NCBI GenBank assembly: GCA_032718475.1
Contig: JAUCBJ010000285.1
Coordinates: 1-37,330 of the forward strand
Source: Nemertoderma westbladi
Lineage: Eukaryota; Animalia; Xenacoelomorpha
Reading direction: 5' to 3'
DNA: 37,330 nucleotides
Both the position numbers and the translations under genes were made by a program. Shown here one piece after another: positions 1 to 37,330 of this stretch (positions within the stretch are counted from its first letter, which is position 1; the number at the start of each line of letters is the position of its first letter). The notes beneath the pieces were generated by a model, which was not told the origin of the DNA, made no database searches, and was given only the letters and a program-made list of their open reading frames with translations.

Positions 1-3000
1 ATAAAGGGCCATGCATCCAAAGAACATTCTCCAGAAGCTTTTCACCTTCACATCCTCGGGATGCAATATCTGCTGGATTAATCTTTCCGGGCACATGAAA
101 CCACTGATCAACAGTCGAGTATTGACTAATAGTGTTAACACGATTTGTGACATAAACAACAAACTCTGCTTGCTGGTTATGTAAATACTGCAAAACCAGA
201 GCCGCATCTGTCCAATAATAAAAAGTCATATTTTCTAAATTCAATTCTTGCTTCAATGTTTGACCAATTTCAATGGAAAAAACTGCGGCCTGAAGTTCAG
301 CTCGAGGAATAGTCAATGACTTTGCAGGCATTATATGAGTCTTACTTCCAAGCAAACTAGTTGAGAAAATTTTACCCATCTGGACAGCTAGATAGGCTAC
401 AGTAGCCATACCAACATCACTAGCATCGCTGAAGATATGGATATCAACAGGGGTATCTACTGATAGATCAGGGAAGTAACTACGAGATAACTTAAAGTTG
501 TTAAGGGCAATGAGAGCAGCCTCCCAACTTGCCCATGATTTTAAGAGGGTTTCAGATAAAGCTTGGTCCCATTCAATACCTTCCTTCCAAATATCTTTAA
601 GAAGACACTTGCCTTTCATAATGACAGGTGAAACAAAACCTACTGGGTCATAGGTAGTTGCTAAAATCGATAAGCAAGAGCGTTTAGTTCGTGCAACCAT
701 CTCAAATGATTTCACCTTATAAAATAGACCATCCTGTACAGGATCCCAATGGATACCCAATGCCTTTGTTGATGGCATAGGATCAACCCCTAATTCATAA
801 TTAGCATGCTGGCGTTGCTCGGGCAAGAAAGATTCTAAAAGCCTAACACTGTTACTAGCAAACTTAACTAAGTTGAAGCCTCCTAGTGATAATGTGTTCC
901 TTACTCCATGTGCAACTTTTATTGCTTGGTCTTCTGTCTCCTGTGAATTCATGACATCATCCATGTATATGTCATTTGTGAGCACAGGAATAACTTCTGG
1001 AAGCACTAAAGGAATACCATGTTCATCAACTCGTCCTTCATTATCTTCTACAGTAGCAACAACACAACAGCCTGCATTTGATGGTGAAGACACTATACCA
1101 AAGGCTTGAACAAGGAAATGAAACTCAACAGGGTTTCCTTCCATCTTATCATTATCCCACCAGAGATAACGAAGTGAATCACGATCAGGGGGAGTTACCC
1201 GAACCTGCATAAACATAGCTTCAATATCAGCTATATACACAAATTTGAAGCGCCGAAAACGTAAGATAATTCCGATAATATTTCTGAGATAATTTGGGCC
1301 TGCCATGAGCTGACTGTTTAGTGACACACCATGGTATACTGCAGCACCATCTGTGACTACTCTTACTTTATCAGGTTTACTAGGGTGGACTACAAAGAAG
1401 TGTGGTAAATAGTATGTTCTAGAAGAAGGTGCAAGGAGATCATCTGGAACTCTCTGTGCCCAACCATTCGCTATCAGTTTGTCCATTTCTTGTTTATACT
1501 TCTTATATACCCGGGGTCTATCAAAAAGACGCTTACGCAGTGAATTAAGACGTTTCTCTGCTAATGGTTTATTATTTATCATAGTTGGTTCTGGTTTCCT
1601 CCATAATAATCCCATTTCGTAATGCCCATCTGGAAGAAGTTTACGAGTGGTTCGTTGAATTTCCTTAGCTCTAACCTCTTCAACTGAACTTGCCTTCTCA
1701 TATTCTAATGCTAACATCTTTTGACCATCTATCCATTGGGCTACTCGTAAGTGTAATTCTTGCAAGAGATACTTTTCATCGTCACATTGAAGTTCTAGTT
1801 TAGTATTTACTTTAGACTCAGTCTTGAAGATCATCTCATCTGGGGAATCCTGGTCATCTGATTCTGTAACTGCCACTAAACCTTTCATTATTTCACTAGG
1901 CCTAGAACCAGGATCCTGAAACATCTCCCACAGGTCTTCAGCGAGAAAGGACTCCTCTTCATCATCCATTAGATCTGCATTCTGAAAAAGAATCAATGTC
2001 TTTACAGCTTCATCTAACTGAATATCACAAGTTTCAGCAAAGTTGACCAGTTCTGGACTAGCTTCGATATACTTTGCCTTACCTTCTTCAGGAGGCGGCC
2101 ATTCCCTCTCAGCACAAGTCTTCCTTGATGGGCCTGTAAAATACCATCCTAAGACACATTTAGTAGCTATAGGCTGATACGGTAGTGGATTCCGGGGAAC
2201 CTGCTCTAGACAGGCTCGAACTTCAGTACAATTACCCCCAATAATCATTGAAATGCTTGATTCCTTGAGAACTTGAACTGTAAAACCATACTTGATAATG
2301 AAAGGATCCTGAGACCAATCATAGACTTTACTGCATGACTTGGCAAACATCGGTAAGCTAAGAATACGAACATTCTTTAATGTTGCTGGAAAGTTAATAT
2401 CCACTGAGGAAATTTCTCCTTTACTTTTCTGAATTTCACGGTGCGTAACCCCACTGATACCCTTAAGGTCAATAGTTTCCACATCAAAGTCAGAGAATAT
2501 GGTTGAGAAAAGATCTCCATCCAGAAATGTTGCAGTACTTCCAGTATCGATTAAGGCATTGCATTCACAGGATGATCCACTTTTACTAATGACTTTAACT
2601 GGAAGAACAGGATATTCTCTAATAGCTTTCTTAGACTTAAGTATAGCTCTTGATTGAAAGGCATGTAAAAGTTCATCAATTACATATGTCTCATCTGTTT
2701 CTTCAGTAGAAGCCTCATTATCTGAATCAAAAATATTCTTGTCATGTGCCAGGAACTGTGAAATCTTAGTGGCTGCCTTAGGATTAGGACATAATAATGT
2801 ATGATGACGCTCTTTACAAATATGACATTTGGAGTGACTGGGACATACATCCTTTACATGGTCTGCACGAAGACAGTTTGAACAAATAGAAACTCTATTT
2901 ACTATTGATTTTCTCATAGGAAGATCATCATTAAGGAACTTATCACACTTATGTAATCGATGATTTCCTTTACATCTTGCACAAATATCTTCATGATGTG

Positions 3001-5896
3001 AAATTGTAGGTTTCAATTTTGGAGAAGGATATAACTTCTTGACAGGTTTTCTAGAAGCTACACATGCTGTCTCTTCTGAGTCAGAATTTGCAAGATCACC
3101 TTCTGAGTCAGAGCAACCTTCGGGGATGGTTGAAAATGCATTAACTGAAGGATCATAATCTTTACTACTAGGTCGAATTCTCCATTTTCGAGAAGGAAGT
3201 AATTCAACTTTAGCTTCTTTTGTATTTTTCTGCATCGAGCTAGAATATGGAGCTCCCCGACACTGAGCAAGATCAACCTCAGACTCTATAAATTCCATAA
3301 AATCAGCAAGATTCTCACAACGAGGAATGTTTCGCTCTGATTTTGGATTTACTATACTCCTAATCGTTTTTATCCATCGACCCTTTGCAGATGGGTCCAA
3401 CTTATCTGAAAGGATATTAAGAGCTGCTGCATTATCCAACTGATTTAGTTGACCAATATCCTTCATTTGTTTTACTATTCTTTGTAAGTGATCAAAATAC
3501 TGGACAACCTTTTGAGGATGCTTAAATGAAGGATACTCAATGGCTTGCTTGTATAAAATTTGAGCTATCCATCGTGGATTTCCATAACGTTTTTGTAGTG
3601 TCTTCCAAGCTACTTGAAATCCTCCTACAACTCCAATATGCTGTTGCACCATTGTATGAGGTGGTCCTTCAGTTGCAGATAAAAGATAATTTAGATTCTC
3701 AATAGGTGATAAGTTCTTACTCAAGACTGTAGAAATAAAATATTGGTAAAAAACTGGCCAGGTTTCAGGTTCTCCTTTGAAAGTCACAAACTTGGGTTGG
3801 GGTAAATATTTATTTATTTCAGAATGCGAAAGCAGTTTAAGGCTAGTTTGCTCCAAACTAGTATTATGTGCTGAGAGGTTTGAATTGGGCTGTCTGGTTC
3901 TAGAATAAGACTGATGGCCTGCACCTTCTCCGAAAAATTCCCTCTGGGGCTGAGGTACATTGTTAGGCCTCCATCCATAGCTATACTCATCGCCTTGAGG
4001 CAGTGGACTACGATGATCTGAATAAACAGTAGGATTTTCAGAATGAATGATAGAGTTAGGAGGAATCTGATTTCTTCTGTGATCCCGACCACCTACAGTA
4101 TTACCAGAAAATTCATTACCGAATCCATATTCAAATTCCATAGGAGGACCTGATGCAAGATAATTATCCTGTGGGGAATGAAGATTATGGTCTGGAGGTC
4201 TTCTATAATAATGATCAGATTCATAAGTGTGTCTAGGATCTCTACGGGCATCCTGACTCTGAGCTGCATATTGTGGTACAAATAAACTAGGAGAGAAGTT
4301 GTCTACATTAGATGCACCATACGACTGTGTACGTGTTATATGGGATATCTGAGATCGTGTAGCTTCCATATGGACGGGTTGCTGCCCATGAGGGTGATAT
4401 CCATGAATAATAGGATGCTGCTGCATTTCAAAGGTAGATAATTGTGGTAGATTAGACTGTCTATGATTAACTCCCGGTCTGGAAGGCATCCCATTGTGTG
4501 CACTTACCGTATAAGTAGATCTTCCAGTATTCAGAGGAATATTGCTAACCCCACTTACAGGTGTATTAATTTCCCTAGTTTCTCCAGTAACTATTATGTG
4601 TCTAGCACGATCTGTAATATATGGTTCCTGGACACGATAATTCGACCTGGTTTTCTTCCTAGCACCCATGGCAATAGGTGTGATGGGTGCACATACTTCA
4701 ATGTTAGTAGAATGTGGATTCAAACTTATACCCTCTAATTGAGAAACAGGAACATCTAGGGCCCCTTGAGTGTATGTAACAATCCTAGGCATATTGAGAG
4801 CTGGTATACTACTAGAAGCAGCTGGAATAGTTGCAGCAACCCAATCAGTTACCATTGATTTAGTGGACACAGGTACTGGTAATACTGGGCTTTGCGCAGC
4901 TAAACTAAATGAAACTGGTTCTGGTATCCCTATGCTTGTAACATTAGGTCTGGGAATTTGTGTTGATGATAATAAAGGGTCTGGGCACAAGTTTTGATTT
5001 GCATTTGTTTTACCTCTAGTACTGTTTCGGCTGGCAGCACTTGAACAAGGTGAGTCCAACTGGCGTTGCAGTCTAGCAACTTCTCTGTTGTTTACATCAT
5101 TCTTGACCTCATTTAGTTGAACTTGAGCCTGATATTGTACTTGAGCAAGCTCTGAGTCAGCCTTTAACTTTGCTGCCTTAATGTTTAATTCAGTTAATTC
5201 CTTTGCCCGTTCAATTCGTTTCTTATCAGCTTCTTCTTCTGCTGCATCTAACTTTTCCCTAATTACTGAACTCCGTTGACTTGATTGTGAACTCTTAGAA
5301 GATCGAGAATGAGAAACCTGAGAAATACTATCCTGTGGGACAACATAAACACTCTCTCCTGGTTCAATATTTAACGGCCTCTTTACTATTGTTCGTAACT
5401 CTGAATGTACTTTACAAGCTAATTGTAAAAATGTAGCATTGCGACTTTCAATGTCTTGCTTTAGGAGGGGATTTTGAGATAATTCAGCAAATTGTAAAAT
5501 TAATTTACTTAATAATTCGCGATCCTTAATAAGGTTAACACATTTCACCCATAATTCATTATGTTTCTCCACTGGCAAAGAAAGTTGCCATCCAGGTTTA
5601 AGCAAGGACAAAATATAATTAAATTCTCGTGTAAAACGACTAAAACGACCACTGACACTTCGACGCCAATTTAAATCCTCTAAAGATTCTATTGTCACCC
5701 CCAATGACATTAATTTAATCTTGGTGTCCTCTATACCTACCGGTACATCACTTATTCCTTCCCCTCCTGCGGCACCTGGAGGTTGATATAGGAACGGCAT
5801 TACCAATTCAGGTTCTACCACATCAATTACAGTAATGTCTAGCACACTACTAGAACTATCAGGACGACTAGATTTTTTATCATAATCTAGGGACAT
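1..5896 (-). CDS. BEL/Pao Gag-Pol polyprotein, about 1965 codons, open to the window edge
   Basis: Hand translation from ATG 5896 (MSLDYDKK...). Gag core PKFVTFKGEPETW...AWKTLQKRYGN (~3585-3800); three Cys/His knuckles CARCKGNHRLHKC, CSNCLRADHVKDVC, CHICKERHHTLLC (~2790-2985); protease LIDTGS (~2540); RT YYLPH, DIEAMFMQV, YMDD (~956-967); RNase H FSDAS, IPRAEL, WTD, NPADIASRG. The frame at the left edge (...WMHGPL) matches the start frame, and the ORF track lists no terminated ORF in it. Confidence 0.93.
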   Translation of the reverse strand, partial: MSLDYDKKSSRPDSSSSVLDITVIDVVEPELVMPFLYQPPGAAGGEGISDVPVGIEDTKIKLMSLGVTIESLEDLNWRRSVSGRFSRFTREFNYILSLLKPGWQLSLPVEKHNELWVKCVNLIKDRELLSKLILQFAELSQNPLLKQDIESRNATFLQLACKVHSELRTIVKRPLNIEPGESVYVVPQDSISQVSHSRSSKSSQSSQRSSVIREKLDAAEEEADKKRIERAKELTELNIKAAKLKADSELAQVQYQAQVQLNEVKNDVNNREVARLQRQLDSPCSSAASRNSTRGKTNANQNLCPDPLLSSTQIPRPNVTSIGIPEPVSFSLAAQSPVLPVPVSTKSMVTDWVAATIPAASSSIPALNMPRIVTYTQGALDVPVSQLEGISLNPHSTNIEVCAPITPIAMGARKKTRSNYRVQEPYITDRARHIIVTGETREINTPVSGVSNIPLNTGRSTYTVSAHNGMPSRPGVNHRQSNLPQLSTFEMQQHPIIHGYHPHGQQPVHMEATRSQISHITRTQSYGASNVDNFSPSLFVPQYAAQSQDARRDPRHTYESDHYYRRPPDHNLHSPQDNYLASGPPMEFEYGFGNEFSGNTVGGRDHRRNQIPPNSIIHSENPTVYSDHRSPLPQGDEYSYGWRPNNVPQPQREFFGEGAGHQSYSRTRQPNSNLSAHNTSLEQTSLKLLSHSEINKYLPQPKFVTFKGEPETWPVFYQYFISTVLSKNLSPIENLNYLLSATEGPPHTMVQQHIGVVGGFQVAWKTLQKRYGNPRWIAQILYKQAIEYPSFKHPQKVVQYFDHLQRIVKQMKDIGQLNQLDNAAALNILSDKLDPSAKGRWIKTIRSIVNPKSERNIPRCENLADFMEFIESEVDLAQCRGAPYSSSMQKNTKEAKVELLPSRKWRIRPSSKDYDPSVNAFSTIPEGCSDSEGDLANSDSEETACVASRKPVKKLYPSPKLKPTISHHEDICARCKGNHRLHKCDKFLNDDLPMRKSIVNRVSICSNCLRADHVKDVCPSHSKCHICKERHHTLLCPNPKAATKISQFLAHDKNIFDSDNEASTEETDETYVIDELLHAFQSRAILKSKKAIREYPVLPVKVISKSGSSCECNALIDTGSTATFLDGDLFSTIFSDFDVETIDLKGISGVTHREIQKSKGEISSVDINFPATLKNVRILSLPMFAKSCSKVYDWSQDPFIIKYGFTVQVLKESSISMIIGGNCTEVRACLEQVPRNPLPYQPIATKCVLGWYFTGPSRKTCAEREWPPPEEGKAKYIEASPELVNFAETCDIQLDEAVKTLILFQNADLMDDEEESFLAEDLWEMFQDPGSRPSEIMKGLVAVTESDDQDSPDEMIFKTESKVNTKLELQCDDEKYLLQELHLRVAQWIDGQKMLALEYEKASSVEEVRAKEIQRTTRKLLPDGHYEMGLLWRKPEPTMINNKPLAEKRLNSLRKRLFDRPRVYKKYKQEMDKLIANGWAQRVPDDLLAPSSRTYYLPHFFVVHPSKPDKVRVVTDGAAVYHGVSLNSQLMAGPNYLRNIIGIILRFRRFKFVYIADIEAMFMQVRVTPPDRDSLRYLWWDNDKMEGNPVEFHFLVQAFGIVSSPSNAGCCVVATVEDNEGRVDEHGIPLVLPEVIPVLTNDIYMDDVMNSQETEDQAIKVAHGVRNTLSLGGFNLVKFASNSVRLLESFLPEQRQHANYELGVDPMPSTKALGIHWDPVQDGLFYKVKSFEMVARTKRSCLSILATTYDPVGFVSPVIMKGKCLLKDIWKEGIEWDQALSETLLKSWASWEAALIALNNFKLSRSYFPDLSVDTPVDIHIFSDASDVGMATVAYLAVQMGKIFSTSLLGSKTHIMPAKSLTIPRAELQAAVFSIEIGQTLKQELNLENMTFYYWTDAALVLQYLHNQQAEFVVYVTNRVNTISQYSTVDQWFHVPGKINPADIASRGCEGEKLLENVLWMHGPL

Positions 5897-7385
5897 TTTT
5901 TAATTTTTTGAATTAAACTTTATAGAGTATATGTGTATAAAACACTTACTAGACGTTGTCTGGAATGGACTATAATACCCTAATATTTAATTATTAATTT
6001 ATTATAATCATAAGTTATAAAAAATTATGTATTTATAATGAATAATATATATATATATATACCGGTACTATACCGGTACTTATATAACAAAGGTATAGTT
6101 TAACTATGAAAACCAATTACCGGTATACTGCTCCGGTAAAGAAGGCACAAACAGCTTTACACCCTTCATGGGGTGCAACAGTATAAACATTTGTGATTAT
6201 TAAAAGCGATTTTAAATTATACCGAAAGTGAGCAAAATTTAATGATTTAGTTAACTTCCGGCGGTTAATTTTAAGGAAGCCGAACTGAGACGCTTTTAAT
6301 TAGGAAGGCCAGAGGCTGTTTGCCCAAGCAGGGTTTATTCTTTGTAATACTTTATAATGCGTTACCGCGTTAATCAGACGCTCGACTATTACAAATGTTT
6401 AGTTATTACAATGTATGTAAGGCCGACAAATTTGTTGAATAAATAAATTGGTAAAGGAGGGGATTATCAAGCTGATACACCATTTAATATTACTTAACTA
6501 GTCTATAAGTAGATATATAAATATTTACAAGAGAAACATTCATCACTTTACCACTAGAAACTATATTACGGCAATCCCATAAGGCCGTACAGACAGAATT
6601 GGCAGTCTATACACGGATACGGTATATTCAAGGTGTACTAAATTATTAGTACCGGTACACCTTGGGTATATTACACTAAACAAAGAATAAAAAGAAGAAG
6701 AGGGCACAAAGTAAACTCAATAATGCAATAATATTGTACATCGAAAAACACTAGGCCTAGTGCTGAAAAACAAAGGATTAAAGTTCAACTTTGCACTGAC
6801 AAAACACACTATAAAACACGATCACAAATGAAAATCTCTCCAGCTCTCAGTACGGCTGTAGGATAGATATTATTAAGATAGATTATAACTATTTACTACA
6901 TTTAAGATAAACTATATACAAAATCGATAATCCGCATGGGGTTATTATATAAGGTTGTTATTAGTAAATTTAGATTGGCCCAAGGTTGTAGCGTCTTGCT
7001 TCGTTTGTAATAATGGGATGAACAGTACCTTAAACCAATGTATATATTAGGTGTAGAGCTTCTAACCCGATACGAATCAACGAGCTGATCACCTGTCAAC
7101 CGAAGACGCACGGAGATGAGTCATAACCATTACTGCATTAGGTTAGGCCTATTCGGTAGAATCCCTGACAGTTACATAACGAACAATTAATATGCTATAT
7201 AATATCAACCATGGAACCGGTACACTGTACACAGCAGTACAGCTTTTCAGTCTTTTTCACGACCGGTAAGATAACTCATTTCCAGTACTCCTGGAGATTT
7301 TGAATTTCCCTCTCAAAATAATAATAACTACAAAATTCATTAAACGCCCAGTACAGTACACATGTGTTTATCATCGCTCTTAACA
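1..7385 (-). mobile_element. BEL/Pao LTR retrotransposon A (5' part; continues beyond the left edge)
   Basis: Contains a BEL-type gag-pol. The right boundary is TTAACA at 7380-7385 (minus strand TGTTAA..., a typical LTR start), directly abutting the middle of an RTE RT. The inner LTR boundary and PBS were not resolved. Confidence 0.85.
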
Positions 7386-8277
7386 GGGGTGATGATAACT
7401 CCACCTACTGGCTCCAGAAGTCGAGGAAATCCTGCCAAGTACCTAACTGATCTAGACTTTGCTGATGACTTAGGAGTACTCTCAGAATCATTAGAGGGAG
7501 CCCAACGGCTCCTCAGCTCATTAGAACATGCTGCTTCTAGTGTTGGTCTTTTTATTAACTCCAGAAAGACCAAAATCCTGACAGTTAACTTTGAAAGTCC
7601 TCAGCAAGTCTCTGATCGGATGAGCATAAGCTCAAAGGATGGTATGCTTGAGCATGTGGACGACTTCTGTTACCTGGGATCATGGATCCGGAAGTCAGGG
7701 GAGGACCTTCGAATACGTAAGGGAAAGGCATGGGCAGCCTTGAATAGGCTTTCCAGGATTTGGAAGTCACCGAGAATTAATCGGAAACTTAAGGTCCGAT
7801 TATTTAGAGCAGCAGTAGTTCCAGTACTCCTTTATGGGAGTCCATGCTGGGCTCTAACTGCTGGGGACACCAAATCTCTGGATGGCACATTCACAAGAAT
7901 GCTACGCCGGGTTCATTGTGTCAAGTACAATGCACACATCTCCAACCAGACACTATATAACATTGGAGGTGTCTCATTGGTTCCCCCAAGCTTGACACTA
8001 GAACAAAATCGCCTCCGCTTTGCAGGACATTGCTTTCGCCGTGAGGACCAGCCAGTGCATAATCTTGTACTTTGGCAGCCTCATGGAGTGAATAAGCATG
8101 GTGGACAGCCCATGACTTTCTTGAGACGCATCTTAAAGGACACTGGTCTTAAAGATGCGGATGATCTAGCAAATGTCATGGGTGATAGGGAGTTGTGGCG
8201 GTGCAATTTTGTTGACAAGCCGGCACAGCATTCTTAAAAATGCAGCTGCAATGCAGCATGCCGATCCTAGTAGTAGT
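7386..8277 (+). mobile_element. RTE-clade non-LTR retrotransposon, 3' part of RT plus (TAG)n tail
   Basis: DLDFADD, FCYLGS, LLYGS, RLRFAGH motifs; stop at 8237; tail TAGTAGTAGT to 8277. Near-identical to 34130-35030. The ORF-track start at 7362 lies in element A sequence. Confidence 0.93.
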
Positions 8278-11200
8278 TCCATCATCTCCAGCGATCGTTT
8301 CTCATCAGTGGACATGGTTAGGTCATATCCACCGGGTTCCATTGCGTCCCTATCCAGCCATTCGACGGTTCTAGCTCCTGTCTCGAGGTCCTGGCGTATC
8401 AATTCCTTCTGCAATTCCTCCTCACTGTATTGGAAAATGTCGAGGTCTCGATATCTAGCCACCTGACCCTCCACTATATCGGTATATAACAGTAGTCCAC
8501 GGGTTCACTATCTGTCCGGTCGTTATAGAGTGGTTCCGACAACCTAACATTATCGGGAATCAACTCCTCGTCCGACTCGCTAACGTCACTATAGTGGTCA
8601 ATACAGGTTCTCCTAAACTCGTCTATGTCTGGTGATTCTACTAACGGTGGTTGAGTTATAGGCTGTAATCCGTCGTGTCTATCCTTTGGCTTGTCACCAC
8701 CTGTAAACTCATAAGACATGGGTACTCGTGTATACCAACCTAGTATAGTCCTATGGGCGTGTGGTCCATTTACATGCGGCTCAGCTGGTCTCGTTTCCCA
8801 TATTTGGTGTGCGATCAGCTGTTCTGCACCAATCAACATAGATACATTCCTATAACCTACCTGGTATCTCGGTACTCTGAGCTTGTCAAAATACTCCTGT
8901 GCTATGGGACTCATCGGCGGCACCTTACCTAACTCCCTGCCGAACCCCTTCATAGCTAGACACTTGAATCCGTCCAATGGCAACGCTCTCCGTTCTTGGC
9001 GAGTGTGCTGGGGACTGGTACTAGGGAGTCTAGTTCTACCGAAATCCTGTGTCCCTTGAGGTCCCCTACCCCGTGCATGAACTTTAACTCAATTTGGATC
9101 TCCTCGGCGTCCTGGAAGCTGGAAACGGCTCTCGCTACTTCCTCGTCGATATAAGATAATGTGGACGCAATGTCCAACATCACATATATTCTCTTTGATC
9201 CCTTATCTCCGGTAAGTTTCACTGGAATCACGCTGAATATTTCCAACATGGCTGATGACAAATGCATCCGCGCGCTGGTCGATGAACTATCCGCGGTGAA
9301 ACCTTGGCAGGTCACCTCTCTTGTGCTCGCCTCGCCATCCTTGTCCGACGAACCTGGTTGATAACCATCATCCTGGATACCGGTGTACGTATTTCTTCTT
9401 ATCGATACGGGATCTCTGCTCCCCTTCCTTTGAGGATTTCGCTGTAAGTAACGGTCCGTTCGGGTATGGAAATCCGCATGTAGCAACTTGTGATGTAGTC
9501 TGCCGCATTCCATGCATCCATCCTTACTGTTTGGCACTGCCGCCGTACATGACCTGGCGCAAGACATGCCCAACAGGTGTCCAACGTCCGCACTTGAACT
9601 CTTCTCTGTTCCGAAGTTAATTCTTTGAACCGTCTGCAACTGTCTAACTTATGGTCGTCAGATCTTACCTCCTTTAGTAAGCAGAATTGGCAACCTACAA
9701 ATCCATCCGGCAACTCCTGTTGCTTTAACTTAGGTCTATCTGACCGCTCACCTGACCATACTCGCGAGTCTGATCTAAAGGCAGGGGTACTCGAATTATA
9801 TCTGTCTACTGAGTTAAAAGTCACAGTGGTCCTGTCATCGTCAAAACTTACCATTGACTTACCGGTAACAGGTTTAGATTCTCTCATATTCTCCTCTGAG
9901 AAGTTTGATTTCATCGCTGCTACCGCATCTGTGGCTATCATGTCATGGATATGTTGAAGTGTCAACACCTTACCTTGACCCTCCAACTTATTTTCTAATT
10001 TGCGCCATTTCTGTCTGTAACGCATGTTTAAACGTCTTATTATGCTCTTCAAAACTTCGGCGTGATCACCATGATGAGGTAGATTCACCGTCCTCAAGAT
10101 GTCTAATGCGTTCGAAATAGCGTTCGCTAAGTTCAACAGCTCTAACGGAGTTGTAATCCTTCCGCCCTTACCCAAGTCTTCCACTATCGACTGTGCCATC
10201 TTGGTTTTATTCCCGTAGAGGTCGCTAAGCGTCTTCATTGCTAACTCAAATGCTCTTTCATTGTCGACGAAGTTGTCAGCAATGGCTCTAGGTTCTCGAT
10301 CCAGCATCAGAAGCAGATAGTTGAACTTCTCATTGGGAGTAAAGGTGCTGTTGGTCAGCTGTTCGTCGACATAGGTTTTGAACATCCTCCAATGTCTATG
10401 GTTGCCCATAAACTTTTGGGGTTGTTGCGTCGGCAGTCCTTGCCTAGCGGCAAACTTACCTATGTCTCTAAGGATTGCGTCATTCTGGGTTAACAAATGG
10501 TTTAGTTCTGCAGGGTTATTAAGTCTGGTCCTTTCCCGGTGGTTCAAAGTTACCTGCTCCGCGTCGGTCCTTCTTTCCTTATAGTTTCGGGACTTCTGAC
10601 GTCTCATATCTTCCTCTTCATCGCTTGAGTCTGTGTCAGTTCTCAGCGCTCGTGTTGGTTTGCGCGCCGAAGCCCTGACATAGGCTTCCTCTATAAATTT
10701 CTCCGCCGAGTTCTCGAAGTTGGGATTATAAATCGTAGGGACAGGCGTTCTTACCTGAGGTCTATGTGGTATAGTTGCCTCCGATATGCGTACTCGTTGA
10801 CTAGGTTGGACTTTATCTAACTCAGGCCTGCTAGGATTAGAATTACTTCTTACCTGGGCTGCTTCCTTTAACTGCAGGTTACTAAGCATGTCCGTTATAG
10901 GTTGGATGTGCGGCGATATAGCTTGCGCTAAACTAGCACTTAACTCATCCCTTGTAATAAATTCCTGGCTAGGGTTCTGTTGTATAGTCGGCTCTATCTG
11001 AGTAATCCGCTGTCTCTCATATGATCCCTCTTCTGGTTTAACCCGGAAGTTCTCCGTCGAACTGGGTCGGCGCTCCGTCCGCGTATTCCAAACCCGCGGG
11101 TTCGGTTCGCCCAATACTCGGCCCGTCGGAGTTTCTCCTCTAAACTCTTCTTCCTCTCGTTCAGTATGTAGTGGTGCGGTGTCCTGATGACGCGGATCCT

Positions 11201-13955
11201 GCGCGATGGGTGAAGCACTAATACCAACTGGCGTGCGATATGTAGAGAACGGTTTAGCGATCCGTGTACTTGTAATAGCTGGACCGGGTATAGGAATTCT
11301 GGTCGTCGTCAACTCGCGTATAGTCGGAGTTCTCGCCTCCTGTTCGGCCTTCTGCAGTGCAAACAGTTCTCGCAACTCAGTACCTACACTCGCCCCACAT
11401 TCTTCGATCATTCGCATTCCCTTCTCGGCGATTTCATTCGCCTTCCTGGTCCGTTCTTCGCTCTCTAAGTTTAGTTCCTTGCGCTCGCGTTAGAGTTGAA
11501 GCTCGCATTTCTTCTGTTCACGCTCGAGTTCCTTCTGTTCGCGTTCGAGTTGAAGCTCACGTTCCTTCTGTTTGCGTTCGAGTTGAAGCTCATGTTCCTT
11601 CTGTTTGCGTTCGAGTTGAAGCTCGCGTTCCTTCTGTTTGCGTTCCGCTCGTTCACGCTTACTTATGTCCTCCAACTCTCGTAGCTCTGCATCCAGTGTG
11701 CGCTCCCGTTCCCGCTCGGCCTCCTTCCGTGCTTCCAATGCACGCAAAACTTCCGCCTGTTGTTCTTCCAGTCGGTGTCTTCTTTCCTCCGCCGAGTTGT
11801 GAGAAACAATGGACCTAGCGCACATAACTTTCCCTCGCGCGTGACTAACCTGGGAATCGCCACTGTCTCAAGATGCGTCGTCGGGTGGAGTTAACGTCCT
11901 CTGTCGGATATTGTCCGTCGTCGGTAGCACCTGGCCCGGTAACACCACTCCACTCTGCATCAGCCAGCTGGTAACTTCCCTCTGATACCTGCGCTCTTCT
12001 TTCGCTTGTGTCCTTCTGGGCTCCTCCCGGAGGCGCACCCATGAGGCGGACACCTTTCTACGGAGGGTGGCCCGATGCTTCCTGGGTTCTGTTTTCGGTC
12101 CCCCGATCACACCGGCACAGCTCGTCGAATGTGTAGCCAGATGGGCGGCTACTGTCAACTCACTGTGGCCTGACTGTACATTGAGCCAACTCAAAGTATA
12201 ACAAAGAGTCAACCGGCAGGTAGACCAGTCGATAGCGATCGAGCATCAAGGTCGCCCTTGGGCCTAACCGACGGTCTTGTCCCGAGCGGGCTTGCGCTAC
12301 CCAACATGGAATATTGACACGTTTTCACCTGCCTCACCGGCAGTATTGAGGGGACACCATTCCACAACAATACTGACTAGCTCGAAAGCTAGGAACAAGT
12401 AACCACTTACCAGTCACTGTACACGTGTACTCAACAGATGTTCACAATATCAAGTACACTACGGTAAACACAAAATCGGACACATACCATGCACACACAG
12501 AAGACATAATTGGAAGGACAAAATCGGTGTCAAAATCAGGAGGGACTAGTTGTATCGACTATAGACATCGCGAAAAGAAAGTCGAGAGTCGAGAGTTTAT
12601 TTTACCGTCAGGGCAAAATAACTTGTGTGTACAAAGCATGCTGGGGCGCAGTAAAGTATGGTCCTACTAATACCAGCAGCATCTGGACCATCCGGCAAGG
12701 TTTCCCACACTCACTCACAGTGGCCATACATACAATCACGTGTACTCACGCACCCACAGTGACAAAGCTCATCTCAGACACAAACACACCCAAAGACCAA
12801 TCAGCTGAACATGGAGACAATAACATATAGTATCAAAAAAGCGGAACAGCTGTCGGTCAATGGCACACATCCAAGCCCCAAAGCTAACTGTCACTGGTCG
12901 CCCACATACAAATCACAGTTCACACCACATGAACCACAAATCACGCCATGCCACCACCCATACTGTGTACAGGACTGGTAGTACGGCAACAGGCCGACTA
13001 GATGGTACCACGGCACCATGTCGATTCATGGTTCGCTAGACACAAGGGCCTTCAGTATCTCCCTTGCACTTAGAGACAATTTAACGTGCCCCCAGACCCT
13101 CGCGAGTCTGCCGCCGCCTGCTCAAGACACCCCTATAGAGACCTCATCTCTTTAGGTATCTTGCGTCTCTTCCCGCTCCACTAAGTTTCTCGACTCTGCG
13201 TCACTCACCTGAGTCGCCTGCGCTTGTGATGCCCATAGCAACCAGTTCTCCGTCCTAACTCGTCGAAATCGCTCCAATAACGCGCGGTGCTCCAACAAGG
13301 CTGCCAAAACCCTGTCGTAAACCCTCATCGCCACGTCGCTCGACTGAGAGTCCACTGCTCTCTTCGCTAGGACTGCAAGCTCCTCTGTCTGCTTGAACAA
13401 TGCTGAGTAGTATCCCCTTCTAATCTCTACTAACCCTTCCCTTCCGATGTTACCAGAGTTGGCTAGCATCTTTCTTACCTTATCCGCCGTCCGAGTTATA
13501 TGTCCGGCATGCGCGCGAAGTTTCTTCTTTATCGCTATGTCTAGTTCTCTCTCGCTTACCTGACTCACACTCGGTGGACTTGAAGGATTATTTCGGGAAC
13601 TACGGGTACTCCTTATAGCCGCTGGGACCACGGCACTTACCATACCCACAGTTCTGGAAACTGGGCTCCGGGCTTTCGCTTCTGCTACACTACTCTCCCT
13701 ATCACTCACCTCTGGCCGGGCTGCTGTACAATCCTTCCTTACAGTAGTGGTAGGGGATCCTAATACTATTACTTGAGGTCCTTGTTCTTCCTCACTAGTT
13801 ACTGTCTCGTCCTCCTGTTCACTTACGTCAGCGTCGCTTGCTGCGTCGTCATAGTCGGCATTGTCATCGACAGTTATATTAACGCTATCATCAGTCAGCG
13901 GTCCAGCCGCCGTCTCATAGCTGTCTTATAGTGCCTCCTTCTCTGAGACACTCAT
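8278..13955 (-). pseudogene. Decayed BEL/Pao element B gag-protease region
   Basis: ATG 13955 with an early stop, then LRAHAGHITRT (13152-13709). ORFs 11868-12212, 11490-11825 and 9399-11417 share one frame split by nonsense codons. Gag core QKFMGNHRHW...AMKTLSDLYGN; knuckles CQFC..H..C, CWACLAPGHVRRQC, then a frameshift to CMECGRLHHKLLH; degenerate protease MLDIAS; further frameshifts near 8983 and 8474; cut by the LINE at 8277. Confidence 0.85.
11490..11650 (-). repeat. 33-bp coding tandem repeat (ERKQKERELQL) in gag B
   Basis: About 4 copies of GAGTTGAAGCTC..GTTCCTTCTGTTTGCGTTC encoding an E/R/K/Q coiled coil. Confidence 0.85.
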
Positions 13956-16900
13956 AGTCTAAGTAATATTTTGCCTTCCAGCTAAAATCTCGCAAAAAAT
14001 TCGAGATATATATATAATTTAATCGAAAATACGGTTAAATTATTTGTCAAATTATTGGTTGGTCCCAAAATGTCAAATAAATTCGCAATACAATATTGCG
14101 AATTTAATAGGATATAGTTATAGCAAATACCAGTATAATATTTAAACAAAATATTATTCTATAGCTATTATATAGCATTTAAATACCGGTATGACACAAA
14201 ATAATTTCTGAATCTAATTCAAAATATTCAAAAATGAACTTGCCACCCAAATATTTCTAATTTTACATATATAGCTCTAATCAACGCAATTCTAATTTCA
14301 AATATTATATGTATCCACTAGCGCGTGGCTACACCACTCTCTCTCTCTCTCTCTAACTTGAGCGATTCAAAAAACCATGGCCGGCTAAACCTAACTATCC
14401 TAACTAATAAATTGAGTTCAGCTTCGCAGTTAAACAACCGGTAATTTTTCACTGCTTCCACAAATACAATGGTGCCAACAGAACAACTAACCTTGTTTGC
14501 TGTGAGATTCCACGTCCGCGTCCAAAGTTTCAGGCTCTTCGCTGATTGCAAACCGAACCCGCAGACCCACACGAACCCCAAACTCAGAAGCTCCGTCTTG
14601 CCATGTATCTCCAGATGGTATAAAACAACTAAGCGGTTATCTAACATACCAGTACAAAACTCTAGATTTTATTACAAAATAATTTTGACCAAAACTGAAT
14701 TCTCACAAACCTAGCTAAAATTTTCAAAAAACTTACTAATTACAGTTTGCCCTAATAGCCTAATGAACTGCTGTATTTGCGATTAGTAAACGCACTACCG
14801 TACATACACTGTTACGCAGTACGGTAAGTAAAATAGTACACCAGCCTAACAGCCTAATGAATACTGTATGTGGAACAGCAAAACAAATATCTTTTCTACC
14901 GTACACAGTAACAGCAAATCAGCCTAATTCACCACTGTACTACTGTATTGCGACTAATGAATACTGTAATCTAACTTAACAGCCTAAAGAATACACTCTT
15001 TACTGTTGCAAGCAACAGCAAATATCACGTGCTTTACTGTTAAACTAGCCACCCCTGTACTAACTGCAGAACTGTCAAAGACATACAAAGACGACGTGCT
15101 TTACTGTTAAACAGGGGTGATCAGGAGCATGCTATTACTACTGTAGGGCTGCTAAATACAAAACCGCTACTTACCGTTGGATTGCGCTAACCTGCCATCC
15201 GCTAATATATTTTACTAATTTTCTACGGCTCCTGCAAATCGCTTGTTCCTTTCTCTACCGATCGCTCGATAGAGAGCTAACTGTTCGAATATATGAGCCA
15301 CGCGGGAATAACCAAAACAATAAACCCGAATCGGCTCCCTAAGCTACTTAAAACGAGTGTGAGAGGCTTTACACTCAGAGTATATTCTTATGGCCTAATC
15401 TTACTGCTAAAACGCGCTAATAACCACGTCCTTTCTAATCGCAAATACTGGGGTTCCCTAACGGAATATGTGAATGTGAGAATATTTAAATAATCAAAAA
15501 AGGTGCAGTGTCTTATCAGGGACTAATACCTACTATAGGTCTAAACTTGCCTTCGGCTGGCTTTAGGCCAGCAATTTACTACTGCGTTCTGCGTACTGGA
15601 TACTGCGATCTAACTTATTGCCTGCTAATTTCAAATAACCGCCCAGCGTGAATAGTTTACGGTACTCCAAATTATTACCTTAACTACTCTCCGCTATGCT
15701 GCGTACAAATTCTTAATTTTACTAATTAATTACAGTCACAAATATGAAACAGCGTACTAATTACTAAGTGTTCCAGAATGCGTTATTCTAGTTTATTACA
15801 CAACGGGTTGCACTAGTAACAGCCTAAATACTGTATTATTTTCGACCTAATCAGTAATTATTTATCGTAAACTAAGAAATAGAAATCAATCAAAGGAAAA
15901 AGGGCGCCTATCTAAGCATTCATGATTTATTAGGCACACTTTAGCAACACACCAATCAGCGTAACAATCAATAATTAATACTTACCAATTATAGTTCCTA
16001 ATGTACAATTCACAATCAGCAGTCAGCAATTCACAGTTCACAACTTGCAATCTACAGTTCGCAACGTAGTTTGCGACGCAGTCTACAATGCAGTTCGCAA
16101 TGTAAAGCACGAAGGCCTCTCCCGGGTACATCTAGGCTTCCTAACTAACCCGATTCCTGCCCCCCTAATACTACAAAATAGAGACAAAATCTGGATCATC
16201 AGCCCCTTAATTACTGTACCAGCGAGCTGTCTTCTCTCTACACTGCTAACTTCCCGCCCGTAACGGTGACCCCCGCCAGCGTTGCTTGCCTTTGAATCCT
16301 CCGCACTCCCTTTGTCGCTAACTCCCCGATGCGCCCGCCGCGCCTACCGGTACCTCAGCCCTCCATCTAATGGGTAGCTACCGTAACAGCGCATGCAATC
16401 ACAAAGTGTGACAGTCTAAGGAAATCTCGTGGGATTATTGCATCTAAAAGAATTACATAGAACCATTAACTAAAGGGTAGAAATCATAGTTCCGATTGTA
16501 ATTAGCAGTAATCATTGGGATCGAATTGAGAAACACACCAAGAAATCAGTAGAAATTACAAATTAGCGAATTATTGCAAGAAATAATTGAAAAACAGAAA
16601 ATATGCAAAATACAGAATAATTCAGTACAGCAGAATAGTGAGAGATAGATTACAATAATTACGATTACAAAGCACATACCGGAAATACCGCCAATTTATA
16701 GGTGATTCACGAAGGATGATGCAATAGTTATCTGATTGGCTCCCCAATCCGCGCTACCATTAGACCAACCTGGAAGCAGTTAGGCCAATAAGGAAGCCGG
16801 ATTGTGAACCAATTGCTCCCCGAAATCACAAATCGTCACCATATATGGTAATTTTGGCGATGCTTAATTTAGCGGTACTAATAATATGATACATAGAAAT

Positions 16901-16998
16901 TAATTTAGCGCAAATATAAAGAAAATTAAAACCAATGCACAGCTAGTCCTATTGAGGCTAATAACAGCAAGCTTATATCAAGGGTTTCATAGGAAACT

Positions 16999-17190
16999 TG
17001 TTACCCTGGAACTATTTACTTATATTTATTCCAAAATTACCTAGGTAGGACTACATACTGTATAAAATGGATAAATTCAAATATGGGCGTTTTACTTTCC
17101 TTATCTAAATATGATTGCGCGTCTTTATGGCTTATCTAATAATTATACTGTATAACGACTAATATAGGTACAGCGCCATATATCGTAACA
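16999..17190. repeat. Possible short LTR (candidate 5' LTR of element B)
   Basis: Only the inverted termini TGTTAC...GTAACA; no second copy, PBS or TSD seen. Confidence 0.2.
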
Positions 17191-17438
17191 GGCGGTGTAG
17201 AGAATAATATGATATTAGACCTTATATTGCCAATTAATGTGTTTGGTAAGTACAGTTCACTAATCCACACTATGTACTTACAGCTGATTTACACATTATA
17301 CATTCCGTACTCCTATATCTGTTGTACTTATTGTGAGTAACATATCTTTACCCATAATTACATCAATATATTGTACTTTGTTCATTTTAAATCAATAAAT
17401 GTTTTCATTTATGGATATCGCTTTCGCGTTATCCAATA

Positions 17439-17538
17439 GGCACTTCAAATATTGAAAAATACGAGATTCGGAAAATAAGCAAAGTTGAGATTTCAACGCA
17501 CATTTATAGGTTTTCTGGACCGCTGAATCAATTGAAAG
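17439..17538 (-). repeat. Left part of an inverted ~175-bp satellite-like unit split by element C
   Basis: Joined to 28606-28670, its reverse complement matches the units at 28690-29036 (ACTTTCAAT.GATT.AGCGG.CCAGA.AACC.ATAAA..TG.GTTGAAAT). Confidence 0.8.
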
Positions 17539-18527
17539 TGTTGCCGTTATTCCTACACCAGGGGGGAAAAACGCCGATGCTGGAGACGTGACTTAACAGA
17601 CCACCGAGCCCCGGCCAGTCACCGGATATTGATTGTGGGGAGGGAATATTTTCTAAGATGCAAGTTTGCGGTTGAGAAAAGCTGCATTAGTTGGATATAC
17701 TCTTTAATGTAACTGAACTCTGTTGAACCTTGTTCAACAATATTGAAACTTGATTAAGAATAATTTTGGGCTTCCCCAAATCAATATACACCAAATATTC
17801 ACAATAATTATACACGATAATATAAATCCCTACGGTATATTATTTAATAACCCACTGTTCGCTCAGAATTTTAGCCTACCTAATGTTCCTCAGATTTTCC
17901 CTCAGTCCCAGTCTTAGTACCGTAGTGTCGGTGTCGGTCGACCCTTTCGCATGTCCGTCCCACCCCTCACGAACCCCGAAGGGATTGGTCATCGAGAACC
18001 AGTACGGCTTAGGTCAGGGGGCAGTCGTTAGTTGGCCACCTGTTCACGTGTCCGCTCCACCCCTCACGAACCCCGGGGTTCGATCATCGAGAACCAGAAC
18101 GGCTTGGCTACTAAGGGGCCGTCGGTGCCCGTCGCAAATCCCTGACACAAGCAGTCAGCGTTCCGAGTTCTTTTCAGTCTCGTAGTAGCTGCCGTTGGCC
18201 AGGGACCGCTAAGGGCAGTCCTTGTCCTTTAGGCCTGGCGCATTACCAAATCCACCCCTACAGGCAGCAGGAAGTTGGCCAGGGCCTAATAGTACTCAGG
18301 CTAACCTGAATACTGCTTGCATTTTCCATCCCCCCTGGCCCTTATAACTATGAAATTATTCCCGTACCCTGTAAGTTGCCCCAAAGTTCGCCCATAAATC
18401 GCCCCCAGTTTATTGAATGTGCCCAAAACCCATGGTCCCGCACCCAGTAGTAATATCGGAATAATCAATTTTAAATAAATACAAAAATATTCAACTCGCG
18501 TTATGGAAAGTTGAAATACCGCGAACA
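17539..18527 (-). repeat. 3' LTR of element C (989 bp)
   Basis: Direct repeat of 26994-28600 lacking 27401-28018; two substitutions noticed by eye (GATTGG/GATCGG, TTCACG/TTCGCG). Confidence 0.96.
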
Positions 18528-18536
18528 GTCCCCCCC
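18528..18536 (-). promoter_or_regulatory. Polypurine tract of element C
   Basis: Minus strand reads GGGGGGGAC immediately before the TGTTCGCGG LTR start, which fixes the element orientation. Confidence 0.85.
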
Positions 18537-18693
18537 AATGACCTTCGTGAAGTCTGTCGGTCGATTGAGTTTGCGTAGGTCATTCCCAATATAAAAAATC
18601 CCAAATTTAATATTGCATAGTTTTTAATTAATTTGGCCTAGAGTTTGTATAAAAATAAATGTTCGATAAATGTTCCTGGAATATCCCAATCCA

Positions 18694-21294
18694 TTATTTC
18701 TTTTTCTGGTACGCCTTTCGTCTCTTCGCCCTTCGACTCTCATCGATCGCTATGGCTGGTAGAGGAGCGTCAACATCCATTGTGAGTAACGCTTCGGCTT
18801 GTCTCCTGGCGGCTCTTCCTTTCGAAGGCAACGGTATCATGTCGGTTCGTCTTTCCAACTCGGAGTTGCGTGCCTCTAGGAACCATTCTCCGTCACCGAA
18901 CTCCTCTTTATACGAATATAATCGTCTAATAACTTCGAATGGACCGAATAATCCGGCGCTCAGTAGCAGATCCACGTAATGGAAGGGTAGCGAGGCCGAC
19001 GTGTGGAGGCGTTCCGGGAAGGAGAAATATCCGCACGCCATCTCCTGCGCGATATTCCGAGCGTTTCTCCGAAACTTGGTCTTTAAGTGGCTGTTTGCGT
19101 ATGTTTCAAACATGACCATATTTCCCATAGCGGTAACGTCTTTGGTTGGACATTTGATATAGCAGCGGGGGCTAGAGGAATGTCCACGGAAACCGCACGT
19201 GGTGCAGAGGTTATAAAGAATCGGGCAGACGGAAACGTCGTGGCCCGATGTCGCGCAGTATGGGCAATAGAGTATCCCGAGGAGCTGGAGGCATGAATCG
19301 GTAACCCGATTCCTTCTGCTGCGTGGGCACTGCTCCGAACCGCAGTCGCCGCATACCTCCAACTGCATCTCTCGACCGGGGAATATCGGAATCGGGACGC
19401 CGGCGTAGTATTCGAGTCGTCGGTCGCTCTTCGGAATATTCTCGGTGGTCGGTAGCCCGCGGAATGCTGGGCTTTTGCGTAGTATGTTCTCGCTTCGATA
19501 ACCCTCTTTGTGTCCCGCTGGTCTCAGCTCGGACGACCGTTTCTGGCGGTGGATCCATTCAGTTTGCTCGGCGTACCAACGAGTTAGTCGCATAGGGTCC
19601 TGAGGAACGGCGGGTGTAGAAGCTACCGCTGGTCGGCGAAGGGGTGCCGGGGTTTTAGATGGAGGGATACCGAGGAGATCGTCGGGTGTCGGCGCATCGC
19701 TGGGGCCTTCCTCGACCAGTATCGCTGAGCGGGTCCGTTGTTGGCTGGTACTCGGAATCTCCGACGACCAATCTTCGCCGCCCGGGAAAGGATACGGGGA
19801 TAACCGTTGGCATATGTCGCCGAAGTCGCTCAATGCAGCCGTAGTGGCTACCTCTCTCGCGGGGCTACCGGAGCCGCGTGGGGTGTAGACGCCTGCTCTC
19901 TTCATCGGTTCGGCCGAGGCAACCCGTTTGGCGGCTGGTCCATACGCGGCCTCCGGCTCGAGTTGTCGCTTTGGGGTGGAGAGTAGAACACCCTCGTTTA
20001 GCCATATCTCTTCCCCTTCCGAGGAGATCAGAGGCTCCTCCGCACCGAGAAGTTCGGTAATCGTAGGGATGTCGTAAGGTCCGCTCTCGTCCCAGGAATC
20101 GATAACGGCGGGTGTTTTCGATTCTCCCGGTGTAATGTTCTCGACCGCTTTAAACGCATGGTTTATAACCTCGTTCCAATCGTAGTCGACGAAGGAAAGG
20201 GGGACCGCCGTAATAAGGTTATCGAGAGTTTTACAGATAAACTTAGCGACGGTGTAGCATTCCATAACGACGTAGATATAGCTCCGTCGATCGGGATTCT
20301 CCCACCTTTGGTGTATCGTCCACTTCCGATCGACGTCCTTCCATCGACCCTCTCGCTCGCTCTTTATCTCTAATCCCGGGTATCCGCCGTATATTTTATT
20401 ATAGTCCCGGAATTTCTGGGGTTTGAAGTCGATACCGCCGTTGAGCACAGCGAGGTAGCCGATCCCGGATTTCGTCGGTCTCACTTCTTGGAATCCTCGC
20501 ATGAACTCGGCGAATCGTAACCAGGCTAGCAGCGTTTGAGTGTCGATGCAATGGCTAAGTGCGTTGAGGTCGTTTCGTCGGTTTCTTCCTGCGGGAGCGT
20601 TCGCGTAGTCGTTCCGGACGTCCGCCTTGATATCCGACCCGATTTTAATGACGTCGAAGTCGAAGAGGATCTTTTGGATATCCGGAGGCAGCAACCAGAT
20701 CGCTCCGGCTGCCTGCACTTCCTGTCTGGGTGTCAGGAATATTCGGCACACCAGTACCAAACCGTCCAGGGTTCCGAGGACGACGACTAAGGATCGACCG
20801 TATTCTTTCGCCCCGTACTTTTCCTGGTAGTCGTCGCGGTTTTGGATAATCGATACGCGTTCCTCTCGAAGCGTCGCCGTACACTCCGACAGGTTTTCCC
20901 AGTGGGCGAGGTACGTACTCTTGTCGTCGACGAAACTTTGACATCTCGCCAACGTAATCGCTTTCGAGGTGGGCGTCGCGTTTCCCTCGTTGTCGTAGAT
21001 CAAACATCGGGATCTGTAGACGCTCTGCCGGAACGTTTCCCAAAACGACGAATCGTCCCCTCCGGTTGCCTTTGCGTTCCGAGTTCTTTTCAGTCTCGTA
21101 CTAGCATCGGCTAACCGGAGGGCTCGTAGATTCTTAGAATCCGGTCCCTCTCGCCCGGTGAATTTAACTTCTCGTACGTTCTCATTTAGCAGAATGCTCC
21201 ACTTTGTATCAAAGTCAGGGGATCCAGGTTGCGAATATTCCAGTAGATCTATCGTGTTACGTAATTCGCCGATAATTTGGCGATTTGGGTCCAT
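18694..21294 (-). CDS. Accessory 866-aa protein: degenerate DEDDy (WRN/RNase D-like) 3'-5' exonuclease-like domain, disordered linker, Cys/His zinc knuckles
   Basis: Intact ORF in the env position. LPPDIQKILFDFDVIKIGSDIKAD, CIDTQ, SGIGYLA and RWENP..YIYVVME resemble the WRN-type exonuclease pattern (by eye). C-terminal CGDCGSEQC, CPYCATSGHDVSVC, CTTCGFRGHSSSPRC; basic tail RRAKRRKAYQKKK. Confidence 0.75.
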   Translation of the reverse strand: MDPNRQIIGELRNTIDLLEYSQPGSPDFDTKWSILLNENVREVKFTGREGPDSKNLRALRLADASTRLKRTRNAKATGGDDSSFWETFRQSVYRSRCLIYDNEGNATPTSKAITLARCQSFVDDKSTYLAHWENLSECTATLREERVSIIQNRDDYQEKYGAKEYGRSLVVVLGTLDGLVLVCRIFLTPRQEVQAAGAIWLLPPDIQKILFDFDVIKIGSDIKADVRNDYANAPAGRNRRNDLNALSHCIDTQTLLAWLRFAEFMRGFQEVRPTKSGIGYLAVLNGGIDFKPQKFRDYNKIYGGYPGLEIKSEREGRWKDVDRKWTIHQRWENPDRRSYIYVVMECYTVAKFICKTLDNLITAVPLSFVDYDWNEVINHAFKAVENITPGESKTPAVIDSWDESGPYDIPTITELLGAEEPLISSEGEEIWLNEGVLLSTPKRQLEPEAAYGPAAKRVASAEPMKRAGVYTPRGSGSPAREVATTAALSDFGDICQRLSPYPFPGGEDWSSEIPSTSQQRTRSAILVEEGPSDAPTPDDLLGIPPSKTPAPLRRPAVASTPAVPQDPMRLTRWYAEQTEWIHRQKRSSELRPAGHKEGYRSENILRKSPAFRGLPTTENIPKSDRRLEYYAGVPIPIFPGREMQLEVCGDCGSEQCPRSRRNRVTDSCLQLLGILYCPYCATSGHDVSVCPILYNLCTTCGFRGHSSSPRCYIKCPTKDVTAMGNMVMFETYANSHLKTKFRRNARNIAQEMACGYFSFPERLHTSASLPFHYVDLLLSAGLFGPFEVIRRLYSYKEEFGDGEWFLEARNSELERRTDMIPLPSKGRAARRQAEALLTMDVDAPLPAIAIDESRRAKRRKAYQKKK

Positions 21295-21851
21295 ATTTAC
21301 GATTATATCCGTTACAAATTAGATCAGTTAATTATAAGTCCAGAAAGTCTGAAACTATAGCGATAGCAGAATAATTCAGTTTTTTTTATTTAATTCAGTT
21401 TATTAAATAACATTGCTATATAGACATCTATCATCTTATTGCTAATACATTCAGCATTTACAGTTACTATAGCTATACATAATATCCAACCAGTTTTTTA
21501 TGACTTTTTTGTCCTTTTTTTTCCAATTCTTTTCTTTGACCTCTTTTATACCTTTTTTTTGTCTTTTTTCATTTCATTATTATTTCATCTCATTTCATTT
21601 ATTTCCACATATATTTCAACACATTTAGTTCCACCATTTATTTCACATTTATTTATTTCCACATCATCATTGGGTTTATAGCCCCCCGGCTATCATCATT
21701 TGTTATAAGCGCAGCACCAGGGTGCGCATCATTTCATTTTCATCAGTATACGCGTCATCATTCAGGTTTATAGTAGAGTTGTCTGATCCTTTTCATCGTT
21801 TCCAACTATATTCAATCATTTTCTTTGGTTAATCTTTGTCGTGGAAGGGGT

Positions 21852-22262
21852 GTTACGCGTCAATCTGGGATCTACAGCTGGACTCGTTACACCGCCTACG
21901 CCCCAAACTGCGCACGTAACGGACAATGAAGACGCTAGGAGTGAAGTCACGTGGGTGCACCAGGGACCCACCAGAATAACACTCCCAACAACATAAAGCT
22001 CAGTCGACGAAGTCATGTGGGATGGGGTTACGCAACATTCTGGGATCTACAGCTGGACTCGTTACACCGCCTACGCCCCAAAATCCACGCAACGGTCCCA
22101 CCAGAATAACGCGACTGAGAAACATAAAACCCTCTATCGTCGAAGTCATGTGGATGCACCATGGACCCACCAGAATAACGGGATAGAGGGGGTGTTGCGC
22201 GGCAATCCGGGATCTACAGCTGGACTCGTTACACCGCCTACGCCCCGAACTGCGCACGCAAC
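21852..22262 (-). ncRNA. Cluster of six predicted structured RNA modules (two families, three copies each)
   Basis: An invariant 38-mer at 21867, 22042 and 22209, and a second motif at 21938, 21999 and 22130, each closed by complementary arms that differ between copies. Confidence 0.65.
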
Positions 22263-22541
22263 GGACAACATAACATACTGCAATGAATACAATGAATTCC
22301 ACTTCAAATCTTTTCCATTTCCAATAATCCAATATCATTGGTCCCGATGACCAAAATCAGGGTAAACAATACATAAACGACCCTGCGTCAGTCGAAACAT
22401 CTGCAGGGTGATGCTGGACTCCACATAACACACGAGGAAACACAAATACCATTGCGTGGTTACAGTTGGTTTAAGGGGGGTCCATAACTCGTTGTCGATA
22501 AATCACAGTTTTTAAGAGTTTGTCAACATGATGAGAAGGGT

Positions 22542-23894
22542 TTAAACGCATTTATAATTGTCACCAATGTCTGCAGCAGGATCCGTAGTAGGGAACTTAT
22601 CACCTCTTGTAGAATCACCACTGTCATTGCCTTCAAGAAGGCACAGCTTCTGGATAGGGCGTTGGTAGTGGCCCTTTGCCGTTCGTATCGTCACAGTCCT
22701 CGCAAGTCCGTCTTTGCTTGGGTGTATGGTCACGACCCGCGCCACAGGCCAGTGAACGCGGTCTTTGAGATCTTCTTTAACTAGCACCATGTCGCCAACT
22801 GCGACGTTCCGGTAGGTGTTGTTCCATTTCCTCCTGGTCCGGAGGGTTATGAGGTATTCCTGGGCCCAAATTCTCCACCAATGCGCTGCCAACGCTTGGG
22901 CCTTTTTCCAGTTTGTATGTTTCGCGATCTCGTTGGGATCCGGGAACATGGTTTCCGGGAGGAGGTGGGTTTTGGGTCTCCCCAGTAGATGGTTAGGAGT
23001 GAGGGACTCAACTGAGGCGTTCGCCATCCGGGTATTATGGCAGATTAGTCCGTGCTCTCCCATTATTGGTGTCAATGTTATCAACATCATTATTATCATC
23101 AACAACCTTATTAGCCACCAAAGCATGGGCACGCGCCAATGTCCGTCTTTAAACGTGGCCTGGTCGAGAACGTCCATACAATATTGGTCCTCTTCGGATG
23201 GATTTTCGTCCTTTTCCGCGAACTCCTGGGTCTCCAAATTAAAATATTTCGTCATCTCTCGTTGGGTTTTCTCGGTTTCCAGAAACAAATCCTCGTCGAG
23301 ATCCGAAGCTGAGCAGTAACCCACGGAGGTTACATTCTCTTTAATCTGACATTTGGGAAGGTAGGTATAGGTGTCCGTGGTTTCCTCCTTAATGCCGCAG
23401 AGTGTCCATCCCATTATTGTTCGTTCAGCATAAAATCCGTCATCCTGGTTTATAGATCGGGCGATATCTCCGGTGGGGATGTGTAGTTCCGGTGTATCAA
23501 GTCCGATCAGTAGGGTGATACGGTTTACGTCCAACTGCGGACACCTCAGGTCTACATCGTCCCGGTCCAATTGTATGAGGGGGGCGTACTCGGCTGATTG
23601 TCGGAACCGCACCCGGAGGTCTGTGTGTACCAAGGCGTTCTTTATGGTTAACTTAGCCGTTTCGTAGCCCTTCATCACTCCTTCCATCTGGAGTTGCACC
23701 TCCCCGGACTCTACCTCTCTGTTATCGGTGATGGTTTGTATGGGCCGTTTACAAGGCTCATATTCTAGGCCGAGTTGCTCGAGAAAATCCCGGTCGATGA
23801 TGGTTCCGTCGGACCCGTTATCGAGGAATGCGAGTGTCGTCAAAGATTTGCCGACTCCTTGGATCCTTACTGGGATTACCTTTGCGAAAACCAT
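22542..23894 (-). CDS. Aspartic protease fused in frame to the BEL integrase C-terminal (DUF5641-like) region; RT-RNaseH-IN core deleted
   Basis: AFLDNGS; RTIMGWTLCG; RT N-terminal remnant DGHWRVPMLW; then directly SLTPNHLLG, WWRIWAQEYL, VGDMVLV, WPVARV, DGLARTV, RPIQKLCLLE. Confidence 0.9.
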   Translation of the reverse strand: MVFAKVIPVRIQGVGKSLTTLAFLDNGSDGTIIDRDFLEQLGLEYEPCKRPIQTITDNREVESGEVQLQMEGVMKGYETAKLTIKNALVHTDLRVRFRQSAEYAPLIQLDRDDVDLRCPQLDVNRITLLIGLDTPELHIPTGDIARSINQDDGFYAERTIMGWTLCGIKEETTDTYTYLPKCQIKENVTSVGYCSASDLDEDLFLETEKTQREMTKYFNLETQEFAEKDENPSEEDQYCMDVLDQATFKDGHWRVPMLWWLIRLLMIIMMLITLTPIMGEHGLICHNTRMANASVESLTPNHLLGRPKTHLLPETMFPDPNEIAKHTNWKKAQALAAHWWRIWAQEYLITLRTRRKWNNTYRNVAVGDMVLVKEDLKDRVHWPVARVVTIHPSKDGLARTVTIRTAKGHYQRPIQKLCLLEGNDSGDSTRGDKFPTTDPAADIGDNYKCV

Positions 23895-23905
23895 GTAGCG
23901 GCGAT

Positions 23906-26509
23906 TTATAAGTTAATCGTGGCCGAAATATTTGTTACTTGTGGTGTAGCGGTGGAGATTTTAAACGGGTTGGTTTCTCTCCGTTGGGTTGTCCGGGTTC
24001 CTTTGAAGATGTGGTTTGTTTCTCCTCTTCGCCTGGCTTCGATCCGAAAGGGGAGGGTAGTAAAATCGAAGTTCGCGGGGATGTGGAGGAGCGTGTGATG
24101 GCGTTGGTCGTTACAGACAGTACAGCATGATCTTTGGTCGCACTCCCGAACATAGTGACCTGTTCCAAGACACCGGAAGCATCCTCGGTGTTTCATTATC
24201 GCCTCGAAGCGTGGGACAAGTTCGGCGAACTGAAACTTTCTGCAGAATTCCACTTTGTGTTTCTCCCCACAGAAGAGACATATAGTGGAGGCTGTGGTGC
24301 CTTCCCTTTCGGGTGCCCAATTCGCTAGGTAGCATGCCCATTCTTCTGCTAAGGTCGGTTCCTCGTAATCCTCGTCATCCGAGTCCTCAGCCATACTGAT
24401 GGCCATCGCACTCACAGGAGTAGGGCGGAATCTTGGGTTTGGAGTGGGTGCCCTGCTCTGGTAATTGCTCTCCATTGCGTCCAACTTGGCGAGACTTTGT
24501 TTCGAGAACATCGAGTCATTCATGGCTTCGGAGATATCGTCCAGGAATGCCGACATTTCGAGGAAGCTGGGATCTTGATCTGGATGTCTGCGCCGGAGAT
24601 CTACGCATTTATAGGCCCACTTACTTTGCAGCCATCCGGGGAACTTCCGGGCGATCTGTCGGAGGTTTAGAATGTTGTTCACCTGGTCCTCCTTATTTAA
24701 GGGTTTCAGAGTGTAGTAGGCATCCTTCATGGAATCTGAGAATTCCTGGAGGTTCTGTGGGTCCCCTAGTGATCCCGCGTCTTGTATCAGTTTCTCTAGA
24801 GTTTTATTAATTATAGTTCCGGTATTTCCGTATCTTTTATCTAGAGTTTTCCATGCGTCATAGTATGCCTCATGAGAACCTCCCTCAAAACATGCAACAA
24901 TTCTGCGTGGTTTGTCACCCAGGTATTGCGATAAATATACCAATTTCTGTGCGTCGGCTATGTCCGTTGATCCGATCTGCGCAAAGAACCGTTTCTTGAA
25001 TCTGAGGTAATCGACGGGATCTCCTTCGAAGGTGCGAATCTCCATCTTCGGCATGGCAAGGCGGTTCTCCAACGCCCGGATGATGCTGACGTCGTCTGAA
25101 CTGGAGTGACTCGGAGGGTTATAGTCATTGGCACTCACTCCCATACTTGATGGATCAATAATAGGTGGAGTTTTAATAATGACGCGGCTGCGAGTTTGTG
25201 GTGTTGATGTAAATGGGTTGTTTGATCGGGGAGTGGCGTCCCGTTCCGAGTCCTTTTCAGGCTCGTACTTGGGTACACTCGCTGTCGTGGTGTTGGATAG
25301 GAAATAGGGTTCCTCATTCTTTAGCCTAGCCGGTGGGGGATGGAACACCGGTGCTTGTGCCGATAGCGTAGACTGTTTGGTAGGCGGGATTTCGGGTTTC
25401 GGAAGTTTCGCCGCTGTCGGTATAAATGACTTTTCTAATTCCGGTACCGGGATTGGTTCATATTCCTGATCTATATCCCTCTCCCAGTCCTCGTAGAGTT
25501 GAATATCTCGTTCTATAAGTGCGGCTTCGTATTCCGCGAGTTTTGCAATATCCGCGTTCTTTTTGTGGATGAGAATTGCTTGGGCCTCGGCGTGTTGTTT
25601 ACGCATTTCTGCTTCCCATTTACGTTGTTCGATCTCCCGTTCGGCCTCTCGTCCGCGTTGTTCGGCCTCCTGTTTGCGTTGTTCGGCCTCGTGTTTGCGC
25701 TGTTCGGCCTGTCGTTCGTCCTCTCGTTTGCGTTGTTCGTCTTCTCGCCTGCGTTGTTCGGCCTGTCGTTCGTCCTCTCGTTTGCGTTGTTCGTCCTCTC
25801 GCCTGCGTTGTTCGGCTTCCTGTTCACGTTGTTCGGCCTGCCGTTCGGCCGCTTGTTCGGCCTCTCGCCTTTGTGTTTCTGCAGCTAATACATCTTGCTC
25901 GGCTTGCAGTTGAATATACTCATCTTCCATCCGAGCTTTGAGGGCTAATGCCTTCCGCTCTCGCAGTTGGTCTCGGAGTGGCGGCGCCCCTTGAGAACTG
26001 CGCGCTGAGCCGGATATCTCGCTCCTAGCGCTGGAGTGCTGATTTCTGGTGGACCCCATTCTTTTGCGATGTACTCCTGTCCTGATGCTGGAGGATCGTA
26101 CTGATTCCGCGTCTGTTCTTTCAGCCCTCTTGTAATACTGTTCCTCATAGCCTCTCACAAGGCTGAGGGTCCTCCGGTGTTGTTTGCGGAACCCATCTAG
26201 ATGTACAACGTGTTCTTCCAGCTTGGGGTAGTTTTCCAGATCGGTGGGGGGAACAAGCTCTTGGTACGCCTGTATCATTCTTTCGTACCGCTGTAGGATA
26301 TTTCGGATACTTTGAAGCTGAGTTTGTACCTCATTGAGGGGGGTTTTGACTCCCTTGAGTTGTTTCTCCATCCGTTGATACGCTCGGGTTACTCCGCCTT
26401 TAAGAGCCCCTAACCGACGGGTCATGTTTTTGACGTTTGGTACCTCGTCGGCTTCCGAGTCTGTGTGGTGATCCATCTCGTCGGTATCGGATACGTTATT
26501 TGTTGTCAT
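23906..26509 (-). CDS. gag: BEL/Pao Gag, 867 aa
   Basis: LKGGVTR N-terminus, EQR-rich coiled-coil repeats, RTFEGDPVDY...AWKTLDKRYGN core, three knuckles CLFCGEKHKVEFC, CFRCLGTGHYVREC, CTVCNDQRHHTLLH. Confidence 0.93.
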   Translation of the reverse strand: MTTNNVSDTDEMDHHTDSEADEVPNVKNMTRRLGALKGGVTRAYQRMEKQLKGVKTPLNEVQTQLQSIRNILQRYERMIQAYQELVPPTDLENYPKLEEHVVHLDGFRKQHRRTLSLVRGYEEQYYKRAERTDAESVRSSSIRTGVHRKRMGSTRNQHSSARSEISGSARSSQGAPPLRDQLRERKALALKARMEDEYIQLQAEQDVLAAETQRREAEQAAERQAEQREQEAEQRRREDEQRKREDERQAEQRRREDEQRKREDERQAEQRKHEAEQRKQEAEQRGREAEREIEQRKWEAEMRKQHAEAQAILIHKKNADIAKLAEYEAALIERDIQLYEDWERDIDQEYEPIPVPELEKSFIPTAAKLPKPEIPPTKQSTLSAQAPVFHPPPARLKNEEPYFLSNTTTASVPKYEPEKDSERDATPRSNNPFTSTPQTRSRVIIKTPPIIDPSSMGVSANDYNPPSHSSSDDVSIIRALENRLAMPKMEIRTFEGDPVDYLRFKKRFFAQIGSTDIADAQKLVYLSQYLGDKPRRIVACFEGGSHEAYYDAWKTLDKRYGNTGTIINKTLEKLIQDAGSLGDPQNLQEFSDSMKDAYYTLKPLNKEDQVNNILNLRQIARKFPGWLQSKWAYKCVDLRRRHPDQDPSFLEMSAFLDDISEAMNDSMFSKQSLAKLDAMESNYQSRAPTPNPRFRPTPVSAMAISMAEDSDDEDYEEPTLAEEWACYLANWAPEREGTTASTICLFCGEKHKVEFCRKFQFAELVPRFEAIMKHRGCFRCLGTGHYVRECDQRSCCTVCNDQRHHTLLHIPANFDFTTLPFRIEARRRGETNHIFKGTRTTQRRETNPFKISTATPQVTNISATINL

Positions 26510-26697
26510 TGTAACGCCTCGTCGATGGCGAGATACGCGATGTCGTAAAACAGTTCCTCGTAGGTATTGTACTCAGCTTGAACCACCCGAACAGTAATCC
26601 TGAATCGTCCGACGTTCGTTCCTTGTACCTCAACTTCGACGTGCCAGATTCCTGGCTCAACTTGAATTATATCAATGGGTGTGATCGATACTTCCAT
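26506..26697 (-). CDS. 63-aa upstream ORF overlapping the gag start (ATGA)
   Basis: ATG start; its TGA overlaps the gag ATG; protein-like alternating hydrophobic pattern followed by an acidic helix. Confidence 0.5.
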   Translation of the reverse strand: MEVSITPIDIIQVEPGIWHVEVEVQGTNVGRFRITVRVVQAEYNTYEELFYDIAYLAIDEALQ

Positions 26698-26863
26698 TCC
26701 CTGTTAACAACTCTCCAAATATGTGATCTGCCGACTACGAATTGGTTAGATCGAGTTTGCTGATTAATTAAACCACGACTTTGTCTCAACTCAAATACCA
26801 GAGTTTCCTCGTAGTGGGTGCTGGCAAGCACGTAGAGAGTTTTTGAAGAGTATTGAAGGATTC

Positions 26864-26993
26864 TCAACTTCCACCAGTTGAAGTTGACCACGATAATTAT
26901 TCTTAATTTTGACACCCTGTCAAAATTAACCACGTGAATTATTCTTAATTTTGACACCCTGTCAAAATTAACCGCATTAATTATTCTTAATTT
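26864..26993. repeat. 42-bp-period hairpin repeats at the expected PBS position
   Basis: TTAATTTTGACA-CCC-TGTCAAAATTAA at 26903-26929 and 26945-26971; variant TCAACTTC-N8-GAAGTTGA at 26864-26887; AATTATTC at 26895, 26937 and 26979. Confidence 0.9.
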
Positions 26994-28600
26994 TGTTGCC
27001 GTTATTCCTACACCAGGGGGGAAAAACGCCGATGCTGGAGACGTGACTTAACAGACCACCGAGCCCCGGCCAGTCACCGGATATTGATTGTGGGGAGGGA
27101 ATATTTTCTAAGATGCAAGTTTGCGGTTGAGAAAAGCTGCATTAGTTGGATATACTCTTTAATGTAACTGAACTCTGTTGAACCTTGTTCAACAATATTG
27201 AAACTTGATTAAGAATAATTTTGGGCTTCCCCAAATCAATATACACCAAATATTCACAATAATTATACACGATAATATAAATCCCTACGGTATATTATTT
27301 AATAACCCACTGTTCGCTCAGAATTTTAGCCTACCTAATGTTCCTCAGATTTTCCCTCAGTCCCAGTCTTAGTACCGTAGTGTCGGTGTCGGTCGACCCT
27401 GTCGCGTGTCCGTTCCACCCCTCACGAACCCCGAAGGGAACGATCATCGAGAACCAGCACGGCTTGGCTAAGGGTCGGTCCAGTCGGTAGACTCTGTCGC
27501 GTATCCGTACCACCCCTCTCGAACCCCGAAGGGTTCGGTCATCGAGAACCAGTACGGCTTGGCTAGGAGTCTGTCATGTCGGTGGACCCGTTCGCGTGTC
27601 CGTTCCACCCCTCACGAACCCCGAAGGGTTCGATCATCGAGAACCAGAACGGCTTGGCTAGGGGTCCGTCAGTTCATCACAGAAACCCAACCACCTAGGC
27701 TTTCCGAGTCCGTTTCAGGCTCGTAGTCGCTTCAGCAGCCGAGAAACTGCTCCGAACAGTCGGTAGGCCAGTAGAGTCTAGTCGAGTCTAGTCCTTTGTC
27801 TTTCGACCCCATCGCGTGTCCGTTCCACCCCTCACGAACCCCGAAGGGAACGATCATCGAGAACCAGAACGGCTTGGCTAAGGGGTCTGTCGTCGGTTCC
27901 CGTCGCAAATCCCAGTCAAGCAGTCAGCGTTCCGAGTTCTTTTCAGGCTCGTAGTAGCTGCCGTTGACCCGAGACCGCTAAGGGCAGTCCTTGTCAAACC
28001 AGTCCTGTGGCCAGCCCTTTCGCATGTCCGTCCCACCCCTCACGAACCCCGAAGGGATCGGTCATCGAGAACCAGTACGGCTTAGGTCAGGGGGCAGTCG
28101 TTAGTTGGCCACCTGTTCGCGTGTCCGCTCCACCCCTCACGAACCCCGGGGTTCGATCATCGAGAACCAGAACGGCTTGGCTACTAAGGGGCCGTCGGTG
28201 CCCGTCGCAAATCCCTGACACAAGCAGTCAGCGTTCCGAGTTCTTTTCAGTCTCGTAGTAGCTGCCGTTGGCCAGGGACCGCTAAGGGCAGTCCTTGTCC
28301 TTTAGGCCTGGCGCATTACCAAATCCACCCCTACAGGCAGCAGGAAGTTGGCCAGGGCCTAATAGTACTCAGGCTAACCTGAATACTGCTTGCATTTTCC
28401 ATCCCCCCTGGCCCTTATAACTATGAAATTATTCCCGTACCCTGTAAGTTGCCCCAAAGTTCGCCCATAAATCGCCCCCAGTTTATTGAATGTGCCCAAA
28501 ACCCATGGTCCCGCACCCAGTAGTAATATCGGAATAATCAATTTTAAATAAATACAAAAATATTCAACTCGCGTTATGGAAAGTTGAAATACCGCGAACA
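26994..28600 (-). repeat. 5' LTR of element C (1607 bp)
   Basis: TG...CA termini; direct repeat of 17539-18527 plus 618 bp; followed by the TSD. Confidence 0.96.
27394..28195 (-). ncRNA. Array of six ~70-nt conserved cores forming predicted rod-like hairpins inside the LTR
   Basis: Cores start at 27401, 27496, 27591, 27811, 28019 and 28116; covarying closing stems; C(UUCG)G cap on the element-sense strand in units 1-5 (shortened in unit 6). Confidence 0.7.
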
Positions 28601-29036
28601 GAAAGTATTATAGAACCCTGAAGACTTAGTGGTTCGGCATTTTTGGTGCACCAAAATTAGGGAGGGGCACTTTTTCCCTGATTGTGCTGTACCAATAATG
28701 ACGTACCAGTAAGACTTGAGGCTTCAATAATACTTTCAATCGATTCAGCGGTCCAGATAACCTATAAAAATGGGTTGAAATGAAAACCTTGTGGTATTTT
28801 CTGAATATCGTAATTTTGAAAATTTGATGTAAGTCTACTTGCCACGCCCTAATTTTGGTGCACCAAAAATGATGTACCACTAAGAATTGAGACTTCTATA
28901 TTACTTTCAATCGATTAAGCGGGCCAGAAAACCCATAAAAATGCGTTGAAATCAAAACTCCTGAGTATTTAACGAATATTGCAATTTTGAAAATTTGAAG
29001 TGCCCCGCCCTAATTAATTATAGTGCACCAAAAATT
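28601..29036. repeat. ~175-bp satellite/MITE-like repeat units with palindrome TTTTGGTGCACCAAAA
   Basis: Remainder of the inverted unit (to ~28670), then two diverged forward units (~28690-28860, ~28860-29036). Confidence 0.75.
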
Positions 29037-29340
29037 CCACTTCCCTTACATTCTTATATATGTAGAGTGCAGAGTGTAGTAGAGTGCTGCATACGAATCA
29101 GAATCAGTAAAAAAAGCCCCTATATAAAGAATTACTATCTCACAAATGACCTTGTAAAACTCGAAAATTTCAAAAAATTTCTGCTGGGGACCAAATTTTG
29201 AGGTGGCACCCACATCGAGAAGTTGAAATCTAATTGCAACGCCGTTTTTTTGCAAAAGATGCGCCATTAAATTTGACTAATTCTCGTAAACAATTGGGCT
29301 GGTACATAATGTTGTTGCATAGATACAGTAATTAAAAACT

Positions 29341-29386
29341 AGGAAGGGGCTGATTGCCCCCCCCCCCCCCCGTGGTAATAGGGTTA
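29341..29386. mobile_element. Possible terminus of a non-autonomous DNA transposon
   Basis: GGGGC..TTGCCCC + poly-C + GTGGTAATAGGGTTA resembles the CCC/GGG-TTAA ends of invertebrate MITEs; no partner end in the window. Confidence 0.25.
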
Positions 29387-30159
29387 TGTCTACTTCATTA
29401 GTGGAGACTCCTTTACTGTTCGAAACTGACTCTAGATTCCCTTTAGAAAGTACGAATCCAACATTAACCAGTAGCCAAATCCCAGTAGCTCAGACTAGTA
29501 GCAAGCCTGGAGAACGAAAATCGTTTGGGCAAGAGTTGTCCCTGTCGCCCCGATGGGCCATCCAGCCACTCCGTTGGGTCTCCCGCACCTGCGGATAGAG
29601 GAAGGGCGGCGGAAGATGGGCGACCTTTTCCAGTAACTGACCCAGGATAAGTTAAAATCCGCGGGTCAGTTGAGGGATTTGGAAGGTACATTTAACTCAC
29701 TAAATGGAACAGTACGAGATAATAAAATTGAATTGCAAGAATACAGCAACGTATCGCTCTAGAAAGTGACAAATTAGTAAATATAAAAAAGGGTATAGCA
29801 CCACCCCCTGTAACGCCTTTCAACATCTTAGGTCTGAATCATATCATGCGCAAGGTGTAGAGCCTACACGTATCTATACTGCTAGTGAAGTGGAAACTCC
29901 TGTAGCAAACCATACTAATCGTATTAATAAACCAACTTATGATATCCCATATGCGCCTGACTATAATCCTAGAAATATATATTCTGACAATTTGATATTG
30001 AACAATACGATGGCTCAGTAGAGTTTTACGCGTCTGGTGGCTAGAACAGAGGCCTGTCAAGCCATAAAGGTGGAAGAGGTTGTCAAGTTTAATGGAGATG
30101 AGATGAAGTGGCTGCCTTTTAATGAATATTATAAGGATAACATACAAAACTCTGTATTA

Positions 30160-32759
30160 TCAAATGGAGAGAAGCTACGATTCCTCATCAAGTGCTTGGA
30201 AGGTCCCCCGTAATTGATGGCATTAAAGTTCATTGGACACCCTGATGGACTAAGAAAAGTTTGGAATCCACTAAACATCAGGTATGGTAATAGGACTTAC
30301 ATAGCTAGATACTTGTATGCGAAAGTAGTAGTGCCCAGGAGGTTCCCTAGTAATGGAATCAGAGTTTTCCGATGAGGTTCAGGAGATCTGTAGACAGTTA
30401 GACTGACTGGTTAACTCCTTTATGTTACACCGAGTATGAGAGTCAAACCTCATACGATGAGGATAGCGGACCAGACATCACTCGTTATTACATAGCGAGT
30501 TTGATAAGGTGAGTGAACAAAGGCTTTGATAAACAACAAAGTACGGATCCCTAGAGCGGAGTTAAAAGCGGCATTATACACTACTGCCATCGGCAGAAAC
30601 ATAATGGAACAGATAGAATAATAAATAATCCATTGGATAAAACTGTTTATTGGACAGATGCATTACTCGTTCTAGAATATCTTACTAACGAAGTCTGCCA
30701 GTTCAGCATCTTTGTCACCAACCGAGGAGCTGTTATACTTAGTCGGACTAATATAGACCAATGGAGACATTGCCCTGGAACCATTTATCCAGCCAACATC
30801 GCCTCCAGAGGAGCTACACCTAAAGAGCTGATGGATACGCCAGATGACCCTGGAGGTGGCCCTGACTTCCTAAGTAAAGAGGGGGATGAATGCCCCCCCC
30901 CCCCCATCTTACTATGGCTGAGAACAGACAAGCCAAGGGAGCAGAGACCGTTAAACCAAAAACTCGGATGGGTAAATCAAAACTGTTCAAAACAGCGATA
31001 GATCTGTCGGTACTGCATACTGCAGATGACGATAATAAAGATCCTAAGCAAGTCCCAGTTAAGGCAGTTGTTTATATATGAGAGCGGGATTGGAAGACTG
31101 GTATTCCTGATGTCTTTGAAGGACTCTCTCCTATTATTCACAGAGCGATGGCGTATTATATTTCGTGGAATAGGCTTTGTAAAGCCATAACCTATTCAAA
31201 ACGGTGTTTCCATCACCACTATTCCAAGCCTAAGACAACCGGTGATGCCATCCCATGAGTATTTGAAAAGGTCAATGCCATTAAAGACCTTCCCACTTAT
31301 TGGCTACCTACCACGTTTCTTGCTGATAAGATCACTTACCAGGAGCTTGATGATACCAACAAGCAACTACTGAGACTTCTACAATGTCAATGAGGATCCT
31401 GAGAAGTATATCCTGTTGTTGAAAAATCCACAGAGGATTTATTTTCTAGCATGATGTTTGATGGGTTAATACGTGTCGGAGGGAGATTAACCAACGCACC
31501 CCTTTCCTTTGACACAAAGTTTCCCATACTGGTTGGTAATCTTGAAATACAAATCAAGATGATTGTAGACGTACACAGTAGGCTTTATCATGCTGGTAGG
31601 TAACGAGTTCTTAGCGAAATTAGAACTCGCTATTATTTTAATAAGCCGCTTAAAGCGTTAAATCAAGTTCTTAGGAACTGTATACCCTGTAGGAAAGCAT
31701 TTAGTAGGCCTTTAACCCAGCGAGTGGCAGAATTACCTAGGGAAAGAGTAAGCTGTTATGAACCACCCCTTACTAATACCGGCATGGATTTATTTGGCCC
31801 TATTGAAGTCTATCGCGCTAGAACTATAGTCAAGCGATGGTGCGTTATATTTGTTTGTATGACTTGTAGAGCAATTCATCTGGATATGGTGAATGTTTTT
31901 TCTACCAATAGTTTCATACTCAGTTTACGCTGACAAATCACTCGTTTTGGGACTAGCAACACCATTATTTCGGATAAAGGTACCAACTTCATTGGAGCCA
32001 ACAAGATTAAAGATTACATCAACAACTGGAACCAACGACAGGTAGACGATCAGGTGAAAGTGAAAGCATCCAGCTGGACCTTCAACACCTCCGATGCTCC
32101 TTGGTGGGGAGGAAGTTGGGAGAGACTTATATGTCAAGTTTCAAGTACATTTCACTTTGTAATGTCGTGCCGCGCATATCTCACTGACGAGCTCCTGCGA
32201 ACACTGATGGAATAAATCGCCGCCTACCTGAACAAGAGACTGCTTATGCCAGTCTCCTCAAGTCCAGATTCCCTAGAAGCGCTAACACCCGCACATTTTC
32301 TACTCATGAAGCTGGTGGCCATGCTTCCAACTTCGGATATAAATGACGGGGATGAATACTGCAAACAAACTTGGCAAACTTTTGCAGTTATTATCCCTCC
32401 GTTTCGCTGATCATTTTGAGAAATACTATCTTCCGACGCTGCAACTCTGAACTAAATGGTTTGCGCTGCAACAAAACATCAGCTCTGGAGACATGTTTTT
32501 AATTGTCGATTCGGATCTTCCCCGTAAGAGGTGGCAGATAGGTCGTATCATCGAGACCCATATATCCAACAACGGTTTAGTGCGATCAGTAGAACTCCTT
32601 GTTATGAGGCGAAACCACAAGAAGGAAGGAATAGTCTTCGAGACTCAACAATTCAATCGCCCAGTTGGACCTCTGTGTTTATTAGGGCGAGACCGAGAGT
32701 TGTCCGGCAACTATGGTAAGCAGGAGACTCTACCGACGACTACCTCCCAGTTCCAATGA
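30160..32759 (+). pseudogene. Decayed, internally deleted BEL/Pao element D (gag fragment, RNase H, integrase, DUF5641-like tail)
   Basis: EKLRFLIKCLEGPP...RYGN (~30170-30290); IPRAEL, YWTD, QWRHCPG..PANIASRG; GLIRVGGRL, H..H/CIPC, TGMDLFGP, RAIHLD, SDKGTNFIGA, PWWGGSWERL, LTPAHFL, WQIGRI..GLVRSV; many stops and frameshifts; protease and RT absent. Confidence 0.88.
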
Positions 32760-33127
32760 ATATCTATGGATGCAATAACTCATTATTTATGGGAGTGGGT
32801 ATGTGACAACTTTTCTTTCTTTTGATTGTCTCTATTTTTATATTTATGTACGATTTGTTATGTAATTTTATTTTATATTCGTTTTATTTAATTTTATTTA
32901 GTGGAATAAATTTATAAACAATTATTCAGTAAATTAGTGCAATATCTTACATATTTTTAGATTAATTAGTGTTACAATATATATTTTAGATAACGACGGG
33001 AATAAATTTCTTTTTATCCCTTCCTTACTGTCCGTATATTATTATAAATACGTGATTACAGTAAGATGAAGTACTTATTAAAGTACAATCTACCTTGGTT
33101 CTACTGTACTTTAGGCATTATTGGTAA

Positions 33128-35607
33128 CTACTACTACTAGGTCGAGCGAACTCGGACAGTGGAAATGAGATCCTTCCAGACTTCCCGATTCTCCATAGTT
33201 GTCGCAATTTCATTTCTCCTAATTTCAGTATCCCTTTCATGTTGATCTATATATGTTATGGCCGGTCGTCCACGACTACGCTTTCCATGAGTTGATTGCC
33301 AGAAAAGTAGATCTGGTATGACCTCGTCTTTACTTCGCCAGCAGTGCCCACTGAATCTTAATCTGCATTCACGGAGGGTGGTTGATACAGGTGGTATTGT
33401 ACCATAAAGCTCGGCGTTTGTCATGTGTTGTCTCCAGCACTGCAGGCAGCAGTGCAGGCTGCTGCAAAGAGCATTAAGACCAATCGTGCCAGTGGAGTAG
33501 ATGGTGTTCCCCCTGAGGTCTTTAAAATACCTGAGTGTTTAAAGCTCATCTATCCCATCATAGTAGACATGTACCGAACAACAAGAGTCCCACAAGAAAT
33601 GAAAACAAATAAGTTGGTGCCAGTTCCCAAGAAGGGCAACCTAACACTCTATGGTTCTTTTCGGGGAATCTCATTGATCTCGATTGCTGCAAAGCTATAC
33701 AATAGGATTCTATTAAATCGCATCAGGGATCCCATTGAGAGACTGCTCCGTGGAAATCAGAATGGGTTCCGTAAAGGTCGTGGGACCATGGAGCCCATTT
33801 TGGCACTTAGAAGGATAATTGAAGAATTATCAAAAAAGAAAGACAGGCATCTGGCTGTTATCTTTGTTGACTTCTTCAAGGCCTTTGATTCAGTCTCTCG
33901 CTCACGTATGTTCAGCATACTTTCATTATATGGGATTCCTGATGAAATTATTGCAGCAATCAGATCAGTATACGATGGTTCGACAACATTTGTGTCTACT
34001 GTTGACGGTGACACAGAACCATTTGAAGTGTTATGGGGCGTCCTCCAAGGAGACACACTTGCACCATTCTTGTTCATTATTGTGGTTGACTATGTTCTAC
34101 GCATGTCCTTAGATCATCATAATGATGATGGGGTGATGATAACTCCACCTACTGGCTCCAGAAGTCGAGGAAATCCTGCCAAGTACCTAACTGATCTAGA
34201 CTTTGCTGATGACTTAGGAGTACTCTCAGAATCATTAGAGGGAGCCCAACGGCTCCTCAGCTCATTAGAACATGCTGCTTCTAGTGTTGGTCTTTTTATT
34301 AACTCCAGAAAGACCAAAATTCTGACCGTTAACTTTGAAAGTCCTCAGCAAGTCTCTGATCGGATGAGCATAAGCTCAAAGGATGGTATGCTTGAGCATG
34401 TGGACGACTTCTGTTACCTGGGATCATGGATCCGGAAGTCAGGTGAGGACCTTCGAATACGTAAGGGAAAGGCATGGGCAGCCTTGAATAGGCTTTCCAG
34501 GATTTGGAAGTCACCGAGAATTAATCGGAAACTTAAGGTCCGATTATTTAGAGCAGCAGTAGTTCCAGTACTCCTCTATGGGAGTCCATGCTGGGCTCTA
34601 ACTGCTGAGGACACCAAATCTCTGGATGGCACATTCACAAGAATGCTACGCCGGGTTCATTGTGTCAAGTACAATGCACACATCTCCAACCAGACACTAT
34701 ATAACATTGGAGGTGTCTCATTGGTTCCCCCAAGCTTGACACTAGAACAAAACCGCCTCCGCTTTGCAGGACATTGCTTTCGCCGTGAGGACCAGCCAGT
34801 GCATAATCTTGTACTTTGGCAGCCTCATGGAGTGAATAAGCATGGTGGACAGCCCATGACTTTCTTGAGACGCATCTTAAAGGACACTGGCCTTAAAGAT
34901 GCGGATGATCTAGCAAATGTCATGGGTGATAGGGAGTTGTGGCGGTGCAATTTTGTTGACAAGCCGGCACAGCATTCTTAAAAATGCAGCTGCAATGCAG
35001 CATGCCGATCCTAGTAGTAGTAGTAGTAGTCTCCAGCTGATGTTTAGGGCTGCCCTTAGCAGTCTTGTGTAGCAACCATCAATTCGTTGTTCAAGTGATT
35101 TAGTCAGTGTCCAGGTCTCACCCCCATATAAAAATACACTTTCCACTGTGGCTCGAAAGAACTTTGTCTTCAGGTGCCTGGAGAGATCTAATTTCCAGAT
35201 GGTATCCATTTTTGATAGAGCTACCCAAGCCTTTGCTATCCTAACTTCTATGTCCTTTTTGCTACTCTCTATCCATGATCCAAGGTACTGGAAGTCATCG
35301 ACCTTCCTTAGTTGATTATTATCAATGGTTGTCAAGTTTCCATCAACATTAAAGGACATGAATTCGGTCTTTGTAGCATTTATATGCAATCCAACCTCCT
35401 TAGCAGCCCTCTCCACTTTATTTAGTAGAAGCTGTGCATTTGCTAGGGTATTCGAGAGCAGGGCGATGTCATCCGCAAAGTCGGTGTCTGTGACTGTAGT
35501 TGCCGGATATCTACTACTTCTGCGTTCTTGAAGTGTGAATCCCAGGTCTTCACCCTTTGTGGCCGTCCTCATTGCGTAATCCAGCACAATTACAAATTGG
35601 TTGCAAA
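33128..35607 (-). mobile_element. 5'-truncated RTE LINE, family 2 (host of the nested insertion)
   Basis: DTDFADD, FQYLGS, FLYGGETW, RLRFSGHCWR, RGRP; (TAG)n tail at 33128-33139; 11-bp TSD ATTATTGGTAA at 33117-33127 and 35608-35618. Confidence 0.92.
33439..35028 (+). mobile_element. 5'-truncated RTE LINE, family 1, with uninterrupted RT frame (to 34981)
   Basis: ASGVDG, FRGISL, QNGFRKGR, FVDFFKAFDSV, GVLQGDTLAPFLF, FADD; (TAG)n tail; TSD GTCTCCAGC at 33430-33438 and 35029-35037; no endonuclease domain. Confidence 0.95.
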
Positions 35608-36788
35608 ATTATTGGTAAACGTAGAGTATTAGGAAGGCAAAGTTCAGATCATCGTGTCTCGGCTAAACCATGCTCTGGGTAGACCTTGGAAACGACTTGC
35701 CTCTTCTCATTGACATTGCTTATTGCAATATTGCTCTCATACCATAGTCCTAAAATAATATGTATAGTAGGAGATGTCAATTTAACAGTAAATCTGTCAA
35801 AGTAAATCTGTTAAACCCTTTGACCATCTGAAATTCTAGTCGATTAATATATCGTGGCACCCACCGATATACTTAAAAGACAAAATTTCTAGAATCAGTG
35901 GTTAACGTCCCCAGACATGTTCTGGAATAAATCGGTGCCTATCTTAATTTAAAAATAATAAAATTTACGGGAATAAATTTAAATTCATAACCTCTCATGA
36001 ATTAAATAAAATTTAGGACAATTGTTATAATATTTCCTAAAATTAATCAATTAATAGATCACGGGAGCGGAGATTCACCCTATTACAACAAGTGTGAGAG
36101 AATCCCCTAGCATGCCTTTAAATAGCTGACAAATTTAATAAACGTCACATATAAGGGGAATAATAATAACCACTATTAAATATTAAATAGCATTATTAAA
36201 GCACTATTAAATAGCATCGCAGATCTGTGTGTATGAGAAATACCCTAATTTATTACTGCTAGCTTTGCATAATGTCACCTTGGCAACGACAATGATAGAA
36301 TTAAATATAGTCAGAGAACAATAGAAAGCTTGCCTCATTGAATAGAATGCCTAGTGTATAGTATCTAAGGATACACAACAACAATGTGACATTCTGTAAA
36401 GCATTTGACTAACAGACAACCGGCCCCAAATTGTGCGAATTGTGGCATGAATGTGGAATTTGTGTATTTGTCGGTGAATGTTACTACTAAAGTGTGTTTA
36501 CAGTAGCGAGCCGCAATTGTGAAAGTCGTCCCTTACCTGCGTCCATTATCTCTAGTATCTTGGAGCCCTAGGGACGAACAGTGGAGTGACTTGTGCTGGT
36601 TATTGTTGTCGTTGTGTAGCTACTACGTTGGCGAGAAGCACAGCAATGACAGTACATCAGCGCTGAGGATCTCAGGTTGTCCGGGGGCCGGTTGGGAGGG
36701 TGGTACAGGCAGCCACGCTCGCTAGCCTTTATTATTATCGATAAACTCCCCCATATAAAATGACGGAATTGATAGAGGAAGAGAGGAC

Positions 36789-37054
36789 GAGAACTCAGGA
36801 CCTCCGAGACACCGGCTCCCGAGAATCCAAGACTCTTCATATGCTTGAGAACTCGGGAGCTTTGAGACACCGGCTCCAGAGAATCCAAGACTCTTTGTAT
36901 GCTCGAGAACTCAGGAGCTTTGAGACACCGGCTCCAGAGAATCCAAGACTCTTCGTATGCTCGAGAACTTGGGAGCGTTGAGACACCGGCTCCAGAGAAT
37001 CAAAGACTCTTTGTATGCTCGAGAACTCGGGAGCTTCGAGATACCGGCTCCAGA
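36789..37054. repeat. 58-bp tandem repeat, ~4.6 copies
   Basis: Units start GAGAACT at 36789, 36847, 36905, 36963 and 37021. Confidence 0.95.
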
Positions 37055-37330
37055 TCTTACAAATTTGTCGATCTGCAAATACTCCAGGATTCCGATTACT
37101 AGCAGATTCAATAGAGTGACAATTCTGATCATCTTGAGGTCGTTTGCAAACGTATATTAGATAAACCGCTTACAGCTTTGTGATATACTGTACACATGTC
37201 TGAAAGCCTTCGAGATAACTACCCATCTCTAGATTTTTCGAACATGGTTAAATTGCATTTATATTTCAGATATAGTGAGGCTGGCTATTCGAGTGAAATA
37301 TTACTAGTATTTTATGATTAGTATATTTGA

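Follow-up and report, generated by a model that had tools for sequence, protein, structure and literature searches.

An internally deleted BEL/Pao retrotransposon of Nemertoderma westbladi with a predicted DEDDy-type nuclease gene and repeated RNA hairpins

The DNA analysed (the window) is a stretch of 37,330 nucleotides of Nemertoderma westbladi (contig JAUCBJ010000285.1), which contains at positions 17539–28600 an internally deleted copy of a BEL/Pao LTR retrotransposon; the element and its features lie on the reverse strand. The 5′ LTR (26994–28600) is 1607 bp long and the 3′ LTR (17539–18527) 989 bp, both with TG...CA ends, the difference being 618 bp of a repeat array; one unit of the shorter LTR combines parts of two different units of the longer one. 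Two mismatches were found in the 989 shared bases, the 5-bp target-site duplication GAAAG is present at both ends (17534–17538 and 28601–28605), and empty-site contigs joining both flanks without the element place its ends identically, which confirmed the boundaries, intact duplication and near-identical LTRs described in an earlier note on this DNA. A polypurine tract of seven G, read from the sequence (18530–18536), precedes the 3′ LTR by 2 bases.

Four ORFs are open in this copy. A 63-aa upstream ORF (26506–26697), whose stop overlaps the gag start, had no homologue in a word-index protein search. The gag gene (23906–26509) encodes 867 amino acids with a coiled-coil repeat and, by Pfam, DUF1759 and zinc knuckle matches. 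The following ORF (22542–23912; 456 aa stop to stop), in a frame different from that of gag here, joins a protease in frame to an integrase C-terminus, with Pfam matches to an aspartyl protease and to DUF5641 (integrase C-terminus). The last, ORF3 (18694–21294), encodes 866 amino acids. The count of four ORFs made earlier is correct for the window copy, but the break between gag and protease near 23910 seems to be a defect peculiar to it, since contigs of other copies diverge there and a distant relative (L006, below) has a single gag-pol ORF.

No RT, Peptidase_A17 or rve match was obtained by Pfam within 17539–28600, and the copy is without RT, RNase H, integrase zinc finger and integrase core; relative to the pol of L006, in which the PR-RT-RH-IN order is present, about 970 residues are missing as two gaps. 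The loss of RT, RNase H and integrase core reported earlier is thus borne out, and the element does not encode the enzymes of an autonomous one. The TG...CA LTRs, the short duplication of 5 bp, the DUF1759 Gag with knuckles, the Pao-type protease region and the DUF5641 tail are those of BEL/Pao (Belpaoviridae) elements and their non-autonomous deletion derivatives, which follow a TRIM/LARD-like logic, with the pol enzymes lost and the cis signals kept. The window element is a young, non-autonomous, internally deleted member of a high-copy BEL/Pao family.

The deletion junction (23004–23118) is a low-depth patchwork in which two gaps flank a short remnant of the integrase. Depth, which is summed over short contigs, is inflated in polymorphic stretches and is not a copy number, was 15,000–75,000 across all in-element bins of runs X1 and X3, compared with 347 and 210 at a position in the flank and 1406 and 1040 at the junction, the latter about 3–5 times a flank depth. 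Of 30 listed in-element rows, that of the junction was the lowest in each of the three runs (0.11, 0.07 and 0.25 of the median); in run X4 its depth was 20, close to the 22–38 of gag and protease. The depth of run X4 is uneven, and this run may be of RNA origin. Junction contigs were found in three studies, with two alleles within run X1, so that the deletion appears not to be confined to a single copy, an objection that the earlier note had itself raised, and contigs of other copies diverge from the window copy on either side of the junction. The parent family is high-copy; its deleted form appears to be a shared subfamily in the minority. The earlier view that the absence of RT defines a new system is not supported: in L006 an ORF3 relative follows a BEL pol that is intact, and the junction is the minority form in two runs.

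ORF3 is composed of a DEDDy-fold domain (20140–21063), a low-complexity linker, and a Cys/His zinc-knuckle cluster followed by a conserved helical domain (18925–19356), the latter two with residues invariant over 11 aligned proteins. Ten relatives were found by an HMMER search; word-index protein searches with ORF3 and with a first alignment (A1) gave none, Pfam named neither ORF3 nor its relatives, and no relatives were found in the viral_contigs set. The ORF3 profile matched EXD2 (3.6e-7) and Egalitarian (7.5e-5). The model of the exonuclease domain (pLDDT 68) was closest to the Nibbler EXO domain (Z 11.8, rmsd 3.7, 187 aligned residues), the ranks below being DEDD-family nucleases; Foldseek by itself gave a best E of 1.7e-3, with none at or below 0.001. 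Modelling of the full-length protein gave a poor result (pLDDT 43), the zinc domain could not be placed from it, and a fold search with it returned unrelated helical matches only; all Atlas leads for the zinc domain were below 0.9.

The motif residues D101-x-E103, D225 and Y341 are present in ORF3, the last acid being E345 where ExoIII has Y-x3-D; the placement of ExoI hinges on the alignment of an insert of about 50 amino acids behind the first motif, at which alignment A1 differed. A reading of A1 in which ExoI was deleted was dropped after realignment and modelling. All four acidic positions are kept in eight of the nine rows of alignment A2 that span every motif. ORF3 is accordingly modelled as a DnaQ/RNase D fold of the DEDDy type, similar to Nibbler, EXD2 and RNase D, with the acidic residues D-E-D-E retained, and the earlier description of a nuclease-fold/zinc-knuckle protein is upheld by the profile and structural matches. 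Among the 18 variants listed (from the best-supported 40 of 853 rows) 14 were synonymous versus an expected fraction of 0.29 (p = 2e-5); by this sequence test ORF3 evolves under purifying selection; neutral evolution would have weighed against the earlier proposal. ORF3 retains catalytic-type residues, so that an Egalitarian-like adaptor is no likelier a role for it than an active nuclease. Their retention is no proof of activity, since Egalitarian has putative catalytic residues that it can do without, according to the part of that report considered here (PMC13186709).

Nine loci with an ORF3 relative were retained; one is long enough to show pol, and most are without LTRs. Some loci matched the zinc pattern through ordinary knuckles and were excluded from the counts: L002, L003, L007 and L012, 4 of 13 metagenome loci, proved to be LINE ORF1s, and L014, the sole match in genome_contigs, a Gypsy gag. 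In L006 the ORF3 relative lies directly behind a single uninterrupted gag-pol frame (at least 2062 amino acids) with DUF1759, RVT_1, Peptidase_A17, rve and DUF5641, and by its predicted domains this locus is a distant autonomous BEL element. It contains 18 sense and no antisense copies of one 7-mer (shuffles give 0.86), which in 16 of the 18 caps a stem of at least four pairs, with free arms and all three reading frames used; this triloop hairpin is unrelated to the hairpin families of the window.

In the window element five such families (A, B, C, C2 and D) were recognised, all copies on one strand, with G-U pairs and UUCG or GAAA loops. Family A is an array of six units of about 95 nt in the 5′ LTR (27387–28196), each with a cUUCGg-capped stem and a bulge that may be K-turn-like or a 5-nt bulge, the invariant columns fitting either. 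Three copies of family B, a loop-E/T-loop-like motif, lie in the same LTR (27696–27733, 27924–27961 and 28228–28265), and the 3′ LTR retains two units of A and a single copy of B (17932–18192). Two further family B hairpins stand within coding sequence, one in gag (25238–25275) and one in ORF3 (21071–21108), in different reading frames. The intergenic region (21850–22264) holds family C, with three invariant 38-nt cores (21867–21904, 22042–22079 and 22209–22246), and family C2, with three stems, one of them around a C copy. Family D consists of three 42-nt leader repeats (26861–26993) forming palindromic hairpins, each with the 13-mer of the primer position; their number differs between copies, as seen at contig joints.

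In an arm-swap test each copy's own arms paired best, 2 of 720 permutations being as good in family A, 1 of 120 in B and 1 of 6 in C, the last too few for significance, and a pair test of family B gave 5 of 500 shuffles. Folding z-scores of −2.5 or lower were obtained for 3/6 copies of A, 4/5 of B, 1/3 of C, 0/2 of C2 and 2/3 of D; one A and one C2 copy folded no better than shuffles. Hammerhead, twister and HDV-like readings were unsupported on inspection by eye, and a search of Rfam, with its ribozymes, K-turn RNAs and viral elements, gave no match at the gathering score within 17000–29000 (best E 1.3) and none on the hairpin families. The hairpins are selected at the RNA level. The claim of hairpin families with compensatory changes therefore stands in substance, but the families number five instead of four and the changes are confined to the flanking stems, the cores being nearly invariant.

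In a protein/RNA-element pair of the Rev/RRE type, the RNA element would be expected to accompany the protein across relatives, a check proposed earlier; the ORF3 loci give a mixed picture. The distant L006 combines ORF3 with a multicopy hairpin, but of a different motif, and family B was present at none of the nine ORF3 loci; nor had it matches in viral_contigs. A multicopy hairpin other than family B was seen at two of the nine, strongly in L006 and as three copies in L011, and the remaining seven, mostly short fragments, had no hairpin family. Gag is at least as likely as ORF3 to be the reader of the hairpins, the reader being putative in both cases.

No tRNA primer site was found in the element, and a tRNA scan was also empty. 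The primer-binding position (26979–26991; +3 to +15 past the 5′ LTR) is not tRNA-like and is a perfect 13-nt complement of the LTR segment 27208–27220, a match reached by 4 of 5000 local shuffles, so that this segment, near a possible RNA start, is a candidate self-primer. In Tf1/sushi self-priming the primer-binding position likewise pairs with the element's own LTR and not with a tRNA; the window element differs in being BEL/Pao and not a chromovirus, in having the site three times in its leader and in an RNA start that is presumed. The duplex ends exactly at +3, where the primer 3′ end must lie. At L009 there is what we take to be a tRNA-type primer site, between ORF3 and a gag-like ORF, and self-priming is thus apparently not tied to ORF3.

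The preferred explanation, which we hold to be probable though well short of certain, is a deleted BEL/Pao copy mobilised in trans, whose predicted nuclease ORF3 and hairpins are accessories inherited from the parent family; the hairpins would be tags for its own zinc-knuckle proteins. L006, a distant relative whose copying enzymes are intact, likewise carries an ORF3 gene along with a multicopy hairpin of its own, which suggests that both features belong to the parent family. Other readings were weighed against this. It is quite improbable, in our judgement, that the element represents a lineage of stable satellites without RT, whose ORF3 would lack catalysis and act, like Egalitarian, as an adaptor on the hairpins, serving export or localisation and providing a helper with accessory functions. 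The junction shared by three studies, with its two alleles in X1 and its excess over the flank, speaks for such a lineage, and the similar X4 depths of junction, protease and gag, the in-frame protease/integrase-tail fusion and the presence of Egalitarian among the nearest solved relatives of ORF3 point the same way, as does the contact of its exonuclease-homology domain with stem-loops in the available part of the source (PMC13186709). However, an intact pol precedes ORF3 in L006, the junction is in the minority in X1 and X3, the window copy is also broken between gag and protease, the acidic site residues are conserved among ORF3 relatives, and family B is missing from all nine ORF3 loci.

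Possible, but on balance not likely, is a role of ORF3 as a counter-defence or RNA-quality enzyme that shortens or degrades small silencing RNAs, or cuts the 3′ end of the self-primer back to the duplex, while Gag or host proteins read the hairpins independently. Its best structural match, Nibbler, is a small-RNA 3′ trimmer, and the LTR/leader duplex stops at the very site required for a primer 3′ end; yet the fold alone gives no substrate, and L009 apparently has a tRNA-type site beside ORF3. Very unlikely, finally, are the LTR and intergenic repeats as ordinary tandem duplications or DNA enhancer repeats that fold as a by-product. Families A, C and D are indeed tandem arrays of variable copy number, invariant cores yield no covariation, and one of six A and one of two C2 copies fold like shuffles, but own arms are preferred in A and B, family B is scattered into two coding frames, all copies share one strand and have G-U pairs and UUCG or GAAA loops, and L006 has an equivalent design with a different motif.

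According to the preferred explanation, that of a deleted copy mobilised in trans, intact relatives would move the window element. Such helpers are inferred, since no intact member of its own family was recovered among the short contigs; depth and loose contig ends are indirect signs that they are present in the same genome. ORF3 and the hairpins would have been inherited as parent-family accessories and would not make up a new enzyme-less system. The hairpins would be recognised by zinc-knuckle proteins that the element itself encodes, possibly marking its RNA for packaging or RNP assembly; ORF3, predicted to be active, may trim RNA 3′ ends while its knuckles hold the element RNA, and an LTR-derived RNA piece may self-prime reverse transcription.

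BEL/Pao elements are usually described as gag-pol, with env in some; the window element differs in its extra nuclease/zinc ORF (in place of none or env), its long structured LTR and the lack of a tRNA primer site. The DEDDy fold of ORF3 is shared with Nibbler, EXD2, Egalitarian and the RNase D of Trypanosoma brucei (7c42/7c45), which also couples it to CCHC knuckles; ORF3 differs from these nucleases in its 9–18% identity, insert of about 50 amino acids, long linker, other Cys/His spacing, helical domain and location in a retrotransposon. A close parallel is in bdelloid rotifers, whose Juno and Vesta LTR retrotransposons and Terminons carry a third ORF behind pol for a DEDDy-type 3′-5′ exonuclease with acidic residues kept (DEED there, D-E-D-E here), of predicted activity in both cases (PMC5408684, PMC6431247). 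Those elements are Gypsy-type and Penelope-type and not BEL/Pao; the parts of these reports considered here note a Cys-His-Cys motif in place of a C-terminal knuckle cluster, describe no hairpin arrays and give no clear departure from neutrality, unlike the purifying signal in the window ORF3. The dispersed packaging signals of ssRNA viruses, as covered in part of one source (PMC6281560), similarly comprise many stem-loops with a common loop and free stems across coding sequence, as in L006 and family B, here in LTR retrotransposons and with a putative partner.

The literature searched yielded no account of a BEL/Pao element with an exonuclease ORF, with Repbase and GyDB entries, subscription papers and supplements outside its scope. 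A new kind of system is not established by these data. A DEDDy ORF3 is already known from rotifer Gypsy elements, and it is the BEL setting that is apparently new. A broader proposal, which we regard as rather unlikely, is that a BEL/Pao lineage encodes a Nibbler-like 3′ trimmer docked through zinc knuckles on family-specific hairpins (loop-E/T-loop-like, K-turn-like or triloop), shaping RNA ends such as that of the self-primer or disarming small silencing RNAs, and kept even by RT-less copies; if true, this would be a protein/RNA-element pair of a retrotransposon in which the protein is an enzyme. With an accessory nuclease/zinc-knuckle ORF present in two or more BEL elements that are very distant from each other, what was observed for DEDDy ORF3s in rotifers now extends to another LTR superfamily, and ORF3 becomes a protein family open to testing. 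Hairpin arrays of two unrelated designs are candidates for RNA tagging by such elements, and the deleted copy reveals which cis and trans parts may be retained without RT.

The element (17539-28600, minus strand) is a BEL/Pao retrotransposon with TG...CA ends, flanked on both sides by the five bases GAAAG. BEL/Pao elements are described as known from animals only (PMC3601003). The insertion target is a high-copy repeat of 171-bp units with inverted arms (window 17439-17538 and 28601-29200). The 5' LTR (26994-28600, 1607 bp) and the 3' LTR (17539-18527, 989 bp), both on the minus strand, showed two mismatches over their shared part and a difference of 618 bp in a repeat array; within the short LTR, one unit is chimeric, combining units 1 and 5 of its longer counterpart, so the array contracted by exchange between units. 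Gag (23906-26509) has Pfam matches to DUF1759 and to a zinc knuckle, the following ORF (22542-23912) matches to an aspartyl protease and to DUF5641, and ORF3 (18694-21294, 866 aa) none. An upstream ORF of 63 aa (26506-26697), the stop of which overlaps the gag start, gave no hits in a homologue search.

The window also contains a decayed second BEL element (8300-14000; gag, protease) in which the splice-donor-like 7-mer AGGTAAG occurs eight times in sense and never in antisense (0.6 expected). BEL fragments at 5-2983 and 30555-32759, one a protease-RT-RNase H region and one RNase H-integrase pieces, showed no DNA similarity to the element at 17539-28600. Two non-LTR RT ORF pieces (7386-8277 and 34130-35021; RVT_1 and DUF6451) are 99% identical, one with a 531-aa open frame, and a tandem array of a 58-bp unit (4.6 copies) lies at 36788-37054.

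Alignment to the pol of L006, a distant autonomous BEL element with an ORF3 relative, revealed two gaps of about 780 and 190 residues, through which RT, RNase H, the integrase zinc finger and the integrase core were lost. Depth and deletion joint were studied in contigs from four sequencing runs, six of nine runs containing part of the stretch. Summed contig depth, which is not copy number and is inflated wherever copies diverge, was 15,000-75,000 across all in-element bins for X1 and X3 against 347 and 210 at one flank position, and the family is thus high-copy in these runs. At 23086, the only listed position within the junction (about 23004-23118), depth was 1406 in X1, 1040 in X3 and 20 in X4, the minimum among 30 in-element positions in each, corresponding to 0.11, 0.07 and 0.25 of the median and to 3-5 times the flank. 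Contigs of other copies diverged from the window copy on either side of the junction and also at the gag/protease break (about 23910), and the contigs yielded no intact member of this family. The similar depth of junction, protease and gag in X4 (20-38) counts against the deleted copy being a minority form. Since contigs spanning the junction were present in three studies, with two alleles within X1, the deletion is not private. Non-autonomous retrotransposon derivatives are commonplace. We read the deleted form as a small shared subfamily inside a larger family in which intact members likely exist; given the low junction depth and the intact pol beside ORF3 in L006, absence of RT was abandoned as the definition of the system.

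A HMMER search of 1.84 billion representatives yielded ten ORF3 relatives on contigs of 2-19 kb, without a name or labelled 'hypothetical'. Common to them are a nuclease-like domain at the N-terminus and, at the C-terminus, a Cys/His cluster joined to a helical domain, the latter region with 16 invariant columns. The DNA pattern of the cluster matched 13 metagenome loci, nine of them ORF3 relatives; the other four were ruled out as LINE ORF1s. In L006, the only locus long enough for the upstream gene to be visible, a single open gag-pol of at least 2062 aa (DUF1759, RVT_1, Peptidase_A17, rve, DUF5641) is directly adjoined downstream by the ORF3 relative; in at least one autonomous BEL element, therefore, ORF3 is an accessory gene. 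A gag-like ORF follows the ORF3 relative in L005, L009 and L010. In one relative, P0002 (L010, 79-2022), the zinc/helical domain is doubled and the nuclease domain degenerate; the acidic residues are also absent from P0005.

A profile of the ORF3 N-terminal domain matched EXD2 (3.6e-7), Egalitarian (7.5e-5) and, weakly, WRN; RNase D of T. brucei, which combines a DEDD nuclease with CCHC knuckles, was the top match of the full-length profile. The domain model (pLDDT 68) resembled the Nibbler EXO domain (Z 11.8, rmsd 3.7, 187 aligned), with RNase D, EXD1, WRN and Egalitarian following closely; Foldseek likewise ranked these proteins, at E > 0.001. Realignment placed the site at D101, E103, D225 and Y341/E345; about 50 residues are inserted after the first motif, and the four acids are complete in eight of the nine rows covering all motifs. 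Within the best-supported 40 of 853 variant rows, 14 of 18 ORF3 variants were synonymous against 0.29 expected (p 2e-5), and neutral evolution, which the earlier note had named as contrary evidence, is thereby contradicted. Judged by fold and residues, ORF3 most likely trims RNA 3'-5' as an active enzyme held on element RNA. The putative catalytic residues of Egalitarian are reported to be dispensable (PMC13186709), and ORF3 may thus act by binding alone. Rotifer Gypsy-type elements and Terminons also carry DEDDy ORF3s, of undemonstrated activity (PMC5408684, PMC6431247); the activity of the BEL ORF3 is predicted. Searches of a paper library found no report of a BEL/Pao exonuclease ORF or of kink-turn-like arrays in LTRs.

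Five repeat families fold on the sense strand, where the earlier note had counted four hairpin families; z-scores were mixed, with one A and one C2 copy at shuffle level. Family A units, about 95 nt long, number six in the 5' LTR and two in the 3' LTR. Their stem is capped by UUCG, and an invariant GAUGA/GA segment would fit a kink-turn or a 5-nt bulge, two readings not separable here. Family B has six copies, four in the LTRs, one in gag and one in ORF3, in different reading frames in these two genes; its internal loop is presumably compatible with a loop-E/sarcin-ricin motif and its tip with a putative T-loop. Family C has three invariant 38-nt cores 5' of ORF3; C2 consists of three stems, a C copy lying within one of them, and D of three palindromic 42-nt repeats in the leader. 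Arms paired better with their own partners than when swapped in A (2/720 permutations as good), B (1/120) and C (1/6, a number too small for significance), and the family B pair test (five rows) was reached by 5/500 shuffles. Rfam gave no match to the families, and a family B model recovered no more than its six known copies from the window, with no hit in the nine ORF3 loci.

In L006 (110-10435) one 7-mer occurs in 18 sense and no antisense copies (0.86 expected), 16 of which close stems of at least four pairs whose arms vary; the copies fall in all three frames. This GUC-triloop hairpin, which runs through gag, pol and ORF3 into the 3' untranslated part, is a finding on its own. L011, the closest ORF3 relative of L006, carries three comparable hairpins with a UAU loop (666, 2056, 3492) in 3.8 kb, three being reached by 0/100 shuffles; the remaining seven of the nine loci, mostly short LTR-less fragments, showed no hairpin families. 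More than one ORF3-bearing element thus has multicopy hairpins, the motif differing between them. As their reader, Gag appears an equally good candidate as ORF3, and if Gag reads them they would resemble the dispersed packaging signals of RNA viruses (PMC6281560).

No tRNA-type primer site was found downstream of the 5' LTR. Positions +3 to +15 (26979-26991) are fully complementary over 13 nt to LTR 27208-27220, a complement picked out post hoc and matched in 4/5000 local shuffles; the 13-mer occurs three times across the leader. This pairing is a candidate for self-priming, and a 3'-5' trimmer could finish an LTR-derived primer. If 27208-27220 were the RNA start, A and B would fall in U3 and so come to lie in the RNA's 3' untranslated part. 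A link between ORF3 and self-priming is not general, since near the ORF3 of L009 lies what we take to be a tRNA-type site.

The deleted copy would be transcribed and packaged through retained cis signals, with intact relatives supplying the RT and integrase that copy it. The hairpins would tag the RNA for the element's own zinc-knuckle proteins, Gag or ORF3, and ORF3, tethered to it, would act as a 3'-5' RNA trimmer. We consider this overall picture somewhat better than an even bet, action of ORF3 on any one given substrate less certain, and a dedicated pair of ORF3 enzyme and hairpin elements, the boldest reading, unlikely. What stands, with the RT-less framing dropped, is the ORF3 family, the selection on ORF3 and the hairpin arrays.

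What the first reader, a model, noticed from the sequence alone, without database searches (positions are those of the whole stretch)
18156..28264. Sarcin-ricin/loop-E-like GAAA hairpin dispersed in both LTRs and embedded inside gag and ORF3
The motif (sense) A[G/C]UA-CGAG-[C/A]CU-GAAA-[A/C]G[G/A]-A-CUCG-GAA occurs at 18156-18191, 21073-21106 (ORF3), 25240-25273 (gag), 27699-27730, 27925-27960 and 28229-28264. ORF3 and the LTR share an exact 27-mer GCGTTCCGAGTTCTTTTCAGTCTCGTA. It is read in different frames in the two genes (YEPEKDSER versus STRLKRTRN), so conservation is at nucleotide level. Closing stems differ but pair (UGC/GCA, CCC/GGG, CAGC/GCUG). The coding copies have AGUA opposite GAA, the bulged-G motif of the rRNA sarcin-ricin loop (AGUACGAGAGGAAC), with a GNRA cap. 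Inference: a distributed packaging or protein-loading signal. Its presence in ORF3 suggests ORF3 is a long-term adapted part of the element.
Basis: partly seen in the sequence, partly recalled or inferred. Interest (0 to 1): 0.8.

Follow-up and report, generated by a model that had tools for sequence, protein, structure and literature searches.

The report
Repeated RNA hairpin signal in retrotransposon
A young, defective BEL/Pao retrotransposon carries six near-identical copies of a 26-base motif in its terminal repeats and inside two of its genes, each predicted to sit at the tip of a hairpin with an S-turn loop, and likely uses them as docking sites for an RNA-binding protein, possibly its own extra protein.

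Summary
Six copies match one 26-nt pattern exactly, against 0 expected. They amount to about four independent lineages. The core is 22-25/26 identical while the flanks have diverged yet still pair, with compensatory changes. The host is a young non-autonomous BEL/Pao element whose ORF3 looks like a DEDDy exonuclease with zinc knuckles.

Corrections:
- It is a loop-E (bulged-G/C) motif, not a sarcin-ricin loop mimic: about 7 bp separate motif and cap, not 1.
- The LTR 'ACUA' form is the variant modelled for potato spindle tuber viroid.
- The invariant cap CUGAAA-N-G fits a T-loop at least as well as GNRA.

Additions: eight K-turn-like hairpins sit beside it in the LTRs, two further repeated modules lie before ORF3, and a self-priming-like PBS would place the LTR copies in the 3' UTR.

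Best reading: a multi-copy RNA protein-loading site for export, localisation or stability, probably read by ORF3. Gag packaging is a rival. The gag copy's stem is weak. No related DNA was found, so cross-family conservation is untested. Three look-ups found no earlier scan note of it.

The parts
17539..28600 (-). Non-autonomous BEL/Pao LTR retrotransposon, TG...CA ends, 5-bp target-site duplication GAAAG (17534-17538, 28601-28605)
26994..28600 (-). 5' LTR (1607 bp) with 3 copies of module A and 6 of module B
17539..18527 (-). 3' LTR (989 bp); 2 mismatches to the 5' LTR in 990 aligned bases (the alignment began one base outside the LTR); lacks 618 bp of the repeat array; keeps 1 A and 2 B
28234..28259 (-). 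Module A core (loop E with bulged C, CGAG/CUCG stem, CUGAAA-N-G cap), 5' LTR
27930..27955 (-). Module A core, 5' LTR, tandem paralogue of 28234
27702..27727 (-). Module A core, 5' LTR, diverged flanks, U.C under the cap
25244..25269 (-). Module A core in gag (from codon 414, linker before DUF1759); bulged G; weak lower stem
21057..21122 (-). Module A hairpin in ORF3 (core 21077-21102, from codon 65); bulged G; long lower stem
18161..18186 (-). Module A core, 3' LTR (twin of 28234)
27418..28166 (-). Module B x6: K-turn-like hairpins at 28133-28166, 28036-28071, 27828-27863, 27608-27643, 27513-27548, 27418-27453; UUCG cap in 5 of these 6
17963..18093 (-). Module B x2 in the 3' LTR (17963-17998, 18060-18093)
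21844..22268 (-). Module C x3 (21844-21926, 22019-22101, 22186-22268) and module D x3 (21943-21980; 22009-22110, which encloses one C; 22142-22179), between the pol remnant and ORF3
23906..26509 (-). gag (DUF1759, coiled-coil repeats, three zinc knuckles), open frame
22542..23912 (-). pol remnant: aspartyl protease and DUF5641 only; no RT, RNase H or integrase core
18694..21294 (-). ORF3, 866 aa: WRN/DEDDy-like domain look-alike, two nucleocapsid-like knuckles (from aa 677 and 697), basic C-terminal tail
26979..26991 (-). PBS-position 13-mer, 2 nt after the 5' LTR, complementary to LTR 27208-27220 (self-priming-like); repeated at 26937-26949 and 26895-26907
18528..18537 (-). G-rich polypurine tract before the 3' LTR

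Best explanation
Module A is a six-copy, 26-nt motif predicted to fold on the element's sense RNA into a loop-E (S-turn) internal loop, a short stem and a UGAAA cap held at the tip of otherwise unrelated long stems, and it likely serves as a repeated docking site for an RNA-binding protein, probably the element's own ORF3 product, that would mark the element's RNAs for export, localisation or protection. Shown: the copies, their positions, core conservation against diverged but pairing flanks, the neighbouring K-turn-like and intergenic modules, and the zinc knuckles and basic tail of ORF3. Inferred: the 3D motifs, a transcription start near 27220 that puts the LTR copies in U3 (the 3' UTR), a subgenomic ORF3 RNA, the identity of the binder and the step it controls. 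The logic would resemble Rev/Rex with their response elements, or the several zip-codes of ASH1: cis sites kept even inside coding sequence and amplified by tandem duplication in the LTR. The copy near the start of ORF3 could give feedback on ORF3's own message. A defective copy would keep these sites because it still needs them in cis.
For: Core identity is 22-25/26 in all 10 pairs of 5 distinct copies. Flank identity is 11-21/50 in 9 of the 10 pairs (Fisher p 6e-5 to 3e-9); the tenth is the recent paralogue pair at 38/50. The flanks still pair: ORF3 -32.4 kcal/mol, reached by 0 of 841 sampled ORF3 positions and 0 of 1000 shuffles; the LTR copies were reached by 0, 1, 6 and 14 of 1000 shuffles. 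Three of the four pairs under the loop show double changes; 1 of 500 shuffles reached the covariation score, and slid registers pair 13-44% against 87%. Invariant positions that could change synonymously are unchanged: 9 of 22 in ORF3 and 8 of 22 in gag. The G/C variation falls on the bulged position, and a C-U-A triplet with U below is the variant modelled for PSTVd (PMC6633198, passages). The K-turn descriptor hits 7 of the 8 module-B units on the sense strand and nothing on the antisense strand of the element. A four-sequence ORF3-family profile hits retroviral nucleocapsid structures (best E 0.0016). The Atlas look-alike is a WRN-type exonuclease cluster (score 0.93, PF01612 in 38% of members). 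DEDDy ORF3s are known in LTR elements, and inactive DEDD derivatives keep RNA binding (PMC5408684).
Against: Only one copy of the element is in hand: no genome is held and no related DNA was found, so conservation across families is untested. The gag copy's flank stem is modest (-9.6 kcal/mol; matched by 12% of 842 gag positions and 24 of 1000 shuffles). With 150-nt flanks the modelled hairpin probability falls to about 0.15 for gag and 0.06 for copy 27702 (no loop-E bonus modelled). The antisense strand folds as well for the ORF3 and gag copies (z -6.8 vs -6.6; -2.0 vs -2.0). Module B shows no covariation above shuffles (184-344 of 500) and module C is borderline (31 of 500). The covariation count rests on 5 related rows and is not a probability. 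No Pfam family hits ORF3 and both structure models failed (pLDDT 32). No good splice donor was found in the leader. Nothing tested here links ORF3 to the motif.
Confidence: 0.4

Rival explanations
1. A distributed packaging signal read by the three zinc knuckles of Gag, kept because this RT-less copy must be packaged in trans.
For: The element is young (2 LTR mismatches, intact target-site duplication), lacks RT and the integrase core, and keeps an open gag with three knuckles. One copy lies in gag.
Against: Five of six copies lie in ORF3 or the LTRs, so an ORF3 subgenomic RNA would carry them and they would not single out genomic RNA (inferred from the acceptor-like site at 21349). The gag copy is the weakest fold. 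Modules C and D fit a genome-only signal better.
Confidence: 0.2
2. A mimic that recruits host proteins: the loop-E arm resembles the 5S rRNA loop E/helix IV/loop D arm (bound by L5 or TFIIIA-type proteins) or a transport zip-code, while module B recruits an L7Ae-family protein such as 15.5K.
For: RPL5 binds the PSTVd loop E (PMC6164485, passages). L7Ae-family proteins bind K-turns, and module B has the G.A/A.G pairs and the C-G flank (PMC5579392, passages). ASH1 carries three zip-codes in coding sequence and one after the stop (PMC4615550, passages). The likeness of dimensions to the 5S arm is recalled, not tested.
Against: No Rfam family, 5S included, reaches significance. The core sequence is far more invariant than a shape-only mimic needs.
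Confidence: 0.2
3. An RNA-RNA docking module: UGAAA is a T-loop (or GAAA a tetraloop) that docks on internal loops of modules B-D to compact or dimerise the RNA.
For: UGAAA is the dominant riboswitch T-loop sequence, consensus YGNRA (bioRxiv 10.1101/2022.12.26.521914, passages). The base after UGAAA varies and breaks the U-A pair in one copy. Module C's loop begins UGUAA.
Against: Those T-loops are followed by two bulged bases; here there is one. No receptor was identified, and this does not explain the invariant loop E.
Confidence: 0.08
4. Functionless copies spread by template switching or gene conversion, or a DNA-level binding site.
For: ORF3 and the LTRs share an exact 27-mer. LTR arrays expand and contract (618-bp difference). 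Both coding copies sit outside the conserved protein domains. TE-encoded proteins that bind tandem DNA motifs are known (VANC; PMC5735166, passages).
Against: A pasted 27-mer would not land inside the best flank stem sampled in ORF3. The flanks diverged with compensatory pairs while the core did not. The K-turn pattern is sense-strand only.
Confidence: 0.1

Closest known systems
Bulged-G / loop E / sarcin-ricin domain motif (5S rRNA, 23S/28S SRL, PSTVd loop E)
   Same: AGUA/GAA in the coding copies; the C-U-A triplet form with U below, as modelled for PSTVd, in three LTR copies (PMC6633198)
   Different: About 7 bp with a bulge separate it from the cap, not one pair as in the SRL; multi-copy in a retroelement; no Rfam match
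Rev/RRE, Rex/RxRE, Rec/RcRE systems of complex retroviruses
   Same: Accessory protein with a basic tail plus structured RNA sites in coding sequence or LTR (PMC10746203, passages; LTR location of RxRE/RcRE recalled)
   Different: Here many small identical modules rather than one branched element; the protein is large, with an exonuclease-like domain and knuckles; no export signal or binding shown
DEDDy-exonuclease ORF3 of bdelloid LTR retrotransposons (Juno, Vesta)
   Same: Extra ORF after pol with DEDDy-like sequence features (PMC5408684)
   Different: BEL/Pao host element; added nucleocapsid-like knuckles; ExoI Glu aligns to Gln157, so it may be inactive; no RNA motif described in the parts of that paper I read
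ASH1 mRNA zip-codes E1/E2A/E2B/E3
   Same: Several stem-loop signals in the coding region and 3' UTR on unrelated stems (PMC4615550)
   Different: ASH1 elements share almost no sequence; here 22 of 26 bases are invariant
VANDAL/VANC anti-silencing system
   Same: TE-encoded accessory protein with target motifs amplified as tandem repeats (PMC5735166)
   Different: VANC targets are short DNA motifs in non-coding regions; here structured, RNA-like and also inside ORFs
Tf1/Tj1 self-priming LTR retrotransposons
   Same: PBS complementary to a sequence in the element's own LTR (PMC4600332)
   Different: Described for Ty3/gypsy chromoviruses (PMC3601003); this element is BEL/Pao; start site not mapped

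Membership tests
BEL/Pao LTR retrotransposon | TG...CA LTRs with target-site duplication | tested here: met
BEL/Pao LTR retrotransposon | DUF1759 Gag with three knuckles, protease, DUF5641 | tested here: met
   Gag relatives carry PF03564, four of five also PF05380
BEL/Pao LTR retrotransposon (autonomous) | RT, RNase H, integrase core | tested here: not met
   absent: non-autonomous derivative
Loop E / bulged-G motif | A[G/C]UA opposite GAA, flanked by helices on both sides | tested here: met
   6 of 6 copies; C variant known (PMC6633198)
Loop E / bulged-G motif | S-turn geometry (probing, UV crosslink or structure) | not testable with these tools
   needs experiment
Sarcin-ricin loop proper | Bulged-G motif one base pair from a GAGA tetraloop | tested here: not met
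   about 7 bp spacing and a GAAA/UGAAA cap
GNRA tetraloop | GNRA closed by a Watson-Crick pair in all copies | tested here: inconclusive
   U-A in 4 of 5 distinct copies, U.C in one
T-loop (FMN/cobalamin type) | YGNRA followed by two bulged bases | tested here: inconclusive
   UGAAA in all copies but one following base
K-turn (module B) | C-stem, 3-nt bulge, G.A and A.G pairs, NC stem | tested here: met
   descriptor hits 7 of 8 units, 0 antisense; pairs as in PMC5579392; bulge length recalled; covariation not above shuffles
K-turn (module B) | L7Ae/15.5K binding and kinking | not testable with these tools
   needs experiment
DEDDy exonuclease (ORF3) | Domain match and D-E-D-Y-D residues | tested here: inconclusive
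   Atlas look-alike 0.93; no Pfam hit; aligned residues D155, Q157, D225, Y339, E345; folds failed
Rev-like export system | Protein binds the element, shuttles and exports intron-containing RNA | not testable with these tools
   only a basic tail and knuckles seen
Any described Rfam family | Reaches the family's gathering score | tested here: not met
   best E 1.3 and 1.4, far below gathering scores
Self-priming (Tf1 type) | PBS complementary to the 5' end of the element's own RNA | tested here: inconclusive
   13-bp complement, 1 of 5000 block shuffles; start site unmapped

The most novel reading that the evidence does not exclude
An invertebrate BEL/Pao lineage has evolved a complex-retrovirus-like post-transcriptional system from scratch: a modular RNA code (loop-E/T-loop, K-turn and two further hairpins) written across LTRs and coding sequence, read by a captured DEDDy pseudo-nuclease with nucleocapsid-like knuckles, in an element that primes reverse transcription from its own RNA.
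Probability: 0.22. Interest if true: 0.85.

Novelty: new variant of a known kind. Interest (0 to 1): 0.63.

Why it matters
Cis-acting RNA signals of BEL/Pao elements and the function of DEDDy-type ORF3 proteins are open questions; PMC5408684 states that the activity of these ORFs is undemonstrated. This element offers short, repeated, naturally varied candidate sites and a candidate reader in one locus, so the question can be tested directly on 60-90-nt RNAs. It also suggests that some LTR tandem repeats, usually read as DNA enhancers, are arrays of RNA 3D motifs, and that self-priming may occur outside the chromoviruses.

Tried and rejected
Relatives:
- The exact motif A pattern gave 0 hits in viral, metagenome and prokaryotic genome collections; the module B pattern gave 0 in viral contigs.
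- The relaxed A pattern gave 19 viral hits (many near-identical) and 120 of about 122 prokaryotic hits. Of these 139, 6 close the upper stem and 1 closes both stems; that one has a weak flank, so they look like chance.
- ORF3 loci: 0 of 34 viral and 0 of 145 metagenome candidates were confirmed. Word-indexed ORF3 searches found nothing new. The three distant ORF3 relatives are unnamed singletons whose DNA I could not read.

Other checks:
- Structure predictions were unusable, so no fold search was run.
- Self-cleaving ribozyme: the cap lacks the hammerhead CUGANGA core (recalled consensus), and Rfam has no hit.
- No tRNA genes in the window.
- One search used a mis-registered structure and is superseded.
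- The other BEL remnants in the window do not carry motif A.

Literature and scan notes:
- Searches listed no paper describing such modules in a BEL/Pao element, and search 68 none describing self-priming in one. I judged most hits by listing only, and the library lacks most subscription journals.
- Scan notes: nothing relevant.

Expression, RNA ends, splicing and variation among genomic copies remain unexamined.

Full report
The element. The finding lies in an 11-kb LTR retrotransposon on the minus strand, 28600 to 17539, with TG...CA ends and a GAAAG target-site duplication. Gag has DUF1759 and three knuckles. The pol remnant has a protease and DUF5641 but no RT, RNase H or integrase core, so this is a non-autonomous BEL/Pao derivative. 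The LTRs differ at 2 of 990 aligned bases, and the 3' LTR lacks 618 bp of a repeat array, so the insertion is young. No genome is held for the window.

ORF3. It is 866 aa with no Pfam hit. It has three distant relatives among 1.84 billion representatives; the best shares both an N-terminal domain and a Cys-rich C-terminal region (29% identity each). The N-terminal domain looks like WRN-type exonucleases in the Atlas (0.93; PF01612 in 38% of that cluster). A four-sequence family profile hits retroviral nucleocapsid structures (E 0.0016), and the protein ends in an Arg/Lys-rich tail. DEDDy-type ORF3s are described in rotifer LTR elements with unknown function (PMC5408684; I read parts 1-3 of 5, abstract to discussion). 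The ExoI glutamate aligns to Gln157, so the nuclease may be inactive. That rests on four sequences, and both folds failed.

The observation. Six exact copies were found, none expected by chance, and no further copies by covariance model. The 27-mer and the differing frames are as reported. The copies form about four independent lineages: 28234 with its twin 18161 and paralogue 27930; 27702; gag; ORF3.

Is it selected as RNA? Cores are 22-25 of 26 identical in all ten pairs, while flanks are 11-21 of 50 identical in nine of them. The flanks still pair. The ORF3 copy sits on a -32.4 kcal/mol stem, unmatched by 841 sampled ORF3 positions or 1000 shuffles, and the LTR copies were matched by 0-14 of 1000 shuffles. 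Three of the four pairs under the internal loop show double changes, and slid registers lose pairing. Nine of 22 invariant positions in ORF3 and 8 of 22 in gag could change synonymously and have not.

Evidence against selection. The gag copy is modest (24 of 1000 shuffles; 12% of gag positions). The gag copy and copy 27702 lose the hairpin when folded with 150-nt flanks (probability about 0.15 and 0.06). The antisense strand folds equally well for the two coding copies. Five related rows give no true probability. Overall I put selected RNA structure at about 0.8.

What motif is it? The internal loop is a loop-E / bulged-G motif by sequence. The one variable loop-E base is the bulged one: G in both coding copies, C in the LTR copies. 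A C-U-A triplet with U below is the form modelled for potato spindle tuber viroid (PMC6633198, passages). The cap is CUGAAA-N-G. One copy breaks the U-A pair that would close a GAAA tetraloop, and UGAAA is the dominant riboswitch T-loop (bioRxiv 10.1101/2022.12.26.521914, passages), though those loops have two trailing bases. Rfam has no match.

It is not alone. The LTRs carry eight copies of a second hairpin (module B) with a 3-nt bulge, tandem G.A/A.G pairs and mostly a UUCG cap. A K-turn descriptor hits 7 of the 8 on the sense strand and nothing on the antisense strand (pair definitions from PMC5579392, passages), but covariation among these young copies is not above shuffles. Between the pol remnant and ORF3 lie three copies each of modules C and D. 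One D encloses a C at its tip, as expected of a structural module; covariation in C is borderline.

Where in the RNA? The 13 bases starting 2 nt after the 5' LTR are complementary to LTR 27208-27220 (1 of 5000 block shuffles), and the PBS-position sequence does not start with the TGG usual for tRNA priming (recalled). This matches the layout of self-priming elements (PMC4600332, passages), described for chromoviruses (PMC3601003, passages). It would put the start near 27220 and all LTR modules in U3, that is in the 3' UTR. The alternative is a TATA-like word at 28550 and AATAAA at 28487, which would put them in the 5' leader. An acceptor-like TTTCAG at 21349 precedes ORF3, but no good donor was found. 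If ORF3 has its own RNA, module A is on both RNAs, while C and D are only on the full-length one.

Mechanism. I commit to a repeated protein-docking site for export, localisation or protection of the element's RNAs, most likely read by ORF3 (0.40). It would work like Rev/Rex systems (PMC10746203, passages) or ASH1 zip-codes (PMC4615550, passages) without being a member of either. Rivals are Gag packaging (0.20), host-factor mimicry (0.20; RPL5 binds viroid loop E, PMC6164485, passages), RNA-RNA docking (0.08), and neutral or DNA-level copies (0.10; compare VANC, PMC5735166, passages). No binding was tested.

Novelty. Each ingredient is known. I found no description of this motif, or of such a module set, in a BEL/Pao element (searches, mostly judged by listing). 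I also saw PMC8579622 (abstract only), PMC3362945 and PMC6338049 (passages); none describes it. No supplements were read. No relatives were found in the viral, metagenome or prokaryotic collections, so the claim rests on one element. Verdict: real, likely functional, a new variant of a known kind; interest 0.63.

Noticed in passing
window 26979-26991 with 27208-27220: Self-priming-like PBS in a BEL/Pao element: a 13-nt complement to the LTR, 2 nt from the LTR end, repeated three times in a 42-nt tandem unit that also holds a 12-bp hairpin.
   Followed up: partly
window 27418-28166 and 17963-18093 (-): Eight K-turn-like hairpins. A lower 4x4 loop shows C.C changing to U.U on both sides in two units.
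   Followed up: partly
window 21844-22268 (-): Modules C (GUA/GUA internal loop, 10-nt cap starting UGUAA) and D (internal-loop module with variable tip), three each; candidates for a genome-only packaging signal.
   Followed up: partly
window 23030-23130 (-): The protease region and integrase tail are joined in one open frame through about 100 nt of unrelated-looking sequence; gag and this remnant are in different frames.
   Followed up: no
window 21300-21480 (-): A-rich stretch with AATAAA words followed by a TTTCAG acceptor-like site before ORF3 and no clear donor; could reflect trans-splicing or an internal promoter.
   Followed up: no
window 27082-27100 and 27229-27245: Near-perfect 17-nt inverted repeat in the LTR spanning the proposed start site.
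   Followed up: no
window 17439-17542 and 28601-29038: The element is inserted into an array of inverted repeats of about 170 bp (MITE-like or satellite).
   Followed up: no
window 8474-13925 (-), 29700-32760 (+), 7344-8237 and 33386-35608: Two further decayed BEL/Pao-like elements without motif A, two 99%-identical non-LTR RT fragments and a third RT fragment on the opposite strand.
   Followed up: no

What the first reader, a model, noticed from the sequence alone, without database searches (positions are those of the whole stretch)
18694..21294. Extra ORF in the env position encodes an apparently catalytically altered DEDDy exonuclease fold plus CCHC knuckles
Seen: no signal peptide or TM anchor evident, so not an envelope. 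Motif spacing resembles WRN/EXD/Mut-7-type exonucleases, but the putative ExoI D-x-E reads H-W-E (~20896-20904) and the ExoIII YAAxD reads YVVME (~20260-20275); the ExoII D (IKAD) is kept. The C-terminus has CX2CX4C, CX2CX4HX4C and CX2CX4HX5C clusters and an NLS-like basic tail. Known: DEDD-fold proteins such as Mut-7 and EXD1 act in small-RNA silencing; from memory, extra DEDDy ORFs are reported in bdelloid rotifer LTR elements (needs checking), and I do not know this architecture in BEL/Pao. Inference: an RNA-binding pseudo-nuclease or silencing suppressor.
Basis: partly seen in the sequence, partly recalled or inferred. Interest (0 to 1): 0.82.

Follow-up and report, generated by a model that had tools for sequence, protein, structure and literature searches.

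The report
Retrotransposon carries its own RNA-trimming nuclease

Summary
The 866-aa ORF (18694-21294, minus strand) is real. It is ORF3 of a young BEL/Pao LTR element (17539-28600; 5-bp target duplication; LTRs differ at 2 of 989 bases) whose pol has lost RT, RNase H and the integrase core. A family profile hits EXD2 (E 1.5e-7), and a predicted model matches only DnaQ-like/DEDD folds (best Z 9.1). H-W-E lies in a ~49-aa insertion and its Glu is private to this copy; the true ExoI is D101-N-E103. With D225 and Y341-x3-E345 the site reads D-E-D-E plus Tyr, and two distant homologues share that last Glu. Ten distant homologues (21-28% identity where aligned) share the triple-knuckle module; seven carry the exonuclease domain, intact in three or four and degenerate in three. 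Variation among copies is mostly synonymous (20 of 26 common variants). Best reading: a likely active, knuckle-tethered exoribonuclease used against host small-RNA silencing (0.4); a non-catalytic RNA adaptor is the main rival. DEDDy ORF3s are known from bdelloid LTR elements, and this scan noted Rrp6-like ones on other DNA. I found no report of this EXD2-like plus knuckle family or of a BEL/Pao host. Homologue context and activity are untested.

The parts
26994..28600 (-). 5' LTR (1607 bp, TG...CA), 618 bp longer than the 3' LTR through extra tandem hairpin repeats
17539..18527 (-). 3' LTR (989 bp, TG...CA); 2 mismatches against the 5' LTR over 989 aligned bases
28601..28605 (-). target-site duplication, 5' copy (CTTTC); the 3' copy is at 17534-17538
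   Evidence: empty-site joint 17533-28601 in runs X1, X3, X4
18529..18536 (-). polypurine tract just before the 3' LTR
   Evidence: read from the sequence
23906..26572 (-). gag frame (888 aa stop to stop): DUF1759 E 2.3e-15, CCHC knuckles
22542..23912 (-). pol remnant (456 aa): aspartic protease and DUF5641 only; RT, RNase H and integrase core absent; junction near 23075-23136
   Evidence: loose ends and lower depth at the junction
18694..21294 (-). ORF3, 866 aa, no Pfam family at E<=1
20155..21042 (-). DEDDy exonuclease domain, aa 85-380
20986..20994 (-). ExoI, D101-N-E103
20620..20622 (-). ExoII, D225
20260..20274 (-). ExoIII, Y341-x3-E345 (Glu where DEDD enzymes have Asp); register inferred from motif and homologues
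19375..20124 (-). Pro/Ser-rich, unconserved, predicted disordered linker (aa 391-640)
19162..19353 (-). three zinc-knuckle-like clusters (aa 648-711); nine Cys/His invariant in 14 of 14 aligned sequences
18925..19140 (-). conserved helical extension after the knuckles (aa 719-790; F729, E730, A733, T739, G755, Y773, L777)
18697..18735 (-). basic tail, NLS-like (inferred)
21077..21100 (-). 24-nt hairpin motif inside ORF3; five more copies at 25244 (gag), 18161, 27702, 27930, 28234 (LTRs)
21844..22268 (-). three copies of an 83-nt predicted hairpin between pol and ORF3

Best explanation
ORF3 is an accessory gene of a BEL/Pao retrotransposon family that encodes a predicted EXD2/WRN-type DEDDy domain with residues D101, E103, D225, Y341 and E345, and it likely works as a 3'-to-5' exoribonuclease whose zinc knuckles would hold single-stranded RNA, most likely to blunt host small-RNA silencing of the element. 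Shown: position in the element, open frame, family-wide domain architecture, mostly synonymous variation. Predicted: the fold and the ExoI and ExoII registers (well supported), and the ExoIII register (moderately). Inferred: two-metal catalysis with Glu as fourth ligand; RNA rather than DNA as substrate (by analogy with trypanosome RNase D, exonuclease plus CCHC fingers); nuclear import by the basic tail; counter-silencing as the purpose. This copy lacks RT and integrase, so it would have moved with enzymes from complete copies (inferred).
For: Element anatomy. Family: 10 homologues at E<=1e-3 among 1.84 billion representatives. Fold: family profile hits EXD2 6K17 at E 2.8e-6 and 1.5e-7, and Egalitarian at 7e-4; ESM Atlas 0.92 to a cluster with PF01612 on 50% of members; all 50 rows of the wide structure search are by title DnaQ-like exonuclease-fold proteins, best Z 9.1, rmsd 4.2, 169 aligned. 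ExoI: profile without the query; block score reached by 0 of 1000 shuffles, HMM blocks by 3 and 2 of 500. Six enzymes whose chains start at the ExoI strand begin aligning at model residues 94-97; if ungapped, this puts their first catalytic Asp on residue 101 (their residue numbers are recalled). Tetrad kept by alignment in P0004, P0007, P0010; P0013 has ExoI, ExoII and a Y-x3-D motif two columns off. Selection: 25 of 40 listed variants synonymous in aa 82-381, 20 of 26 among common ones, 17 of 21 along the ORF, against 22-30% expected; none of the 40 listed touches the five site codons. Analogy: TbRND fingers bind the RNA that its exonuclease trims (PMC7797062 passages).
Against: No activity or expression data. 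ExoIII has Glu, not Asp; I recall that this swap cripples Klenow exonuclease but could not find it in the library. ExoIII lies in a low-confidence part of the model (pLDDT about 40), scores only 18 of 1000 against shuffles with anchors I chose, and is not covered by the HMMER alignments to solved structures. One MAFFT run and one BLAST-type alignment (P0007) aligned aa 137-158 to the homologues' N-terminal strand instead; one search left ExoI in a gap. The model was built on my alignment, so it is not independent; Foldseek gave no E<=0.001 (best 5e-3). Three of seven homologues with the domain have lost the site (P0005, P0008, P0009), and Egalitarian keeps putative catalytic residues that are dispensable (PMC13186709 passage). 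The variant tables are cut to the best-supported rows (40 of 162). Nothing here identifies the substrate.
Confidence: 0.4

Rival explanations
1. A non-catalytic RNA adaptor. The exonuclease fold and knuckles would bind the element's own repeated hairpins and route unspliced genomic RNA to export, transport or packaging, as Egalitarian does for localisation stem-loops and CERV does for Cer1 RNA. The acidic residues would be kept but dispensable.
For: Egalitarian is among the nearest solved relatives and binds the I-factor stem-loop without its putative catalytic residues. CERV is a retrotransposon accessory protein with a Cys-rich loop and candidate NLS that is needed for gRNA export (PMC10309623 abstract and passages). 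The element repeats a 24-nt hairpin six times, twice inside coding frames (0 expected). The knuckle module is conserved in 10 of 10 homologues, the full site in only 3-4 of 7.
Against: All five site residues are present or conservatively changed across proteins only 21-28% identical. No sequence link to CERV was tested. No binding data; the hairpins could serve Gag or host factors.
Confidence: 0.25
2. An active exonuclease working inside the element's own replication cycle: trimming the 3' end of genomic RNA or primer, or tidying cDNA ends.
For: Same site evidence as the best reading. Rodriguez et al. propose 3'-end processing of element RNA for bdelloid DEDDy ORF3s. The knuckles resemble nucleocapsid and Lin28 knuckles.
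Against: Most BEL/Pao elements have only gag and pol, few with env (PMC3118150 passages), and the other BEL-type pieces in this window show no ORF3 match, so no core step needs it.
Confidence: 0.2
3. A dead or crippled pseudo-nuclease, now resting on the ExoIII Glu and the insertion next to ExoI; it would act as a decoy for host Nibbler/Mut-7/EXD1-type factors.
For: Asp-to-Glu at ExoIII; a 49-aa insertion right after E103; three degenerate homologues; inactive Exd1 is among the structural matches.
Against: ExoI is intact. The Glu is shared with two distant homologues, and Asp stands there in another. Smaller insertions at the same loop occur in P0008 and P0010.
Confidence: 0.12
4. A captured host fragment drifting neutrally, or an unrecognised envelope gene.
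For: The genomic context of the homologues could not be obtained, so some may be host genes.
Against: An 866-codon open frame; synonymous excess, P about 1e-6 to 2e-5; no frameshift indel carried by the three deep runs in 20150-21050; no signal peptide or anchor.
Confidence: 0.03

Closest known systems
DEDDy ORF3 of bdelloid rotifer LTR retrotransposons Juno and Vesta (PMC5408684)
   Same: Separate ORF in the env position, DEDDy exonuclease fold, catalytic residues kept with one Asp-to-Glu change, no TM segment, function untested.
   Different: Those lineages are Juno/Vesta, not described as BEL/Pao. Their motif is DEED, here DEDE. In the parts read no C-terminal knuckle module is described (only a Cys-His-Cys motif in Vesta2/5), and intragenomic ORF3 variation (env and GDSL types) looked neutral. 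Direct sequence comparison was not possible.
Trypanosoma brucei RNase D (TbRND; PDB 7C42, 7C45)
   Same: DEDDy exonuclease followed by CCHC knuckles that hold the RNA substrate; hit by the family profile (E 1e-4 to 9e-4, mostly through the knuckles) and by the model (Z 6.9).
   Different: A cellular guide-RNA trimming enzyme with four fingers and a short linker; here three knuckles behind a 250-aa disordered linker plus a helical extension. Likely convergent architecture (inference).
EXD2 / WRN / Nibbler (Mut-7) / RICE exonucleases (PF01612)
   Same: Best profile and structure matches (E 1.5e-7; Z 8-9); N-terminal strand-helix-ExoI layout in the homologues.
   Different: 12-18% identity, below the Pfam cut-off; 49-aa insertion; Glu in ExoIII; encoded by a mobile element.
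Egalitarian ExoHD and C. elegans Cer1 CERV
   Same: RNA-binding use of an exonuclease-like fold (Egl); retrotransposon accessory protein with a Cys-rich motif and basic NLS (CERV).
   Different: Egl is a host dynein adaptor with LOTUS-like domains. CERV is made by splicing from gag and has G-protein-like and ring-forming domains, with no exonuclease mentioned in the paper.

Membership tests
BEL/Pao LTR retrotransposon | LTRs with TG...CA ends, target duplication, polypurine tract | tested here: met
BEL/Pao LTR retrotransposon | BEL-type gag (DUF1759, CCHC knuckles) and integrase C-terminal DUF5641 (that these mark BEL/Pao is recalled) | tested here: met
   E 2.3e-15 and 1.1e-30
BEL/Pao LTR retrotransposon | RT/RNase H phylogeny within BEL/Pao | not testable with these tools
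   RT, RNase H and integrase core are missing from this copy; no genome is held
DEDDy (DnaQ-like, PF01612) exonuclease | RNase H-like DnaQ fold | tested here: met
   profile E 1.5e-7 to EXD2; Z 9.1, rmsd 3.2, 106 aligned to EXD2; model of moderate confidence built on my alignment
DEDDy (DnaQ-like, PF01612) exonuclease | Pfam PF01612 gathering score | tested here: not met
   no hit for P0001; best member E 0.2, 11.9 bits against 23.6
DEDDy (DnaQ-like, PF01612) exonuclease | ExoI D-x-E and ExoII D | tested here: met
   D101, E103, D225; one alignment dissented on ExoI
DEDDy (DnaQ-like, PF01612) exonuclease | ExoIII Y-x3-D | tested here: inconclusive
   Y341-x3-E345: Tyr kept, Asp replaced by Glu; register from motif and homologues only
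DEDDy (DnaQ-like, PF01612) exonuclease | Metal-dependent 3'-5' activity | not testable with these tools
   needs a bench assay
Pseudo-nuclease (EXD1/Maelstrom type) | Loss of the catalytic carboxylates | tested here: not met
   four carboxylates and the Tyr are present
Envelope glycoprotein | Signal peptide, TM anchor, fusion-protein fold | tested here: not met
   simple hydropathy only; the model and its matches are exonuclease-like
Bdelloid retroelement DEDDy ORF3 pool | Clusters with Juno/Vesta/Athena DEDDy ORFs | not tested

The most novel reading that the evidence does not exclude
An old, unnamed family of retroelement-borne counter-defence nucleases (EXD2-like domain, triple knuckle and a new helical module) spread among invertebrate LTR elements. 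It reads a code of repeated RNA hairpins written into its own element, even inside gag and ORF3, to tell self RNA from the host silencing RNAs it destroys.
Probability: 0.1. Interest if true: 0.9.

Novelty: new variant of a known kind. Interest (0 to 1): 0.6.

Why it matters
What non-env ORF3 genes do is an open question, and the bdelloid DEDDy ORF3s were left without a demonstrated activity. This is a young, selected example in a different LTR clade, with a defined site to assay and candidate RNA ligands in the same element. If it suppresses small-RNA silencing it would be a rare animal retrotransposon counter-defence enzyme; if it is an adaptor it adds a new Rev/CERV-like solution. It also defines a protein family that Pfam misses.

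Tried and rejected
Word-based homologue searches found nothing for the whole protein or for aa 80-390 among shorter proteins; the family profile found only P0004 itself. A single-sequence fold failed (pLDDT 31.8) and was not used. My first idea that ExoI was at aa ~148-153 was dropped. The idea that the insertion is a swapped or duplicated N-terminal strand had weak block support (32 of 1000 shuffles) but scored -2.7 bits by HMM, below the 25th best of 500 shuffles: not supported. The genomic context of homologues was sought for P0001, P0005, P0006, P0009, P0010 and P0013 in viral, metagenome and prokaryote-genome contigs: no locus; alignment queries were too divergent to run. No RNA holder was listed; run X6 is only guessed to be RNA and says nothing on expression. 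Rfam: 0 matches at E<=1 over the element. No tRNA gene. The sigma-70 scan is not meaningful for this DNA. Atlas search of aa 630-800 gave at best 0.86 (DUF8363, zf-CCHC), a lead only; the C-terminal module was not folded alone, so its fold is untested. phmmer of P0010 alone found no exonuclease. Summed contig depth was not used as a copy number. Complex prediction was not used: no binding claim is made.

Full report
1. The element. The ORF lies in an LTR element on the minus strand, 17539-28600. Both LTRs start TG and end CA, and CTTTC is duplicated at the flanks. The LTRs differ at 2 of 989 aligned bases, apart from 618 bp of extra tandem repeats in the 5' copy. Contigs of three public runs join 17533 to 28601, the empty site, so the insertion is young and not fixed. 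Inside lie gag (DUF1759 E 2.3e-15), a 456-aa pol remnant with protease and DUF5641 (E 1.1e-30) but no RT, RNase H or integrase core, and then the 866-aa ORF. That these Pfam families mark BEL/Pao is recalled. Loose ends and lower depth at 23005-23136 show that other copies leave this sequence at the pol junction. I infer that this copy is non-autonomous.

2. The protein family. Pfam has nothing for the ORF. A full HMMER scan of 1.84 billion representatives gave 10 proteins at E<=1e-3, and cluster look-up added 3 close members. None has an informative name. All 10 share the C-terminal module; 9 Cys/His and 6 other columns are invariant in 14 of 14 aligned sequences. Seven of the 10 also reach over the N-terminal domain. 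The family profile hits EXD2 (E 2.8e-6; 1.5e-7), Egalitarian (7e-4) and trypanosome RNase D. AlphaFold with the 14-row alignment gave mean pLDDT 46, with blocks of 62-83 over aa 81-100 and 171-260 and 59-89 over aa 671-800. Foldseek gave no E<=0.001, but its top rows are RICE, Egalitarian, EXD2 and Nibbler. VIA-align gave Z 9.1 to EXD2 (rmsd 3.2, 106 aligned), and in the wide search all 50 rows shown are by title DnaQ-like exonuclease-fold proteins (best Z 9.1). Z near 9 is only just above what unrelated models reach, and the model rests on my alignment, so the profile hits carry most of the weight.

3. The active site. A profile of six homologues without the query instead aligns aa 85-104 to the helix-strand unit ending in D-x-E, then opens a 49-residue insertion that holds H-W-E (E 7.6e-26 for one sequence). 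HMM versions are reached by 3 and 2 of 500 shuffles. In one search, E. coli ExoI, DnaQ epsilon, ISG20, phi29 and T7 polymerases and ExoX start aligning at model residues 94-97; ungapped, that places their first catalytic Asp (numbers recalled) at residue 101. The Glu of H-W-E is not shared: at least 99.8% of summed depth in 4 of 4 runs reads another base there. One more codon (187) is likewise private to this copy. Against this, one MAFFT run and one BLAST-type alignment matched aa 137-158 to the homologues' first strand; one search left ExoI gapped. ExoII D225 is secure (0 of 1000; aligned to EXD2). ExoIII is Y341-x3-E345, less secure (18 of 1000, anchors chosen by me; pLDDT about 40). By alignment P0004 and P0007 also read D-E-D-E and P0010 reads D-E-D-D. 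P0013 has ExoI, ExoII and a Y-x3-D motif that the aligner set two columns off. P0005, P0008 and P0009 have lost the site. So the family holds intact-looking and dead members, and this one looks intact. Whether Glu supports catalysis is open: I recall it is damaging in Klenow fragment, and one search found no paper on it.

4. Selection. Of the 40 variants listed for 20150-21050 (122 more not shown), 25 are synonymous; of the 26 that reach 5% of depth in one of the three deep runs (14 rows dropped), 20 are; of the 21 ORF rows among the 40 listed (770 not shown), 17 are. Expected is 22-30%; P is 1e-6 to 2e-5. None of the 40 touches the five site codons. The lists favour well-supported variants and the copies are related, so this is a sign of purifying selection, not a dN/dS estimate.

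5. Mechanism. I commit to a likely active 3'-5' exoribonuclease whose knuckles hold single-stranded RNA, used against host small-RNA silencing (0.4). The architecture matches TbRND, where CCHC fingers grip the RNA that the exonuclease trims (PMC7797062, passages). The structural neighbours include Nibbler and Exd1; their piRNA roles are recalled, EXD1's also stated in PMC5408684. Most BEL/Pao elements lack any third gene (PMC3118150, passages), which favours an optional advantage over a core step. The substrate is inference. Rivals: a non-catalytic adaptor for the element's own hairpins (0.25; Egalitarian binds the I-factor stem-loop without its catalytic residues, PMC13186709 passages; CERV exports Cer1 RNA, PMC10309623 abstract and passages); an enzyme acting on the element's own RNA or cDNA (0.2); a dead decoy (0.12); neutral cargo (0.03). 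The element carries three families of repeated sense-strand hairpins, one repeated inside both gag and ORF3, with no Rfam match. Their link to ORF3 is a hypothesis.

6. Prior knowledge. PMC5408684 (parts 1-3 of 5 read: methods, results, discussion; figures and supplement not seen) describes DEDDy ORF3s in bdelloid Juno and Vesta elements, motif DEED, activity untested. PMC6431247, PMC5718144 and PMC3985635 (passages) add no BEL/Pao case, and PMC3118150 has no occurrence of 'exonuclease' in its main text (supplements not searched). Searches (listings) found no paper on a BEL/Pao exonuclease ORF or this exonuclease-plus-knuckle ORF3. The library lacks most subscription papers and Repbase; I recall without check that extra domains were described in some C. 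elegans BEL-like elements. An unchecked note of this scan (e1-7470661) reports Rrp6-like ORF3s in another invertebrate; searches by sequence and place found nothing.

7. Limits and verdict. I could not show that the homologues sit in LTR elements, nor expression, nor activity. The finding is real, its fold call is right and its pseudo-nuclease argument is wrong. New variant of a known kind; interest 0.6.

Noticed in passing
window 18161-18184, 21077-21100, 25244-25267, 27702-27725, 27930-27953, 28234-28257 (minus strand): A 24-nt motif occurs six times in the element, once inside ORF3 and once inside gag (0 expected by chance). The three copies folded give the same hairpin with an asymmetric internal loop (z -2.2 to -5.3), loop-E-like by my recall; 2 of 9 pairs show changes on both sides among 5 distinct copies (10 of 500 shuffles). 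No Rfam match.
   Followed up: partly
window 27387-28193 and 17932-18110: A 94-nt LTR repeat with a cUUCGg-capped hairpin, about six copies in the 5' LTR and two in the 3' LTR; 5 of 29 predicted pairs show two-sided changes. The two LTRs differ by 618 bp of these repeats although otherwise 2 of 989 bases apart.
   Followed up: partly
window 21844-22268: Three copies of an 83-nt long hairpin with an invariant 38-nt core between pol and ORF3; 3 of 25 pairs show two-sided changes.
   Followed up: partly
window 23075-23136: The pol junction holds a low-complexity filler that keeps the frame; contigs of runs X1, X3 and X4 cover it, so the deleted form exists beyond this assembly.
   Followed up: partly
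window 21320-21800: AT-rich spacer before ORF3 with a TATA-like word near 21549 and an acceptor-like word near 21350 (read by eye); possible internal promoter or splice acceptor.
   Followed up: no
window 2792-3805, 8166-11867, 32270-32741: Other, decayed BEL-type pieces (gag, protease-like, DUF5641-like), none with an ORF3 match.
   Followed up: no
window 7386-8277 and 34130-35021: A 892-bp RT-bearing (RVT_1, DUF6451) non-LTR fragment present twice at 99.2% identity.
   Followed up: no
window 17439-17542 and 28601-29038: The element sits inside an inverted/tandem repeat family (MITE-like or satellite) that flanks both ends.
   Followed up: no
protein P0005: This homologue has a truncated, degenerate exonuclease domain and two copies of the knuckle-plus-extension module, suggesting the module works on its own.
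   Followed up: no

What the first reader, a model, noticed from the sequence alone, without database searches (positions are those of the whole stretch)
27394..28195. LTR array looks like repeat-spacer units but is a covarying RNA hairpin family
Sense-strand core UAGCCAAG-CCGUUC-UGGUUCUCGAUGAU-CGAACCC-UUCG-GGGUUCG-UGAGGGGUG-GAACGG-ACACGCGA. The variable flanks of each unit are mutually complementary but differ between units: CGACCCT/AGGGTCG (27394/27471), AGACTC/GAGTCT (27489/27567), GGACCC/GGGTCC (27584/27662), GACCCC/GGGGTC (27805/27882). The inner stem covaries (CCGUUC/GAACGG versus CCGUAC/GUACGG in unit 2), and unit 6 keeps it with a U-G wobble that works only on the element-sense strand. 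Conserved internal loops with free stem sequence is the signature of selection on RNA structure, e.g. a multivalent protein-binding element. I do not recognise it as a known family.
Basis: partly seen in the sequence, partly recalled or inferred. Interest (0 to 1): 0.85.

Follow-up and report, generated by a model that had tools for sequence, protein, structure and literature searches.

The report
Folded-RNA module array in retrotransposon LTR
The end repeat of an animal jumping gene carries six copies of a hairpin whose paired arms have changed together while the inner loops stayed fixed, and three further hairpin families sit elsewhere in the same element; they likely act as protein docking sites on the element's RNA, but that role is untested.

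Summary
Six ~85-nt units lie in the 5' LTR (26994-28600, minus strand) of an internally deleted BEL/Pao retrotransposon with a DEDDy-like extra ORF. Their outer arms differ, yet the natural arm matching ranks 1 of 720 permutations; 5 of 27 pairs show double changes. New here: all six units hold a standard kink-turn sequence on the element strand only, though a slipped pairing is predicted 4-6 kcal/mol more stable. Three more module families (B in LTR, gag and ORF3; C and D between pol and ORF3) show the same fixed-loop, free-stem design, and one C module is nested inside a D module. Rfam has no match, and no outside homolog of the unit was found, so covariation rests on paralogues of one element. 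Best reading: a multivalent protein-binding signal on the element RNA, working like the CTE/RTE export elements. Transcription, structure and partners are untested.

The parts
26994..28600 (-). 5' LTR of a BEL/Pao retrotransposon (1607 bp, TG...CA with 4-bp terminal inverted repeat)
   Evidence: matches the other LTR with 2 substitutions in 989 aligned bases; 5-bp target-site duplication on both sides of the element
17539..18527 (-). 3' LTR; lacks 618 bp, leaving one U5/U1 hybrid unit, one U6 copy and one B module; purine tract just upstream
27394..27477 (-). module A, unit U1 (candidate kink-turn, G at 1b = 27445)
27489..27572 (-). module A, unit U2 (compensatory change in inner stem; 3b.3n = C.A)
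27584..27667 (-). module A, unit U3
27805..27887 (-). module A, unit U4
28012..28097 (-). module A, unit U5 (most diverged; 3b.3n = C.U)
28107..28193 (-). module A, unit U6 (U.G wobble in inner stem, 2-nt shorter cap)
28210..28282 (-). module B in LTR: free stem, 5x4 internal loop resembling loop E / bulged-G motif (label recalled), fixed 4-bp stem, GAAA-containing cap
27906..27978 (-). module B in LTR
27680..27748 (-). module B in LTR
25222..25290 (-). module B inside the gag reading frame
21052..21122 (-). module B inside ORF3, in a different frame from the gag copy; folding z = -7.4
21848..22265 (-). three C modules (22190-22265, 22022-22098, 21848-21922) interleaved with three D modules (22125-22192, 21995-22125, 21930-21992); the middle D encloses the middle C as its cap
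27158..27171 (-). initiator-like TCAGTT followed 3 nt later by ATTAAA: candidate start and poly(A) signal that would put the array in U3 (3' UTR); consensus recalled, not mapped
28385..28419 (-). rival promoter: TATAAG with a weaker initiator-like word 30 nt on, which would put the array in R
23906..26572 (-). gag-like ORF (DUF1759, zinc knuckle)
22542..23912 (-). shortened pol: aspartyl protease joined to DUF5641; no RT, RNase H or integrase match in this copy
18694..21318 (-). ORF3: DEDDy/RNase D-like domain plus zinc-knuckle cluster; lacks the first D-x-E strand present in its relatives

Best explanation
The array is likely a multivalent protein-docking signal on the RNA of a BEL/Pao retrotransposon, which would work like the CTE/RTE export elements of other LTR elements by loading several protein copies on the RNA to get it exported, protected and delivered to particle assembly. 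Shown by the sequence: six units in the LTR, arm-specific pairing, fixed loops, strand asymmetry, three further module families, loss of units by recombination between them. Follows from LTR biology: any LTR base is in the full-length RNA at one end (U3 at the 3' end, U5 at the 5' end, R at both). Inferred: the array lies in U3, so in the 3' UTR of both the genomic RNA and a spliced ORF3 RNA; each unit is a free outer stem that presents two fixed loops; the upper loop becomes a kink-turn when an L7Ae-family host protein such as Snu13/15.5K binds (about 0.45), and is a five-base bulge otherwise; C and D, upstream of a likely ORF3 splice acceptor, would mark unspliced RNA only; Gag or the nuclease-like ORF3 protein may read B, C or D.
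For: Natural arm matching ranks 1 of 720 for A and 1 of 120 for B. Double changes in 5 of 27 pairs of A and 2 of 7 of B. Kink-turn pattern (C-G pair, 3-nt bulge GAU, tandem G.A/A.G, paired stem) in 6 of 6 units on the minus strand and 0 of 6 on the plus strand; it meets the definition in PMC8191799, with -1b:-1n = C:G and non-Watson-Crick 3b:3n in every unit; the two changes of U2 fall on the same 3b.3n pair in this register (U.U to C.A). Module B keeps 25 of 57 columns invariant across LTR, gag and ORF3 although the two coding copies are in different frames. The family is multi-copy in three DNA data sets from three studies, one of which may be the window's source, and the LTRs differ by 2 substitutions, so the RNA has been copied recently. 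An AG preceded by pyrimidines stands just before the ORF3 start in two relatives and about 55 nt before it here. The ORF3 family profile matches EXD2 (E 0.001) and Egalitarian (E 0.007).
Against: All covariation comes from paralogues of one element; no outside homolog. The kink-turn register is 4.0-6.0 kcal/mol less stable than a slipped register in 8 of 8 units by nearest-neighbour energies, and 2-3% of shuffled units give a kink-turn pattern with the same bulge rule (15-25% under the loose rule). One inner-stem pair is broken in 2 of 6 units and folding z-scores of U1, U5, U6 are not significant. LTRs with one or two A units exist, so six are not needed. BEL/Pao elements with a related ORF3 in two other assemblies show no unit match and no such arrays in the parts held, though their LTRs are mostly missing. 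No transcript start, structure probing or binding data. The data do not separate export from packaging or stabilisation.
Confidence: 0.5

Rival explanations
1. The modules are packaging or dimerisation signals read by the element's own Gag zinc knuckle; repeating them raises the share of element RNA that enters particles.
For: Gag carries a zinc knuckle; B is dispersed along the RNA, including inside gag; the fixed loops expose G residues. Retroviral packaging regions use several stem-loops (recalled).
Against: If the array is in U3 it would be on the spliced ORF3 RNA too and could not discriminate genomic RNA (inference). No self-complementary loop is evident: A is capped by UUCG.
Confidence: 0.2
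2. The modules act on RNA stability or translation rather than traffic: protein-bound kink-turns block exonucleases at the 3' end or, if the array is in R, shut down scanning of the leader.
For: A TATAAG word upstream of the array would place it in the leader with many upstream AUGs; L7Ae binding to a 5'-leader kink-turn regulates translation in archaea (PMC6298567, search listing only).
Against: The only TCAGT word of the LTR lies downstream of the array, followed at once by ATTAAA, which favours U3. No U-rich triple-helix loop in A.
Confidence: 0.12
3. A DNA-level feature: enhancer-like tandem repeats in U3 whose arms became complementary by template switching, with no role as RNA.
For: U3 regions often hold tandem enhancer repeats (recalled); unit number varies freely; core units differ by only 1-11 of 69 positions, so invariance of loops is partly recent ancestry.
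Against: Template switching would be expected to erase internal loops, which are the fixed part; many G.U pairs and the kink-turn pattern work on one strand only; B recurs inside two ORFs with its own pairing arms; a Pol III B-box word is present in only 2 of 6 units.
Confidence: 0.1
4. The modules form a self-folding RNA machine: a new self-cleaving ribozyme, or GAAA caps of B docking in the lower loop of A to compact or dimerise the RNA.
For: The lower loop of A resembles the 11-nt GAAA receptor (C2-G10, A4-A5, A8 kept; U5 also has U3 and U9), B has a GAAA-containing cap, and A and B alternate in the LTR. Non-autonomous LTR elements with hammerheads are known in plants (recalled).
Against: No Rfam match at gathering score or among the 4 rows at E <= 10; no hammerhead, hairpin, pistol or HDV core word in a unit. 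Receptor core position U3 is C in 5 of 6 units, and substitutions at the 8A-3U step greatly weaken GAAA binding (PMC10243134). The B cap closes as a clean GAAA tetraloop on three pairs only in the gag copy.
Confidence: 0.08

Closest known systems
Constitutive transport element (MPMV CTE) and the RTE/MTE of IAP and MusD (recalled; one search found no paper with all terms)
   Same: Cis-acting rod-like RNA in an LTR element; fixed internal loops on replaceable stems; more than one binding site; C and D lie between pol and the last ORF.
   Different: No Rfam match; located in the LTR as a 1-6 unit array; different loop motifs; four module families in one element; partner unknown.
Standard kink-turns bound by L7Ae/Snu13 (box C/D, U4; PMC8191799, PMC4382518)
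   Same: C-G pair, 3-nt bulge with purine first and U last, tandem G.A/A.G, U.U at 3b.3n in 4 of 6 units as in box C/D (box C/D detail recalled).
   Different: 4b.4n is C-G, so the box C and box D words are not met; the flanking helix is rich in U.G pairs and a slipped register is predicted more stable; arrayed in a retrotransposon LTR.
LTR retrotransposons with a DEDDy-type ORF3 (bdelloid Juno/Vesta; PMC5408684)
   Same: Extra ORF3 with an RNase D-like domain downstream of pol.
   Different: Here a BEL/Pao element; ORF3 adds a zinc-knuckle cluster and lacks the first D-x-E strand; the passages read report no RNA modules.
Egalitarian-BicD localisation signals, including the I-factor ILS (PMC13186709)
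   Same: Bent stem-loops, used in more than one copy, that move a retroelement RNA; read by a protein with an exonuclease-like domain related to ORF3.
   Different: Those signals need bulges on the 3' strand and U-A pairs at set places; module A is G/C-rich with its bulge on the 5' strand.
Retrozymes and Cassandra elements (recalled)
   Same: Structured RNA carried inside the LTR of an LTR element.
   Different: No hammerhead, 5S or tRNA match.

Membership tests
BEL/Pao LTR retrotransposon | Two LTRs with TG...CA ends and a target-site duplication | tested here: met
   5-bp duplication, 2 substitutions in 989 aligned bases
BEL/Pao LTR retrotransposon | gag with DUF1759 and zinc knuckles; DUF5641 at the end of pol | tested here: met
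BEL/Pao LTR retrotransposon | RT, RNase H and integrase in pol | tested here: not met
   absent in this copy, which is an internally deleted derivative
Standard kink-turn | 3-nt bulge followed by tandem G.A/A.G between two helices | tested here: met
   6 of 6 units, minus strand only; definition from PMC8191799
Standard kink-turn | The kink-turn register is the one adopted | tested here: inconclusive
   slipped register 4.0-6.0 kcal/mol lower in a model that omits non-canonical and protein energy; the U2 double change fits the kink-turn register
Standard kink-turn | Kinked geometry and L7Ae/Snu13 binding | not testable with these tools
   needs FRET, probing or binding assay
Box C/D snoRNA | Box C RUGAUGA and box D CUGA at the kink-turn | tested here: not met
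   the only RUGAUGA of the LTR is outside the units; no Rfam match
11-nt GAAA tetraloop receptor | Core C2-G10 and U3.A8, A4-A5 platform | tested here: not met
   U3 is C in 5 of 6 units; core defined in PMC10243134
Known self-cleaving ribozymes | Match to Rfam models or core words | tested here: not met
Known self-cleaving ribozymes | Self-cleavage | not testable with these tools
   needs a cleavage assay
CTE/RTE-type export element | Sequence/structure match to the described elements | tested here: not met
   no Rfam match
CTE/RTE-type export element | Promotes export of unspliced RNA | not testable with these tools
   needs a reporter assay
Egl-BicD localisation signal | Bulges on the 3' strand and U-A pairs at two set sites | tested here: not met
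   features from PMC13186709 passages compared by eye with folds: bulge is on the 5' strand
Loop E / bulged-G motif (module B) | AGUA/GAA loop or its ACUA variant between two stems | tested here: inconclusive
   sequence fits in 5 of 5 copies (2 AGUA, 3 ACUA), but the definition is recalled; one search returned no paper

The most novel reading that the evidence does not exclude
This BEL/Pao family has built a modular RNA toolkit: an LTR array of kink-turns that recruits the host snoRNP/U4 protein Snu13 in up to six copies, plus loop-E and other modules read by an element-encoded dead DEDDy nuclease with zinc fingers (a Rev-like or Egalitarian-like adaptor), with unit number tuned by recombination.
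Probability: 0.2. Interest if true: 0.85.

Novelty: new variant of a known kind. Interest (0 to 1): 0.62.

Why it matters
Cis-acting RNA signals are described for retroviruses and a few LTR elements, and my searches listed no paper that by title or abstract start describes any in BEL/Pao elements or a kink-turn array in an LTR; the library lacks most subscription papers. Four families of short modules with natural compensatory variants give ready-made constructs and controls to ask how an invertebrate retrotransposon gets its unspliced RNA exported and packaged, and they suggest a function for the unexplained DEDDy-type ORF3 of LTR elements. A natural tandem kink-turn array would also be a new use of the L7Ae/Snu13 system.

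Tried and rejected
Rfam: 0 matches at gathering score in the window; 4 weak rows at E 1-9 in 17400-29100, none on a module. No tRNA. ORF3 motif scan: 0 in viral contigs; 13 loci in genome contigs, of which 2 are BEL/Pao-like with ORF3 after pol (L006, L010), 2 are their near-copies (L012, L009), 2 match ORF3 only (L005, L014) and 7 show no match to the window's proteins. Model R1 found only the 8 training units; best other score 10.5 bits (7 sources); 0 of 2 assemblies. 14 DUF5641 loci from those assemblies: no B, C or kink-turn pattern, short repeats in 2 of 14; their LTRs are mostly not in the loci. Sequencing runs: no RNA holder listed; run X6 is RNA only by guess, so it is not used as evidence of expression. 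Laying contigs on one unit reported variants only in the middle of the stretch (two frequent A-to-U changes in the top stem, one rare change, one 2-nt deletion) and so did not test the kink-turn positions. One search used a mis-registered structure string and is discarded; one search is the corrected count. ORF3: no hit, no Pfam match, Atlas lead PF01612 at 0.82 only, structure model poor (mean pLDDT 42) and its fold search meaningless. No whole genome is held. Rejected: box C/D snoRNA, Pol III B box (2 of 6 units), hammerhead (shares only the tandem G.A), 11-nt receptor as a general reading, Egl-type signal.

Full report
Setting. Self-comparison and Pfam place the finding in the 5' LTR of a BEL/Pao retrotransposon on the minus strand. 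The LTRs are 26994-28600 and 17539-18527, with TG...CA ends and a 5-bp target-site duplication; they differ by 2 substitutions in 989 aligned bases and by a 618-bp gap in the 3' LTR. Between them lie a gag-like ORF (DUF1759), a shortened pol (protease joined to DUF5641, no RT, RNase H or integrase match) and an 874-codon ORF3. Contigs of three DNA runs from three studies cover all 30 bins of the element with hundreds of variant places, so the family is multi-copy; one run may be the window's source. The host was not identified; no genome is held.

The observation. Six units lie between 27394 and 28193 and two more in the 3' LTR. On the element-sense strand each folds as an outer stem, a lower internal loop, an inner stem, an upper asymmetric loop and a capped top stem. 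The outer arms differ between units, yet the natural matching of 5' and 3' arms has the best summed duplex energy of 720 permutations; row by row the own arm is best or tied in 4 of 6. A pair count on the eight rows gives 88.4% paired cells and 5 of 27 pairs with changes on both sides, 4 in the outer stem and 1 in the inner; slid registers give 33-57%. The rows are related and the structure was derived from them, so the shuffle counts are not probabilities.

The upper loop. In all six units the sequence reads C-G pair, bulge GAU, G.A and A.G, a non-Watson-Crick pair, then a stem; a structure-based scan finds this on the minus strand in 6 of 6 and on the plus strand in 0 of 6. That is the standard kink-turn as defined in PMC8191799 (first of five parts read). 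The 3b.3n pair is U.U in four units, C.A in U2 and C.U in U5; by the rules in PMC4382518 (first of four parts read) Watson-Crick pairs there block ion-induced folding and 3b = C favours it, and box C/D kink-turns fold only on L7Ae binding. The two changes of U2 fall on this one pair. Two results weigh against it. A shuffled unit gives such a pattern 2-3% of the time (15-25% under the loose rule), and the units are homologues, not six tests. And a slipped register with a five-base bulge is 4.0-6.0 kcal/mol more stable in 8 of 8 units in a model that omits non-canonical and protein energies. I put the kink-turn at about 0.45; in either register the loop is a fixed, likely protein-read surface. 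Box C and D words are not met.

The lower loop resembles the 11-nt GAAA receptor, but the core U3 is C in 5 of 6 units, and substitutions at that step greatly weaken binding in PMC10243134 (second of seven parts and keyword passages read; PMC11571812 first part). I treat this as a weak lead.

Three more families. Module B occurs three times in the 5' LTR, once in the 3' LTR, once inside gag and once inside ORF3, the two coding copies in different frames. Its flanks differ and the natural matching ranks 1 of 120 (own arm best in 3 of 5 rows); 2 of 7 counted pairs change on both sides. Its 5x4 loop reads AGUA/GAA or ACUA/GAA, which I recall as the loop E / bulged-G motif; one search returned no paper to cite. 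Between pol and ORF3 lie three C modules with an identical 38-nt core and three D modules, all on free pairing stems; the middle D encloses a whole C as its cap. On the sense strand 7 of 11 folded B/C/D stretches reach z below -2.4; the two single D modules and the gag B copy score lower z on the antisense strand.

Place in the RNA. Any LTR base is in the full-length RNA at one end, so 'outside all transcripts' is not open for an element that has transposed (established LTR biology). The only TCAGT word of the LTR is at 27171, followed by ATTAAA at 27163; a TATAAG at 28419 is the rival (consensus words recalled). The first puts the array in U3, in the 3' UTR; the second in R. An acceptor-like AG precedes ORF3 here and in two relatives, so C and D would be on unspliced RNA only (inference). 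Unit number varies: six, two (3' LTR, with a hybrid unit whose outer stem is partly broken), and one in a contig of run X6; run X4 shows another skip.

ORF3. It has 10 unnamed relatives sharing a DEDDy-like domain and a Cys/His cluster; their profile matches EXD2 and Egalitarian weakly. This copy lacks the first D-x-E strand. DEDDy ORF3s are known in rotifer LTR elements, function untested (PMC5408684, keyword passages). Two BEL/Pao elements from other assemblies have the same gene order but no match to model R1 and no arrays in the parts held, which mostly lack LTRs.

Mechanism. I commit to a multivalent protein-docking signal that works like CTE/RTE elements (0.5). Rivals: Gag packaging signal (0.2), stability or translation control (0.12), DNA repeat without RNA role (0.1), ribozyme or self-docking RNA (0.08). 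Egl-type signals need 3'-strand bulges (PMC13186709, keyword passages), which A lacks. Tandem G.A motifs serve as transport codes in ID retroposons (PMC4033767, keyword passages), a loose precedent. Two unchecked scan notes describe covarying arrays in other retroelements; they suggest the design recurs but are not support.

Novelty. No Rfam family, no outside homolog, and six literature searches (listings and abstract starts seen, except PMC5408684) showed no description; most subscription papers are not in the library and no supplements were read. Structured cis-elements in LTR elements are a known kind; this array with a candidate kink-turn and three companion families in a BEL/Pao element is a new variant. 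Interest 0.62: real and directly testable, but limited to one family so far and without RNA data.

Noticed in passing
window 18694-21318: ORF3 belongs to an unnamed family (10 representatives at E <= 0.001, 20-25% identity over the alignment) with a DEDDy-like domain and a conserved Cys/His cluster; this copy lacks the first D-x-E strand, so it may be a dead nuclease.
   Followed up: partly
L006:1-3600, L010:4400-7292: BEL/Pao elements with the same ORF3 type after pol sit as short contigs inside two assemblies titled as bacteria, so these hold eukaryotic DNA; both have a splice-acceptor-like AG right before the ORF3 start.
   Followed up: partly
window 23005-23136: Summed contig depth drops to about 900-1400 at three listed places here against several thousand or more at most others, with loose ends at both sides: most family copies seem to differ from this one at the break in pol, so this shortened form is probably a minority.
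   Followed up: partly
window 17439-17538 and 28601-29004: The element is inserted in an AT-rich repeat with nested inverted arms (76-84% identity), probably a foldback or MITE-like element.
   Followed up: no
window 26874-26995: Three 42-bp tandem copies just inside the 5' LTR, where the primer-binding site should be; contigs in two runs skip 47-94 bases here; no clear primer site identified.
   Followed up: no
window 2-5899 and 8474-13925: Other BEL/Pao sequences (a long gag-pol ORF and a second gag-like ORF) that carry no A-D module.
   Followed up: partly
window 7386-8277 and 34130-35021: Two 99% identical copies of a LINE-type RT fragment (RVT_1 plus DUF6451).
   Followed up: no
window 36788-37054: Tandem array of 4.6 copies of a 58-bp unit.
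   Followed up: no
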